Made by a program: the position numbers and the translations under genes. A DNA stretch of 64,000 nt. Source: an uncultured Chloroflexia bacterium (GTDB taxonomy: Bacteria > Chloroflexota > Limnocylindria > Limnocylindrales > CSP1-4). Of the stretch, positions 1-64,000 are shown in pieces (position 1 is the first letter of the stretch; every line of letters starts with the position of its first letter). The notes under the pieces were generated by a model. The model had not been told where the DNA came from and did not search any database. It saw nothing but the letters and a program-made list of their open reading frames with translations. The DNA is taken from contig CAWEZH010000002.1 of NCBI GenBank assembly GCA_963813535.1, forward strand, positions 1,408,001 through 1,472,000, written 5' to 3'.

Positions 1-1143
1 GACGGCGCCGAGCGTCGGCAGACGCTCCTGGATGACCGGCATGAGCGCGCGCAGCTCGTCGTCGGCCGGCATCCACTCGATGCGCCCGGCTACCCTCTCG
101 GCCTCGACGAACGGCCGCAGGCGGTCGATGAGGTCGTCCGGTTCGAAGCGACGGATCCACTGGCCGTTCATCCACTCGAGCCGCTCACGATCGAAGACCG
201 CGCCACCTTTGTGCACGTCGGTCACGTCGAACCGCTCGATCAGCTCGTCGAGCGACAAGATCTCCTCCTCGGTCCCGGTCGACCAGCCGAGAAGGGCGAG
301 GTAGTTGACGATCGCCTCGCGGACGAAGCCCTGCGCGACGTAGTCGTCGATCGCCGTCTGGCTCTTGCGCTTGCTCATCTTCGTCCGGTCCGGATTGAGG
401 ATCAGCGGCAGGTGCGCGAAACGCGGTACCGCATGACCGAGGGCACGGAACAGGAGGATGTGCTTCGGGGTGTTGGAGAGGTGGTCCTCGCCGCGGATGA
501 CCTCGGTCACCTCCATGGCAGCGTCGTCGACGACGACCGTGAAGTGGTAGAGCGGCGTCCCGTCAGCCCGCACGATCACGAAATCGCCGCCGAGATTGGC
601 CACATCGATCTCGACGCGGCCGCGGACGATGTCATCGAAGCCAACGACCCCCTCGCCCACGCGGAAGCGCAGCGCGCCTCGGCGCCCCTCCGCCTCTCGG
701 GCACGCCGTTCGTCAGGCGTGAGATGGGCGCAGCGACCGACGTAGCGGGGTGGCTCGTGGGCGGCTTCCTGGGCGCGCCGATCGGCCTCCAGCTCCTCGA
801 GGGTGCAGTAGCAGGGATAGGCCAGGTCGTCGGCGAGGAGCCGCTGGGCGGCGGCGGCGTACGCCGGCAGCCGCTCCATCTGGCGGTACGGCCCGTGCGG
901 GCCGCGGGCGGGCTCGCCGGCGACCTCCGGACCCTCGTCCCAGTCCAGGCCGAGCCAGTGCAGTCCATCGAGGATGTCCTTCTCGAATTCGACGGTGCTG
1001 CGGACCTGGTCGGTGTCCTCGAGCCGGAGGATGAACGTGCCACCCACGTGGCGGGCGTGCAGGAAGTTGTAGAGGGCGGTCCTGGCGGTACCGATGTGGA
1101 GCGGCCCGGTCGGGCTCGGGGCGATGCGGACGCGGCTGGTCAC
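1..1143 (-). CDS. gltX: Glutamate--tRNA ligase (5' part; runs off the window start)
   Basis: Manual translation from GTG at 1143 gives VTSRVRIAPSPTGPLHIGTARTALYNFLHA (HIGH-like motif), RLEDTD, YPCYCT, HVIRGEDHLSNTPKH and KMSKRK (KMSKS-like motif). The start overlaps the upstream stop (GTGA). Confidence 0.95.
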   Translation of the reverse strand, partial: MTSRVRIAPSPTGPLHIGTARTALYNFLHARHVGGTFILRLEDTDQVRSTVEFEKDILDGLHWLGLDWDEGPEVAGEPARGPHGPYRQMERLPAYAAAAQRLLADDLAYPCYCTLEELEADRRAQEAAHEPPRYVGRCAHLTPDERRAREAEGRRGALRFRVGEGVVGFDDIVRGRVEIDVANLGGDFVIVRADGTPLYHFTVVVDDAAMEVTEVIRGEDHLSNTPKHILLFRALGHAVPRFAHLPLILNPDRTKMSKRKSQTAIDDYVAQGFVREAIVNYLALLGWSTGTEEEILSLDELIERFDVTDVHKGGAVFDRERLEWMNGQWIRRFEPDDLIDRLRPFVEAERVAGRIEWMPADDELRALMPVIQERLPTLGAV

Positions 1144-1868
1144 CGCTCGGGGACCGTGTGGAATAGCCCGGGGTCCGCCTCGCCGTGAAGGACCCGGATG
1201 AGCGCGGCAGGTCGGAGCCCGAGCGTCGCCCGACCGCGAGGACCATCAAGCGTCAAGGAGTCGAGCGATTCCGAGCGGGCCAGGATGGTCACCGGCGCGC
1301 CCGGCTTGAGCGCGCGGGCCTCGAGGTAGGAGAGCAGGCCCGCGTCCTCCTCGGCCGCCTCGGTGATGCGATAGATCGTGGCATGCGTGCCCGCCTCGAC
1401 CTCGGACAGCCGCACCCCGGCGGGTCGCTTTCGCGCCGTCGCCGCATCGATCGGGTTGCCGTGGGGGCAGATCTCCGGATGGCCGAGCATCTCGTCGAGC
1501 CGTGCCTCGACGCGCGGCGAGATGGCGACCTGGAGCCGCATCGCCTCCTCGTCCGACTCGGCCCACCCCAGCCCGACGACGCTCGTCAGGAGCCACTCGA
1601 GCAGCGCGTGGCGCCGGAAGATGGCGTCCGCCGCAGCGCGACCGGGCGTCGTGAGCCGGAGCTCTCGGCCGCCGTCATGCTCGACCAGACCGTCGGTGCC
1701 GAGCCGTCGGAACATCTCGCTGGCCGCCTGCGTAGTCACGCCGAGGTGGCGCGCGATCTCCGCGGCCGTCGCTCGTGACCCTTCCTCCGAGCCCGCCGTC
1801 ACTCGCAGCGCGAGCAGGTACTCCTGCGCTGCGGCCGACAGGTCGCGCTGGTCGCTCCGACGGGGCAT
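1140..1868 (-). CDS. DtxR/IdeR/MntR-family transcriptional regulator with C-terminal FeoA/SH3-like domain
   Basis: EYLLAL...AEIARHLGVT..AASEMFRRL winged HTH, LTTPGRAAA, RRHALLE, LGHPEICPHGNPI, and a FeoA-like tail (LLSYLEARALKPG). Confidence 0.9.
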   Translation of the reverse strand: MPRRSDQRDLSAAAQEYLLALRVTAGSEEGSRATAAEIARHLGVTTQAASEMFRRLGTDGLVEHDGGRELRLTTPGRAAADAIFRRHALLEWLLTSVVGLGWAESDEEAMRLQVAISPRVEARLDEMLGHPEICPHGNPIDAATARKRPAGVRLSEVEAGTHATIYRITEAAEEDAGLLSYLEARALKPGAPVTILARSESLDSLTLDGPRGRATLGLRPAALIRVLHGEADPGLFHTVPER

Positions 1869-1872
1869 GCCC

Positions 1873-3213
1873 TCAGGATACCGGGCTGGCCCTGCGCCGA
1901 ACCTCGCGAGCGACGCCGTAGCCCAGACCGGCGACCCACGCCAGGATCATCAACCCGCCCAGGATCGATCTGCCCGTCGCCATGCTCTCGGGGTCGCCGG
2001 TGGCGAACAGGAGGAGCGACGCCGGGAAGACCGTCCCGAGGATGGCGATCGTGCCGATCGTCGCGACTCGTGCCAGCCTCGGCAGCAGGATCAGCAGGAG
2101 CAGCAACCCGAGCTGCGCGACCCATGTGAGCGGCGCCACCGCGGGCGGGCACGTGGCGGCGAACCGGCCGCACCCGGTCACTTCGCCAGCGAACCATCCG
2201 GCGCCGAGTGCGATGGGCGCCCAACCGATGACGGCGCGCCCGATGCGTGCGACGCTCGTCGGGTGGTCGTCGTCCAGCCAGCCGCGGATGGAGGCCATCA
2301 CCGCATCGGTCGAGAGGTCCGCCGCCAGGTCGTCGACGTCGATGGTCCGAGCGACGGGAGGGGCCGTCGGGCGCGGAGCGGCTCCCGGCGGTCGGCTGCC
2401 GCCGCCCGCGGACGAGCTCGTCGCCGGTTCCGCCGTCGTCGCCTCCCACCACGACGAGGTCGTGTGGGTCGGCGGCGGCGGTCCGGCCGTCGTGCCGGAG
2501 GCATCGACGTCGATGGACGGCCCGGACGATGGCGGTGCGGTGTCATCGACGGTGTCCGAGGCGCCCATCGCCGACACGCTCGGCGCGTCATCGTCGCGCT
2601 CCTGTCGCGCTCTGCGCGCTCGGGCCTGGTACTCGGGCCCGTGCTTGCGGGGATCCGCGTATTCCTTCGGATTGAGCGTCCAGTACGTCCCCGACGTCGT
2701 GCCGTACCACGACGCGCCGCCCCAGTCGGGCTCGAACGTCTCCGGATCGACGTCGTCGTACGACGTGGAGCCGAGCGTCGCCTTCTTCGGTCGCCGCTGC
2801 CCTGGATCGTCGGCGTCGCGCGCGCGACCGTCGCGACCGGGCGTGTCGGGCCGACCCGTCCGAGTGGATCCATCGGGTCGAGGCGATGACCTCGGCCGTG
2901 GACCGGGTCGCGGTCCGGGCCTCGGCCGAGGTCGGCCGCCGTACGCGCGATAGGTGGCGCCGGCTCGGTCCGCGTCGGCATCGTAGGCTCGTCGAGTGGC
3001 TCCCGGCCTGCCTCGCCCGACCGTGGGTGGTCCCGACCCATCCGGCCCGGCGATCTGGTCGTAGGCCGCCTGGATGGCGAGGAACCGCGGCAGCGCCGCC
3101 TCACCGGCGGCGTCGGGGTGGTTCGCCTTGACGAGGCGTCGATAGGCGCGCTTGACCTCATCGAGGGATGCCCCTCGGTCGAGGCCGAGCGTGCGATACG
3201 GGTCGTCGGGCAT
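1873..3213 (-). CDS. J-domain (DnaJ-like) membrane protein
   Basis: N-terminal DPYRTLGL...VKRAYRRLVKANHPD...AIQAAYDQI J-domain with HPD motif, low-complexity linker, about 4 C-terminal hydrophobic helices. Confidence 0.85.
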   Translation of the reverse strand: MPDDPYRTLGLDRGASLDEVKRAYRRLVKANHPDAAGEAALPRFLAIQAAYDQIAGPDGSGPPTVGRGRPGATRRAYDADADRAGATYRAYGGRPRPRPGPRPGPRPRSSPRPDGSTRTGRPDTPGRDGRARDADDPGQRRPKKATLGSTSYDDVDPETFEPDWGGASWYGTTSGTYWTLNPKEYADPRKHGPEYQARARRARQERDDDAPSVSAMGASDTVDDTAPPSSGPSIDVDASGTTAGPPPPTHTTSSWWEATTAEPATSSSAGGGSRPPGAAPRPTAPPVARTIDVDDLAADLSTDAVMASIRGWLDDDHPTSVARIGRAVIGWAPIALGAGWFAGEVTGCGRFAATCPPAVAPLTWVAQLGLLLLLILLPRLARVATIGTIAILGTVFPASLLLFATGDPESMATGRSILGGLMILAWVAGLGYGVAREVRRRASPVS

Positions 3214-3270
3214 CGGTCGGTGCGCTCCTGGCCGGGCTCGGGTTCGAGGGCCCTCGGAGGGCCGCCCCCG

Positions 3271-4416
3271 TCAGCCGATCAGTTCGCCGACAGGCGCGAG
3301 CTCGAACTCCGGGATCGATTCTGCGCCGACCCGGCCGTGAGGGTCGAGGATCGTCGGTCGGTGGTAGCGGACCAGCATCCGAAGCGCCTGCCCGTCGAGG
3401 ACGCCGACCTGCCGTAGGGCCTCGACCGACGCGGCCCAGGTGCCGCGGTCGTAGCCGTCGCCATCCTCGATCTTGACCGCCAATCCCGACGCCTCGTCGA
3501 GCAACGTCCCGGAGCGCGGACCGGGCAGGATCGCGACGGCGCGGAGTGCCTCCATGCCCGCCTTGCTGACCAGGCGGCCCTCGACCGCCTTCATAAGCGA
3601 TGTGTCGAGTCGATCGTGTCGCCCGGCGACCATCTCCGGGTTGTCGACCATGGCGTCGCGCACGATCGTGAGCGCGGGTGCCAGCGAGCTGCGCGTGTCG
3701 CGCGATGGCACGCTCGACGGGTCGGCCAGGAATGCGTACGCCTGGGCGACCTGTCGAAGGCGGAAGCCGTAGGTCTCTACCCCGCAGCCGTCGATGGCGG
3801 TCTCGAGCCGCTCCGGGGTCGTCCCGTAGGCCCGGGCGACAGCCGAGCGGTACGCGGCCTGCGACGGATGCTCCGGCTGCCAGTAGGTCTCGGGATCCCA
3901 GCCCTTGAGACGAGACAGCAGCAGCGAGACGGCGTGTTGCCCGGAGCACATGTGACGGATCGCTCCGGGCTTCTCCCCGTCACGCGCAAGACGGGCGGCG
4001 GTCAGCGGATCGAGGGGCATGCCCTCGTTCCCGCACGCGAGCATCGATTGGCTCACTCCGGCCCGACGGAACATCCCCTGCAGGGTCCGGACGTGGAAGT
4101 CCTCGCCGGAGTGCGAGCTCGCCATGATCGCGAGCTCGGCCGGCTCGAGATCGAATGCCTCGATCCCGCCAGCCTCGATGAGCGCCACCAGACCGAACGG
4201 TTTGACGGTCGAGCGGAGCGTGACGACCCGGTCCGGGTCACCGAGGGAGCGGATCAGCCGACCGCTGGCGTCGGCCTCGACGATGTCGCCGCGGTGGACA
4301 CTCTCCTCGATGCCGTTCCTCATGTGGCGGACGAGCACCGGCGTGTCGGCACGAACGCGGTTCCGGGTCCGTGCCCGACCGGTCCGAGGGGTCGCGCGCT
4401 CCGCGGCGAGGGTCAC
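3271..4416 (-). CDS. L-asparaginase II (Rhizobium AnsA-type) family protein
   Basis: ESVHRG, RSTVKPF, SSHSGE..H, HMCSGQH, IDGCG, VSKAGME and AVKIEDG motifs. Confidence 0.85.
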   Translation of the reverse strand: MTLAAERATPRTGRARTRNRVRADTPVLVRHMRNGIEESVHRGDIVEADASGRLIRSLGDPDRVVTLRSTVKPFGLVALIEAGGIEAFDLEPAELAIMASSHSGEDFHVRTLQGMFRRAGVSQSMLACGNEGMPLDPLTAARLARDGEKPGAIRHMCSGQHAVSLLLSRLKGWDPETYWQPEHPSQAAYRSAVARAYGTTPERLETAIDGCGVETYGFRLRQVAQAYAFLADPSSVPSRDTRSSLAPALTIVRDAMVDNPEMVAGRHDRLDTSLMKAVEGRLVSKAGMEALRAVAILPGPRSGTLLDEASGLAVKIEDGDGYDRGTWAASVEALRQVGVLDGQALRMLVRYHRPTILDPHGRVGAESIPEFELAPVGELIG

Positions 4417-4548
4417 CCCGCGAGGATACCGCGCACGGCGTCACGTGGGGGCCGTGTCTGACGCGCCATCGAGACCCGATGGTCCCGCTGCTCGGTGGGC
4501 CCTCCGCATGGCGGTTTCGACGCGTGCCCACTGCTACGGTCCTGTCCG

Positions 4549-5331
4549 ATGTCTCGGGGATCGGTCCGGTTCGGTATGCGCGTCGCCGCGATGCTCGTGA
4601 TCGCTGCGATGGGCATCGGCTGCCTCCCGCCAGCGCAGGCTGGGACCCGCGACTCGACCGGACCCGCCGTCCCCGCTGCGTCCGCATCCGCACGGCCATC
4701 GCCGACGTCACCGACGTTCCTCGCGGCGATCGCCGCGTTCACGAAGCGCGTGACGAGCGGGAAGCTCACCTATCGCGTGGCCTTCAAGGGGAACGTCCGG
4801 GCCTCCTCCGACGATTTGCCGATCGCGGGGTCGATGGACGTGTCCGGCGCCGATTTCGCCAGCACGTTCACGTATGACATGAGCCGCGAATACGACCTGG
4901 GCAAGATCCGCGTCCAGGTTCGCGGGGTGAAGGGCAAGGGCTACATCAAGTCCGGAGCCGCGGCGTGGCGGGCCATCAAGGGCTTTGGCGTCGGGTATTC
5001 GTACGTCCCGTTCAAGACTGTCGCGGGTCCCGGTGACGTGAAGTACCTCGGCGCGGTCAAGGTGGGCGGCAAGACCTTCCACAGGATCGGCCTCACCGGC
5101 GCCCTGCTGATCCACCCCAACACGATCCCCGGGATGTCGCAGAAGGAGAAGGTCGACGACACCGTCCTCGAGGTCGTGATCGACAATTCCGGACGGCCCC
5201 GGTCGGGGTCCTGGACCCTGTGGGGCAAGTCCCGCGTCGGCGTGGGCGCCGGACAGCTCCAGCGCGTCGTCTACGAGCTCACCCTGACGTTCACCAAGGT
5301 CGGTTCGAAGGTCAAGATCTCCCGGCCGTAG
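4549..5331 (+). CDS. Exported hypothetical protein (possibly LppX/LprAFG- or LolA-like beta fold)
   Basis: Signal-like N-terminus (MRVAAMLVIAAMGIGCLPPAQA), Lys-rich beta-strand pattern and native codon usage. Start chosen at ATG 4549, 8 nt after TACGGT. Confidence 0.6.
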   Translation: MSRGSVRFGMRVAAMLVIAAMGIGCLPPAQAGTRDSTGPAVPAASASARPSPTSPTFLAAIAAFTKRVTSGKLTYRVAFKGNVRASSDDLPIAGSMDVSGADFASTFTYDMSREYDLGKIRVQVRGVKGKGYIKSGAAAWRAIKGFGVGYSYVPFKTVAGPGDVKYLGAVKVGGKTFHRIGLTGALLIHPNTIPGMSQKEKVDDTVLEVVIDNSGRPRSGSWTLWGKSRVGVGAGQLQRVVYELTLTFTKVGSKVKISRP

Positions 5332-5360
5332 AGTTGCCGGTGGCCATCGGCCGGCGTCGA

Positions 5361-6023
5361 TCAGCCCTGGCCGCCGGTCCCGAACTGGCGGTCCCCGGCG
5401 TCACCCAGGCCCGGCATGATGTAGCCCTTCTCGTTGAGGCCGCGATCGAGCGCGGCGCAATGGATCTCGACGTCCGGGTGCGCGGTCTGGACCGCCGCCA
5501 CACCTTCCGGCGCGGCGATCAAGTTCACGAGCTTGATCCGCACCGGCTGCACGGCGCCCCAGCGCTTGAGCACGTCGATGGCCGCGGTGGCGCTGCCACC
5601 CGTCGCCAGCATCGGGTCGAGGATCAGGCACAGGTCGACGGTCGCGGAGTCCGGCAGCTTGTTGTAGTACTCGACGGGTCGCAGCGTCCGCTCGTCGCGG
5701 AACAGGCCGAGGTGCCAGACCTGGGCGGTCGGCATGAGCTCGAGCATCGCGTCGACCATGCCGAGGCCCGCTCGCAGGATGGGGATCAGGCCGATCCGCT
5801 CGCCGAGCTCGCTCGCGTCCATCTCCTCCATGGGGGTCCGGATGCGGAGCGGGCGGGTCTTGACGTCCTGGAGCGCCTCGTAACCGAGCAGCCAGCTGAG
5901 CTCGCGCACGACCTCGCGGAACTTCTTGGGCTCGGTGTCCTGGTCGCGCAGGACGGCGAGCTTGTGCAGGACTGCCGGGTGCGTCGAGACGTGCAGGGTC
6001 TCGCGAAGGTCGGGCTGGGTCAC
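5361..6023 (-). CDS. upp: Uracil phosphoribosyltransferase
   Basis: [20 protein letters not shown] (PRPP motif), [17 protein letters not shown]. Confidence 0.97.
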
Positions 6024-6121
6024 GGCGCGATGGTAGCGCGACCCGAGGAGGGCGATCCCTGGAATCCGAAGGGCCGGCCCGACGGATCGGACCGGCCCTC
6101 CTCATCGCACGGTGACTGGGG

Positions 6122-7288
6122 TCAGTTGCCGCCGGCTGTCACCTCGACGGTGCCCTTCACGAAGGATTCGCCCTTGGTGTCCGCATCGGCGAGCTCCCCG
6201 AGCGCGGCCTCGGCGAGGTCCGTCCGATAGGCGTCCGCCGGCGGCGCCGCCTTGATGACGCCCGCGCCGAGCGAGACGTCGACGGTCTGCTGCCATTGGG
6301 CCGCGTCCATCATGCCGATACCCGCGGGGGACGGCCAGATCAGCGGGTTGATCTCGTTCATCATCCAGCGCTGATGCCCGGCCGGCAGCTGCGAACCGGC
6401 ATCGACGGTCGACTGGATGCAGTCGTCCGGGTTCTCGCGGCAGTAGACCCAGCCCTGGAACGAGGCCTTCAGGAACGCCTTGGCGATGTCTTCATTGCCG
6501 GCTTCTGCGAGCCACGCGGCGCGCGCGAAGAGCGCGTCCTGCAGCATCGCGACACCCTCGTCGTTCCAGTTGATGACGTTGAGGTCGGTCGGCTGGTACA
6601 GCTCGCCCGACTCAGGATTCGTCGCCTCGAGGACCTGGGCGTACTCGTTGTAGATCATCGCCTCGGCGACGTCGATCTGCTTCGAGAGCAGCAGGGTCAT
6701 GTCGAACGGCTGGATGACCTTCTCGTAGTCGGTGCCCTGCTCGAGACCGGCCTTCTTGGCGCCGGCCGTGACCTCGAACTCGTTGCCGAAGTCCCAGACG
6801 CCGATCTTCTTGCCCTTGAAGTCGGCCGGCTTGGTGATATTCGTGTCCTTCCACGAGACGGACAGGGTGCCCGAGCGCTGGAAGATCTGGGCGATGTTCA
6901 CGAGGTCGGAACCGGCCTCGCGGGCCTCGAGGACCTTGGGGACCCACGAGATGGTGAACTCGGGGCCATCGGGCGCCGAGCCGACCTGCTGCGGGACCAC
7001 GGTCGGGCCGCCATCGAGGATCGTGACGTCGAGACCGGCGGCCTCGAAGTAGCCCTGGTCCTTCGCGGCGAAGTAGCCCGCGAACTGGGCCTGCGGCGCC
7101 CACTGCAGCTGGAGGCTGACCTTGGTCAGCTCGGCCGGCGCGCTGGCAGACGGCTCGGTCGATGCGGACGCGCTCGCTGCGGGCTCGCTCGCCGACGGCG
7201 CGCTCGTCGCTGCTCCGCCGCTCGTACACGCGGCGAACAGCATGCTGGCCGACGCGGCCAGTGCCAGGACCATCCTGGATCGCTTCAT
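6122..7288 (-). CDS. ABC transporter substrate-binding lipoprotein, NMT1/THI5-like (probably pyrimidine)
   Basis: Lipobox LFAAC, LQLQWAPQAQFAGYFAAKDQGYF, DVAEAMIYNE. Strong GGAGGAGG RBS before ATG 7288. Confidence 0.88.
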   Translation of the reverse strand: MKRSRMVLALAASASMLFAACTSGGAATSAPSASEPAASASASTEPSASAPAELTKVSLQLQWAPQAQFAGYFAAKDQGYFEAAGLDVTILDGGPTVVPQQVGSAPDGPEFTISWVPKVLEAREAGSDLVNIAQIFQRSGTLSVSWKDTNITKPADFKGKKIGVWDFGNEFEVTAGAKKAGLEQGTDYEKVIQPFDMTLLLSKQIDVAEAMIYNEYAQVLEATNPESGELYQPTDLNVINWNDEGVAMLQDALFARAAWLAEAGNEDIAKAFLKASFQGWVYCRENPDDCIQSTVDAGSQLPAGHQRWMMNEINPLIWPSPAGIGMMDAAQWQQTVDVSLGAGVIKAAPPADAYRTDLAEAALGELADADTKGESFVKGTVEVTAGGN

Positions 7289-7346
7289 GGCTCCTCCTCC
7301 AGATTCCTTCGACCCCGCGGGGTCGTTGACGTCGCGCGGCACGCCC

Positions 7347-8201
7347 CTACGGCTCATCCGCTCGGATGGACGCGTGCCAGGGGATGAAGATCCGTTCAAG
7401 GATGACGACGGCCAAGTAGAACACGATACCGGTCACCGCGGCCAGCAGGACGGCCGCCCACGTGACGTCGAAGCGCAGCGCGCTCGACGCCTGGACGATG
7501 ATCCGGCCGAGGACCAGCGATGATCCCCCGAAGTACTCCCCCACGATCGCGCCGATCAGGCTCAGGGTCGTGGCCACCTTGAGGGCGGTGAAGAAGTACG
7601 GGAGTGCGGTCGGCACGCGGACCTTGCGCAGGACCGTCCACTCGGACGCGGCGTAGGAGCGCATCAGCTCGAGCGCGGCCGGCTCCGCAGCCGTCAGCCC
7701 GCGGGTGACGTTCACCATCACGGGGAAGTACACGAGCACCGCGGCCATCATCATCTTGCTCAACGGCGACAGCGCCCCGAACCAGTTGTTCATCAACGGC
7801 GCGAACGCGATGATCGGGATCGCGCCGGCGGCCACGCCGATCGGGATGAGGGTGTTCCTGGCCGTCGCCCAGCGCGAGGTGAGGAACGCGGTCCCGACGC
7901 CGGCGACCGTCCCGATGACCAGCCCGCCGACCGCCTCGAGCATGGTCGCCTGCCACGACGGCAGCAACCCAAATCGGCCGGTGGCCCAGTTGTCTGCGAG
8001 GGCGGCGATGATCGCCGATGGTCGCGGCAGGATGAATGCACGCAACCCGATGGCGCCCACGATCAGCTCCCAGGCGACGATCGCGCCCACGAACACGATC
8101 ACGGCCGGCGCGTATTCGACGACCCGACGTCCGGCGTCGCTCCCCCGACCCGGACCCGACCCGATCGGTCGGCCTGGCACCGCCTCAGCTCGCGCGCTCA
8201 T
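7347..8201 (-). CDS. ABC transporter permease (SsuC/TauC-like)
   Basis: LPRPSAI, IPIIAFAPL, EAA-loop region LELMRSYAAS, ALPYFFTALK, GAIVGEY. Confidence 0.92.
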   Translation of the reverse strand: MSARAEAVPGRPIGSGPGRGSDAGRRVVEYAPAVIVFVGAIVAWELIVGAIGLRAFILPRPSAIIAALADNWATGRFGLLPSWQATMLEAVGGLVIGTVAGVGTAFLTSRWATARNTLIPIGVAAGAIPIIAFAPLMNNWFGALSPLSKMMMAAVLVYFPVMVNVTRGLTAAEPAALELMRSYAASEWTVLRKVRVPTALPYFFTALKVATTLSLIGAIVGEYFGGSSLVLGRIIVQASSALRFDVTWAAVLLAAVTGIVFYLAVVILERIFIPWHASIRADEP

Positions 8202-9076
8202 CCGACCGCGCCCTCGGCAGTCGTCCGGCGGGCCGACGCGATCGCCTCGGTGTCGGGGTCAGTCAGCCCTTCGCGGCCGCGCAGGGCCTCGCGGACCTGC
8301 GTGACCACCTCGAAGTAGCGCTCGCTCTCGCGCGTCTCCTCGTCGCGTGGACGAGGCAGGTCGACGTCGATGACGCTGGCGATGCGGCCCGGGCGTGGAC
8401 TCATGACGACCACCCGCGACGACATGAACACGGCCTCCGGGATCGAGTGCGTGACGAAGACGATCGTTGTCCCGGTGCGGTCCCAGATCCGCTGGACCTC
8501 CGAGTTCATGCGTTCCCGGGTCATCTCATCGAGCGCCCCGAACGGTTCGTCCATCAGCAGGATCGAGGGCTCGAATGCGAGCGCGCGGGCGATCGCCACG
8601 CGCTGCTGCATCCCGCCCGACAGCTGCCACGGGTAGTGATGGACGAAGTCCTCGAGCTCGACCAGGTCGAGCATCTCGGCGGCCTTCGCCTGGCGACGCG
8701 CCGCGTCGAGACCCTGGATCTCGAGCGGGAGCTTGACGTTGTCCTCCACCGTCCGCCAGTCGAACAGGACGGGTGCCTGGAACACCATCCCGTAGTCGCG
8801 GTCGCGCCGGGCACGATCGGCCGGCTTGCCGTTGACGATGACGCTGCCGCTCGACGGCTTGATGAGGTCGCCGATGATCCGCAACAGGGTCGACTTGCCG
8901 CAGCCGGACGGTCCGATCAGCGACACGAATTCCCCTCGACGGATGTCGAGGTCGATCCCGTCGAGCGCGGTCATCTCCGAGCCGTCGCGCCGCGCGAAGA
9001 CCCGGCCCACGTCGGACAACCGGACGACGGGTTCCGGATTCGCCGTGCCGTCTGCTGCAGTCACGGAGTCCGCCAT
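8198..9076 (-). CDS. ABC transporter ATP-binding protein (SsuB/TauB-like)
   Basis: Walker A GPSGCGKST, signature LSGGMQQRVAIARAL, Walker B LLMDEPFGALD, VTH. ATG 9076 overlaps the upstream stop (TGATG). Confidence 0.95.
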   Translation of the reverse strand: MADSVTAADGTANPEPVVRLSDVGRVFARRDGSEMTALDGIDLDIRRGEFVSLIGPSGCGKSTLLRIIGDLIKPSSGSVIVNGKPADRARRDRDYGMVFQAPVLFDWRTVEDNVKLPLEIQGLDAARRQAKAAEMLDLVELEDFVHHYPWQLSGGMQQRVAIARALAFEPSILLMDEPFGALDEMTRERMNSEVQRIWDRTGTTIVFVTHSIPEAVFMSSRVVVMSPRPGRIASVIDVDLPRPRDEETRESERYFEVVTQVREALRGREGLTDPDTEAIASARRTTAEGAVG

Positions 9077-10002
9077 CACGTCGCGCTCGGGGCCGTGCGC
9101 CCGCGCAGCAAGAAGCGCTCGGCCAGCCAGATGCAGCCGAAGAACACGACGCCGAGGAGCGAGGCCGCGAGGATCGCCGCCCACAGCTTCTCCGGACCCG
9201 TGATGTAGTACTGGTTGAACGTCGTGATGACACGGCCGAGACCGGCCTGGATGCCGCCCGTGTCCTCCCCGATGATGGCGCCGACGATGCTCGCGCTCGC
9301 CGCGATCTTGAGCGCGGTGAACAGGTACGGCATGGATGCCGGCAGGCGGAGCTTCCAGTAGATCGTCGAGCGTGACGCAGCGTAGGAGCGCATCAGCTCG
9401 AGCGAACGCGGGTCGAACGAGCGCAGGCCGCGGATCATCGCGATCGTCACGGGGAAGAAGGTCAGGTACGTGGCGATGATGACGACCGACAGGACGCCCT
9501 GCCCCAGCGCGAACACGATCAGCGGCGCGAGCGCGATGATCGGGATGGTCTGGCTAGCGATGACGTAGGGCACGAACGCACGCTCCATCAGCCGCGAGTG
9601 CACGAAGATCGTCGCGAGCAGAAGCCCGAGGAACGCGCCCAGCAGGAACCCGATCCCCGCCTCGCGCCAGGTGTAGAGCGAGGCGCCGACGAGGTACTCG
9701 GCGAGGCTCTGGTCTGCGTTGCGTTGGAACGGCTGGCCGAGCGCGTAGGCGATGTTCCAGACGTGGGGCAGGTTCAGGTCGTTCGCGAACGCCCAGCGGA
9801 ACGGCGGATCCCAGAGGACCGGGGCGCCGGGGCCGGCACCGATCGGGCGCCACGGAACGCCACCCAGGAACTTCGCGCCTTCCCACACCGCCAGGACGAG
9901 CAGCAGGAACAGCCCGAACGTGACGAGCGGCTTCGCTCTCGAGCGGACCGCCGACCCGCGCCAGACGGACGCGCGATCGCTCTGGATCACGGTCGTCGCC
10001 AT
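9076..10002 (-). CDS. ABC transporter permease (SsuC/TauC-like)
   Basis: SQTIPIIALAPL, LELMRSYAAS, PYLFTALK, VGAIIGE and multiple TM helices. Confidence 0.92.
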   Translation of the reverse strand: MATTVIQSDRASVWRGSAVRSRAKPLVTFGLFLLLVLAVWEGAKFLGGVPWRPIGAGPGAPVLWDPPFRWAFANDLNLPHVWNIAYALGQPFQRNADQSLAEYLVGASLYTWREAGIGFLLGAFLGLLLATIFVHSRLMERAFVPYVIASQTIPIIALAPLIVFALGQGVLSVVIIATYLTFFPVTIAMIRGLRSFDPRSLELMRSYAASRSTIYWKLRLPASMPYLFTALKIAASASIVGAIIGEDTGGIQAGLGRVITTFNQYYITGPEKLWAAILAASLLGVVFFGCIWLAERFLLRGRTAPSAT

Positions 10003-10007
10003 GTCGC

Positions 10008-11345
10008 CTAGCCGGTCACCACCTGGTCGGCGATATCGAGCGCCGCGTCGATGGTCTCGAAGCCCTCAGCGAGCTCGTCCTCCGTGATGCACAGGGGCGG
10101 GTTCGTGTGGATCGAGTTGTTGGCGATCAACGTGTACAGCCCGTGCTCGCGGAGGTACTTGCCGATGGCCTTCATCTCGTCGGACGTGCCGTTGAACGGG
10201 GTCATCGGTGTCCACGGGTCCCGGCTGCGGACGAGGTCGAGGATGCCGAAGAGGCCGAGGTTCCGGGTCGCCCCGACCGACGGGTGCTTCGCTGCGAGCC
10301 GGTCGTGGTGCTCACGCATGCGCGTCCCCATCCGCGCGGCGTTCTCGATGAGCCCGTCCTCCTCGTAGACGCCGATCGTCGCCAGCGCGGCGGCGAGCGA
10401 GACGGGATGTGACGAATAGGTCAGGCCGCCGTAGAACATCTTGTCCTCGAACGCCTCGGCGATGCCGCGGCGCATGGCGACCGCGCCCAGCGGCAGGTAC
10501 GACGACGTCAGGCCCTTGGCCATCGTCATCAGGTCGGGCACGACATCCCAATGGTCGACCGCGAACCAGCGGCCGGTCCGGCCGAACCCGGCCATCACCT
10601 CATCGGCCACCATCAGGATCCCATGGCGATCGCAGATCTCGCGGACGCCCTGGAGGTAGCCGTCAGGCGGGATCAGGATCCCGTTCGTGCCGACGATGGT
10701 CTCGAGGAAGACGGCGGCGATGGTCTGCGGGCCTTCGTAGCGGATGACGTCCTCGAGACCCTGCAGGCTCTCCTCGACCGGCCGCGGCTCCTTCTCGCCC
10801 CAGCGATGCGTGTCCGGGTAGCGAACGACGCCGACCAGGCCAGGCTCGTTGGCCCAGCGGCGCGGATCGCCGGTCAACGTCATCGCGCCAAGAGTGGCGC
10901 CGTGGTAGGCCCGGTAGCGTGCCAGCACCTTGTACCGCCCGCTGAAATGGCGCGCCAGCTTGATCGCATTCTCGATGGCCTCGGCGCCACCCAACGTGAA
11001 GAAGACCTTGTCGATGTCGCCGGGCAGGATCTCCGCCAGCTTCTTGCCGAGCCTGCCCCGGATCTCCGTCGCGAACGCGGGCTGGACGTACTGCAGCTTG
11101 GTCGCCTGCTCGGTGATCGCGTCGATCACCCGCCGGTCGCCGTGACCGATGTTCACGGACATCAGCTGGCTGTTGAAATCGAGGATCCGCGTGCCGTCAG
11201 GCGTGTACAGCCAGACGCCCTCGGCGTGATCGATGACGATCGGGTCGACCGCCCCCTGGACCGACCACGAGAAGAAGGTGTGCGCGCGGTTGAGAGCGAC
11301 GATCTCTTCGGTCGTCATCGCCCCGGATGCGGTGCTGATGCCCAT
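10008..11345 (-). CDS. Class III PLP aminotransferase (beta-alanine/taurine:pyruvate type)
   Basis: GGAEAIENAIKLAR, YHGAT, ADEVMAGFGRTG, PDLMTMAKGLT (PLP Lys), GLTYSSHP. GGAGGAG RBS. Confidence 0.92.
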   Translation of the reverse strand: MGISTASGAMTTEEIVALNRAHTFFSWSVQGAVDPIVIDHAEGVWLYTPDGTRILDFNSQLMSVNIGHGDRRVIDAITEQATKLQYVQPAFATEIRGRLGKKLAEILPGDIDKVFFTLGGAEAIENAIKLARHFSGRYKVLARYRAYHGATLGAMTLTGDPRRWANEPGLVGVVRYPDTHRWGEKEPRPVEESLQGLEDVIRYEGPQTIAAVFLETIVGTNGILIPPDGYLQGVREICDRHGILMVADEVMAGFGRTGRWFAVDHWDVVPDLMTMAKGLTSSYLPLGAVAMRRGIAEAFEDKMFYGGLTYSSHPVSLAAALATIGVYEEDGLIENAARMGTRMREHHDRLAAKHPSVGATRNLGLFGILDLVRSRDPWTPMTPFNGTSDEMKAIGKYLREHGLYTLIANNSIHTNPPLCITEDELAEGFETIDAALDIADQVVTG

Positions 11346-11418
11346 GGCTCCTCCTCCGGCGCCCGCGGGCGCGAGACCGGATTACAGCACATCTGCCGGG
11401 GGCCGACGGGTGGATGCG

Positions 11419-12372
11419 TCAGACGGGCTGTCGGCTGGGGGCACGAGGATCGTCAGCGCGGCCGGGATCGACACGCGCCGCGAGCCAGCCCGGCGGGTGC
11501 GTGTCGCCGTCGGACTCGACGGGTTGCGGCGGCTCCGTCTCGATGCGCACCTCGCGGACGGTCCGGCGGATGGCCGTCCCGTCGAGCCGCCCCTTGCGCA
11601 CCAGCAACTCGACCGTACTGCGCAAGCCTCTCGCCAGACCCCGACCACCCACCACCACCAGGTCGAGCCGACCGTCGCTCGGATCGATCGGCTCACGCGG
11701 GCCGAGGCGGCCAGGGATGAGCTCTCCGAGGTTGGCGACGAGCGCCAGGTGACCTTCAAGCTGGAGTCGTTCGCCGTCGGCGACGATGTCGAAGGCGGTC
11801 GGTCTGAGCCGCGTGAGCTCGCGAAGCGCCGCACCGACATAGGCAGCGAACCGCAGACGGTGCTTCAAGTCCTCGTGGGCTGTCGCCATGATCCGCGCGT
11901 CCAGCCCGACGCCCGCTGCCACGACGAACGTCCTCCGTCCGTCGGGTTCGTCCACGCCGTAGCGGCCCCACTCGGCAAGGCCGAGGTCGATGGTACGCGG
12001 AACCCCGTCACGGATGACAGCCACGGCCGAGCGGACACCGTGGACCCCGATGCTTGCGGCGAGGACGTTGCCGGTCCCGGCCGGCACGATCGCGAGCGGC
12101 GTGGACCGACCCGCAAGGATCTCGGCCGCGTGGCGGACGGTCCCGTCCCCGCCGATCGCCGTGATCAGCGGGGACTCCACATGGCGCCGCAGCGCCGCCG
12201 ACGCGGCCTCCTCGGTGTCGTCGACCACGACCGGCTCCCGAGCCGTACGGTCCCGGATGGCACGCGCGATGACCTTGACGGTGGCCGTCCGCCGGTCGGG
12301 ATCGCGAAGCCGCGCTGCACGCGGGTTGACGACGAGGAGCGGAGCCGAGGGATCGCCCGCGATCGATGCCAT
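11419..12372 (-). CDS. Diacylglycerol kinase family (YegS/BmrU-like) lipid kinase
   Basis: VVNP, IGGDGTV, PAGTGNVLA, AGVGLDA, DGRLD, ESDGD. Confidence 0.88.
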   Translation of the reverse strand: MASIAGDPSAPLLVVNPRAARLRDPDRRTATVKVIARAIRDRTAREPVVVDDTEEAASAALRRHVESPLITAIGGDGTVRHAAEILAGRSTPLAIVPAGTGNVLAASIGVHGVRSAVAVIRDGVPRTIDLGLAEWGRYGVDEPDGRRTFVVAAGVGLDARIMATAHEDLKHRLRFAAYVGAALRELTRLRPTAFDIVADGERLQLEGHLALVANLGELIPGRLGPREPIDPSDGRLDLVVVGGRGLARGLRSTVELLVRKGRLDGTAIRRTVREVRIETEPPQPVESDGDTHPPGWLAARVDPGRADDPRAPSRQPV

Positions 12373-12424
12373 GCAGCGCCGAATGCTACCGTGTCCAGGA
12401 CGAGGGGCAGCCCGGAGGAGACCA

Positions 12425-12829
12425 ATGGATCGCGCCGGATTCCGTGCCTGGCTCCAGCGTTATGTCGACGCGTGGCGGCTCAACGACCCGGTCGCCGTCG
12501 GCGACCTGTTCAGCCCCGAGGTGCGGTACGCCTTCGACCCGTTCAGCGAGGCGGTCGTCGGACGGAATGCGCTCATCGAGTCGTGGCTGGACGACCCCGA
12601 CGATCCCGCGTCGTGGGAGGCCGACTACGAGGTCCTCGCGGTCGATGGTGACGTCTTCGTGGCGCACGGCCGGACCCGCTACCTGACGGACGACCGCTCC
12701 GCGATCGACCGCGAGTTCGCGAACGTGTTCGTCTGCCGCTTCGACGAGGACGGTCGCTGCCGGGAGTTCACCGAGTACTACATGCGCCGTCGTCCGGAGA
12801 CGTCCGTCGAAGAGTCGGTCGTCGACTAG
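12425..12829 (+). CDS. SnoaL-like / NTF2-family protein
   Basis: WLQRYVDAWRLND...DLFS...PF...GRNALIESW, FANVFVCRFDEDGRCREFTEY. GGAGGAG RBS before ATG 12425. Confidence 0.85.
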   Translation: MDRAGFRAWLQRYVDAWRLNDPVAVGDLFSPEVRYAFDPFSEAVVGRNALIESWLDDPDDPASWEADYEVLAVDGDVFVAHGRTRYLTDDRSAIDREFANVFVCRFDEDGRCREFTEYYMRRRPETSVEESVVD

Positions 12830-13770
12830 GACCCACTCGGAACGACGACTCGCAATGCCCGCGGGCGCGTGCGATACGAGACGGGCGTGTGTCCGAGATC
12901 GATGCCGTCGCCGCGCGCCGGGAGCGGATGCACGCTGGTGATCCGGACTTCGGCTGACCGGTAGGTCCTGGCTTGCGGCGCATACCGCCGCCGGCCGAAC
13001 GAGATCGACGCCAGGTGGCGCAGGAGCTCCCACTTCGAGTACGTCGAGAAGATCGTCACGTCGAACCGGCCGTCGTCGAGCCGGGCCGCGGGGGCAACGG
13101 TCATGCCGAGCCCGAGGTATGGTCCGATGGAGGCCGCGACCATCAACCCACGCGTCGACACCGTCTGACCGTCGAGCTCGATCGTCATCCGTGCCGGTCG
13201 ATAGCGGAACGCGACGGCGATCGTCCGCGGTATCGACACCGCATCCCCCTCATCGGCCCGCGTGACCTCGCGAAAGATCGCGGCGTTGAGCCCGACGGAG
13301 CCGGCCTCGAGGAACGGGACGACGCGCCCGTCGGCGGCGATCGCCTCACCGGTGTCCACCTCCCGGATGACGCCCGATGCCAGGACCTCGGCCGCCTGAT
13401 CGATGTCACGCCCGATACCGAGCGCACGGGCGATGTTCATGACCCGGCCCAGCGGCAGGATCCCGAGTGCCGTCCCTGTCCCGAGCAGGCCCTCGGCAAC
13501 CAGGTGTACCGTGCCATCGCCGCCGGCTGCGACCACGATGTCGACACCCTCGGCGACGGCGTGGCGCACGATCGCGCGGGCTTCCACCGCGTCGGACGGT
13601 TCCTCGACCTCGGCCACGACGCCGTGACGTTCGAGGACCTCGTGCAGCTCGTCGGCCGAGCCGCCCGCCTGGAGCGCGGTCGGCAAGCCGGCCGACGGGT
13701 TCCAGATGACGAGGATCCGCGGCGCTTCGGTCGGGGTCGTCGCCGTCGGGATCGCCTCGGGCTCCGTCAT
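12826..13770 (-). CDS. Diacylglycerol kinase family (YegS/BmrU-like) lipid kinase
   Basis: IWNPSAG, AAGGDGTV, LPLGRVMNIARALGI, LDDGRFDV, RGDG. ATG overlaps the PAP2 stop. Confidence 0.88.
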   Translation of the reverse strand: MTEPEAIPTATTPTEAPRILVIWNPSAGLPTALQAGGSADELHEVLERHGVVAEVEEPSDAVEARAIVRHAVAEGVDIVVAAGGDGTVHLVAEGLLGTGTALGILPLGRVMNIARALGIGRDIDQAAEVLASGVIREVDTGEAIAADGRVVPFLEAGSVGLNAAIFREVTRADEGDAVSIPRTIAVAFRYRPARMTIELDGQTVSTRGLMVAASIGPYLGLGMTVAPAARLDDGRFDVTIFSTYSKWELLRHLASISFGRRRYAPQARTYRSAEVRITSVHPLPARGDGIDLGHTPVSYRTRPRALRVVVPSGS

Positions 13771-14468
13771 GCGCGCTCGCGCGTGGTGCGCGCCTTCAGG
13801 CCTCGGTACAGGCGAGACAGACCCAGCAGATAGCTGATGCCCAGCAGGTACGACGCGCTCACGTCCGTGAGCCAGTGGTGGCCCTGGTGGACGCGGCTCG
13901 GTCCGACGAGCGCAACCAGCGAGAGGAGCGCACCGACGACCAACCGCCTGAGCCACGCGGGTCGCAGGAGGGTGTACGCGAGGTAGGCGAGGAACCCGTA
14001 TACGCCGACATACGTGATGGTGTGACCGCTCGGAAAACTCGATCCGCCGAGCGGCGCGGCGATCACCCGGACATCGACGCCGGCGACCGGCCGAGGCCGT
14101 TTCATCAGCGCCTTGACCAGCGACGCAAGGAGCGCCGTCCCCCATGCACCGACCATCGCGATCGCCTCGAGGCGCAGCCGTAGGGCCAGCAGCATCGCCA
14201 CGATCACGGCCGGGATGATCCGGCTCTGGGGCGGGAATCCGGGCCATGAGACCGCTTGCATCAGCCGGGCGAGTGACGGGTGGGAAAAGCGCTGCAGCTT
14301 CATCGTCACGGCGAGGTCGATCGCGTCGCTCCGCCGGGCGCGGACGAGCCCGAAGATCGCAAGAAACCCGACGAGGCCCAGTCGCTCGAGCAGGGCTGCC
14401 GTCCGGCCGCGGCGGACCGCTATTCGTGGTGGGGCGACCTCGACGGGCGAGTGGGTCAGCTGGGTCAC
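13767..14468 (-). CDS. PAP2-family membrane phosphatase
   Basis: C1 motif KALMKRPRP, C2 SFPSGH, C3 SRVHQGHHWLTDV, with TM helices. Probable GTG start at 14468. Confidence 0.9.
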   Translation of the reverse strand: MTQLTHSPVEVAPPRIAVRRGRTAALLERLGLVGFLAIFGLVRARRSDAIDLAVTMKLQRFSHPSLARLMQAVSWPGFPPQSRIIPAVIVAMLLALRLRLEAIAMVGAWGTALLASLVKALMKRPRPVAGVDVRVIAAPLGGSSFPSGHTITYVGVYGFLAYLAYTLLRPAWLRRLVVGALLSLVALVGPSRVHQGHHWLTDVSASYLLGISYLLGLSRLYRGLKARTTRERA

Positions 14469-14729
14469 CCCCCGAGCATGGGATGGCCGAAGGGAGGCGG
14501 GCCCGTCGCGAGACGAAGGCTGCCTGCCAGCTCCATTACAAGCGGACGACATGCCACGGCCGTGCCGTCCTTGGCGCCGGTGGTGTCGCCGGCCGCCGCT
14601 CCACGGCAACGCGAGGGCACGGCGACGGCCGGGCGACGTGCATGTGTCTCCGGCGTTCACCACGCCGCGGGTGGCGGTGTACCCTCCCCTCTCCAACTGC
14701 CACGACGCGACCGAAGAGGGAAGCCGACC

Positions 14730-15581
14730 ATGCCGCGAATCGTCCGTGGGGCGCTCGTCCAGGCCAGCTGGACCGGCGACAAGGAATCGATGATCCAGAA
14801 GCACGAGGAGCGGGCGGTCGAAGCGTCCAGGCAGGGCGCCCAGGTGATCCTGTTCCAGGAGCTCTTCTACGGCCCGTACTTCTGCCAGGTCCAGGACGCC
14901 CAGTACTACAGCTACACCGAGCTGATCCCCGACGGTCCCACGACCAAGCGGATGCAGGACCTTGCCAAGGCGACCGGCATGGTCGTCGTGGCCCCGATGT
15001 ACGAAGAGGACGCGCAGGCGTCCGGCATCTACTACAACACCGCGGCGGTCATCGACGCTGACGGCACCTACCTCGGCAAGTACCGCAAGACCCACATCCC
15101 GCACGTCAAGGGGTTCTGGGAGAAGTTCTACTTCCGCCCGGGGAACCTCGGCTACCCGGTCTTCGAGACGGCCGTCGGCAGGGTCGGCGTGTACATCTGC
15201 TACGACCGGCATTTCCCGGAGGGCGCGCGAGCGCTCGGGCTCAACGGTGCCGAGATGGTGTTCATCCCGTCGGCCACGTCGCGCGGCCTGTCGGAGTACC
15301 TGTGGCGGATCGAGCAGCCCAGCCACGCCGTCGCGAACGGCTACTACGTGGGCACCATCAATCGGGTCGGGATCGAGAAGGAATTCGGTGACGACGACTT
15401 CTATGGCCAGAGCTACTTCGTCGATCCGCGCGGCCAGTTCGTCGGCGACGTGGGCGATGCGCACGACGAGGAGCTGATCGTCCGCGACCTCGATCTGGAC
15501 AAGATCGCCGAGGTCCGCAACACATGGCAGTTCTACCGCGACCGGCGGCCGGACGCATACGACGACTTGACACGCCCGTAG
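14730..15581 (+). CDS. Nitrilase-superfamily amidohydrolase, beta-ureidopropionase-like
   Basis: Catalytic triad FQELF (Glu), YRKTHIP (Lys), ICYDRHFPE (Cys); WEKFYFRPGNLGYPVF; WQFYRDRRP. Context with hydA supports the call. Confidence 0.88.
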   Translation: MPRIVRGALVQASWTGDKESMIQKHEERAVEASRQGAQVILFQELFYGPYFCQVQDAQYYSYTELIPDGPTTKRMQDLAKATGMVVVAPMYEEDAQASGIYYNTAAVIDADGTYLGKYRKTHIPHVKGFWEKFYFRPGNLGYPVFETAVGRVGVYICYDRHFPEGARALGLNGAEMVFIPSATSRGLSEYLWRIEQPSHAVANGYYVGTINRVGIEKEFGDDDFYGQSYFVDPRGQFVGDVGDAHDEELIVRDLDLDKIAEVRNTWQFYRDRRPDAYDDLTRP

Positions 15582-15708
15582 GCGCTATCATCCCCGCCGG
15601 CTCGGCTGTCAGGAGGAGGACAGCCGAGCCCTCACTGCAATGGCTCGCGGAGCGTCGCCTTGCTGTTCGGGGAGCGAGCGACGGATCGCCGTTGAGGTTG
15701 CCATTACC

Positions 15709-16698
15709 ATGCGATTCGGGTTCACCCTCAAGCCTGAGCACACCATCGAGCGCACCCTGGCGCTGACGCGCCAGGCGGAGGCGGCCGGCTTCGAGTACGG
15801 CTGGCTGTTCGACAGCCACGTCCTGTGGCGGGATCCCTATCCCCTGTTGACGCTCATGGCCGGCGCGACGGAGCGGCTGCGTCTCGGGACCTGCGTGACC
15901 AACCCCGGCACGCGCGAACCCTCCGTGACGGCCTCGGCGTTGGCGACACTGGACGAGATCAGCGACGGCCGGATGGACCTTGGCATCGGCCGGGGTGACT
16001 CGGCCCGCCGGGTGCTGGGCAAGCCACCGATCACGCTCGCCCACACCGAAGAGGCGATCAACGTCATCCGGACGCTGGTCGCCGGGAAGTCGATCGACTA
16101 CGAGGGCACGGAGCTGACGTTCCCGTGGACCCGCGGCTGGACCCTGCCGGTCTGGGTCGCTGGCTATGGACCCATGGCCATCGCCATGACCGGGCGCGTG
16201 GCGGACGGGCTCATCCTGCAGCTGGCGGACCCCGACCTCATCCGCTGGTTCGTGGGTCAGCTGCACGAGGCCGCAACGGCAGCCGGTCGTGACCCGGCAT
16301 CGCTCCAGGTGCAGGCGGCGGCGCCCGCCCACATCGGCCCCCGCGAGCTCGGCCGCGAGCGAACGCGCTGGTTCCCGGCACTCGTCTCGAACCACGTGGT
16401 CGACCTCGTGAACAAGTACCCCCGTGAGCAGTTGCCCGAGGCACTCACCGGCTACATCACCGATCGCACCGGCTACGACTATCACCACCATGCCGAGGTC
16501 GGGTCGTCGAATGCGGCGTTCGTCGGCGACGAGGTCGCCGATCGGTTCTGCGTCCTCGGCGAGGTCGGCGAGCACATCGACAAGCTGCACGAGCTGGCGG
16601 ACGCCGGTGTCGACCAGTTCAACCTCTACCTGATGAACGGCGATGAGGAACAGCAACTCGAGGCGTACGGCACGGACGTCATCCCAGCCTTCCGCTGA
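15709..16698 (+). CDS. LLM-superfamily, Mer-like putative F420-dependent oxidoreductase (resembles the TIGR03842 family)
   Basis: GWLFDSHVLW, LGTCVTNPGTR, GRMDLGIGRGDSA, VAGYGP..G.VADGLILQ, VDQFNLYLM. Confidence 0.85.
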   Translation: MRFGFTLKPEHTIERTLALTRQAEAAGFEYGWLFDSHVLWRDPYPLLTLMAGATERLRLGTCVTNPGTREPSVTASALATLDEISDGRMDLGIGRGDSARRVLGKPPITLAHTEEAINVIRTLVAGKSIDYEGTELTFPWTRGWTLPVWVAGYGPMAIAMTGRVADGLILQLADPDLIRWFVGQLHEAATAAGRDPASLQVQAAAPAHIGPRELGRERTRWFPALVSNHVVDLVNKYPREQLPEALTGYITDRTGYDYHHHAEVGSSNAAFVGDEVADRFCVLGEVGEHIDKLHELADAGVDQFNLYLMNGDEEQQLEAYGTDVIPAFR

Positions 16699-16840
16699 CC
16701 GTCGGCCGGCGCGAGGCCCTCCCCGACGAGGCAGGTACTGGCCAGGATGTCCGGCTGGTCAGCGGTACCTGATCTCGGCGACGATGGACCTCGCGCCGCA
16801 CGGTCCCCCCGCCGTGCCGCGACTCGCACCGGAGGAGCGG

Positions 16841-17026
16841 ATGGCCGCCAAATTCAATCGCGGGCCGGATCCGTTCTGGGACGATGGCCGCGGTGCCCGC
16901 CGCCGCAACATGGTCCAGCGCACGGAAGCGTCGCTGGCCCTCATCCTCGCGATCGCCGCATGCGGCCTCACCGCCGCGATGTGGCTGCGCCAGGTGATCC
17001 TGCCGCTGTTCGGCGTCAGCATCTGA
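16841..17026 (+). CDS. Small single-TM hypothetical protein (61 aa)
   Basis: GGAGGAG RBS before ATG 16841; basic N-terminus followed by a hydrophobic helix (LALILAIAACGLTAAMWL). Confidence 0.55.
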   Translation: MAAKFNRGPDPFWDDGRGARRRNMVQRTEASLALILAIAACGLTAAMWLRQVILPLFGVSI

Positions 17027-17125
17027 CCCTCCGGCCCCGCCGTCCCACTCCGCGGCGAGCGGCCCATCGCCTACCATCTCCCTCCTGACCGCCACGCCGT
17101 CGTCGTCCGAGGAGGGACCGCTTCG

Positions 17126-18524
17126 ATGCGCACGCTGATCGCGAACGGCACCATCGTCACCGCGGAGGGGTCGCAAGCCGCCGATGTCCTGATCGACGGC
17201 GAGACGATCGCCGCGATCGGTGCCGGTCTCGAGGCCGCCGGCATGACGGCCGACGAGACGATCGATGCCTCGGGCAAGTACGTCATCCCAGGCGCCATCG
17301 ACGTGCATACCCATATGGAGCTGCCGTTCGGCGGGACCTTCGCCAAGGACACATTCGAGACGGGGACCCGGGCGGCAGCCTTCGGCGGGACGACGACGAT
17401 CGTCGACTTCGCCGTGCAGTCGCGTGGCAAGTCGCTGCGCGAAGGGCTCGACGCATGGCACGCCAAGGCCGAGGGCAACGCCGTCGCCGACTATGGCTTC
17501 CACATGATCATGAGCGACGTCAACGACGACACGCTCAAGGAGATGGACGGGCTGGTCGCCGAGGGCGTTCCCGACTTCAAGCTGTTCACCGCATACCCGG
17601 GCGTCTTCTACAGCGACGACGGGGCGATCTTCCGGGCCATGCAGCAGACCGCGAAGAATGGCGGGCTGATCATGATGCACGCCGAGAACGGGATGGCCAT
17701 CGACGTGGTCGCGGAACAGACCGTCGAGGCCGGTACGACCGACCCGATCGGCCACGGCCTCGCTCGCAAGGCCGTCTTCGAGGGTGAGGCCACCAACCGC
17801 GTCATCCGCCTGGCCGAGGCGGCCGGCGTGCCGGTGTACATCGTCCACCTGTCGGCGAGCGAGGCATTGGCCGAGATCCGGGCGGCACGCGACCGCGGCT
17901 CGAAGGCCTTCGCCGAGACGTGCCCGCAGTACCTCTTCCTGTCGCTCGATGACCTCGGCAACGGGTTCGAGGGCGCCAAGTTCGTCTGCTCGCCACCGCT
18001 CCGGCCCAAGAGCCACTGGGACGACCTGTGGACCGGTCTCGTCAAGGACGACCTCCAGATCGTCTCGACCGACCACTGCCCGTTCGACTTCCACGGCCAG
18101 AAGGAGCTCGGTCGTGGCGACTTCCGCAAGGTCCCGAACGGGCTGCCGGGCGTCGAGGACCGGGTCGACCTGATGCACGACGGCGGGGTCGTGGGTGGCC
18201 GGATCACGAAGGAGCGCTGGGTCGAGATCGTGTCGACCGCGCCGGCCAAGATGTTCGGGATGTACCCGCAGAAAGGGGTCGGTCAGCGTCGGCGCCGATG
18301 CCGACCTCGTGGTCTACGACCCCACCAGGAAGCGGACGATCTCGGCGAAGACCCATCACATGGACGTCGACTACTCGTGTTACGAGGGTCGCGAGGTCCA
18401 GGGTGCGAGCGAGGTCGTCCTCTCACGTGGCTCGGTCATCGTGCGCGATGGCGAGTTCACCGGTCGCAAGGGCCAGGGCAGGTTCATCAAGCGCGGGGCC
18501 GCGGATCACGCGCGGATCTCCTGA
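17126..18524 (+). CDS. hydA: Dihydropyrimidinase / D-hydantoinase, with an apparent +1 frameshift at ~18272-18278
   Basis: PGAIDVHTH, AAFGGTTTIVDF, FKLF, MHAENG, VHLS, ETCPQYL, STDHCPF, PNGLPGVE. The C-terminus (KGSVSVGADADLVVYDP...YSCYEG) continues in the +1 frame after AAAGGGG. Confidence 0.93.
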
Positions 18525-18536
18525 AGGAGCACGCCG

Positions 18537-19010
18537 ATGGCGATCGCAGACACGAGATTCGGTCACGTCAACGTCACGTCGCACGATTGGCGGCGGCTGG
18601 CCGCGTTCTACACCGACGTGTTCGGTTGCACCCTGGTGCCGCCAGAGCGCGACATCCGCAGCGCTGACCTGGATGCCGCCACCGGTCTCACCGACGCCCA
18701 CCTGACCGGTGCCCACCTGCGGTTGCCCGGTCACGGCGACAACGGCCCGACGTTGGAGATCTTCTCGTACGACCAGCTCGACCGGCACCCGGGTGGCCGG
18801 GTCGACCGCCCGGGCTGGGGCCATGTCGCGTTCCAGGTCCCCGACGTCCCGGCGGCCGTCGATGCGGTCACGGCGGCCGGCGGCGGTCGCATCGGCGACG
18901 TGATCACGACGCAGACCGCCGACGGCCGGCGCGTGACGTGGGTCTATGCGACCGATCCCGACGGCAATCTCGTCGAACTGCAGGCCTGGTCGGCCGCGAG
19001 CGACCGATAG
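18537..19010 (+). CDS. VOC (glyoxalase/bleomycin resistance) family protein
   Basis: GHVNV..FYTDVFG, LEIFSY, GHVAFQV.DV, DPDGNLVELQ. AAGGAG RBS. Confidence 0.88.
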   Translation: MAIADTRFGHVNVTSHDWRRLAAFYTDVFGCTLVPPERDIRSADLDAATGLTDAHLTGAHLRLPGHGDNGPTLEIFSYDQLDRHPGGRVDRPGWGHVAFQVPDVPAAVDAVTAAGGGRIGDVITTQTADGRRVTWVYATDPDGNLVELQAWSAASDR

Positions 19011-19015
19011 CGCGG

Positions 19016-19453
19016 ATGGTCGCCGCGCGCCGGCATGCCCGTGTTCCGGCCGAGCTCGAACGACTGGCCGAGCTTCGCGCGATCGTCCGGGACGTGGCCA
19101 AAGGGTGCGAAGCGCCGGCCGACTGCATCGACGACCTCGTCCAGGCCGTCGACGAGGCCGCCACGAACACCATCCGCTACGGCTATCGCGGCGAACCCGG
19201 CTGGATCGACCTGACCGCCGAGCTTGTCGCGGACGACATCGTCATCACCCTGGAGGACGAGGCACCCGAGTTCGACCCGACCGGCGCTCCGTCCCCGGAC
19301 ATGACCGTGCCGGCCGACCGGCGTCCGCCGGGCGGCATGGGAATCCACCTGATGCGCCTCGCGACCGACTCGATCGAGCATCGGGCGCGACCGGGCGGTG
19401 GCAACATACTCAGGCTGACGCGGTCGAGGGCCCGCGGCCCGAAGGAGGAGTGA
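19016..19453 (+). CDS. Anti-sigma factor / Ser kinase, RsbW-like HATPase_c
   Basis: AVDEAATNTIRYGY (N box), LEDEAPEFDP, GGMGIHLM, GN. Confidence 0.85.
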   Translation: MVAARRHARVPAELERLAELRAIVRDVAKGCEAPADCIDDLVQAVDEAATNTIRYGYRGEPGWIDLTAELVADDIVITLEDEAPEFDPTGAPSPDMTVPADRRPPGGMGIHLMRLATDSIEHRARPGGGNILRLTRSRARGPKEE

Positions 19454-19455
19454 CG

Positions 19456-19875
19456 ATGGCCATGCAGACCACGGTCGAGCGAGTCGATGGGCGCGTCCCC
19501 GTCACCGTCATGGCGCTGTCCGGTGAGCTCGACGCGTCGAACTATCTCCGCCTCGTCGATGACGTCCGCCCGCTGTACGCCGCCGGCACCCGGCACCTGC
19601 TGCTCGACCTCCGCGACCTCACGTTCATCGCGAGCTCCGGATTGGTCGCCCTGTACTCGATCCTCATGGTCATGCAGGGCAAAGAGCCACCCGACCCGGA
19701 GTACGGCTGGAGTGCCCTTCACGAGATGGAACGCGGCGTGGAGGAGGGTGCGACCCAGGATGTCGTCAGGCTGAGCGGCGTCCAGCCGGCCGTCGGCGAG
19801 GTCCTCCAGCGAACCGGCATCGATGCCCTGTTCCCCAGCCATCCCGACAGGGAGTCCGCGCTCGCGGCGTTCTAG
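19456..19875 (+). CDS. STAS-domain anti-anti-sigma factor (RsbV/SpoIIAA-like)
   Basis: LSGELDASN, LLLDLRDLTFIASSGLVAL, VLQRTGID. AAGGAGGAG RBS. Confidence 0.88.
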   Translation: MAMQTTVERVDGRVPVTVMALSGELDASNYLRLVDDVRPLYAAGTRHLLLDLRDLTFIASSGLVALYSILMVMQGKEPPDPEYGWSALHEMERGVEEGATQDVVRLSGVQPAVGEVLQRTGIDALFPSHPDRESALAAF

Positions 19876-19892
19876 TTCCTCGTGACCGTGCC

Positions 19893-20936
19893 ATGAACGA
19901 GGACCACAAGGACTCGATCGAGGCGATCCTGCGGCCGTTCACGCGCGTCGGCGATGAGCTCGCCGTTCACCTCGAGCTCGAGGGAAGCGACGGCTCGACG
20001 GTTCCCACAGGTGGGCCGCGTTTGACGCGCGACCTCGAAGCCGATGGACGCTTCGTCGGACGCCTCGTGGCCGAGGGTCCGTCCGTGTCGCAGAGATCCG
20101 TCGTCGCCGCACTGGAGGCACTCGCGGTCGCGGTCGAACGCATCCTGGTGGTCCCACCGCGTGAAGGCGTGTCCGACTCGAGCGGGTCGGATCCGCGAAG
20201 CGGGATGGCGGCCGAGCTTGCCCTGAGCCGGCTGCAGCAGCGAAGCATCGTGTCGCTCGAGCCGCCCGATGTGCCGGGCTACGACCTGGCCAGCTACTAC
20301 GAGCCGGCGCGCGAGATCGGTGGCGACTTCTTCGAGCTGTTCCGGCTACGTCGTCGGGGCCGGCCGTTGGGTCTCGTCATCGCGGATGTGACCGGCAAGG
20401 GCATTGCCGCGGCGCTGCTGATGGCGTTCGCGCGACCCGTGATCCACTCCGCCCTGCAGGCAGCAAGCGGGCCTGCCGACGCGTTGCGCCGCACGAACCG
20501 GATCCTGGTCGAGGAGCTGCATACGGCGCTGTTCATCACCGCGCTCGTCGGTCGACTCGACGTCACCTCGGGCCGCCTGCAGATCTCGAACGCCGGCCAC
20601 GAACCACCGCTCCTGCTCCCGGCCGACGGCGGGCCGATCACCGAGATCGGGGGTGGCGGACCGCTGCTCGGGATGTTCTCGCCGCTGGAGCTCGCCGAGA
20701 CCGAGCTGGAGTTCGCTCCGGGCGACCGACTGCTCCTTTACACCGACGGTGTGACCGATGCGCTCACGTCGAGCGGCGAGCGGTTCGGCAAGGGCCGGTT
20801 GATCTCGACGATCGAGGACGCGCGCGATGGGTCGGCGCACGACATCGTCCGGGTGCTGAGCCAGGCGGTCAGCGGGTTCTGCGCCGATGTGGCGCCGACC
20901 GATGATGTGACGATCGTGGCGGTCGGGCGGCACTGA
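19893..20936 (+). CDS. PP2C/SpoIIE-family Ser phosphatase (RsbU-like)
   Basis: PAREIGGDFF, IADVTGKGIAAALLM, NAGHEPP, LLYTDGVTDA, DDVTIV. Confidence 0.92.
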   Translation: MNEDHKDSIEAILRPFTRVGDELAVHLELEGSDGSTVPTGGPRLTRDLEADGRFVGRLVAEGPSVSQRSVVAALEALAVAVERILVVPPREGVSDSSGSDPRSGMAAELALSRLQQRSIVSLEPPDVPGYDLASYYEPAREIGGDFFELFRLRRRGRPLGLVIADVTGKGIAAALLMAFARPVIHSALQAASGPADALRRTNRILVEELHTALFITALVGRLDVTSGRLQISNAGHEPPLLLPADGGPITEIGGGGPLLGMFSPLELAETELEFAPGDRLLLYTDGVTDALTSSGERFGKGRLISTIEDARDGSAHDIVRVLSQAVSGFCADVAPTDDVTIVAVGRH

Positions 20937-21015
20937 CGTCGGGGCCAGCCGCCGGACATGAGACGGCCGCCGGGTCGAGCCTCGACGCCGGCGGCCGCAG
21001 GTGCAGCGTGGCGGG

Positions 21016-21444
21016 TCAGACCGTGGCCACGGTCCGGCGGTCGAACACGCGGATCAAGGCGAGGATCAGCAGCTCGACGAGGCTCCAGCCGATCAGCGCG
21101 ACGATCGCCGCGATATCGAGCTTCGAGCCCTGGTCGGCCGTCACGCGGTCGATCGAGAACATGCCGCGGAACGGCTCGACGAACGGATCGGTGATGGTCA
21201 GGATGAGCTGGACGACGTCGTTGCCAGGGTTCGCGACCAGCAGCAGCAGGATGATCCGAAGGATCAGGGCGACCTGCAGCACCCCGAAGAGGAAGGTCAC
21301 GACCCGCGCGATCACAGCGGCCGTACCGGGACCGGCCGGCACGTGGGCCCGTTCGGTCGTGCGCACGGCCGTCGACTGCGGCTCGGTCGCCACAGGGTCC
21401 GTCGTGGTCGTCTGATGGGTGGTGGTTCGTTCGTAATCGGTCAT
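21016..21444 (-). CDS. YggT-like small membrane protein
   Basis: LILRIILLLLVANPGN..VQLILTITDPFVEPFRGMF..D..AIVALI. GGAGG RBS. Confidence 0.75.
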   Translation of the reverse strand: MTDYERTTTHQTTTTDPVATEPQSTAVRTTERAHVPAGPGTAAVIARVVTFLFGVLQVALILRIILLLLVANPGNDVVQLILTITDPFVEPFRGMFSIDRVTADQGSKLDIAAIVALIGWSLVELLILALIRVFDRRTVATV

Positions 21445-21604
21445 GGGTGGGCCTCCTGGGCTTGCGAGCCGCAGGATGGCCTCAGTACCTCACCGCGCGC
21501 GCATCACTCGCCGCACGTGATGCTTGCAGGGGCATGCCAGACCGCCGTTCGGTGCGCGTGGACACCGTCGCCCCGCACGGCGTCGCGATCGGTGCGCCGG
21601 GTCG

Positions 21605-24600
21605 TCAGGCGGGGCGGAGGGCGATCAGCTGCGCGACGTTGCCTGATGACTGCGAGGACGTGGCCGCGAACGTACCGGTCGCGCCCGCTGCCGCCCGGAT
21701 GGCACTCGCGGACATCAGGGAGGTGAACTGGCTCGGCGAGGTGCCGATCAGGTCGCAGCGTTCCGTGAAGCCGGCCGGCGGCGTCCAGGTCGAGCCTGCC
21801 ATGTTCCCGAAGATGGCAACGAGCATCGTGTTCGCGACCGGGGTCGTGATCGACGGCGCGGTCGCCGTGGTCGAAGCGCTGGCCGCCACCTGGCCGCCCG
21901 AGGCGGCGATCGGGTTGGCCGTGTTGACGCCGCTGTAGGCATGGATCGTGCCGGCAGCCAGGCGGGATGCCGAGAACGTCCAGGTCCACGATGCGGGATC
22001 CCCGCCAGCCGCCACACGCCAGTAGGTGTGCATGCGGAGGCTGGATGTGTACGTATCGGTCCGGATGAGCGTCCAGCCAGCCGGCGCTGTCACGGTGGAG
22101 GTCCCGCGGACACCGAGCGACGCGAGGAGCAGGTCTCCCGCCACCGTGCCTGTCGGCCGGGCGAGGTTGATGCTGGTCGTGGAGGCGTTGTTGGAGCCGA
22201 AGCTGACGGCGCGGAAGGCGATGCCGCTGCCCGCCGGCACGTCGGTCACGGTCCAGGTGAAGGTGTCGGTGGCATCGACGGCCGGACCGTCGCGCACGGT
22301 GATGGACACGGCATACGGGCTCGAGGCGGCGGCCACCGAGCTGATCGTGCCGGTGATCAGGCCGGTCGACGTGTTGATCGACAGCCCTGCAGGCAGGTTC
22401 GTGGCCGCGTACGTCAGCGGATCACCGTCGGGATCGGTCGCTCCTGCATCGAGGGTGACGCCCGTGCCCTCGGGGTCGGTCCGGTTGCCCAGGTTCTGGT
22501 CGAAGGTGGGCGGCAGGTTCGGACCCGGGACGTCGGTCACGGTCCATGTGAACGTGTCGGTCGCGTCGACCGTGGCCCCATCGCGGACCGTGATCGACAC
22601 CGCATACGGGCTGCCGGCTGCCGCGGTCGAGTTGATGGTGCCGGTGATCAGGCCGGTGCCGGTCGCGATCGACAGACCCGGCGGGAGGTTCGTGGCGGCG
22701 TAGGTCAGCGGATCACCGTCGAGGTCGGTCGCGCCCGCATCGAGGTTGACGACCGTGCCTTCCGGATCCGTCCGGTTGGGCAGGTTCTGGTCGAACGTCG
22801 GCTCGTTGTTGACGGGCGGCGGTCCGCCGGCCGCCGGTCGGAGGGCGATGAGCTGGGCGGCGTTGCCGGACGACATCGTCGCCGATGCCACGGCCGTACC
22901 GGTCGCGCCGACGGCCGGCCGAAGCACGTCGGCCGACATCATGGACGTGAACTGCGAGGGCGACGTGCCGATCAGGTCGGCTCGTTCGACGAAGCCCGCG
23001 GGCGGCGTCCATGTGGTGTTGGCGAGGTTTGCGTAGAACGCCACGAGCATCGTGTTCGCGACCGTGGTGGTGATCGACGGCGCCGTCGACGTCGCGGAGG
23101 GTGACGCGGCGGGCTGACCACCGGAGGCGTCGATCGGTGTCGTCGTGTTGACCCCGCTGTACGCGTGGACCACGCCGGCCGCCAGACGCGAACCCGAGAA
23201 CGTCCATGTCCACGTCGCCGGATCGGATCCGGTCGCCAGGCGCCAGTAGACGTGCATGCGCAGGCTGGACGTGTACGTGTCGGTACGGATCAGCGCCCAG
23301 CCCGCGGGGGCAGTGACCGTGGACGTCCCGCGCACATCGAGGGACGCGAGCATCACATCGCCCGCGAGCGTGCCCGTGGGCCGGTTCAGGACGATGCTCG
23401 TCGACGAGGCGTTGTTCGAGCCGGAGCTGACGGCCCGCAGCGCGATGGGAGCGCCCGCCGGCACATCGGTGACCGTCCACGTGAAGATGTCGGTGGCGTC
23501 GACGGTCGCGCCGTCGCGGACCGTCACGCTGACGCTGTACGGGCTGCCGGCCGCGGCGGTCGAGCTGATCGTGCCGGTGATCAGACCTGTCGCGGTGTTG
23601 ATCGTCAGGCCGGTGGGCAGATTCGTCGCTGCGTACGTCAGCGGGTCATTGTCGAGATCCGTCGCCCCGGCGTCGAGGCTGATGACCGCCCCTTCTGGAT
23701 CGGTCCGGTTCTGGACGTCCTGGTCGAAGGTGGGCTCGCGGTTCACGTTGGTGACGGTCCACTGGAACGTATCGGTCGCATCGACCGTGGGGCCGTCGCG
23801 GACCGTCACGGACACGTTGTACGGGCTTCCCGCGGCCGCGGTGAACGCGATGGTGCCGGTGATGAGGCCCGTGCCGGTGTCGATGCTCAGGCCAGCTGGC
23901 AGACCCGTGGCGGCATAGGTCAGCGGGTCGCTCTCGGGGTCGGTCGCCCCGGCATCGAGGCTGATGACCGCGCCCTCGGGGTTCGACTGGCTCGGCACGT
24001 CCTGGTCGAACGTCGGTGGCTGATTGGGTGGCGGCACCTCGGTGACCGTCCAGGTGAAGGTGTCGGTCGCATCGACCGTCGCGCCATCACGGACCGTCAC
24101 GCTGACGCTGTACGGGCTGGTGTCCGCGCCAGTGGCGCCGATCGTGCCGGTGATCAGACCGGTCGTCGGGCTGATGCTGAGCCCAGGTGGCAGATTCGTC
24201 GCGGCGTAGGTCAACGGGTCGCCATCGAGGTCGGTGGCGCCGGCGTCGAGGCTGATGACCGCACCCTCGGCATGGTTCTGGTTCGGGACGTCCTGATCGA
24301 ACGTGGGCTCACGGTTCACGTTGGTGACGGTCCAGGTGAACGTGTCGGTGGCGTCGACGGTCGCGCCGTCGCGCACAGTGACGCTGACGCTGTACGGGCT
24401 TCCAGCGGCCGCGGTGAAGGCGATCGTCCCGGTGATGAGGCCTGTCGACGTGTTGATCGACAGACCCGCCGGCAGGTTCGTCGCGGCGTAGGTCAGCGGA
24501 TCGTTGTCGAGGTCGGTCGCCCCGGCATCCAGGGTGATGACGGCGGCCTCGGCATGGTTCTGGTCCGGGACGTTCTGGTCGAAGGTCGGTTCGTTGTTGA

Positions 24601-27600
24601 CAGGCGGGGGCCCGCCGGCCGATGGCCGCAGGGCGATGGCTTGCGCCACGTTGCCCGACGAGGCCGTCGCCATGGCCGAGACCGCGCCGGTCGCGCCCGC
24701 CGTCGGTCGCGAGACGTCGGCCGACTCCAACGAGGTGAACTGCGATGGCGAGGTCCCGACCAGGTCAGCGCGTTCGACGAAGCCCGCCGGTGGCGTCCAG
24801 GTCGAGCTGGACATGTTGGCGAAGAACGCCACCAGTCGCGTGTTGTTCACCGTCGTCGTGATCGACGGTGCGGTCGCAGACGCCGACGTGGTAGCCGCGG
24901 CCTGACCGCCGGAGGCGTCGATGGGCGTCGTCGTGTTGACCCCGCTGTACGCATGGATCGCGCCGGCGGCAAGGCGGGCGGCGGAGAAGGTCCACGTCCA
25001 TGTGGCTGGGTCGGAGACCGTCGCCAGGCGCCAGTACGAGTGCATCCGCAGGCTGGAGGTGTAGGTGTCGGTGCGGATGAGCGTCCAGCCGGCAGGTGCC
25101 GTCACGGTCGAGGTGCCCCGCACGCTCAGCGATGCCAGCATGACGTCGCCCGCGACCGTGCCCGCCGGACGGTTCAGGGTGATGCTCGTGGTCGATGCGT
25201 TGTTGGAGCCGGAGCTGAAGGCGCGCAGCGCAGGTACGGCGCCCTCGGCCACATCGCTGACCGCCCAGCTGAAGGTGTCGGTGGCATCGACCGTGGCACC
25301 GTCGCGCACGGTGACCGACACGGCGTACGGGCTGCCCGCGGCGGCGGTGGACGAGATGGTGCCGGTGATCAGCCCGGTCGTCGTGTTGATCGACAAGCCC
25401 GGCGGCAGGTTGGTCGCGGCGTAGGTCAGGGTGTCGCCGTCGGGGTCGGTGGCGCCCGCGTCGAGGTTGATGACCGCGCCCTCGGCATGGCTCTGGTCGG
25501 GCACGTCCTGGTCGAACGTCGGCTCGCGGTTGACGTTGGTCACGGTCCACTGGAACGTGTCGGTCGCGTCGACCGTGGCCCCGTCACGGACGGTCACCGA
25601 CACGTTGTACGGGGTGGCCGAGGCGGTGAACGCGATGGTCCCCGTGATGAGCCCGGTGGTGGTGCTGATCGAGAGGCCCGGCGGCAGGTTGGTGGCGGCA
25701 TAGGTCAGGGCGTCGCCGTCGGGATCGGTGGCGCCCGCGTCGAGGTTGACGAGGGTGCCCTCGGGGTCGGTCCGGTTGAGCACGTCCTGGTCGAACGTCG
25801 GCTCGCGGTTGAGGTTGGTCACGGTCCACGTGAACGTGTCGGTCGCGTCGGCCGTCGGCGGGCTGTCGCTCACCGTGATGCTGACGGCATACGGGCTGCC
25901 GGCCGCGGCGGTGAACGCGATGGTGCCGGTGATGAGCCCGGTGGTGGTGTTGATCGAGAGGCCCGGCGGCAGGTTGGTGGCGGCATAGGTCAGGGTGTCG
26001 CCGTCGGGGTCGGTGGCGCCCGCGTCGAGGTTGACGAGGGTGCCCTCGGGGTCGGTCCGGTTGCCCAGGTTCTGGTCGAAGGTCGGGTTGCCGTTGACGT
26101 TGCTGACCGCCCAGCTGAAGGTGTCGGTGGCATCGACCGTGGCACCGTCGCGCACGGTGACCGACACGGCGTACGGGCTGCCCGCGGCGGCGGTGGACGA
26201 GATGGTGCCGGTGATCAGCCCGGTCGTCGTGTTGATCGACAAGCCCGGCGGCAGGTTGGTCGCGGCGTAGGTCAGGGTGTCGCCGTCGGGGTCGGTGGCG
26301 CCCGCGTCGAGGTTGATGACCGCGCCCTCGGCATGGCTCTGGTCGGGCACGTCCTGGTCGAACGTCGGCTCGCGGTTGACGTTGGTCACGGTCCACTGGA
26401 ACGTGTCGGTCGCGTCGACCGTGGCCCCGTCACGGACGGTCACCGACACGTTGTACGGGGTGGCCGAGGCGGTGAACGCGATGGTCCCCGTGATGAGCCC
26501 GGTGGTGGTGCTGATCGAGAGGCCCGGCGGCAGGTTGGTGGCGGCATAGGTCAGGGCGTCGCCGTCGGGATCGGTGGCGCCCGCGTCGAGGTTGACGAGG
26601 GTGCCCTCGGGGTCGGTCCGGTTGAGCACGTCCTGGTCGAACGTCGGCTCGCGGTTGAGGTTGGTCACGGTCCACGTGAACGTGTCGGTCGCGTCGGCCG
26701 TCGGCGGGCTGTCGCTCACCGTGATGCTGACGGCATACGGGCTGCCGGCCGCGGCGGTGAACGCGATGGTGCCGGTGATGAGCCCGGTGGTGGTGTTGAT
26801 CGAGAGGCCCGGCGGCAGGTTGGTGGCGGCATAGGTCAGGGTGTCGCCGTCGGGGTCGGTGCGCACCGCGTCGAGGTTGACGAGCGTGCCCTCGGGGTCG
26901 GTCCGGTTGCCCAGGTTCTGGTCGAAGGTCGGGTTGCCGTTGACGTTGCTGACCGCCCAGCTGAAGGTGTCGGTGGCATCGACCGTGGCACCGTCGCGCA
27001 CGGTGACCGACACGGCGTACGGGCTGCCCGCGGCGGCGGTGGACGAGATGGTGCCGGTGATCAGCCCGGTCGTCGTGTTGATCGACAGGCCCGGCGGCAG
27101 GTTGGTCGCGGCGTAGGTCAGGGTGTCGCCGTCGAGATCGGTGGCGCCCGCGTCGAGGTTGATGACCGCGCCCTCGGCATGGCTCTGGTCGGGCACGTCC
27201 TGGTCGAACGTCGGCTCGCGGTTGACGTTGGTCACGGTCCACTGGAAGGTCGACGGGACCGGCGGGTTGAACGGATCGTCCGCGGTGACCGTGACGTTGT
27301 ATGGGCTGCCCGCGGCCGCGGTGAACGCGATCGTGCCGGTGATGTGACCGGTGGTCGGGTTCATCGTGAGTCCGGCCGGAAGCCCGCTCGCGCCGTACGT
27401 GAGCGTGTCGTTCTCTGGGTCGGTCGCCGTGACCGTCAGGTCGATGACGTTGCCTTCGGCGTTGGTCTGGTTCGGCACGGCGGTCACGATCGGCGGGTTG
27501 TTGCTCGGGCCGCTCGCGGTCGTGAACGTCCAGGTCGGGCTGGTGCGGTCCGCGATGCCGTCGCTCGTCACGGCGTACCACTCGTAGCCCGTGGCTGGCG

Positions 27601-30600
27601 CTCGGCCCGGCCAGGGCATCGAGGCGGTGGAGCCGGAGGTGGTCTCCACCGTCCCGATGAGGTCGAAGCCGGCCAGCGCGGTCATGTCGTACGCCAGGTC
27701 GAACCGGCTGGTCGCGTCGTTCTCGAACGTGCTGAGCTTGGGTGAGTACGTGTACGCCTCGATCGTGTTCAGGCTCGGCCGGAACGTGTAGTAGCGCAAC
27801 CAGCCGTCGCCGCCGTTGGCGCGGCTCTGGTAGTCCGTCAGGACCTGGTGGACCGGCTGCCCGCACGAGTTCGTCGACGTCAGCCGACCCTCGCCCGGGT
27901 AGTGACCGTTGACGACCATGAAGACGTTGCAGTTCGGCGCGACGAGCTGTGTCCAGACCTGAGCGGCAGATAGGCCGTCGGATCGCGTCGTGACACGCGA
28001 TGAAGGGCGCGCATTCGACGTGTTCACGAACGCATGGGTGCTCAGGATCACCTGGCGATCCGGGTAGCGATCGATGATCTCGTCGGCCCACTGCACGGCG
28101 TAGGTCGGCATGTCGATCTCGAGGTGGATGATCAGGAAGTCGATGCCGCCGGCGGTGAAGAGCTCGTAGTTGTCCTTGTTCAGGCGCTGGACCTGGCCGG
28201 CTTCCTCGCCGAGCCAGCCGCCGTACCACGGATTGACGGGCAGGTTGTAGCGCCCAGGCGGGAAGTACTCATCCCACAGGTCGGACGTGACGGCGCCGGG
28301 GTTGCTCATGTCGTGGTTGCCCGGGGCGAGGTTGTTCGGGATGCCGGCGTTGTCGAGGGTGTCCATGGCCGCGTCGGCGCGGTCGAACTCCTGGCGGACC
28401 GTGTCGAAGTGCTCGGTGATGTCACCGAGCTGGCTCACGAAGACGATGTTGAGGTCGTCTTCGTTGTTGACGATCCACTGGGTCTGCTGGTTGAACGTCA
28501 TGAAGTCGGCGTCGCTATCGACGTAGTGCTGCGTGTCGGGGATCACGGCGATCGTGAAGTCCTCGGCCGCTGAGGAACCGGCGGTCCGCCCATAGAAGGA
28601 CGTCGTCAGCGTTCCACCGTTCGGGTCGCTCACACCGACCTGCAACGTGGGGTTGACGGACACCCCGGTCGCGCCGTTGGTGGGCGCGACGTTGGTCGGG
28701 ACATTCGGTGGCGTGTTGGCGGTCGAGACGAACGGCGTGCCCGTCACGAACAGCGGTCCGTTCGTCAGCGTGCCGTTGACCGTGGTCCCGGCGGAGCTGG
28801 CGATGGTCCCGCCCGCGCCCTCGTCCATGCTCCAGCGGGCGACCATGCCGGGCGCCGACGCGAGCGGTCCGGTCATCGCGGCCTGGATCTGCGCCTCGGA
28901 CCGGATCGTGTTCCAGATGCGGGCCTCGTCCATGATGCCGTTGAAGGCGCCGACCGGCGTCCCGCCCGAGTTCATGGCCGTGCCCAGGCCGGCGTCCTGC
29001 GTGCTGTCGGCGCGGAGCGGCTGGCCGACGTTGACCGGTGTCATGTCGAGCACGCCGTTGACGTAGATGCGCCACGTGCCGTTGTACGTCACGGCCGCGT
29101 GGTACCAGACCCCGTTCTGGATCACGGTGTCGCCCGACACAGGGTGGTTCAGGCCCGGCGTCCCACCCCCGGCACCTTCCTCGAAATCGGCCACGAGCTT
29201 GCCGCTCGTAGCGTCGATGCCGAGGAAGTAGTTCATGTCGGCGGCCGTGCCATCGGCTTCGTTGCGGCCCTTGGTGATCAGCGGGATGGCGGCGGCCAGT
29301 CCGCCGGCGCCCGTCTGCGTCGCGACGCCGGCGCCATCGCGGCGGAACCACGTCTCCAGGGTGAATTGCGACAGGCCAAGCGTCGCGCTGTCCCCGAACG
29401 TCACGTAGTCGTTGGCTCCGTCGAAGTCGAGGCCGAAGTTCGGCGCAGGACCCGGATCGATCACGGTGACCGTGATCTCATCGAAGATCGTGTTCGCGCC
29501 ATCGGCGGCCGTGAGCCGGAAGACATAGTCGCCCGGCCCGCTGCCGGTGAACGAGACGGACGTCGACTGCGAGTTCGGGTTGGCGATCGCCGCCGAGTCG
29601 GGCCCTGAGATCTGCGACCACGTGGTCGTGAGGGCCGACGGCAGGCCGTCGTCGAGCGCCAGGCCATCGAGCAGCGCGCTCGAGGGCAGGGTGACGTTCT
29701 GGTTCGGCCCGGCACTGACGGTCGGGATATCGAAGGGCGCCCCGGCCGGCCAGCTCGTGCCGGTACCCGTGATCGTGCCGTCGGCGTCGGGTGCGACACC
29801 GTCGTCGACATTGGTGCCGGTCCCCTCGCCCATCGACCATCGGGCGACGAGCCCTGTCGTCGAAGCAGGGAGCTGGTGGACCCCGGACTGGATCTGCGAA
29901 AGGTTGCGCGCGCCTGTCCAGACCCGTGTCTCATCGATCACGCCCTGGAACCGTGCCGTGTTGCCGGGCGCGCCGGTCGTGGTCAACATCACGCCGAGGC
30001 CAGCGTGCTGCGCCGTATCCGAGCGCGGCGTTGCGCTCTCGAGCTCGGTCGCCTCGAGCCGGCCGTTCAGGTAGAGACGCCATGTCGAGCCGTCATACGT
30101 CGCGGCCGCGTGGTACCAGACACCGTTCACGAGCGTCGTGGTCCCGGAGATCGGATGGTTGGCGCCGGACGCGGTGTCCTCGAAGTCAGCGGCAAGGACG
30201 TCGGTGGCGTCGTTGATCCCGAGGAGCCAGTTGGCATCCACGGTGCCACCCTCGGTCTGTGGGCCGCCATGCGTGACGAGCGGGATGAATGACGCGATGC
30301 CGCCGGTGCCCGTCTCGTTGGCGACCCCGGCACCCGTCCGCTTGAACCAGGTCTCGATCGTGAACGTCGACAGGTCGAGCTTTGCCGGATCGCCGAACGT
30401 GACGTATGCGCCGCTGGACCCGAGGTCGAGGCCGGTCGGCTGTTGGGGCGCACCTGCAGGCGTCGCGGTGACCTGGTTCGACGCGGTCGACTGGTTGGTG
30501 GAGTCGTCGACCGCCGTGACGACGTAGAAGTAGGCCGTGCCGTTGGTGACGCTGTTGTCGACGAATGCCGGCGACGCCACGAGCGTCCCGCCGTTGAGGG

Positions 30601-33600
30601 GCGAGGTGAGTGCCACCGGGCTCGTCGTGCTGCGATAGACGTTGTAGCCGGCCAGGTCGGGTTCGCCGTTCGCGGTCCACGTCAACCCGACGGTCCCGTC
30701 ACCCGGTGTCGCGATGAGACCCGTCGGCGCAGCCGGCGGCGTGGTGTCGAACGAGATGTCGAACGGAGCACCGGTGACGCGTGACGAGCCGCTTCCGATG
30801 ATCGAGCCGTTGGCGAGCGGCGCGATCGAGTCGCCGACAGTCGTACCCGCGGGTTCGCTCATGCCCCAGCGGGCCATCAGGTTCGTGCCGCTCGTGGGCT
30901 CGGCGTTGATCGTCGAGCGGATCTGGGCGAGGCTTCGAGCCCCGCTCCAGACGCGTGCTCTCGTCGAGGACACCCTGGAAGCGGGCGGTGTTGCCGGGAT
31001 TGCCGTTCGACATGAGCATCACGCCCAGCCCGGCGTCTTGCGTGGTGTCCGACCGAGGCGTGAAGGCGCCTTCGACCTCGGTCACCTCGAGCTGGCCGTC
31101 CAGGTACAGCCGCCAGGTCGTGCCGTCATACGTCGCGGCCGCGTGGTGCCAGACATCGTTGGCGATCGGCGTCGTGCCCGAGACCGGGTGATTCAGCCCG
31201 GTGGCGGTGTCTTCGAAGTCGGCAGCCAGGACGTCCGTCGCGTCGTTGATGCCCAGGAGCCAGTTCGCATCGACGTTCGAGCCGTCGGACTCGGGACCGC
31301 CGTGGGTGACGAGCGGGATGAATTGCGCGATGCCGCTCGTTCCGGTGGAGTTCGCGACGCCCGCGCCAGTCCGCTTGAACCAGGTCTCGATCGTGAAGGT
31401 CGACAGGTCCAGCTTTGCCGGATCGCCGAACGTGACATAGGAGCCGCCGGTCCCGAGGTCAAGGCCGTTCGCACCCGGCGTGGGCGCCCCGTGCGTTGTC
31501 CCACTGCCCGAATCGGTGAATGTCGCTCCGGCGACCGGGAAGAACTTCCACTCGTAGCTCGTCGGATGGAGGACGAGCCGCGTGACCCCGTAGGTGTCGT
31601 CGTTGAGAGCGATGCTCGTCGGCCTCTGGGTACCGGCCGCGTGGTGTTCTGCGCCGCCCGTACCGACCGTCATGTGCCGGATGCCGAAGGCCGGGTCGAA
31701 GTTGCCGTCGGGATCGAGCGGCTGGAAGACCTCGTAGATGTGGTCGTGACCGACCAATCCGATGTCCACGCCTGCCGCGTAGAGGGTGGTCACCAGATCG
31801 GACATCGCGACCAGATTGGTCGAGCCCGAGCTGAACCGTGGCTTGTGCCACACGGCGATCACGTTCTTGGAGGCGTTCGCGGCGAGGTCGGCCACCAGCC
31901 AGTCGTGCTGGTCGGATCCTGCGGCGCACCCGCCGCCCGGGACATTGGCGCACTCGGAGTCGAGGTTCACGACGTGCCAATCCGCGTCGAGGTCGTAGCT
32001 GTAGTAGCTCGTGCCGCCGGCGTTCGCGTTCGCGCCGAAGTAGGCGAAGTAGTCGGTCAGGCTGGCCGGCGTCCGGACGCCATTGCCCCAGTCATGGTTG
32101 CCCGGGACGGGGCGCGTGCGTGCCTTGAAGGGGCCCCAGGTCGGGCTCATAGCAGGCGTCGAACTCGGCCAGCCGTGCCCGTCTGGTAGACGTTGTCGCC
32201 GGTCGTGATGATCGGCCCGTCGATGCCGGCCATGATCGCGGCGGTCTCCGTGTCGCCGGTTTCGGTGCACGTCGCGAGATCGCCGATCGCCGAGACGACC
32301 GTGCCGCTGGTTTCGGCAGCGGTGTGGAAGGTCCAGGTCGGACCGGTCGTCGTGGTGGTGCCGTCGTTGACGGTGGCGAACCACTGGTATGTCTGGCCGC
32401 CCCCGAGGCCCGTCCAAGAGAGCGTCGCGTGTGCACCGGATGCAACGGCCTGTGGCGCTCCGAGGCTGGCGTAGTTGCCACTCGCCAGCGGGCGTCCGAA
32501 GAACTGCACATTGACGGTACCGCCGTTGGGGTCCGATGCGATCACGTCGAGAGTGGGGGGCCGTGCCACGCCAGTGGCGGCGTTGGCGGGTGTGACGAGC
32601 ACCGGGGCGTTGGGCGGCGCGGGGAACGCGATGTCGAAGGGAGCCCCGGGTACCCTCGCGACCGGTGATCCAGCGATCGTGCCGTTGGATGCAGCGGCAG
32701 TAGCGGTATCTGGGACATTGATCCCGCTCGCTTCGGACATCGGCCAACGGGCGACCAAGCCGGCGGGCGCCGATGACAACTGGCTGTTGATCTCGGCACG
32801 GATCTGGGCGAGCGACCGGGCTGAGTTCCAGACGCGAACTTCATCGAGAGTGCCATGGAAACGAGCCAGGTTTCCGGCGTTGATCACGCCCGTCGAGGTG
32901 AGTGACACCCCCAGCGCCGCGTGCTGGATGGTGTCAGACCGCGGTGGAAGCGCCGCTTGCGTCGTCTCGAGCTGGCCGTTCACGTACAGCCGCCAATTCG
33001 TTCCGTCGTATGTGGCGGCTGCGTGATACCAGGTGTTCATCGCGATGACCGACGTGCCACGCACGGGTTGATTGGTACCGTCTGCCATCGTCTCGAAATC
33101 GGCCGCGATCACGTCGGTCGCGTCATCGATGCCGAGCATCCAGTTCGCGTCGACGTTCGAACCCTCGGCCTGAGGTCCGCCATGGGTCACGAGGGGCAGG
33201 AAGCTTGCGATCCCGCCGGTGCCCGTGCTCCCGGCCGTGCCGGCGCCGGTCCGCCTGAACCACGTTTCGATGGTGAACTGAGCCAGATCCAGTTCGGCTG
33301 GGTCACCAAACGCCACGTACGTAGCGTTCGTGACCGTCGCGGGTGTCGCTACCTGGCGGAGCTCCAGCCCGTTTGCCGTCGGTAGGACTGGCGGCGTAAA
33401 TCCTTCGGGCCACGTCGGTGCATTGACAAGCGTCCCTGTATGGCCCGAGTTGGAGCTATCGGCCGTGGTGGCGCCGGTGCCTTCGTTCAGATGCCACAGC
33501 CCGAGGAGGGCCGGATCGTCACCGATCTCGACATCCTTCGAGGCCTGGATCTGCCCAAGCGTTCGCGCTGCGTTCCAGACCCTGGCTTCGTCGATCTCCC

Positions 33601-34237
33601 CGTCGAAGAAGCCAGCAGCCGGGAACGACGCATTGGATCCGATCGCCGTGCCAAGGGCTGCGTGCTGGATGCTCGCCGATTGCGGCAGGAACGCGGTTCC
33701 GAGATTCAGCGTCCGGTCCAGGACGCCGTCGAGATAGATGCTCCAGGTCGAACCGCTGTACGTGGCCGCCGCGTGGTGCCAGACGTCGTTGGTGACGACC
33801 GTTGATGCGGTGACAGGGTGGTTGCCGCCGTTGACCGTGTCCTCGAAGTCGGCGACCAACACGCCGGTGGCCGAATCGATCCCAAGGAAGTAGTTGACGT
33901 TGAGGTTGGCCGGCGTATCGGCCTCCGCTCGTCCCTTGGTGAGTAGTGGGATGGCCGACGTGATGCCGCCAGCGCCCGTCCCGGTTCCAACGCCATTGCC
34001 CGTGCGCTTGAACCAGATCTCGAGCGTGAACGCGGACGCACCGAGGCCGGGCGCGGCACCGAATGTGACGTGCTGGTTGGTCCCGTTCAGGTCCAGACCG
34101 GTGCCTGCCGCCGCGCGCGCTTCCTCGATCGGCAGTGGCACGACACCGAGTGCCGGGCCCATCAGGGACGTCGCGAGCAGGACGACCTGAAGGACGGCGA
34201 GCTTGGCGGCGATATTGCGCGCGCTCGGTACCCTCAA
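21605..34237 (-). CDS. Giant secreted multidomain protein (~4,200 aa): signal peptide, 5 LamG-like domains, 2 calcineurin-like metallophosphoesterases, Fn3/PKD-like domains, 14 cadherin-like/He_PIG Ig repeats and 3 copies of a ~200 aa unknown domain; interrupted by three +1 insertions
   Basis: ORFs 32147-34237, 30699-32747 (its 3' part) and 21605-30973 join seamlessly (GDNVYQTGT/LAEFDACYE/PTWGPFKARTRPVPGNHDW; VLDE/ARVWSG) when single bases at ~32173, ~32144 and ~30959 are removed. LamG motifs FTIETWF, WYHAAATYDG, DEARVW. Phosphoesterase motifs GDN.Y/GNHD/GHDH and PDTQ/GD/GNHD/STH/NGH. Confidence 0.88.
25256..27247. repeat. Near-perfect 846-bp tandem repeat (~2.35 copies), each unit encoding three Ig-like repeats
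   Basis: TGACCGCCCAGCTGAAGG recurs at 25258, 26104 and 26950 (period 846). Shadow ORFs recur at 25431/26277/27123. Only a few substitutions separate the units. Confidence 0.93.
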
Positions 34238-34346
34238 ACCCCTCGGGCCTCCCCCGACCCCCCCGGGTCAGATGCGATCCCCTCGAGTCGCTGGCCAGTG
34301 CCGAGGGCTGGGCAGGTCGGCAGTGGCCCTGAGACGAGTTGGGCGG

Positions 34347-34376
34347 ACGGTACTAGTCCGGTAGGGTCCAGCGCAA
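34347..34376 (-). promoter_or_regulatory. Putative sigma70-type promoter of the giant gene
   Basis: Minus strand TTGCGC-N18-TACCGT, about 110 nt upstream of the TTG start. Confidence 0.45.
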
Positions 34377-34425
34377 GCCAAAAATGCGCCGATGGTGCGT
34401 TCGGGCACCGACCGTGTTCAGCCGG

Positions 34426-35184
34426 TCACGTCCCCGTGGGCACCGCTTCTTCGGGCTCCCGGACCGTGACCGTGACCGGACCGACGAATCGAGCGATGTA
34501 CTCGAGCAACAGGACGATGAAGATCAGGACGCCGGTCATCTCCAGCGCTTCCTCGATCGTCAGCACCACGATGTACAGGAGAGACGTGCCACCGAACGTC
34601 GACGCGATGTAGTCACCGATGGCATCCGAGCCGAGGACACCCGCCATGTACACGAGGCCGCCGATCGCGAACCACGTCCGCCACCTGCGCGGCAGGGCGA
34701 CGAACCATCGCCCGAACAGCGCGATGGCCACGACCAGGCCCACGATGCCGATGAGACCCAGTCCGATGAGCAGCCATGGCCCGTCGGTGGCATCGGCAAG
34801 CCGACGCAGCACCTTGGTGACCTGCGAATGGACACCGATGATCTCCTCGAGCGAGAGGAAGGCGAACCCGATGGCCAGCAGCGCCCACTGGAGCGCATAT
34901 GGTCGACCCTGGCGCCGGGCGGCAGTCGCGATGACCCCGAGCATCACGCTGACTGCGAAGAGTGCGACGGCGGCATACCACGTCGGGATGCTCGCCTCGG
35001 CGTTCACGTCAAGCCAGTGTGCGATCGTGTCGACGTACTCGTTCTCGACGATGACGAACTCGGCGACGACCTGTCCGACGAGGCTGACGACGCTGAATGT
35101 GGCGATGAGCACGACCAGCCACCTGGCCAGTCGTCGGACCGGGACGGAAAGTCGCAGCGGATCCTCGGCCCGACCCCCTGCCAC
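34426..35184 (-). CDS. Multi-pass membrane protein of unknown function
   Basis: About 6-7 TM helices with EASIPTWY, FLSLEEIIGVHS and IEEALEMTG. Probable GTG start just after the mmsA stop. Confidence 0.75.
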   Translation of the reverse strand: MAGGRAEDPLRLSVPVRRLARWLVVLIATFSVVSLVGQVVAEFVIVENEYVDTIAHWLDVNAEASIPTWYAAVALFAVSVMLGVIATAARRQGRPYALQWALLAIGFAFLSLEEIIGVHSQVTKVLRRLADATDGPWLLIGLGLIGIVGLVVAIALFGRWFVALPRRWRTWFAIGGLVYMAGVLGSDAIGDYIASTFGGTSLLYIVVLTIEEALEMTGVLIFIVLLLEYIARFVGPVTVTVREPEEAVPTGT

Positions 35185-35186
35185 CT

Positions 35187-36722
35187 CTACCGCGTCCGCG
35201 GGAATCCGAGATCGACCGTGCTCGTGCCCGGATCGGGCCAACGCGACGTCACGATCTTGGCGCGCGTGTAGAACTGGATGCCCTCGGGGCCGTACATGTG
35301 CAGGTCACCGAACAGGCTCGCCTTCCAGCCTCCGAAGCTGTAGTAGGCGACCGGCACCGGGATCGGCACGTTGATGCCGACCATCCCGGCATTCACCTCG
35401 AACTGGAACTGACGCGCCGCCCCGCCATCGCGGGTGAAGATCGCCGTCCCGTTGCCATACGGGTTCTCGTTGATGAGCGTGACCGCCTCGTCATAGGTCT
35501 TGACCCGCACGACGGTCAGCACTGGGCCGAAGATCTCGTCGCGGTACGCGTCCATCGACGTCGTGACGTTGTCGATCAGCGAGGCACCGAGGAAGAAGCC
35601 CTCGCTGTCGCCGTAGAGCGGGTGCTCACGGCCATCGGCGACGATCGTGGCTCCCTGCTCCTTCGACGAGTCGAGGTAGCCGGCCACCTTGTCGCGGTGC
35701 TGGCGCGTGACGAGCGGACCCATCTCGGCCGTCGGGTCGCTGCCGGGACCGACCTTGACGTTCGGCAGGCGCTTCGAGATCGCGTCGACCAGCGGATCGG
35801 CAACGTCTCCGACAGCGACGATCGTGGCGATCGCCATGCAGCGCTCGCCGGCCGAGCCGTACCCCGCCGAGACCGCCGCGTCGGCGGCCATGTCGACGTC
35901 CGCATCGGGCAGGACGATCATGTGGTTCTTCGCCCCACCGAGCGCCTGGACTCGCTTGCCGGCCTTCGTCCCGGTCTCGTAGATGTAGCGCGCGATCGGC
36001 GTCGAGCCGACGAAGCTGACGGCAGCGATATCGGGATGCTCGAGGATGCGGTCGACGGCGACCTTGTCGCCGTGGACGACGTTGAACACGCCGTCGGGGA
36101 CACCCGCCTCGTGAAGCAGCTCAGCGATGAAGATCGACGCCGACGGGTCCTTCTCGGAGGGCTTGAGGATGAATGTGTTCCCGCAGGCGATGGCCGTCGC
36201 GAACATCCACATCGGCACCATCGCCGGGAAGTTGAACGGCGTGATGCCGGCCACGACACCGAGCGGCTGGCGGATCTGGTAGACGTCGACGCCGGTGCTC
36301 GCCTGCTCGGTGAAGCCGCCCTTGAGGAGGTTCGGGATGCCGCAGGCGAACTCGAGGTTCTCGAGACCGCGGGCGATCTCGCCGAGGGCATCCGAGGGGA
36401 CCTTGCCATGCTCCGCGGTGAGGTGGGCGGCGAGCTCGTGACGGTTCTGGTCGACCAGGTTGCGGATCTTGAACAGGATGTCCGTCCGCTTGCTGAGCGA
36501 CGTCGAGCGCCAGCCCGGGAACGCGGCCCGTGCCGCGGCGACGGCGGCGTCGACCTCCTCGATCGACGCGAAGTCGACGTGTCGAGCCAGCGCACCGGTG
36601 GCCGGGTCGTAGACGTCGCCCTCGCGGCCGGACGTGCCCGCGACCGACTGACCGCCGATCCAGTGGCTGATCCGCCCCGGTGAGGCGGCCGTGCTGATGT
36701 CTGGTTCGGCGACTTGCGTCAT
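35187..36722 (-). CDS. mmsA: CoA-acylating (methyl)malonate-semialdehyde dehydrogenase
   Basis: GITPFNFPAMVPMWM, LKPSEKDP, FVGSTPIA, GGAKNH, GSAGERCMA, EIFGPV, GINVPIPVP..SFGGWK. Confidence 0.95.
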   Translation of the reverse strand: MTQVAEPDISTAASPGRISHWIGGQSVAGTSGREGDVYDPATGALARHVDFASIEEVDAAVAAARAAFPGWRSTSLSKRTDILFKIRNLVDQNRHELAAHLTAEHGKVPSDALGEIARGLENLEFACGIPNLLKGGFTEQASTGVDVYQIRQPLGVVAGITPFNFPAMVPMWMFATAIACGNTFILKPSEKDPSASIFIAELLHEAGVPDGVFNVVHGDKVAVDRILEHPDIAAVSFVGSTPIARYIYETGTKAGKRVQALGGAKNHMIVLPDADVDMAADAAVSAGYGSAGERCMAIATIVAVGDVADPLVDAISKRLPNVKVGPGSDPTAEMGPLVTRQHRDKVAGYLDSSKEQGATIVADGREHPLYGDSEGFFLGASLIDNVTTSMDAYRDEIFGPVLTVVRVKTYDEAVTLINENPYGNGTAIFTRDGGAARQFQFEVNAGMVGINVPIPVPVAYYSFGGWKASLFGDLHMYGPEGIQFYTRAKIVTSRWPDPGTSTVDLGFPRTR

Positions 36723-36763
36723 GGGAGGGTCCTCGTGGATGGCAGCGATCCGACCACGATACG

Positions 36764-37627
36764 TCAGAACGGGGGCCGAGTCTCGGGATCGGGCCAGGCC
36801 GTTCCTGCCGGGTCCTCAGGCTGGGTCTCCCGCCGCGGCAGCCAGACGCCGACGACGATCGCCGCGACCACGGCTGCCACGGCGATCCCCAGTGCGAGCA
36901 CGCCGCCCGCCGGGAACGGCCCCACGACCAGTGGATCGCGCCACGTCGTCGATACGGCGGCGCGGGCGATGCACCAGGCGGCGAGCGCGACCAGAAGACG
37001 GCTGCCGTCGCGCGCCTGGAACACGCCGAGCGAGCTGGCGGCGAGGACAAGCAGTGCGACAAGCGCCGTCCCGAGCGCCTCGTAGACCTGTGCCGGATGT
37101 GACGGGACCGCCGGCGCGAGTGAGACCCAGGGTCCGGGACCCAGGAAGGCGGTGGCCCACTCGCCATCGAAGACCCGACCCTGACCACTCCCGCCGAGGA
37201 CCATCGACAGCTTTCCACCGACGATCGCGACGAGCAGCGGGATCGTCGCGATGTGCGCCGCTTGCCTGACCGGCCAGCCCAGCAGCAGCGCCACGATGGC
37301 GCCGGTGACCAGGCCACCGACGACGGCCAGACCGAGCTCGAGACCACCGAACGCGGGATCGAAGAACGCCAATGGCCCATTCCGGAACGCCTCGGGCATC
37401 AGCAGCGCGTAGCCGATGCGGCCCCCGATGATCGCCCCCGGCACGGCGCCGATCACGACGTAGAGGAGGTCATCGTTACGCAGCCCGTTGCGCTTGGCCA
37501 GGATCCCGGCGGTCGCCAGACAGACGACCACCACCAGGGCGAGAGCGAGCGTCTGCCAGCGCACCGTCAGGCTCGAGCCGAGGTGGACGAGAGGGTCGAA
37601 GTCGAACGCGATGAGGGCGATCGGCAC
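36764..37627 (-). CDS. Divergent prolipoprotein diacylglyceryl transferase (Lgt)-like protein
   Basis: FDP..HLG..VRW, GAIIGGRIGY, GGL, HPAQVYEA follow Lgt topology, but the GRxGNFxNxE motif is replaced by GKLSMVLGGSGQG. Confidence 0.7.
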   Translation of the reverse strand: MPIALIAFDFDPLVHLGSSLTVRWQTLALALVVVVCLATAGILAKRNGLRNDDLLYVVIGAVPGAIIGGRIGYALLMPEAFRNGPLAFFDPAFGGLELGLAVVGGLVTGAIVALLLGWPVRQAAHIATIPLLVAIVGGKLSMVLGGSGQGRVFDGEWATAFLGPGPWVSLAPAVPSHPAQVYEALGTALVALLVLAASSLGVFQARDGSRLLVALAAWCIARAAVSTTWRDPLVVGPFPAGGVLALGIAVAAVVAAIVVGVWLPRRETQPEDPAGTAWPDPETRPPF

Positions 37628-37868
37628 GGTCGCCGCAGTGTACCCGCGCGAAAAGTGTCGGCTTGCCGACACAAGGGCTGTCGCGTACCCGCTGCCCGAG
37701 CGGTGTCGCGCGCGACAGCATCGTCGATATCGTGCCGACGAGCGCGGGGGCGCAGAGGGGTGCGATGAGGGGGAACGCTCGGAGGGGGCCTGGGGGCCTT
37801 TCCGATCAGTCCCGGCGTCCGGCCCACGGGGGACGGGCCGGACGTCGTGACGATGGCGAGGGGATGCT

Positions 37869-38675
37869 GTGCCTACACGTCCACGGGCCGTGACCGGCCT
37901 GGACATCACGCTGCTCGGTCGGGTTGCGATCCGAGCCGCGGACGGCACGGAGGTCCGTTTCGTCGGCCGCCACGTCCAGGCGCTCTTCACGCTTCTGGCG
38001 CTCACGCGCCGGCCCCGCACGCGCGAGGCCATCGCCACCGATCTTTGGCCCGAGTCGCTGGTCGCGGCGACCGGTCCGCTTCGCCAGGCCCTCTATCAGC
38101 TGCGGACGGCGCTGGTCGGTGCCGGCCTGCAGGTCGATGCCATCCTCGAGTCGGACGCCGAGACGGTCGGATTGCGACCGGAGGCCATCCGCTCGCTCGA
38201 TGTCGCGCGCTTCGAGGCCTGCACGGACGATCCGACCTGCAGCCCCGAGGAGGCGGTCAGGCTGTACGCCGGCGACCTCGCTGAGGGCCTCGGTCACGAC
38301 TGCTTCGCCGCCGAACGCGAACGGCTGGCCGACCGGTTCGAGGATGCCCTGGCGCTCGTGGCTCGCCGACGACTCGCTGCCGCGGACGAGGACGGTGCAC
38401 GGCTTGCCGCAGAGCGGCTGATCACCCGGGACCCCCTGCGTGAGGAGGCCCACGAGGTGCTCATCGCCGTCCATGGCATCAGCGGATCGCGCTCGCAGGT
38501 CGTTCGGCAGTACCGCCGACTGTGCGACCTGCTGCGTCGCGAACTGGCCGAGGCGCCGCTCCCCGAAACGGACGCGACCTACCGGGCCGCGCTGGCCCGG
38601 ACGATCGCCCGGTCGCGAGAGCGGGCCGTTGCCATCGAGCCGCCCGGGAGCACGAACCTCGCTGTGGTCCGCTAG
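37869..38675 (+). CDS. SARP/AfsR-type transcriptional activator (wHTH + BTAD)
   Basis: ITLLGRV, REAIATDLWPE, LRQALYQLR, LDVARFE, LYAGDL, DPLREEAH, YRRLCDLLRREL..PLPET. Start could be GTG 37890. Confidence 0.88.
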   Translation: MPTRPRAVTGLDITLLGRVAIRAADGTEVRFVGRHVQALFTLLALTRRPRTREAIATDLWPESLVAATGPLRQALYQLRTALVGAGLQVDAILESDAETVGLRPEAIRSLDVARFEACTDDPTCSPEEAVRLYAGDLAEGLGHDCFAAERERLADRFEDALALVARRRLAAADEDGARLAAERLITRDPLREEAHEVLIAVHGISGSRSQVVRQYRRLCDLLRRELAEAPLPETDATYRAALARTIARSRERAVAIEPPGSTNLAVVR

Positions 38676-38952
38676 ACCGCCTCAGTTCACCGGCGGCGGG
38701 ACCTCGAGGGACGGCGAGGGACGGCCGGGCTCATCGGACGGTCGGACCGGAATGGTCGGGGCGGACGACGCCCCGGGCGGCAGGCGGTAGCGGCGTGCGC
38801 TCGGGGAGGTCGAGGTGGGGTCGACCTGGCCCCGTGGTCAGTGCACGGAACGTACGCCTCGCAGAATTGCCGGGTCAAATCGGTTCCATGCGAAGCGGTG
38901 CTCGAACGGTGCGCCGCCGCACCACTGAAGACCGCTAGCGGGTTCGGATGGG

Positions 38953-41891
<2,939 letters not shown>

Positions 41892-42130
41892 TGATGGCGG
41901 ACTCCTTGGCGCGGGCGATCAACTCACGGATCGACCGGCCGCGCGTGCCGCTGGCGATGTTCCGGGTGGTGGCCCGGTGAGGCTAGCGGGAGTCGGCTTC
42001 CACAGTCGCGCATCGTCGATGCTACCACGTTGCGGTTCGGTTGCGACAAGGGGTCCAGCGAACGGGGTCGGGCCGTACCATGGGTCCCCCACCGTCAGCC
42101 GCGACCACCATGTCTCGAGGGACCGCCGCC

Positions 42131-43648
42131 ATGACCGACACGCTGATCCCCGATCGCGAACAGGCCACCAGCGAGCTCGCCGACCTCCGCATTCGGACCG
42201 ACCTGTTCATCGACGGCGACTTCCGACCCGCGCGTGACGGTCGGCGGTTCGTGACCGAGAACCCGGCGACCGGCCGATCGATCACCGAGGTCGCCGAGGG
42301 TGGCTCCGCGGACGTGGACGCCGCGGTCGCCGCGGCCCGAGCGGCATTCGAGCGCGGCGTCTGGTCACGGATGGATCCCGGAGCGCGGAAGCGGATCCTC
42401 CTCGGCTGGGCGGACCTGATCGAGTCGCACGCACGGGAGCTCGGCCTGCTGGAGACGATCGACGCGGGCAAGCCCATCACCGATACGGTCGGGCTCGACA
42501 TGCCGGAGACGGCGGCATGCATCCGCTGGCACGCCGAGGCGATCGACAAGCTCTACGGCCAGGTGGCGCCGTCGCCGGAGGGCACGGTGGCGACGATCAC
42601 GCGGGAGCCGGCGGGGGTCGTGGGCGCGGTCGTGCCGTGGAACTACCCGGCCCAGATGGCGGCCTGGAAGCTGGGGCCGGCGCTGGCCACCGGCAACAGC
42701 GTCGTGATCAAGCCCGCCTCGACCACGTCGCTCAGTCTCCTCAGGATCGCCGAGCTGGGTGCCGAGGCCGGCATCCCCGCGGGCGTGCTCAACGTCGTGA
42801 CCGGACCGGGCGACACGGTCGGGGCGGCGATCGGCCGACATCCCGACATCGATGTCGTCGCCTTCACCGGCTCGACCGAGGTCGGCCGGAGATTCCTGAC
42901 CTGGTCGGCGGAGTCCAATCTCAAGCGCGTGCTGCTCGAGCTCGGCGGCAAGAGCCCGCAGATCGTGTTCGGCGACGTGACCGACATGGCCGACGTGGCG
43001 GCCAACGCCGCGACCGCGATCTTCTGGAACATGGGCGAGAACTGCAGCGCCGGATCGCGCCTGATCGTCCATCGCTCACGAAAGGACGCCCTGCTCGACG
43101 CGCTGCAGGCGGAGCTCGCGTCTTGGCCGGTCGGGGACCCGCTCGACCCGGCCACGAAGATCGGCGCGATCATCTCCAAGCCGCATCTCGAGCGCGTGCT
43201 CGGGTATGTGCAGGCGGGGCGCGAGGACGGGGCACGCCTGGTGACCGGCGGCCGGCGGATCCTCGAGGAGACGGGTGGCTACTTCCTCGGACCCACGATC
43301 TTCGACCGCGTGACGAACGACATGCGGATCGCCAGGGAGGAGATCTTCGGGCCGGTGCTGTCGGTCATCGAGTTCGAGACCGAAGAGGAGGCGGTGACGA
43401 TCGCCAACGACACGGCCTACGGCCTGGCGGCCTCGATCTACACCGACGACCTGAACGTCGCCCACCGGGTCGCCCGCGAGCTGCGGGCCGGCACGGTCGG
43501 CGTCAATGCCTATGCCGAAGGCGACATGACGACCCCGTTCGGCGGGTACAAGCAGTCAGGTTTCGGCGGCCACGACAAGTCGGTGCACGCCCACGACCAA
43601 TACACGGAGCTCAAGACCACCTGGATCGTGCTGAAACCAGGTCGATAG
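42131..43648 (+). CDS. NAD(P)-dependent aldehyde dehydrogenase (PuuC/AldH-like)
   Basis: VPWNYP, WKLGPALATGN, FTGSTEVG, LELGGKSP, NMGENCSAGSR, EEIFGPV, PFGGYKQSGFG. Confidence 0.93.
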   Translation: MTDTLIPDREQATSELADLRIRTDLFIDGDFRPARDGRRFVTENPATGRSITEVAEGGSADVDAAVAAARAAFERGVWSRMDPGARKRILLGWADLIESHARELGLLETIDAGKPITDTVGLDMPETAACIRWHAEAIDKLYGQVAPSPEGTVATITREPAGVVGAVVPWNYPAQMAAWKLGPALATGNSVVIKPASTTSLSLLRIAELGAEAGIPAGVLNVVTGPGDTVGAAIGRHPDIDVVAFTGSTEVGRRFLTWSAESNLKRVLLELGGKSPQIVFGDVTDMADVAANAATAIFWNMGENCSAGSRLIVHRSRKDALLDALQAELASWPVGDPLDPATKIGAIISKPHLERVLGYVQAGREDGARLVTGGRRILEETGGYFLGPTIFDRVTNDMRIAREEIFGPVLSVIEFETEEEAVTIANDTAYGLAASIYTDDLNVAHRVARELRAGTVGVNAYAEGDMTTPFGGYKQSGFGGHDKSVHAHDQYTELKTTWIVLKPGR

Positions 43649-43681
43649 CGCGGCGGGCTACCCGGAGACCGGAACCCCTCC

Positions 43682-43711
43682 TTGACCCGCACGCACCGCG
43701 GCCCGTAGCAT
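43682..43711 (+). promoter_or_regulatory. Sigma70-type promoter upstream of the SAM riboswitch
   Basis: TTGACC (43682-87), 18-nt spacer, TAGCAT (43706-11). Confidence 0.65.
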
Positions 43712-43732
43712 CCTCGGTACAACCGAAGAGCA

Positions 43733-43836
43733 CGTATCAAGAGATGGCTGAGGGACCGGCCCGTTGACGCCACGACAACCTACCGACGCGACGTCGGCAA
43801 GGTGCCAAGTCCGGGCAGGTCCTCCTGCGAGATACG
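43733..43836 (+). ncRNA. SAM-I (S-box) riboswitch
   Basis: P1 CGTATC/GATACG; ATCAAGAG..GGCTGAGGGACCGGCCC..GA.GCC (P2 kink-turn/pseudoknot), CAACC...AGGTGCCAA.TCC, P4 GCAGG..CCTGC, AGAT. Confidence 0.9.
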
Positions 43837-43917
43837 GGTCTCTCCCGGGGCCCATCGATCGACAGGTCCTGACCCATCCACGCCGGTCCGTCGCCGACGA
43901 GCGACCTGGAGACCGAT

Positions 43918-45249
43918 GTGACCGTACCGACACTGGCCCCACCGACCACCCGACCCGCCCCGGGCACGACCGAGCCGACGACGGCCGGCGCGCGAATCAC
44001 CGGGATGGCGTGTCGGAACTGTGGGCTGGCCCAGCCGTTGGCGGTTGCCTATGTGTGTCCGGCCTGCTTCGGTCCCCTGGAAGTGACCTATGACTACGCC
44101 GCTGTCGCGCGGACCCTGACCCGCGAAGCGATCGCGGCACGAGCTCCCGGGATCTGGCGCTACCTCGAGCTTCTGCCGGTCGACGCGCCCCCGGTCCGTT
44201 CCCTGCCGGTCGGGTCGACGCCCCTCATCGAGGCCGATCGTCTCGCCTCGTCGCTCGGCGTCGAGCGGCTGTGGATCAAGGACGACACGCGCAATCCGTC
44301 GCTGTCCTTCAAAGACCGGCCCGCTGCCATCGCGGCAGCGAGGGCCGTCGACTTCGGCGTCCCGGCCCTCGCCTGTGCCTCGACCGGCAACCTGGCCGGC
44401 GCGACGGCGGCCGCGGCCGCCGCGGTGGGGCTGCCGGCGTACGTGTTCATCCCGGCCGACCTCGAGACCGCCAAGGTCGACCACGCGCTCGCCTACGGCG
44501 CAACGGTCGTCCCCATCGACGGCACCTATGACGACGTCAACCGGCTGTGCCTCGAGATCGCTGACGAGACCGGCTGGGGGTTCATCAACATCAACCTGCG
44601 CCCGTTCTACGCGGAGGGTTCGAAGACCCTCGCCTACGAGATCGCCGAGTCGCTCGGCTGGCGCAGCCCCGACGTGGTCGTGGCCCCGGTGGCCTCGGGC
44701 GCGATGTTCACACGGGTCGCGCGCGGCTTCGAGGAACTGGCAGAGATCGGGCTCATCGAGCGGCGACCGATCCGCTTCGTCGGGGGCCAGGCGACTGGCT
44801 GCGCGCCGGTCGCGACAGCCTTCGATGCCGGCACGGACGTCATCGAGCCGGTCCGCGAGCCCGACACGATCGTCCGCTCGCTGGCCATCGGCAACCCGGC
44901 CGACGGTCGCTACGCGGTCGAGCTCGCGCGCGAAAGCGGCGGCTCGATCGAGTCGATCCCGGACGTGGTGACGGCGGAGCACATCCGCGACGTCGCCCGG
45001 CTCGAGGGGATCTTCCCGGAGACCGCCGGGGGCGTCACCCTCGGCGCAGTCGCCGCGGCTCGTCGGCGCGGCGTCATCGGTGACGGTGATGAGGTCGTCG
45101 CGCTCCTCACCGGGAACGGCCTCAAGACGCCGGATGCCCGGACGCTCGGGCTTGCCGCCGATGCTGGACTGTCGGGCACAGCCGGACTGGCGCCGGTCAT
45201 CCGGCCCAGCCTGTCGGCGTTCGAGTCGTGGCTGGAGTCGGCGTCATGA
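43918..45249 (+). CDS. Threonine-synthase-like PLP enzyme with N-terminal Zn ribbon (probable O-phosphohomoserine sulfhydrylase)
   Basis: CRNC..CPAC Zn ribbon, IWRYLELLP, NPSLSFKDR (PLP Lys), ASTGNLA, NLRPFYAEGSKT, ETAGG, TGNGLKT. Located under a SAM riboswitch. Confidence 0.85.
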   Translation: MTVPTLAPPTTRPAPGTTEPTTAGARITGMACRNCGLAQPLAVAYVCPACFGPLEVTYDYAAVARTLTREAIAARAPGIWRYLELLPVDAPPVRSLPVGSTPLIEADRLASSLGVERLWIKDDTRNPSLSFKDRPAAIAAARAVDFGVPALACASTGNLAGATAAAAAAVGLPAYVFIPADLETAKVDHALAYGATVVPIDGTYDDVNRLCLEIADETGWGFININLRPFYAEGSKTLAYEIAESLGWRSPDVVVAPVASGAMFTRVARGFEELAEIGLIERRPIRFVGGQATGCAPVATAFDAGTDVIEPVREPDTIVRSLAIGNPADGRYAVELARESGGSIESIPDVVTAEHIRDVARLEGIFPETAGGVTLGAVAAARRRGVIGDGDEVVALLTGNGLKTPDARTLGLAADAGLSGTAGLAPVIRPSLSAFESWLESAS

Positions 45250-45518
45250 GCACGGTCCGCATCCCGCCGACGCTCAGGACCGCGACCGGCGGCGAGAAGC
45301 TGGTCTCCGTCCCGGGCGGCACCGTCCGCGAAGTGATCCGCGGTCTGGTCGTGGCCCACCCGGGGCTCGAATCGCAGCTGCTCACGCAGGACGGCGACCT
45401 CAACCGGTTCGTGAACGCCTTCCTCAACGACACTGACGTCCGCCATCTGCAGGCGCTCGACACACCGGTCAGCGACGGCGACACGCTGGTGCTGCTACCC
45501 GCGATGGCCGGAGGCTGA
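45246..45518 (+). CDS. MoaD/ThiS/CysO-family ubiquitin-like sulfur carrier protein
   Basis: VRIPPTLR..TGG, LNRFVN..LND.DVR.L..LDT, C-terminal AMAGG. ATGA overlap with the upstream gene. Confidence 0.92.
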   Translation: MSTVRIPPTLRTATGGEKLVSVPGGTVREVIRGLVVAHPGLESQLLTQDGDLNRFVNAFLNDTDVRHLQALDTPVSDGDTLVLLPAMAGG

Positions 45519-45555
45519 CAGGAGGGCTCGACCGCGGGAGTAGGCTGGTCGTCCC

Positions 45556-46371
45556 ATGACGGCCGGCGATCGACCGCCCAACGGCGACGAGGCGTTCTGG
45601 CGCGAGTACCTCACCCGCGGCGACGCCATGGAGAAGCGTGCCCGCCGAGTCCTCCGCCTGCTCCCGCATGGCCCGAGGTGCAAGTTGTGCGCGGCCCCGT
45701 TCGGCGGGGCTGCAGCGCCCCTGATGCGTGCCATCGGAAAGCGGCCGGCCCTCAAGAACCCGAGCGTCTGCAACTCCTGCTTCGACTTCATGGAGAAGCA
45801 CCATGGCGGCGCGGAGATCGATGGCAGCTACCTCTTCGCCGACATCCGCGGCTCGACGACGCTGGCGGAGCGCATGCCAGTCGACGAATTCCGCGCCCTG
45901 ATCGACCGCTTCTTCGCGACCGCGTCGCAGGTCGTGTTCGACAACGACGGCGGCGTCGACAAGTTCGTCGGGGACGAGATCGTCGCGTTCTTCTTCCCAT
46001 TGATGTCCGGTCCGCGCCACGCGGCGGCGGCCGTCAGCACCGCCACCGCCCTGCTGCGAGCCACCGGCCACGCGGATCCCGGCGGACCATGGGTCCCGGT
46101 CGGGGTGGGCGTGTCGACCGGGCCTGCGTGGGTCGGCGCCGTCGGCGATGAGAAGCGCACCGACCTGACCGCTCTCGGAGACAACGTCAACATCGCCGCG
46201 CGGCTCGGCGGGGTCGCCAGTGCGGGAGAGGTCCTCATGACGGCTGAGACCGCGCTGGCGGCCGGCGTCGATCCGGGACTCGAGCGTCGCTCCCTGGAGC
46301 TCAAGGGCAAGTCCGCACCGACCGAGGTCGTCAGTCTCTTGGTCGGTCGGGTGCCGGTGGTGGCGGGCTAG
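45556..46371 (+). CDS. Class III adenylate cyclase with N-terminal CxxC...CxxC module
   Basis: FADIRGST, DKFVGDEI, GVGVSTG, TALGDNVNIAARL, LELKGK; N-terminal CKLC and CNSC. Confidence 0.9.
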   Translation: MTAGDRPPNGDEAFWREYLTRGDAMEKRARRVLRLLPHGPRCKLCAAPFGGAAAPLMRAIGKRPALKNPSVCNSCFDFMEKHHGGAEIDGSYLFADIRGSTTLAERMPVDEFRALIDRFFATASQVVFDNDGGVDKFVGDEIVAFFFPLMSGPRHAAAAVSTATALLRATGHADPGGPWVPVGVGVSTGPAWVGAVGDEKRTDLTALGDNVNIAARLGGVASAGEVLMTAETALAAGVDPGLERRSLELKGKSAPTEVVSLLVGRVPVVAG

Positions 46372-47522
46372 GCCCGGTCGAGCGCCTGTCGCAGGTCGGC
46401 GATCAGGTCGTCGGCGCCTTCGATGCCGACCGACAGGCGGATCAGGGCCGGATCCACCTCGAGCTTGGAACCGGCGACCGACATGTGGGTCATCGCCGCC
46501 GGCACCTCGATGAGCGACTCGACCCCTCCGAGCGACTCGGCCAGCGTGAACAGGCGGGTCCCCTCCGCGATCGCGACCGCCCGCTCTGCGGCAGTCAAGG
46601 AGCCGCTCGCCGACGGGATGAGGGACACCATCCCGCTCATGCCTGGGTAGCGGACGTCGGCGAGGTCGTCGCGCGAGCGGAGGAACTCGACGACGGCTCG
46701 GGCGTTGGCCTGGTGTCGTTCGACCCGCAGGTGGAGCGTGCGGAGGCCGCGGAGCACGAGGAAGGAATCCAGCGGCCCGGGGACCGCGCCCATCGCGTTC
46801 TGGAGGAACCGCAGCCGCTCCGCGATCGCGTCGTCCGAGGTCACGGCGACACCGAGCACGACATCCGAGTGGCCGGCGAGGTATTTGGTCGCCGAGTGGA
46901 ACACGATGTCGGCACCCATCGTCAGCGGCCGTTGCAGGGCCGGCGACGCGAATGTGTTGTCCACGACGATCAGTGGCCGCCGGCCCCCTTCGGCCGAACG
47001 ACGGTCGACCGTCCGGACGACCTCGGCGATATCGACGGTCTTGAGCAACGGGTTGGTCGGCGTCTCGAACCAGACGAGTCGCGTCCGTTCCGACAGCGCC
47101 TCCCACAGCGCATCCATGCCCTCGGTCAAGTCGATGAACGTGGACGTCACGCCACCGCCCGGCCGGCGGACCTTGTCCAGGTAGCGATAGGTGCCGCCAT
47201 ACACGTCGTCGCCGACGACGATCTCGTCACCCGGATCGGCGAGTTCGGCGATGGCGGCCGTGGCCGCCGACCCGGAGGCGAAGGCGAACCCGTGCCGGCC
47301 CGCCTCGAGGGCCGCGATCGCCCGTTCGAGTCGATCGCGCGTGGGGTTCTGCGACCGGGCGTACTCATAGCCGCGACGCGGCTTGCCGACGCCGTCCTGC
47401 TCGTAAGTCGAGGTCTGGTAGATCGGCGGCGCCACGGCACCCGTCAACTCGTCGGGCTCCGCGCCGGCGTGCACGGCCAGGGTGTCGAACGACGGGTTCT
47501 CGATCTCGTCTGCCCGCGACAT
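46368..47522 (-). CDS. Cystathionine gamma-lyase/gamma-synthase family enzyme
   Basis: PPIYQTSTY, YARSQNPTR, FASGSAA, YGGT, ETPTNP, VDNTFASP, HSATKYLAGHSD, AESLGGVESL, IRLSVGIE. Confidence 0.93.
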   Translation of the reverse strand: MSRADEIENPSFDTLAVHAGAEPDELTGAVAPPIYQTSTYEQDGVGKPRRGYEYARSQNPTRDRLERAIAALEAGRHGFAFASGSAATAAIAELADPGDEIVVGDDVYGGTYRYLDKVRRPGGGVTSTFIDLTEGMDALWEALSERTRLVWFETPTNPLLKTVDIAEVVRTVDRRSAEGGRRPLIVVDNTFASPALQRPLTMGADIVFHSATKYLAGHSDVVLGVAVTSDDAIAERLRFLQNAMGAVPGPLDSFLVLRGLRTLHLRVERHQANARAVVEFLRSRDDLADVRYPGMSGMVSLIPSASGSLTAAERAVAIAEGTRLFTLAESLGGVESLIEVPAAMTHMSVAGSKLEVDPALIRLSVGIEGADDLIADLRQALDRA

Positions 47523-47560
47523 GCACGGATGATGGCATCGCGAGGGTCGGCGCGTCGGTG

Positions 47561-48109
47561 TCAGTCGGTCGGCCGCCAGTCGTCCCGCTCATACACGAGC
47601 TCCTCGCCGTCGTATTCGTCCATCTGTGTCCCGACGTGGATGAAGCCGAATTGGGCGAGGACCGCCTGCGATGCGAGGTTGTCGGGCGTGGTCGAGGCGC
47701 GGAAGCGGGTGATCCCGTGCTCGCGCCAGGCCCATTCGAACAGCGCACGGACCACCTCGGTCGCGACCCCTTGCCTCCGATAGGCCGGCTCGACGCGGTA
47801 GCCGACCTCTACCTGACCGGAGTCGTCGGGTGGGCTGTGGAACCCGATGGAGCCGATGACCCGGCGGCCATCGCGATCCGCAAGGACGATCGCGCGCCCG
47901 AGCCACGCCTGTGCGGTCGGATCGGCCGACAGGTCCGCGATGCGGTACTCGAGGAAGTGCTCGAGGTCCTCGGACATGTTGGGCGGGACGCTCGCGCCGA
48001 TCTCTGATTCGGCCGCCGCGACGTCACGCCTCCTGAGCGCCTGCATGAACGGCAGTGACATCGAGACCAGCTCGAATCGAGGCGTGCGGATGGGTGGGAC
48101 GGCGGGCAT
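47561..48109 (-). CDS. GNAT N-acetyltransferase (RimJ/RimL-like)
   Basis: IGSIGFH, VEVGYRV..YRRQGVATE, NLASQAVLAQFGF. Confidence 0.88.
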   Translation of the reverse strand: MPAVPPIRTPRFELVSMSLPFMQALRRRDVAAAESEIGASVPPNMSEDLEHFLEYRIADLSADPTAQAWLGRAIVLADRDGRRVIGSIGFHSPPDDSGQVEVGYRVEPAYRRQGVATEVVRALFEWAWREHGITRFRASTTPDNLASQAVLAQFGFIHVGTQMDEYDGEELVYERDDWRPTD

Positions 48110-48187
48110 CGGTGCATCTTCGCACCACCGCCGGCTAGCGGGAACGTGATACAGTGGACGCGCACGTTTTCGAGCCTCGAGGACCCC

Positions 48188-49258
48188 ATGGACAGCACCG
48201 CCGTCACCGTTACCGACATCCCGCTGCGCGAGCGCTTGCTCGCCTGGAAGGAGATCCTCGAGACCGCCAATCCGCCGGTCTCGCGCCCCCTCGACACGGT
48301 CGGCAAGTGGCTCGTCATCACCCGTGCCGCCGTCTTCCCGATGACCATCTGGTCCGGGCTGATCGGTGGCCTGCTCGCCGTCGAGGCGAACCGCGTCGCC
48401 GGTGGACCGGCCGTCGACTGGGGGTTGTTCCTCCTCGCGGTCGTCGGGCTCGTGCTCGCGCACGCGGCGAACAACATGATCAACGACTACTTCGACACGA
48501 CCGGTGGCGTGGACACCGATGACTACGTCCGGGCGCTGTACGCGCCGCACCCGATCCTGTCGGGCTGGGTGACGAAGCGCCAGCTTGCATCGGCGATCCT
48601 CATCGTGAACGCGTTCGGTGCCGCGATCATGCTGGCGCTCGCGGCCGTCCGCGGGCCACTGATCATCGCCTTCGCGCTCGCGGGCCTCTTCGTATCCGTG
48701 TTCTACGTGGCGCCGCCGATCCGGCTGAAGCACCACGGTCTGGGCGAGCCAGGCGTGTTCCTCGTGTGGGGCCCGCTGATGATCGGCGGCACGTTCCTGG
48801 CGGCGACGGGGACGATCCCGGGCTGGGTGCTGCTGGTGTCCGTGCCGTACGCGCTGCTCGTGACGGCGGTCCTCTTCGGCAAGCACATCGACAAGATCGA
48901 GGCCGACTCGAAGCTCGGCGTGCGGACGTTGCCGGTCATCCTCGGCGAGACCCGAGCACGAGTCGTCGGGCAGTGGCTGATGATCCTGTTCTACCCGCTC
49001 ACGGTCGCCGCTGTCCTGGCGGGATGGATCGGTCCGTGGGCTCTGCTCGTCGTTCTCGCGGTCCCACGTCTGCTCGGCGTGCTGGCGGTCTTCCGCCAGC
49101 CGAAGCCGGCTGGTCCTCCGCCAGGCCGGGAGCGTGGCTGGCCGCTGTGGTTCGTCGGCTACGCCTTCGTGCATACGCGCCGCGCCGGCGGCCTGCTCAC
49201 GCTCGGGCTGCTGCTGAACGCACTCCTGCCGATCACGCTACCGCTGCCCTGGCTCTAG
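48188..49258 (+). CDS. UbiA-family prenyltransferase (MenA-like)
   Basis: AANNMINDYFD..GVD, YVAPPIRLKHHGLGE, DKIEADSKLGVRTLPV, with TM helices. Confidence 0.85.
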   Translation: MDSTAVTVTDIPLRERLLAWKEILETANPPVSRPLDTVGKWLVITRAAVFPMTIWSGLIGGLLAVEANRVAGGPAVDWGLFLLAVVGLVLAHAANNMINDYFDTTGGVDTDDYVRALYAPHPILSGWVTKRQLASAILIVNAFGAAIMLALAAVRGPLIIAFALAGLFVSVFYVAPPIRLKHHGLGEPGVFLVWGPLMIGGTFLAATGTIPGWVLLVSVPYALLVTAVLFGKHIDKIEADSKLGVRTLPVILGETRARVVGQWLMILFYPLTVAAVLAGWIGPWALLVVLAVPRLLGVLAVFRQPKPAGPPPGRERGWPLWFVGYAFVHTRRAGGLLTLGLLLNALLPITLPLPWL

Positions 49259-49267
49259 CTCACAGGG

Positions 49268-50488
49268 CTACTCGATGATGCTGTCGAACTTGAACTCGCC
49301 ATCGGTGACGGTCAGGCCGGACATGTCAGTCAGACTGGTATCGCCATCGGCGTCGAACGTCCATTTCCCGAGGACGCCGTCGAAGTCCTTCGTCGCCTTG
49401 ACCTCGTCGAGGACGAGTGCACGGAGTGCCAGGACGTCGGCCGGGTTCTTGGCGGCAGCCCGCTCGATGGCCGATAGCACGACGTTGGCCGCCTCGTAGC
49501 CGTAGGCCGTATAGGACTCCGCCGGCTCATTCGGGTGCTTGGCGGTGTACGTGTCGACGAACTCTTTACCCTTCCCGCTCAGCTGGTCCGGCGGGATCGT
49601 GCCCGTCGTGATGTAGGTGCCCTCGGCCGCGGCGCCCGCGGCCTCGAGCCATTCGAGCTCATAGATGCCGTCGGGGCCCATCAGCTTCACGTTCGGCATC
49701 GCGTCGCGCAGATCGCGCCACAGCTGGCCGGCGTTGTTCTGGGTGATCCCGCCGTAGTACACGAGGTCGGGGTTGGTCGCCTTGACCTTCTCGGCCAGGG
49801 CCTTGTAGTCGGTCGCCTTGCCGTCGATGCCGTCGCGGCCGAGGATGGTCAGGCCGTAGTCCGCCGAGCGGGTGTTGAAGACGTCGGCGATGCCCTTCCC
49901 GTAGACCTCGGTGTCGTCGAGGATGTAGACGTTCCTAGCCCCGACCTTCGATGCCCATAGGGCCCCGGCATTGCCTTGGAGCAGGTCGTTGGGAACGACG
50001 CGCGCATAGTTCTTCTTGCACCCGTTCGGGTAGTACTTGTCCGGCTCACCCGCCTCGAAGGGCTTGGTGAGGCCGACTGCGGTGTTGGCTGGGCTGACCA
50101 TCGCGATGCCCTTCGCACACAGGATGGGGATGGACAGCTTCGCTGCGCCCGAGTTGAGCGTGCCGATGTACGCCACGAGCTTGTCGGCCGCGACGGCGTC
50201 GTTGGCGTTCTTGATCTCGGTCGCCTCGTCCCACTTGCCGGCCGCGGCAGTGGAGTCGTCCTTGTCGACGTACTTGATCGTGTAGCCGCCGACCGTGCCG
50301 CCCCTCTCCTCGATGGCCATGTTGATGGCGTACACGATCGTGTCGGTCGCGGCCTTGCCGGACCCCTGGCGCGGCAGCGAGGACCAGATCTCGATCTCGC
50401 CCTTGCTCGCACCGCCGCCCCCGCCACCGCACGCTGCGAAGGCGAGCATGGCGACGGCACCGAGTGCCGCGACCCTTCGGCCCTTCAT
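49268..50488 (-). CDS. Branched-chain amino acid ABC transporter substrate-binding lipoprotein (LivJ/K-like)
   Basis: Lipobox AFAAC, IGTLNSG, SPANT, DDTEVYGKG.A, VYYGG, MGPDG, YGYEAA, FDADGD. Confidence 0.9.
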   Translation of the reverse strand: MKGRRVAALGAVAMLAFAACGGGGGGASKGEIEIWSSLPRQGSGKAATDTIVYAINMAIEERGGTVGGYTIKYVDKDDSTAAAGKWDEATEIKNANDAVAADKLVAYIGTLNSGAAKLSIPILCAKGIAMVSPANTAVGLTKPFEAGEPDKYYPNGCKKNYARVVPNDLLQGNAGALWASKVGARNVYILDDTEVYGKGIADVFNTRSADYGLTILGRDGIDGKATDYKALAEKVKATNPDLVYYGGITQNNAGQLWRDLRDAMPNVKLMGPDGIYELEWLEAAGAAAEGTYITTGTIPPDQLSGKGKEFVDTYTAKHPNEPAESYTAYGYEAANVVLSAIERAAAKNPADVLALRALVLDEVKATKDFDGVLGKWTFDADGDTSLTDMSGLTVTDGEFKFDSIIE

Positions 50489-50510
50489 GCGTGCGTCTCC
50501 TCTGTGACAG

Positions 50511-51932
50511 CTACGCTCCTACGGTCGGATGGTGCGCCAGGTACTCGAGCAGGTCCAGCTTCGTCACCACGCCCACCGGTCGGCCCGCGCTGACGACGAC
50601 CAGGGCCGTCGTCGCGCCGCTCAGCAGCGCGAACGCTTCGTCCAGGTCAGCAGTCGCCTCGACGAGCGGCAGGGGTAGATCCATGACCTCGCCGACCGTG
50701 CGGTCGACCACCGATGGATCCCTGTACGCTCGGTCGAGCAGCCCCTTCTCGTTGATCGACCCGACCAGACCTGTCACCTCATCCCCCTCGGGTCGCTCTG
50801 ACACCGGTAGCTGGCTGACGCCGAAAGTCTGAAGGGTGGCGATCGCGTCGCCGACACGCTCGGTCGTCCGCGCGACGATCACGGGCGGCCGATCGGTGTC
50901 ATGGTGACGGTCGTCGAGCAGGGTCGCGATGCGCGTCGCCGAACCGGTCGTCGGCAGGAGCCCGTTGATTCGCATCCACTCGTCGTTGTAGAGCTTCGAG
51001 AGATAGTTCCGGCCGCCGTCGGGCAGCAGCACGACGACGACCGCTCGTTCGCCGCCATCGGTGGCCACGAGGTCCCGAATGACCTCGCGGGCTGCGATCA
51101 TCGCGGTGCCGCATGAGCCTCCGGCCAGGATCCCCTCCTCGCGCGTGATCCGTCTCGCCATCGCGAAGGCATCGCGATCGCTGACGCGCACCCAGCGGTC
51201 GATCACGGAGGGATCGTACGTGCCTGGCAGGAAGTCCTCGCCGACGCCCTCGGTGAGGTACGGCCGGGCGGTGTCGCCGGACAGCACAGAGCCCTCCGGG
51301 TCCGCACCGATGATCTGGATAGCCGGATCGTGCTCCTTGAGGACACGTGCGGCGCCCGAGATCGTGCCACCGGTCCCGACGCTGGCGACGAAGTGGGTGA
51401 TCCGTCCGTCCGTCTGGTCCCACAGCTCGGGCCCGGTCGTCCGCTCGTGGGCCACAGGGTTCTCCATGTTCCAATACTGGTCGGGCTTGAATGCGCCAGG
51501 GATGTCGCGGGCGAGTCGTGCTGCGACGCTGTAGTAGGACTCCGGCGACTCGGGCGCGACGTTGGTCGGACAGAGCACGACCTCGGCGCCGTACGCGCGT
51601 AGCAATGCCTGCTTCTCGGCAGACTGCTTGTCGGCCATGACGAAGATGCAGCGATAGCCCCTGATGGTCGCGGCGATGGCCAGACCGTGCCCGGTGTTGC
51701 CGCTGGTCGGCTCGATGATCGTGCCGCCGGGCTTCAGCAGCCCGGCCCGCTCAGCGGCCTCGATCATCGGCAGACCGATGCGGTCCTTGACCGACCCACC
51801 GGGATTGAGCATCTCCATCTTGGCGAGGAGCAGCGGTTGCCGCTCGATGGGACCGAGGTCACGCGTGATCCGGCTGATCCGGACGAGTGGCGTGTTGCCG
51901 ACCAGATCGAGTACTGACTCGACATACTGCAT
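50511..51932 (-). CDS. Cystathionine beta-synthase with C-terminal CBS domains
   Basis: VGNTPLV, NPGGSVKDRI, EPTSGNTG, GTGGTISG, EGVGEDF, GGSCG, DGGRNYLSK; CBS pair (VSQLPV...VTKLDLL). Confidence 0.92.
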   Translation of the reverse strand: MQYVESVLDLVGNTPLVRISRITRDLGPIERQPLLLAKMEMLNPGGSVKDRIGLPMIEAAERAGLLKPGGTIIEPTSGNTGHGLAIAATIRGYRCIFVMADKQSAEKQALLRAYGAEVVLCPTNVAPESPESYYSVAARLARDIPGAFKPDQYWNMENPVAHERTTGPELWDQTDGRITHFVASVGTGGTISGAARVLKEHDPAIQIIGADPEGSVLSGDTARPYLTEGVGEDFLPGTYDPSVIDRWVRVSDRDAFAMARRITREEGILAGGSCGTAMIAAREVIRDLVATDGGERAVVVVLLPDGGRNYLSKLYNDEWMRINGLLPTTGSATRIATLLDDRHHDTDRPPVIVARTTERVGDAIATLQTFGVSQLPVSERPEGDEVTGLVGSINEKGLLDRAYRDPSVVDRTVGEVMDLPLPLVEATADLDEAFALLSGATTALVVVSAGRPVGVVTKLDLLEYLAHHPTVGA

Positions 51933-52034
51933 CGGCGGGGAGTATAGGTGCGGCGCCTCGAGCGTGGACACCTCCCGGAATGGGTGACGCCCGAGCCTCG
52001 GGCTGGCTCGGGCGTCTGCCACGCGTTGACTGGA

Positions 52035-52370
52035 TCAGTCGAGGCCACGATCGGCGCGGGTGTCCTCAAGCGCGTCGTACGAGTGGTCACCGGCAGGGAC
52101 CGATAGCCCGCGGTCGGCGCGAGTGTCCTCGAGCGCGTCGTACGAGTGGTCGCCGATGAAGACCGACAGGCCACGGTCGGCGCGGGTGTCCTCGAGCGCG
52201 TCGTACGAGTGGTCGCCGGCCGGAACCGTCACGACCTGGTTCCCGAACCCTGGGGCCTGCACACCGATCACCATCCCCAGGACGGTACCGGCGGCAAAGA
52301 CGACTGCCAGGATCGGCACGGCGAGTGCCGTCCGAGGTTCAGTGAAGGTCGGCTGTCGGGTGGCCTGCAT
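52035..52370 (-). CDS. Small exported/anchored protein with three tandem 21-aa repeats
   Basis: GGAAGGAG RBS; hydrophobic helix LAVPILAVVFAAGTVLGMVIGV; then three copies of GDHSYDALEDTRADRGL whose DNA differences are synonymous. Confidence 0.8.
   Translation of the reverse strand: MQATRQPTFTEPRTALAVPILAVVFAAGTVLGMVIGVQAPGFGNQVVTVPAGDHSYDALEDTRADRGLSVFIGDHSYDALEDTRADRGLSVPAGDHSYDALEDTRADRGLD
52041..52226. repeat. 63-bp tandem repeat x3
   Basis: GTCGTACGAGTGGTC at 52074, 52137 and 52200. Confidence 0.95.
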
Positions 52371-52439
52371 CGCGGGTCTCCTTCCCTCCATCGTCCCCGG
52401 CGGTCGTTCCGCCGGCCGATCGATGTTTCGATGCGATGC

Positions 52440-52485
52440 ACGCTATGGGCAGCGACCCACCCGCTTCATCCGGTACCTCCCTCAT
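52440..52485 (-). promoter_or_regulatory. Putative activator-dependent promoter: -10 TAGCGT plus an 18-bp imperfect palindrome at about -35 to -52
   Basis: Minus strand ATGAGGGAGGTACCGGAT (52485-52468), then 22 nt, then TAGCGT (52445-52440). Confidence 0.4.
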
Positions 52486-55240
52486 TCGTTGCCGCGAATC
52501 GACCGGCGAGCTCCGCCCGGTTGCGGACGTTCATCTTGGCGAGCACGTTCGACACGTGACGCTCGACGGTCTTTCGCGACAGGAACAACGTGTCTGCGAT
52601 CTCCGGGTTCGTCGCCCCCTGCGCGATGAGGGTCGCGACTTCCATCTCTCGGCCAGTCAACACCTGGCTGCCGGCACGCGCGTCGGTCTGGCCACGCCGC
52701 CACGTCCGGACGCCAAGCTGACGCAGGCCGCGCTCGGCGAGCCGTGTGATCGCCGGTGCTCCCATCTCCATCGCGCTGGCGGCTACCTCGCGGAACGCCG
52801 TGGCCGCGCCACCGCGATCGACGCTGGTCAATGCACGGGCACGATCGAGGCGGATGAGCTCGCCCTCGAGCCGCGACGCCATCGCGTCCGCGCGGGCCAC
52901 GGCGTCATCCAGGCGCGCGATCCCATCCGGCTTCCGCTCCATCGCCAGGATCAGACCATCGACCCAGGTACGTCGGACGTCGTCGATGGTGACAGGGTCC
53001 GGCACCTCGCGAACCAAGCCGTCGAAGCGCTGCCGCGCGCCGTCCGCGTCGCCGATCCGTGCCAGCGACTCCGCTGCGCCGAGCTCCAGGGCATGCCGGC
53101 ATCGCGGGCAGTTGGCCTCGGCCGCGTCCGCCAGACCGGCATCGATGTGCCTCCTCACCTCGATCGCCGCTCGCGGACCATCGAGGCGAGCGAGCCACGA
53201 CGCGATGACCTGATGGAACGTGATCCGATGGTGAGGGTCGGGCTGCGCGGCGAGACCCGCCAGGAGACCGTCCATCGCCTGCTGGCGGTCGCCGCGCAGG
53301 ACCTCGATCTCCCATGGGGTCATCCGGCTCCGCCCGCGGAACCGTCCGAGATCGCCGATCCGCTCCGCCAGCACGCTGACCTCGGCGAGGACACGTGCGG
53401 CCTCCTCGATGTCTCCGAGCTGCATCCGCTTCTCGACGAGGTAGAACCCGGCGTCGACCGCGATCGATGGCAGAAGACGAGCGTTCGCCTCGGCGACGAC
53501 ATGGGCGTAGCGGTCCGCGGCCGCACGGAGGTTACCGTCCATCTCCTGGGCGAGCCCGGCGTGATAGAGCGCACGCAGGTAGGCGAAATCGCCGGCAGCA
53601 CGGGAGACCCCGACGAGCTCATCGGCGAGAGGCGACAGATCGCCTGAAACCTCGGCCTGGACCTTGGTCTCGAACGCGATCTCGAGCGCGTCGATATACG
53701 CCCGGCGTTGCCGTTCGTCGAGATGGTCGCTACCGCCTGCACCGATCGCGAGGCGCCGAGCTCCTTCGACGGCCCGCCCTGCGATCGACCAGCCGTCGCT
53801 CCCCTGATGCTCGAGCCAGACCGCGACGCGGGCGTCGAGCGCGTCGAGCTCGACGACCTGGACCTCGGTCGGATCGCCCCGTCGACCGCGCTCGACGCAC
53901 GTGCGTGCGTCCGGCGTCCGCCGAAGCTCTGCGGCTGCCTGGCCCGCGGCGATGATCGCGTCGGTTCGCTCGACCCCGTCCCGAAGCTCGTCGGCCAGGC
54001 CCGACCATCCATCGAAGGCCGCCTGATGGTCGCCGGTCTCGGCCGCCAGCGTCGCGATCGACCTGAGGAGGCGAACTCGATCAGGATGCTCGGTCGACGT
54101 CGCGTCCGCCATTGTTCGCAGCATCGCGACACCATCGTTGCCGAGCCACCGACGCCGCGGCGACGTTGCGACGCGGACCGCGAGCGCGACCGGGTCCAGC
54201 CCCGCAGCCACGCGATGCTCCAGTGCCGCACGCAGGATCATCACGTCGTCGGTCTCAGCGGCCGTCTCCAGCAGGAACGCCGCCCACCGTGCATGCAGCT
54301 CGCGCAGCCGGTCGGGTGCGACCTCGGCCCGCGCGGCGGCCCTCGCGAGATCGTGGCTGAACGCCACGCTGCCGCCTCGCGCCAGCACGATCCCTGCGTC
54401 GACCAGCAGGTCGACGGCCCGAGCCGTTCGGGCACCATCCCAACCCGCAAAACGCGCGAGGCCCGCCGGCGACTCGGGGCGACCCGCAGCCGCCAGGATG
54501 TCCATGAGGTCGCCGGCATCGACGTCGCTCGGCCGCGCCAGTGACGGGACGTCGCGTCGGACGTCGACGCCGCGATCGCGCGCGAGGATCTCGATCCAGT
54601 AGGGCGAGCCGGCGGCCATCCGCCATACCCGGGATGCGGCCGACTCGACGTCGCCCCACAGCGAGCGCACCATCTCGACCCCGGCCTCCTCGTCGAGCGG
54701 TTCGAGGTCGATCGACGCGACCCGTCCGACTGCGCCCACGACGTGGACGATCGAGCCATGGAACGAACTCGTCACCGGACCAACGCGACCGGCCGCCAGG
54801 ACGCCCAAGGCCCGGTCAGAGCCGGCGGACGCACGGATCAGGTAGTGACACAGCGCTCGCGTACGCTCGTCCACCCACTGGAGATCGTCGATCACGAGGA
54901 GCGCGCGCCCGGCGTCGGCGAGCCTGCGGTGCGCTGCCTCGAACACTTGGAGCATCTCGGTCGCGGCCTCAGGTGATGCGGTCGACGGAAACGCGTCAAG
55001 CGCCTTCAGCAGGTCCCGAGCAGCCGCAAGCGGGACCTCGCGCTCGGGCTCGTACCCGACGACATCGAACAGGCTCTGCCCGGACATGCGCTCTCGCGCC
55101 TCAGCGAGGAGACGTGTCTTGCCGATCCCCGGTGGGCCGGACAGGACGACCAACAGGACTCGTTTCGGGTCGTCCTCGGCGCGCCCGAGGTCCGCGATCG
55201 CGGCCAGCTCGCGTTCGCGTCCGACGAACGCCGGTTGCAT
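52466..55240 (-). CDS. LAL/MalT-type regulator: AAA/STAND ATPase, helical repeats and LuxR HTH
   Basis: FVGRERELA, GPPGIGKTRLL, LLVIDDLQWVD, GSPYWI, FSHDL; C-terminal LTGREMEVA..GATNPEIADTLFLSRKTVERHVSNVLAKM..RNRAEL. Confidence 0.93.
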   Translation of the reverse strand: MQPAFVGRERELAAIADLGRAEDDPKRVLLVVLSGPPGIGKTRLLAEARERMSGQSLFDVVGYEPEREVPLAAARDLLKALDAFPSTASPEAATEMLQVFEAAHRRLADAGRALLVIDDLQWVDERTRALCHYLIRASAGSDRALGVLAAGRVGPVTSSFHGSIVHVVGAVGRVASIDLEPLDEEAGVEMVRSLWGDVESAASRVWRMAAGSPYWIEILARDRGVDVRRDVPSLARPSDVDAGDLMDILAAAGRPESPAGLARFAGWDGARTARAVDLLVDAGIVLARGGSVAFSHDLARAAARAEVAPDRLRELHARWAAFLLETAAETDDVMILRAALEHRVAAGLDPVALAVRVATSPRRRWLGNDGVAMLRTMADATSTEHPDRVRLLRSIATLAAETGDHQAAFDGWSGLADELRDGVERTDAIIAAGQAAAELRRTPDARTCVERGRRGDPTEVQVVELDALDARVAVWLEHQGSDGWSIAGRAVEGARRLAIGAGGSDHLDERQRRAYIDALEIAFETKVQAEVSGDLSPLADELVGVSRAAGDFAYLRALYHAGLAQEMDGNLRAAADRYAHVVAEANARLLPSIAVDAGFYLVEKRMQLGDIEEAARVLAEVSVLAERIGDLGRFRGRSRMTPWEIEVLRGDRQQAMDGLLAGLAAQPDPHHRITFHQVIASWLARLDGPRAAIEVRRHIDAGLADAAEANCPRCRHALELGAAESLARIGDADGARQRFDGLVREVPDPVTIDDVRRTWVDGLILAMERKPDGIARLDDAVARADAMASRLEGELIRLDRARALTSVDRGGAATAFREVAASAMEMGAPAITRLAERGLRQLGVRTWRRGQTDARAGSQVLTGREMEVATLIAQGATNPEIADTLFLSRKTVERHVSNVLAKMNVRNRAELAGRFAATNEGGTG

Positions 55241-55277
55241 CCGACAAGCCTACTCCGGCCCCGCCTGTCGTCCGTCG

Positions 55278-56153
55278 TCAGTCGCGGTCGAGCCGTCCCG
55301 GTCGGAGCAGCAGCCACGTGAGCCGGCGGCGCAACCGCCGCGGGTGGTCGGGCGGATCGAGCGTCGTCGGATGGAGGGCCTCGATGACCGGCCCGAGGCG
55401 TTCGGCAAGCCGTTCGCTGAGTAGTCGCGCGAGCTCGAGCTCCTCACGGGATCCCGGAGTCGGGAGGGGCGCGTCGACTGCAAGACCGGCCAGTTGGCGG
55501 ACGGTCGTCGGCGGGAGCACCCGCGAGACCATCCGCCGCCCGACGTACAGCTCTTCCGTGCCGACCATCGCCAACGGGAGGATCGGCGCGTCCGTTCGCT
55601 GGGCGATGATCGCCCAGCCATTGCGCAGCGCCCCCAGCCGACCGGCCGGCCCGCTGACGGTCCCCTCCGGCATCTGGACGAAGACCGCGCCGTTGGCGAC
55701 GACCGCCCGAGCCGACTCGACGTGCGCGTCGATGCCGACGCCGCCGCGCCAGACAGGCAGCAGGCCACCGATCCGCTTGATGAGCCATTCACGCCACGGC
55801 GCGGTGAACGTCGACGGCCCGCTGCCGAGGAACCAGCACCGCGGCTCCGTCGGGAGGGCGTGCATGACGACGAACGGGTCCATCCAGCCGCGGTGTGCGG
55901 CGGCGACCAGCAGGTATCCACCATCCGACGGCACGTGTTCCTGACCCGACGTCGCGATCCGGAACCGGAAGACGACGAAGCACAGGAACCGCACGACCAG
56001 CCGCAGCGACCGATAGAGGACTGACGCTGTCGCCTCGGGCGGGCGACCCAGCCAGGCCAGCCCCTCCGCCGCGCCGCCTCGGGCCGCCGCCATCGCCTCG
56101 GGCGTGATCCGGGCGGGTGGCGGTTTGCGCCGCCGGGCGGCCGGCTCGGTCAT
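55278..56153 (-). CDS. 1-acyl-sn-glycerol-3-phosphate acyltransferase (PlsC-like)
   Basis: HRGWMD (HxxxxD), MPEGT, PILP. Confidence 0.88.
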   Translation of the reverse strand: MTEPAARRRKPPPARITPEAMAAARGGAAEGLAWLGRPPEATASVLYRSLRLVVRFLCFVVFRFRIATSGQEHVPSDGGYLLVAAAHRGWMDPFVVMHALPTEPRCWFLGSGPSTFTAPWREWLIKRIGGLLPVWRGGVGIDAHVESARAVVANGAVFVQMPEGTVSGPAGRLGALRNGWAIIAQRTDAPILPLAMVGTEELYVGRRMVSRVLPPTTVRQLAGLAVDAPLPTPGSREELELARLLSERLAERLGPVIEALHPTTLDPPDHPRRLRRRLTWLLLRPGRLDRD

Positions 56154-57229
56154 GTCGGTCGTTGGTCGGGCTCGTCGGGCGGGGTGGTCGGCGGCGACTC
56201 GATCTCGTGATCTGCGGCGAGGTCATCGTCGGCATCGATGTCGTCGGCCGGGGCGGCATCGGTGGCCGGCCGGACGTCCTCTTCCTGGTCGATGATCGCG
56301 TCCCAGTCGACCGTCTCCTCAGCCGGAGGGAGGTTCGCCCACGGCTCGTCGATCGGACGCGTCATCCACTCCGCGCCGATGGCGCCCCACGTCGCCCGTT
56401 GCGGGAAGGCCGGGGGCGGGTCGGCCGGATGGCCGCGCCGATGGCGATAGAGCAGCCCGCCGATACCGATCAGGATCACGGTCAGCGAGATGATCTGGGC
56501 GACCGGCACTCCGAAGAACGTCCAGTTGTCGACCCGCAGGAACTCGAGCAGGAACCGCGTCGTTCCGTACCAGGCGAAGAAGACGAGGAGCAGGTCACCC
56601 GGCCGCAGGCGGGAGCGGAACCGGAAACCCAGCCAGATCAGGAATGCGGCCCCAAGGATCCCCGAGATCGACTCGTAGAGGAACAACGGATGGAAGCGTG
56701 TGGTCGCCTCGGGCAACGACGTGCATGGGTACGCGTCCTGCAGCCGGTACGCACAGTCGATTGGGATGCCCCACGGCAGCGACGTCGGCGGTCCGTAGAG
56801 CTCCTGGTTGAAGTAGTTGCCCCAGCGTCCGATGGCCTGCATCACGAACAGGGCGGGCGCGATGATGTCGACCCAGCGAGCGAAGCTGACATGACGGCGG
56901 CGTGCGTACCACCACGCGGCGAGCGTCCCGGTGAGGATGCCGCCGTAGACCCCGAGTCCCGAGTAGGGCGGCAGGATGATCTTCAGCGGGTCGTTCGCGT
57001 ACAGGTGCCACTGGTCGATGACGTGATACAGCCGGCCGCCGATGAGCGCCGCGACCGCCACGATGATGATGCCGTTCCCGATGATCTCGGGGTCCTCCCC
57101 CGCGAGGCGCGCCAGGCGGACCATCAACAGGTACGCAGCGGCCAACCCGAGCGCGTAGCAGATCCCGTACCAGCCGATGCTGAGCGGGCCGAGCTGGAGC
57201 GCGATCGGATCCGGGGGGATGTCGAACAT
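56150..57229 (-). CDS. lgt: Prolipoprotein diacylglyceryl transferase
   Basis: IGWYG, IGGRLYHV, GLGVYGG, QAIGRWGNYFNQELYG, PWG, HPLFLYES, RFLLEFLR. Confidence 0.95.
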   Translation of the reverse strand: MFDIPPDPIALQLGPLSIGWYGICYALGLAAAYLLMVRLARLAGEDPEIIGNGIIIVAVAALIGGRLYHVIDQWHLYANDPLKIILPPYSGLGVYGGILTGTLAAWWYARRRHVSFARWVDIIAPALFVMQAIGRWGNYFNQELYGPPTSLPWGIPIDCAYRLQDAYPCTSLPEATTRFHPLFLYESISGILGAAFLIWLGFRFRSRLRPGDLLLVFFAWYGTTRFLLEFLRVDNWTFFGVPVAQIISLTVILIGIGGLLYRHRRGHPADPPPAFPQRATWGAIGAEWMTRPIDEPWANLPPAEETVDWDAIIDQEEDVRPATDAAPADDIDADDDLAADHEIESPPTTPPDEPDQRPT

Positions 57230-57288
57230 AGGCGCGAGTGTATGGCCGCGACCGCCTGGCCGGTGGACCGTCCCTATACTTCGCGGCG

Positions 57289-57843
57289 GTGAACGCCGAG
57301 TTCAACTGGTGGCTGCTCATCGTCGGGCTCGTCGTCGGGGCGGGGCTGGCCTGGTTCGTGCTGATGGATACGCGCCGGCGCGACGTCGATGTCGATGAGC
57401 ACGAACGGCCGCGAGAAGCGCTCTGGCTGGCCCGGATGCTCGCCGACGAGGGACACCCCGTCAGCCCGGAGGCTGCGGACCGGCTGCTCGTCCTCCACAG
57501 GTCCTACCTCGATGCGCCACCGCCGGACGATCCAGAGCCGGCCCCGCCGCCGCCGCCGGACGTGTCTCGCGCCCCGTCCGACACCACAGCGACCGGCCTC
57601 GCCGGAGGCCCCCCGCCGGCGCGCGAGGGGGGTCCGAACCGTCAGAGCTCCCCGGCGATGACCGGATCGGCGCTGAGCGACGTCCCCCCGACGTCCGTCA
57701 GTGAGACGCCGAAGGTGGTCCCGTCAGGGAGGTTGCTGACCTCCGGCGTGTCGCCGACCCAGAATGCGAGGTCGTCGGCGAAGAACATCCGACCGACGTC
57801 AACGCGCTGCCCATCGACCTCGACCCAACAGCGGTACTCCTGA
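57289..57843 (+). CDS. Single-TM hypothetical protein (3' end uncertain)
   Basis: GTG 8 nt after TATACT; NWWLLIVGLVVGAGLAWFVL helix, helical domain and Pro-rich tail. The 200-bp antisense overlap with the anti-sigma gene may reflect an indel. Confidence 0.65.
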   Translation: MNAEFNWWLLIVGLVVGAGLAWFVLMDTRRRDVDVDEHERPREALWLARMLADEGHPVSPEAADRLLVLHRSYLDAPPPDDPEPAPPPPPDVSRAPSDTTATGLAGGPPPAREGGPNRQSSPAMTGSALSDVPPTSVSETPKVVPSGRLLTSGVSPTQNARSSAKNIRPTSTRCPSTSTQQRYS

Positions 57844-58475
57844 CCACGTGGCGGTTGATCGAGGTCCGACGCGACGACGACGAGCTTCGTCGTCGACGGT
57901 GAGAACAGCAATTCGGCTGTCGTGTCGCCACCATCGCTCGAGGTCAACGTCACGCGCCGGGCGTCGGGGTCGGCGCTGAGGTCGAGGGTCGCGCGGTTGA
58001 CGTTCTCGAGGGCCGTCACCGCCGAGCCGTAGCGCTCGGCATCGGCCCGACCCGCGACGAACGCCAGGGAACCGACGACGAGGACGAGCGCTGCCGCCGC
58101 GACCGCCGCCCACGCCGGGATGCGGGATCGCCGGCCGCGGCGTCCCTCGAGCGGCTGGGCGACGGTCGTGCCGTGGTCGCCGTCGTCATCCGATCGATCC
58201 GGAGCGTCCGTGGCCGCGTCGCGCGACCGCCCGTGCTCGCGCACGTAGGCCAGCGTCCGTTCCCGAAGGTCCGCGGGCGGCGTCGTCCGAACGACGTCCC
58301 GCAGCAATGGTGCTGCCCGCGTCAGCCGGCGCAGCTCTTCGGAGCAGTTGTCGCAGCCAGCCAGGTGCGCGACGACGGCCGCGGCCATCGCGGTGTCGCC
58401 CGCCATCAGCCGTTCGAGCCCACCCGGCTCGACGGCCGCCAGCTCCAGTTGCTCCAGGACGTCGTCGTGATCCAT
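57642..58475 (-). CDS. Anti-sigma factor (ZAS motif, TM helix, RskA-like extracellular domain)
   Basis: H...HLAGCDNC, PPADLRERTL, TM helix, QEYRCWV, FGVSL. Confidence 0.85.
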   Translation of the reverse strand: MDHDDVLEQLELAAVEPGGLERLMAGDTAMAAAVVAHLAGCDNCSEELRRLTRAAPLLRDVVRTTPPADLRERTLAYVREHGRSRDAATDAPDRSDDDGDHGTTVAQPLEGRRGRRSRIPAWAAVAAAALVLVVGSLAFVAGRADAERYGSAVTALENVNRATLDLSADPDARRVTLTSSDGGDTTAELLFSPSTTKLVVVASDLDQPPRGQEYRCWVEVDGQRVDVGRMFFADDLAFWVGDTPEVSNLPDGTTFGVSLTDVGGTSLSADPVIAGEL

Positions 58476-58486
58476 CGGTCTCCGTG

Positions 58487-59188
58487 TCAGTGATCGGGAC
58501 CGGCCAGCTCGGCCGGTGCCATGTAGCGGGTGAATTCGGGGCCGACGCCGCTGCCGAGCACCTCACGGAGGTGACGCAGCGCTCGTCGCGTGCGGGTCTT
58601 GACGGTGCCGAGCGGCCATCCGAGCCGCTCCGCGATCTCCGATTGCGACAGGTCCTCGCTGTAGGCCATGACGATCACGACCCGCTCGGCCTCGGGCATC
58701 TCGGCGAGTGCGTGCTGCAGCGCCGTTCGGAGCTCACGGAGTGCCAATTCCCTTTCTGGTGATGCCGGGGGGACGGCCCCCGCCACGATCATGCCGCCGG
58801 CGAGCACGCGTTCGAGCGTGTCCGCGTCGGCCTCGTCCGAGCTGCCGAGCGCCGAGCCGCCCGATGCGGCCGACGACAGCGGTACGAGATTCGGTCGCCG
58901 TCCGGCTGCTCGCAATCGGTCGACGGTCCTGTTGCGGGCGATGGTGTGCAGCCATGCCGCCAACGAGCCGATCGACGGGTCGAACGTCTCTGCACGGTCC
59001 CATAACGCCAGGAAGGTCTCCTGGACGACTTCTTCCGCCATCCCTCGATCCGACGTCAGTCGGCTCGCCGAAGCGAAGACCGCGCCGGCATGCCGGTCAT
59101 AGAGCGCCGCCAGGGCATCGTGCGAACCCGACGCGACCGCCCGGACAAGGGTCGCGTCGGAGCCCGAGCCCGGGTCGGCGCCCGTCAT
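58487..59188 (-). CDS. ECF RNA polymerase sigma factor (SigK-like)
   Basis: LYDRH, AEEVVQETFLALW, WLHTIARNRTVDRLR, LSQSEIAERLGWPLGTVKTRTRRAL. Confidence 0.93.
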   Translation of the reverse strand: MTGADPGSGSDATLVRAVASGSHDALAALYDRHAGAVFASASRLTSDRGMAEEVVQETFLALWDRAETFDPSIGSLAAWLHTIARNRTVDRLRAAGRRPNLVPLSSAASGGSALGSSDEADADTLERVLAGGMIVAGAVPPASPERELALRELRTALQHALAEMPEAERVVIVMAYSEDLSQSEIAERLGWPLGTVKTRTRRALRHLREVLGSGVGPEFTRYMAPAELAGPDH

Positions 59189-59243
59189 CGGATACGCCTA
59201 GGGGCGGTCGGCCGGTTTTCGACCGTCGTCGACCGGGTCACGC

Positions 59244-59558
59244 TCACCAGGTCCCGGCTGCATGACGCGCAGTCGCTGCGAGCGATCCGTCCTGGAGATG
59301 CGCTTCGAGGCAGGTCACGCCATCGGGACCGACAAGCGCGTCGTGTGCCGTCCCGGCCAGGAGCTCGAGGCGATCGCCTGCGGCGAGGTCGATCGCGCCC
59401 CCGTCGAGACCGAACCTGATGCTGCCGGCAGTCACCACGATGACCTTGTCGTAGCCGTGGTCGTGCGACGCGTAGCGATCGCCCGGTCCGTTCGACCAGG
59501 CGCCGGGTTGGAGACCTTCCTCGATGAGGCGCCCCCGAAGGGCGCTCGAGTCGGACAT
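59244..59558 (-). CDS. Cupin-domain protein
   Basis: YASHDHGYDKVIVV..GSI.F, L.AGDRLEL.AGTAHDA.VG...CLEAH. Confidence 0.85.
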   Translation of the reverse strand: MSDSSALRGRLIEEGLQPGAWSNGPGDRYASHDHGYDKVIVVTAGSIRFGLDGGAIDLAAGDRLELLAGTAHDALVGPDGVTCLEAHLQDGSLAATARHAAGTW

Positions 59559-59695
59559 GGCCGAGGCATGGTACCCGCGGTCGGCTCGGAGCGACGCCGA
59601 GCGCAGCGGCGACGTGGCGTCGCGATCGATCCGGAGGCCCGGATCCGGCGAACACGCTGATGGATCCGGCGCGGAGGTCGCCTAGACTCGGTCCG

Positions 59696-60736
59696 ATGCG
59701 CGAGCCGATCCTCTACCTTTCCGCGGATGACGTGATCGCGGCGATGCCGCCCGTGGCCGAACGACTCGAGCTCGCGGAGCGGACGATGACGGCACTCGTC
59801 GATGATGCCGAGCTGCCGCCGAAGATCGGCGTCCATCCACGACCCACCGGGTCGTTCGCCCATGCGATGCCCGCGGCGCTCCGCCCGGCCGCGGCCCCAG
59901 CGGGTCGTGCCATCGATACCGGCAGCGACCTGCTCGGCATAAAGTGGGTCGCCGGCTTCCCGGAGAACCGCGCCGCCGGCCTGCCCGCCATCCACGCCGT
60001 CGTGATCCTCAGCGATCCGGGAACCGGTGAACCGCGCGCGATCCTCGACGGTGGGCCGATCACCGCGCAGCGGACGGCCGCGGTCTCGGGTGTCGCGATC
60101 GCCCGGTTCGGGCCACGCGCCGCGGCCGTGGCAGGCGCGGAGGACCATCCCTCTCGGGCCACGATCGTCGGCGGGGGCGTCCAGGGCAACAGCCACCTCG
60201 ACGTGCTCGGTCACGTGCTGCCGGGTGTGGCGGTGACGATCGTGGATCGCCACCCGGAGCGGGCCGAAGCCCTTGCGGAAACGGCGCGATCGACGCCCGG
60301 CATCGCCACCGCTCAGGCCATGCCGATCGAGCACGTCCGGGACGCAACCGCCGCTGCAGACGTCGTCATCACCGCGGCGTCGTTCACGGAACCCGCGCGG
60401 CGACAGGTCATGGATGGCACATGGCTCGCTCCTTGCGCGCTTGTCGTGCCGGTCGACTACGCCACGATGTGCGCCGCATCGGTCGCCCGCGACGCGGCCC
60501 TCTTCCTCGTCGACGACCGCGGACAGTTCCTGGCCAATCGCGAGGCCGGCCAGTTCGACGACTATCCCGATCCGACCGCCACCCTCGGCGAGGCGATCCT
60601 GGAGGGGACCATCCGGCCCTCGAGCGGGCGCGTCGTGGCGACCCATCTCGGCGTCGGCCTGGCCGACGTCGTCTTCGCGGACGCGATCGTCCGACGTGCT
60701 GAGGCGGCCGGGCTCGGCACCCGCCTGCCCCGCTGA
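59696..60736 (+). CDS. Ornithine cyclodeaminase / mu-crystallin family imine reductase
   Basis: HAMPA, GIKWVAGFPEN, ITAQRTAAVS, VGGGVQG, ADVVITA, HLGVGLADV. Confidence 0.88.
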   Translation: MREPILYLSADDVIAAMPPVAERLELAERTMTALVDDAELPPKIGVHPRPTGSFAHAMPAALRPAAAPAGRAIDTGSDLLGIKWVAGFPENRAAGLPAIHAVVILSDPGTGEPRAILDGGPITAQRTAAVSGVAIARFGPRAAAVAGAEDHPSRATIVGGGVQGNSHLDVLGHVLPGVAVTIVDRHPERAEALAETARSTPGIATAQAMPIEHVRDATAAADVVITAASFTEPARRQVMDGTWLAPCALVVPVDYATMCAASVARDAALFLVDDRGQFLANREAGQFDDYPDPTATLGEAILEGTIRPSSGRVVATHLGVGLADVVFADAIVRRAEAAGLGTRLPR

Positions 60737-60824
60737 CCGCCCGACCCCTCGCTGAGCGCCGACACGCGGGAGACCGCACACTAGGGCCTCGGGGGATGAG
60801 GAGGATCGAGGACCGAGGAGGAGC

Positions 60825-63410
60825 GTGCGGGCCGTTCGGTATGCCAGTGTCGGGCTGGTGATCGTCCTCCTCGTCTGGATCGTCGCAGGCGCCGGAGCAC
60901 TCGTGTGGGTCACCGGCCGAGCCCTGCCGCAGACCACCGGCACGCTCCGGATCCCCGGGCTCGACGGGAGCGCCACCATCCGCCGGGACGTACACGGTGT
61001 CGCCCAGATCGACGCATCGACGCCGCACGATCTGTTCCTCGCCCAGGGCTATGCGCACGCCCAGGAGCGGATGTGGCAGATGGAGGTCTGGCGGCACATC
61101 TCGTCCGGCCGCCTGTCCGAGCTGTTCGGCCCCGGGTCCATCGACGACGACCGGTTCATCCGCACCCTCGGCTGGCGCGTCGCGGCCGAACGCGACATCG
61201 CTCTGCTCGCGCCCGAGACGCGAGCCGTGCTCGACGCCTACGCCGCCGGCGTCAACGCCTGGCTCGAGGCCAACCGCGACCGGCTCGGGCTCGCCTTCGT
61301 CGTGACCGGTGCTGACCCGGAGCCGTGGACCGCGCTGGACACCCTGGCGTGGGCCAAGGTCCAGGCGTGGAACCTCGGCGGGAACATGGGCTCCGAGATC
61401 TTTCGGTACCTCGCCGATGCGCGGCTCGGGGACCCGGCGCGGACCGACGAGCTGTTCCCGACCCGGGAGTTCGGGCCGGTCATCGTGCCGAGCGACGGCC
61501 AGGGCGCGCCGGAGGATGCCAGCACGCTCGCTCCGCCCGCGGCTGCCGCCGCTCCTCCCTCGCTGACCGCCGAGCAGCTCGACGCGTGGGCCGACGTCGG
61601 CCGGCTTGGCAGCGAAGCTCTGGCGGTCGCCGGTCTCGATACTGCGGGCGGCGGGTTGGCATCGCGCCACGCGATCGGATCGAACGACTGGGTGGTCGGC
61701 CCGGCGATGTCGTCGACCGGCGGCGCGCTGCTGGCGAACGATCCGCATCTCGGGATCTCGATGCCGTCGATCTGGTACATCAACGGGCTCCATTGCGCTC
61801 CGGTGACCGCGATGTGCCCGTACGACGTCAGCGGTGTGACCTTCCCGGGCGTGCCGGGCGTCGTCCTCGGCCACAACTCGCGCATCGCCTGGGGCGTGAC
61901 CAACGTCGAGCCCGATGTCCAGGACCTGGTCATCGAAACACTCGACACGGCCGATCCGACCCGGTACGTCGGCCCCGGTGGCACGCCACGGGACTTCATC
62001 GCGCGGACCGAGCGGATCGAAGTGAAGGGCGGTGCCCCGCTCGACATCACGGTCCGTGAGACCGTCCACGGACCGATCCTCAACGATGTCGACGATCGCC
62101 TCGAGGGGGCGCCGCTGATGGCCCTCCGCTGGACGTCGATCTCGCCGGACTCCGGCCCCGACCGGACGGTCGAGTCGTTCCTGCGGCTCATGGTCGCGAC
62201 CGACTTCGCATCGTTCCGGGAGGCGCTCACGGGGTTCGTCGGCCCCTCGCAGAACTTCGTGTACGCGGATGTCGATGGCCACATCGGCTACCAGATGCCG
62301 GGCGTCATCCCCACCCGCTCAGACCCGGACGATCGCGGGCTGCGCCCCGTGTCGGGCTCGGATGGCAGCGGCGAATGGACGGGCCGCATCCCGTTCGACG
62401 AGCTGCCGAGCGCGCTCGATCCCGAGGATGGCTGGGTCGTGACGGCCAACAACGCGGTCACCGACGAGGCGTACCCCCATTTCATCGGTGCCGAGTTCGA
62501 CCCCGGCTACCGGGCGGAGCGGATCATCGACCTGATCAACGACTACGGACAGGACGGGTTGAACGTCCCGGAGATGAGCGCCATCCAGAACGACACGGCG
62601 CCGCTCCGCGCCCGCGACATCGTCGTGGCTCTCGGCGACATCCGACCGTCCACGCCCGATGGCGCGATCATCGCCGCCCGCATCGCCGACTGGGACGGGG
62701 CGTGCCTGGTCGACAGCCGCGGCTGTGCCGCCTATATGGCCTGGGAGTACCGCGTGCTCCGCGCCATGTTCGACGACGAGCTGGGACCGCTTGCCCGCGA
62801 CTACGTCGGCAGCACGGCCAGCTGGGTGGCACTCGAGCAAGCGCTCGCCGATCCGGACTGGGCCTGGTGGGACGACACCACGACGCCCGGCGTCACGGAG
62901 ACATGGGAGCACGTCGTCGCCAGCGCGATGGACACCGCAGGCTCCGAGCTACGAGCGGCCTTCGGGGACCCCGATGGCTGGACCTGGGGACGGATGCACA
63001 CGGCCACCTTCGAAGAGCCGACCATCGGCACGAGCGGGATCGGACCGCTCGAGTGGTACTTCAACGCCGGCCCGGTTGCGGTCGACGGCGCCGACGGCGC
63101 GATCGACGCCTCCTACTACCGACTCGGGCGGGGCTACCCCGACCCGGACGATCCGACGGTCGAGCCGGCCGGGATGGATGAGCTGTTCACCGTCACCAAC
63201 CTGCCGTCCTACCGACTCGTGATGGACATGTCGGACCTCGACGGCGCCCGGATCGTGATCACGACCGGTCAGTCGGGCATGCCGTTCGACCGGCACTACA
63301 CGGACCAGATCGAACCGTGGCGGACCGGTGGGACGCTACCGCTGCCGTTCACGCCTGCGGCGATCGACGCCTCGACGGTGGCGACGCTCACCCTCGAGCC
63401 GGCGAGCTAG
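60825..63410 (+). CDS. Penicillin acylase family Ntn-hydrolase (membrane-anchored)
   Basis: N-terminal TM, RDVHGV..I, AQGYAHAQERMWQM, beta-chain nucleophile GSNDW, LANDPHL, GHN, NFVYAD, TANN, WGRMH, GQSG. GAGGAGGAG RBS. Confidence 0.93.
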   Translation: MRAVRYASVGLVIVLLVWIVAGAGALVWVTGRALPQTTGTLRIPGLDGSATIRRDVHGVAQIDASTPHDLFLAQGYAHAQERMWQMEVWRHISSGRLSELFGPGSIDDDRFIRTLGWRVAAERDIALLAPETRAVLDAYAAGVNAWLEANRDRLGLAFVVTGADPEPWTALDTLAWAKVQAWNLGGNMGSEIFRYLADARLGDPARTDELFPTREFGPVIVPSDGQGAPEDASTLAPPAAAAAPPSLTAEQLDAWADVGRLGSEALAVAGLDTAGGGLASRHAIGSNDWVVGPAMSSTGGALLANDPHLGISMPSIWYINGLHCAPVTAMCPYDVSGVTFPGVPGVVLGHNSRIAWGVTNVEPDVQDLVIETLDTADPTRYVGPGGTPRDFIARTERIEVKGGAPLDITVRETVHGPILNDVDDRLEGAPLMALRWTSISPDSGPDRTVESFLRLMVATDFASFREALTGFVGPSQNFVYADVDGHIGYQMPGVIPTRSDPDDRGLRPVSGSDGSGEWTGRIPFDELPSALDPEDGWVVTANNAVTDEAYPHFIGAEFDPGYRAERIIDLINDYGQDGLNVPEMSAIQNDTAPLRARDIVVALGDIRPSTPDGAIIAARIADWDGACLVDSRGCAAYMAWEYRVLRAMFDDELGPLARDYVGSTASWVALEQALADPDWAWWDDTTTPGVTETWEHVVASAMDTAGSELRAAFGDPDGWTWGRMHTATFEEPTIGTSGIGPLEWYFNAGPVAVDGADGAIDASYYRLGRGYPDPDDPTVEPAGMDELFTVTNLPSYRLVMDMSDLDGARIVITTGQSGMPFDRHYTDQIEPWRTGGTLPLPFTPAAIDASTVATLTLEPAS

Positions 63411-63423
63411 GCCGGCGACCCGC

Positions 63424-63762
63424 CTAGGACTCGCTCATCTCCAGCGGGCCGTCGGGCACCTCGATCAGCACGCGGCCGTCCTCGACCACGACGGGGTAGA
63501 CAGCAAGCGGTTCTTCGGCGGGCGGATCGAGCGGCTCGCCGTTCGAGAGGTCGAAGCGCGACAGGTGCAGCGCACAGGTCAGCGTGCCGTTGGTCAGGAA
63601 GCCCTTGTCGAGCTCGAAGTACTCGTGCGAGCAGACACCCTGGACCGCGGTGAACTCGCCGCCCTGGTTGATGACGAGGACCTGGTCCGTGCCGTCCACG
63701 AACACCATCTGCATCTCGCCGTCGCCGACCTCGTCGATGCCGACCAGGTCGATCCGTCTCAT
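63424..63762 (-). CDS. Rieske [2Fe-2S] ferredoxin (SUF-associated)
   Basis: CSHE and CALHLSRFDL Rieske ligand motifs; lies downstream of sufD. Confidence 0.9.
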   Translation of the reverse strand: MRRIDLVGIDEVGDGEMQMVFVDGTDQVLVINQGGEFTAVQGVCSHEYFELDKGFLTNGTLTCALHLSRFDLSNGEPLDPPAEEPLAVYPVVVEDGRVLIEVPDGPLEMSES

Positions 63763-63811
63763 CTGTTCGCCCCGCCCACCCGGGGCCGTCGCGACGGAGG
63801 TTGTGGAGGCA

Positions 63812-64000
63812 TCAGGCCGCAGCCTCGCCGGTGACCCCGTCGGTGCCCGCGATCCACTTCTGTTCGAGCAGCTCGCGCAGTCGATCCTGCGCAGATGCCA
63901 GCGGCACGCGCGCCACGACCGGCTCGAGGAAGCCGAGCACGATGAACTTGCGCGCCTCGTCTGGCGGGATGCCGCGCGACTCGAGATAGAAGAGCTGGGT
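63812..64000 (-). CDS. sufD: Fe-S cluster assembly protein SufD, C-terminal fragment
   Basis: Manual translation TQLFYLESRGIPPDEARKFIVLGFLEPVVARVP...LLEQKW, stop at 63812-14. It lacks the SufB-type LPMEYA..MEGSVG ending. Confidence 0.8.
   Translation of the reverse strand, partial: TQLFYLESRGIPPDEARKFIVLGFLEPVVARVPLASAQDRLRELLEQKWIAGTDGVTGEAAA

Follow-up and report, generated by a model that had tools for sequence, protein, structure and literature searches.

A putative F420H2-dependent uracil/thymine reductase of the LLM superfamily encoded beside dihydropyrimidinase in a soil-type Chloroflexota genome

Introduction

RutA, the pyrimidine oxygenase of the Rut pathway, is an FMN-dependent LLM enzyme that acts on uracil. 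In reductive pyrimidine breakdown, uracil or thymine is converted to the 5,6-dihydropyrimidine by PydA/DPD, by E. coli-type PreT-PreA or, in the account given in PMC7332683, by a ferredoxin-dependent clostridial PydA, with electrons passing from NAD(P)H or ferredoxin via FMN, FAD and Fe-S centers. Reduction of a C=C bond by an F420H2-dependent LLM enzyme is described for LxmJ in PMC8498797. We found no paper in the literature tying F420 to pyrimidine catabolism. Here, we describe a gene cluster in which an LLM enzyme resembling the F420-dependent reductase Mer is encoded alongside the genes of a pathway of the Pyd type.

Gene content of the window

The window analyzed here comprises 64,000 nt of contig CAWEZH010000002.1 (GCA_963813535.1; positions 1,408,001 to 1,472,000, forward strand) from a soil-type Chloroflexota genome with a completeness of 92.9%. 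Domain and family models recovered every component that the initial annotation had named, namely upp, an NMT1-type ABC transporter, a class III aminotransferase, a CN-hydrolase, the LLM, hydA and mmsA:

5361..6023, minus strand: upp, uracil phosphoribosyltransferase (PF14681, 247.7 bits; TIGR01091, 246.6 bits, cut-off 208.35)
6122..7288, minus strand: NMT1/THI5-type lipoprotein binding protein of an ABC importer (PF09084, 117.8 bits)
7347-8201, minus strand: ABC importer permease (PF00528)
8198-9184, minus strand: ABC importer ATPase (PF00005)
9076-10002, minus strand: second ABC importer permease (PF00528)
10008..11345, minus strand: class III aminotransferase (PF00202, 295 bits; NF004718, 539.4 bits, cut-off 472)
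11419-12372, minus strand: first DAGK/YegS-family kinase gene (PF00781 and PF19279)
12826-14247, minus strand: second DAGK/YegS-family kinase gene (PF00781 and PF19279)
14730..15581, plus strand: CN-hydrolase, probable beta-ureidopropionase in the PydC role (PF00795, 218 bits)
15709..16698 (long ORF 15640-16698), plus strand: TIGR03842 Mer-like LLM (425.9 bits, cut-off 295.45)
17126..18524, plus strand: hydA, dihydropyrimidinase (PydB), frameshifted (TIGR02033, 478 bits, cut-off 393)
18537..19010, plus strand: VOC/glyoxalase-family protein (PF00903, 46 bits)
35187..36722, minus strand: mmsA, CoA-acylating (methyl)malonate-semialdehyde dehydrogenase (TIGR01722, 724.2 bits, cut-off 448.5)

The LLM gene thus lies between the nitrilase-like gene and hydA, and neither PreA nor PreT was found in the window, in agreement with the absence of a dihydropyrimidine dehydrogenase noted before. 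The LLM, whose suspected membership of TIGR03842 was borne out by the family model, is the single copy above cut-off in a genome that keeps more than 20 F420-type LLM paralogues. Its likely start is ATG 15709. The protein lacks DHO_dh, Fer4 and NAD(P)-binding domains. With its structure model (pLDDT 86.3), all chains listed by Foldseek through rank 26 were F420-dependent LLM enzymes, and a profile of 14 members matched Mer best (2.9e-55), followed by further F420 enzymes; the two folds superimpose with a TM of 0.75-0.78. The region 235-300 carries invariant Arg, Tyr and His residues of its own.

The hydA gene contains one extra base near 18277, within the run AAAGGGG, so that its last 88 residues are read in a different frame, ending at 18524. 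With tblastn, residues 1-384 aligned in frame 1 and residues 378-465 in frame 2, and the TIGR02033 match spans only model positions 2-383 of 454. The extra base is absent in 14/14 relatives printed from the alignment, and the frameshift may be an assembly error.

Gene neighborhood of the LLM across phyla

Three sets of LLM loci were compared: 21 fetched loci, 80 named loci (Chloroflexota, Terriglobia and one Actinomycetota) and 80 metagenome loci with a GC of 0.43-0.72. In all three, which span several phyla, the LLM adjoins hydA and/or a CN-hydrolase. hydA was called in 19 and CN-hydrolase in 15 of the fetched loci; among the named loci, where gene order around the LLM differs in Terriglobia, CN-hydrolase was near in 57 and hydA in 51; and the metagenome loci contained hydA in 44 cases, mmsA in 34, CN-hydrolase in 28 and PreTA in none. 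The LLM was found in 62/401 sampled Chloroflexota genomes. By counts taken from tables by hand, hydA at E<=1e-80 occurs in 62/62 LLM-positive genomes versus 117/339 LLM-negative ones, and lies no more than 6.5 kb from the LLM in at least 51/62. The LLM stands apart from hydA in two genomes (G349 and G301). Many, though not all, of the LLM loci without hydA are on short contigs. Among 81 longer homologues, three are LLM-amidohydrolase fusions, each an LLM-hydA singleton that could be a gene-calling artifact, and 55 are fused to an isochorismatase-type hydrolase weakly resembling RutB (36-40 bits) and BiuH.

Several other genes recur beside the LLM. The NMT1 binding protein starts at ATG 7288 with a lipoprotein-like signal containing a lipobox-like motif (MKRSRMVLALAASASMLFAAC). 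Among solved structures, it most resembles 4nmy and the pyrimidine binder ThiY (3ix1), and it is probably the pyrimidine-binding component of the importer. Homologues are near the LLM in 8/21 fetched, 17/80 named and 17/80 metagenome loci, and the block of binding protein, permease, ATPase and permease also adjoins LLM-hydA in four loci of relatives (L064, L065, L068 and L069). A upp match is near the LLM in 4/80 named loci, and the VOC/glyoxalase-family gene adjoins hydA in 3/80. The class III aminotransferase, which among solved structures is closest to taurine:2-oxoglutarate aminotransferase (6jix, 1.7e-98), likely acts on beta-alanine or beta-aminoisobutyrate. It is separated from the CN-hydrolase by the two DAGK/YegS-type kinase genes, the second of which probably has a later true start; similar kinases adjoin hydA in loci of one family (f3), and in 5/80 named loci. 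The CN-hydrolase domain begins at residue 158 of its long ORF, with ATG 14730 as the likely start. No curated NCBIfam equivalog was met (best aguB, 264 bits, under the cut-off of 410), and the solved structures closest to it are those of N-carbamoylputrescine amidohydrolase (3.2e-61), followed by beta-ureidopropionases (2.7e-52 to 8.9e-50); we infer a beta-ureidopropionase of the carbamoyl-amidase type. In the window, mmsA lies 17 kb from the cluster, beyond approximately 12.6 kb of surface-protein genes (21605-34237); in relatives, it sits 3-10 kb from the LLM and is near it in 9/21 fetched, 24/80 named and 34/80 metagenome loci.

Proposed pathway and sister clusters

From sequence and structure modeling, the best reading is that the LLM is an F420H2-dependent uracil/thymine reductase, with a probability of roughly 0.6. 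The cluster would then encode a reductive pyrimidine (Pyd) catabolic pathway, the first enzyme of which would be a TIGR03842 Mer-like TIM-barrel LLM rather than a flavin/iron-sulfur dihydropyrimidine dehydrogenase. Uracil or thymine would be taken up through the NMT1-type ABC system, and the LLM is predicted to transfer a hydride from F420H2 to pyrimidine C6, while a conserved acid at the mouth of the barrel, for which His60 and Asp120 (long-ORF numbering) are the candidates, would protonate C5, yielding the 5,6-dihydropyrimidine; substrate, reaction direction, cofactor and residues are all predictions. hydA would open the ring, the CN-hydrolase would take off the carbamoyl group, and the class III aminotransferase and MmsA would convert beta-alanine or beta-aminoisobutyrate to acetyl- or propionyl-CoA. 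The same role had been suggested in the initial annotation, and it gains from the family assignment, the F420-type fold, the lack of PreTA, the Pyd-type context and the sister clusters described below, whereas the results on mutual exclusion with PreTA and on F420 biosynthesis were mixed. If true, the LLM would probably represent a new kind of uracil reductase, of the F420 type, present in several phyla.

A search for preT/preA found neither in the 92.9%-complete genome, as the proposal expected; genes for all the other steps of uracil and thymine breakdown are there. The sole DHO_dh protein is PyrD (NF005574, 382.9 bits, cut-off 269), which reaches merely 120 bits on the PreA model (cut-off 335). 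The genome's two Fer4_20 proteins resemble GltD and are encoded at other sites. In related genomes, clusters of mmsA, a fused PreT-PreA (878 aa), hydA, CN-hydrolase, aminotransferase and an NCS1 permease encode proteins 54-84% identical to those of the window, and differ from the window cluster mainly by the fused PreT-PreA in the LLM's stead. The CN-hydrolase is 83-84% identical to those of two such clusters (L162 and L163), and the aminotransferase is 63% identical to its counterpart in L162. In a tree, hydA of the PreTA context is nested in the clade of LLM-context hydA (13 rows, 100/100), which includes hydA of the window, and hydA of other contexts forms a separate clade. At the hydA loci of genomes without LLM and PreA, a CN-hydrolase, aminotransferase or mmsA was alongside in 0/14. 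In addition, an NCS1 uracil-type permease adjoins the LLM in loci of family f18.

The anticipated mutual exclusion of LLM and PreA held in part: PreA was not found in 54/62 LLM-positive Chloroflexota genomes, nor in 16/16 further LLM-positive genomes, but it exceeded the cut-off in 8/62, all belonging to the window's own family. This co-occurrence suggests a non-redundant role or substrate, and one genome (G365) keeps two full clusters, one of each type (L053 and L162). In four genomes (G079, G245, G253 and G397), the single listed hydA place adjoins the LLM and PreTA lies elsewhere, so filling a gap cannot be the whole reason for having the LLM there. An alternative scenario, clearly less probable yet the most credible of the rivals, is that the LLM serves the same pathway in another capacity. 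It could reduce another or a modified cyclic ureide such as a substituted pyrimidine or hydantoin-like ring, it could oxidize a dihydropyrimidine to the pyrimidine for salvage through Upp, whose gene adjoins in the window, or its substrate could be malonate semialdehyde or 3-hydroxypropionate. Besides the co-occurrence with PreTA and the two clusters of G365, two observations favor this scenario: the sole fused LLM-isochorismatase locus examined (L182) has ATP-dependent HyuA/HyuB hydantoinases rather than hydA, and many of the 34 mmsA-bearing metagenome loci have mmsA immediately upstream of the LLM. However, no partners of the LLM are as tight or as widespread as hydA and the carbamoyl-amidase, which surpass the aminotransferase and mmsA in this respect; most LLM-positive genomes have no detected PreA to make the substrate of hydA; and an LLM that reduced the semialdehyde would be in competition with the co-encoded MmsA.

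F420 supply

The cofactor genes met expectation only in part: the genome contains cofC, cofD and cofE, but cofG, cofH and FbiC were not found. Likewise, FO synthase was not found in 58/61 LLM-positive relatives, which have cofC/D/E as the host does. F420 would thus depend on imported FO, from which CofC, CofD and CofE would assemble the cofactor. No genome match at cut-off was obtained for Fno (104 vs 149.8 bits) or Fgd (115 vs 420 bits). The lack of FO synthesis leaves room for an LLM working here with FMN or another flavin, for instance as a RutA-like ring-cleaving oxygenase. RutA is likewise an LLM acting on uracil, and the common isochorismatase-type fusion partner has its weak likeness to RutB, but we consider this reading improbable. 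RutA (TIGR03612) was absent among the best 25 of 31 NCBIfam matches of the LLM, the nearest sequence and fold neighbors are all F420 enzymes, the genome keeps its many F420-type LLM paralogues, and hydrolytic ring opening is already provided by hydA. Moreover, cofD exceeds the cut-off in 60/61 LLM-positive relatives and in 13/16 further carriers (16/16 at E<=1e-30), although its presence in 257/401 genomes of the phylum means that this co-occurrence discriminates weakly. Two Chloroflexota families also have cof genes next to the LLM. In 4/4 fetched f3 loci (L057-L060), cofE-cofC-cofD is no farther than about 14 kb from it, and in G127 the same genes stand between hydA and the LLM. In 6/80 named loci, cofE is 1.2-3.4 kb upstream of the LLM, and cofH is above cut-off in 11/11 Terriglobia carriers examined.

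That the LLM is a Mer-type C1 reductase or other housekeeping enzyme there by chance is the least probable reading, since, although Mer is its closest characterized relative, it scores under the Mer model cut-offs (157.1 bits vs 276; 136.5 vs 348.7), at the position of Mer Glu6 (mutated in PDB 8qq8) 12 of the 14 members have Thr, one has Cys and one has Val, methenyl-H4MPT cyclohydrolase (Mch) was not found in the genome, and the LLM-hydA linkage holds across phyla and gene orders.

Comparison with known systems

As an F420H2-dependent uracil/thymine reductase, the LLM would catalyze the reaction of PydA/DPD and PreT-PreA, and it holds a like place beside PydB, a PydC-like amidase, an aminotransferase, MmsA and a pyrimidine transporter. 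However, the fold and cofactor set of dihydropyrimidine dehydrogenase are unrelated to the luciferase-like TIM barrel of the LLM, for which F420H2 is the predicted donor. Mer (F420-dependent 5,10-methylene-tetrahydromethanopterin reductase; PDB 8qpm, 8qpl and 1z69), matched by the profile over its full length, resembles the proposed chemistry in that F420H2 donates a hydride to a carbon atom in an N-heterocycle, but differs in the Glu6 that the LLM does not conserve, in the Mch missing from this host, and in the LLM's context of pyrimidine catabolism. RutA shares with the LLM both superfamily and a place in pyrimidine breakdown, and fused LLM relatives bear the RutB-like domain, whereas the ring here would be opened hydrolytically by hydA and no Rut-type partners were seen. 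In the work covered by PMC8498797, the dehydroalanine reductase LxmJ and similar F420H2-dependent LLM C=C/C=N reductases illustrate that this fold can reduce a carbonyl-conjugated double bond; those enzymes serve secondary metabolism in Actinomycetota, whereas the LLM of the window would serve primary nitrogen and carbon catabolism in Chloroflexota and Acidobacteriota.

Gene content of the cluster

The genes of the window, which has a GC content of approximately 69%, were delineated by GC3-guided choice of open reading frames followed by Pfam and NCBIfam scans. All cluster genes reported in the initial annotation are present, including the gene of the luciferase-like family TIGR03842 (hereafter LLM), with amendments concerning a frameshift in hydA, kinase genes and a displaced mmsA:

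5361-6023 (-), upp (Pfam/NCBIfam)
6122-7288 (-), NMT1/THI5-type binding protein with a lipoprotein-like signal
7347-10002 (-), permease, ATPase and permease (Pfam/NCBIfam)
10008-11345 (-), class III aminotransferase (Pfam/NCBIfam)
11419-12372 and 12826-14247 (-), two DAGK/YegS-type kinases (Pfam)
likely start ATG 14730 (+), CN-hydrolase, divergent from the minus-strand genes
likely start ATG 15709 (+), LLM; TIGR03842, 425.9 bits (cut-off 295.45)
from 17126, end 18524 in another frame (+), hydA; TIGR02033, 478 bits (cut-off 393)
after hydA (+), VOC-family gene
35187-36722, mmsA; TIGR01722, 724 bits

The mmsA gene is cut off from the cluster by approximately 12.6 kb of LamG/He_PIG surface-protein genes, and in relatives it lies 3-10 kb from the LLM gene. 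The intervening stretch (21605-34237, minus strand) encodes a 3122-residue protein with 14 He_PIG Ig-like repeats and LamG domains, together with two more LamG proteins. The CN-hydrolase matches no equivalog, and its closest solved structures are N-carbamoylputrescine amidohydrolase and beta-ureidopropionases; that of the aminotransferase is a taurine:2-oxoglutarate aminotransferase. Genes for DAGK/YegS-type "lipid kinases" recur by the cluster, with two in the window, one adjoining hydA in the f3 family of loci (L057:8614-9426) and occurrences in 5 of 80 named loci. The open reading frame at 16643-17026, between the LLM gene and hydA, and similar small frames of relatives belong to no Pfam family, except for a DUF7712 protein in locus L057, and these frames are treated as non-coding or of no assignable family. 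A promoter and terminator scan of 14000-19300 returned no sites of either kind, and a search of the whole window against Rfam gave no match within the cluster. The sole Rfam match is a SAM riboswitch (43731-43838, plus strand, 62.4 bits) upstream of a gene for a PLP-dependent (PALP) enzyme (43918-45249).

One surplus base near position 18277 of hydA, within the run AAAGGGG (window 18260-18290), places the last 88 residues of the gene in another frame ending at 18524, the end coordinate reported initially. Each of the 14 relatives printed from the alignment is one base shorter at this run, and a gene of the Fgd family elsewhere in the host genome (G000:C3:933153-934134) is likewise split across two frames. 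Because the hydA frameshift is absent in relatives and the Fgd-family gene is also split, both frame breaks are suspected to be indel errors of assembly. None of the public sequencing runs contains half of the sampled words, the best share being 0.26. The host genome also encodes a second full-length dihydropyrimidinase-like gene (G000:C1:101565-102941, 425.7 bits), which is 38% identical to the window hydA and occupies a long branch in the hydA tree.

Association of the LLM gene with pyrimidine catabolism

In a phylum sample of 401 Chloroflexota genomes, TIGR03842 was found over its cut-off in 62; 179 genomes carry hydA at the E<=1e-80 level and 140 carry it above its cut-off, a tally that includes the LLM-negative unpublished genome G145. 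When the tables were compared by hand, hydA at E<=1e-80 was present in all 62 LLM-positive genomes versus 117 of the 339 LLM-negative ones. Among the matches listed (150 of 268 hydA places), hydA lies on the same contig within 6.5 kb of the LLM gene in at least 51 of the 62. Partner genes recur across three sets of LLM loci, including loci recovered from metagenomes.

Table. Loci with each partner gene near the LLM gene
Locus set (n); hydA; CN-hydrolase; aminotransferase; mmsA; ABC ATPase; SBP
Window and 20 fetched 20-kb regions (21); 19; 15; 8; 9; 11; 8
Named loci: Chloroflexota, Terriglobia, one Actinomycetota (80); 51; 57; 29; 24; 21; 17
Metagenome loci, GC 0.43-0.72 (80); 44; 28; 15; 34; 30; 17

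The gene caller detected the LLM itself in 20 of the 21 loci of the first set and missed it in the remaining one (L061), and many of the named loci lacking partners are contigs of a few kb. Gene order differs in the Terriglobia loci, and loci of family f18 carry, after the LLM gene, an NCS1 "uracil/allantoin" permease in place of the window's ABC importer. The usual dihydropyrimidine dehydrogenase, PreT-PreA (PreTA), occurs in none of the 80 metagenome LLM loci. The LLM gene is real and conserved, and a role in pyrimidine catabolism is very probable. In relatives, two other genes were seen adjoining the LLM/CN-hydrolase pair, namely a heliorhodopsin gene (L057:14820-15848, minus strand) and a gene for a group II PLP-dependent decarboxylase (L052:12024-13448, plus strand), which has a clustered homologue in L057 and may bear on beta-alanine metabolism.

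The uracil-reductase step

The initial annotation had seen no PreT or PreA near the cluster, and a search of the whole host genome (G000; 3.28 Mb in three contigs, 92.9% complete; window at C2:1408001-1472000) found neither. Among named sequences, the LLM locus is closest to MAGs of Candidatus Limnocylindria/Limnocylindrales and "uncultured Chloroflexia" (identity up to 89%), which places the host in the phylum Chloroflexota. Its one DHO_dh protein is PyrD (NF005574, 382.9 bits; cut-off 269), which is also its best match to the PreA model NF006183 (120 bits; cut-off 335), and its two Fer4_20 proteins are GltD-like and not adjacent to PyrD. Since the lone DHO_dh protein is PyrD and the Fer4_20 proteins are GltD-like, PreT and PreA were not found in this 92.9%-complete genome by the DHO_dh, PreA-model and Fer4_20 searches.

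Relatives in the window's family also possess Pyd clusters in which a fused PreT-PreA of 878 residues (Fer4_20, Pyr_redox_2, DHO_dh and Fer4_21 domains) is accompanied by hydA, a CN-hydrolase, an aminotransferase, mmsA and an NCS1 permease. The proteins of these PreTA clusters share 83-84% (CN-hydrolase), 68-75% (hydA), 63% (aminotransferase) and 54% (MmsA) identity with those of the window, and both types of cluster occur together in one genome, G365 (the LLM type at L053, the PreTA type at L162). A 39-row tree of hydA places the genes from PreTA contexts within the LLM-context clade (13 rows, support 100/100), and the hydA genes of genomes with neither LLM nor PreA form a separate long-branched clade. 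None of the 14 hydA loci from such genomes has a CN-hydrolase, aminotransferase or mmsA gene beside hydA. Therefore, each examined cluster of hydA and CN-hydrolase contains either PreTA or the LLM, and the LLM is the only conserved cluster gene without an assigned step.

A strict mutual exclusion of LLM and PreA, which the initial annotation had put forward as a check, does not hold, as both occur in 8 of the 62 LLM-positive genomes. PreA was found over its cut-off in 11 of the 401 genomes, and the eight of these that are LLM-positive all belong to the window's family; within the window's genus, the LLM is present and PreA absent in all four genomes. Outside the family, PreA is absent from all 46 LLM-positive genomes of the sample and from all 16 further LLM-positive genomes. 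Given this coexistence in the window's family and absence elsewhere, LLM and PreA mostly replace each other, yet can coexist.

Family, fold and alternative functions of the LLM

The LLM belongs to TIGR03842 (F420_CPS_4043), as the initial annotation had supposed, matching model positions 2-329 of 329 (425.8 bits in the genome search). The family is not known to have an assigned function, and its label in NCBIfam release 20 is still "hypoth_equivalog". A 14-member profile searched against the PDB retrieved Mer first (2.9e-55 over the full length), then FGD2, Adf and Fgd, with FMN enzymes and luciferases later. Foldseek with the predicted model (pLDDT 86.3) likewise placed Mer first (TM 0.75-0.78), and all chains listed to rank 26 were F420 enzymes. 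By its nearest sequence and fold relatives, the LLM is a predicted member of the F420-dependent luciferase-like class, with F420 as its putative cofactor. In the numbering of the long open reading frame, residues D58-S59-H60, T87-N88-P89, R118-G-D120-S121, Y176, Q194 and D197 are invariant and lie at the C-terminal ends of the barrel strands, which form the cofactor and substrate site in such barrels. Further invariant residues (R239, R243, W244, N251, H252, R276, Y279, Y281 and H284) lie in the 235-300 insertion. Any roles given to these residues are candidate roles only.

Among 81 longer LLM homologues, three are fusions with an amidohydrolase (hydA-type) domain, which precedes the LLM in some and follows it in others; each is a singleton and could be an artefact; three others join it to an NCS1 permease and one to a CN-hydrolase. 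Fifty-five (P0011-P0070) combine a complete TIGR03842 domain (four were scanned, scoring 529-537 bits) with an isochorismatase-type cysteine hydrolase weakly resembling RutB and biuret hydrolase (BiuH). The lone fused locus examined (L182:9971-11875) encodes an NMT1 ABC importer like that of the window, and hydA is replaced there by the ATP-dependent hydantoinases HyuA/HyuB. This arrangement fits a general scheme of reductase, then cyclic-ureide hydrolase, then decarbamoylase, and it also allows for substrates besides uracil.

A RutA-like oxygenase would also be a luciferase-like protein acting on pyrimidines, and is unlikely here, TIGR03612 (cut-off 498.3 bits) being absent from the 25 best of the 31 family matches of the LLM, which reach down to 31.9 bits. 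Mer itself (EC 1.5.98.2), the nearest relative in both searches, is rejected on its scores (NF002619, 157.1 bits, cut-off 276; TIGR03555, 136.5 bits, cut-off 348.7), on the aligned residue (window Thr29; Thr in 12, Cys in one and Val in one of 14 members) at the position of Glu6, the catalytic residue of Mer (E6Q mutant structure 8qq8), and on the lack of a match in the host genome to Mch (PF02289), the one marker of the H4MPT-linked C1 pathway searched.

F420 supply

For the supply of F420, the host genome encodes a cofD-cofC-cofE operon (C2:1316047-1318374) flanked by F420-type LLM and PPOX genes, with cofD at 297.3 bits (cut-off 257.45), cofE at 248.5 bits (cut-off 180.65) and cofC between them. 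The cof/fbi genes called for initially were thus recovered in part: cofG and cofH have no match in this 92.9%-complete genome, and tblastn with an 871-residue FbiC from a same-family genome gave none. An Fno-like gene scores 104 bits, under its cut-off of 149.8, and no FO importer is evident beside the operon. As no FO synthase was found in this genome, F420 would be built from imported FO, be made by way of an undescribed synthase, or not be made.

Table. Genomes with cofD, cofH and PreA (over cut-offs unless stated)
Genome set; cofD; cofH; PreA
61 LLM-positive relatives in the phylum sample; 60/61; 3/61; 8/62 (window's genome included)
16 further LLM-positive genomes (11 Terriglobia); 13/16 (16/16 at E<=1e-30); 12/16 (11/11 Terriglobia); 0/16
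63 sampled cofD-positive, LLM-negative genomes; cofH 17/63
Whole phylum sample (cofD tally including the unpublished genomes G344, G227, G173, G145 and G038, none LLM-positive); cofD 257/401; PreA 11/401

The unpublished genomes enter no result other than the hydA and cofD tallies. Because the background of cofD is high, its co-occurrence with the LLM is weak evidence, and physical linkage between cof and LLM genes is better. In four fetched f3 loci, cofE-cofC-cofD and further F420-type enzymes lie within approximately 14 kb of the LLM gene, and in genome G127 they lie between hydA and the LLM gene; cofE is located 1.2-3.4 kb upstream of the LLM gene in 6 of the 80 named loci. The missing FO synthase is common to many Chloroflexota and is not tied to the LLM. 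The presence of cofD without an FO synthase in many members of the phylum points to FO uptake or an undescribed synthase.

Interpretation and comparison with known systems

Collectively, genomic context, fold and distribution suggest that the LLM is a putative F420H2-dependent uracil/thymine reductase, to which we assign a probability of about 0.6. A broader and distinctly more speculative proposal, which we would regard as doubtful at present, is that the TIGR03842 enzymes are dihydropyrimidine dehydrogenases of a third and non-homologous class, run by F420H2, and that in such Chloroflexota F420 is built by CofC, CofD and CofE from FO of other organisms. Were this the case, a lineage widespread in soil and freshwater would depend for its pyrimidine catabolism on a cross-fed deazaflavin, providing the first physiological reason for Chloroflexota to keep F420; the missing FO synthase in most carriers offers a testable case of cofactor-precursor dependence.

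A 2021 review of F420 (PMC8498797) treats a role of this cofactor in primary metabolism outside methanogens and Actinomycetota, and its role in Chloroflexi, as open questions; the word "uracil" is absent from the review, and the passages found contain nothing on pyrimidine catabolism. Within the open-access article texts searched, TIGR03842 and the combination of luciferase-like, hydantoinase and F420 gave no match, and nothing relevant joining F420 with dihydropyrimidinase, uracil or pyrimidine catabolism appeared among the matches listed. A reductase function would assign a role to a large "hypoth_equivalog" family, extend F420 into primary metabolism beyond methanogens and Actinomycetota, and put right the pathway gaps called in metabolic models of bacteria from soil and freshwater.

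The LLM is commoner than PreA in the Chloroflexota sample (62 versus 11 of 401 genomes), and PreA is absent from all 11 Terriglobia carriers examined. If the LLM is a uracil reductase, the first, rate-limiting step of reductive pyrimidine breakdown would have an unrelated, deazaflavin-driven solution. The LLM contains PF00296 only, with no DHO_dh-type FMN barrel and Fe-S domains, and relative to the known dihydropyrimidine dehydrogenase (PydA/PreA) it would be a functional analogue and not a member of that family.
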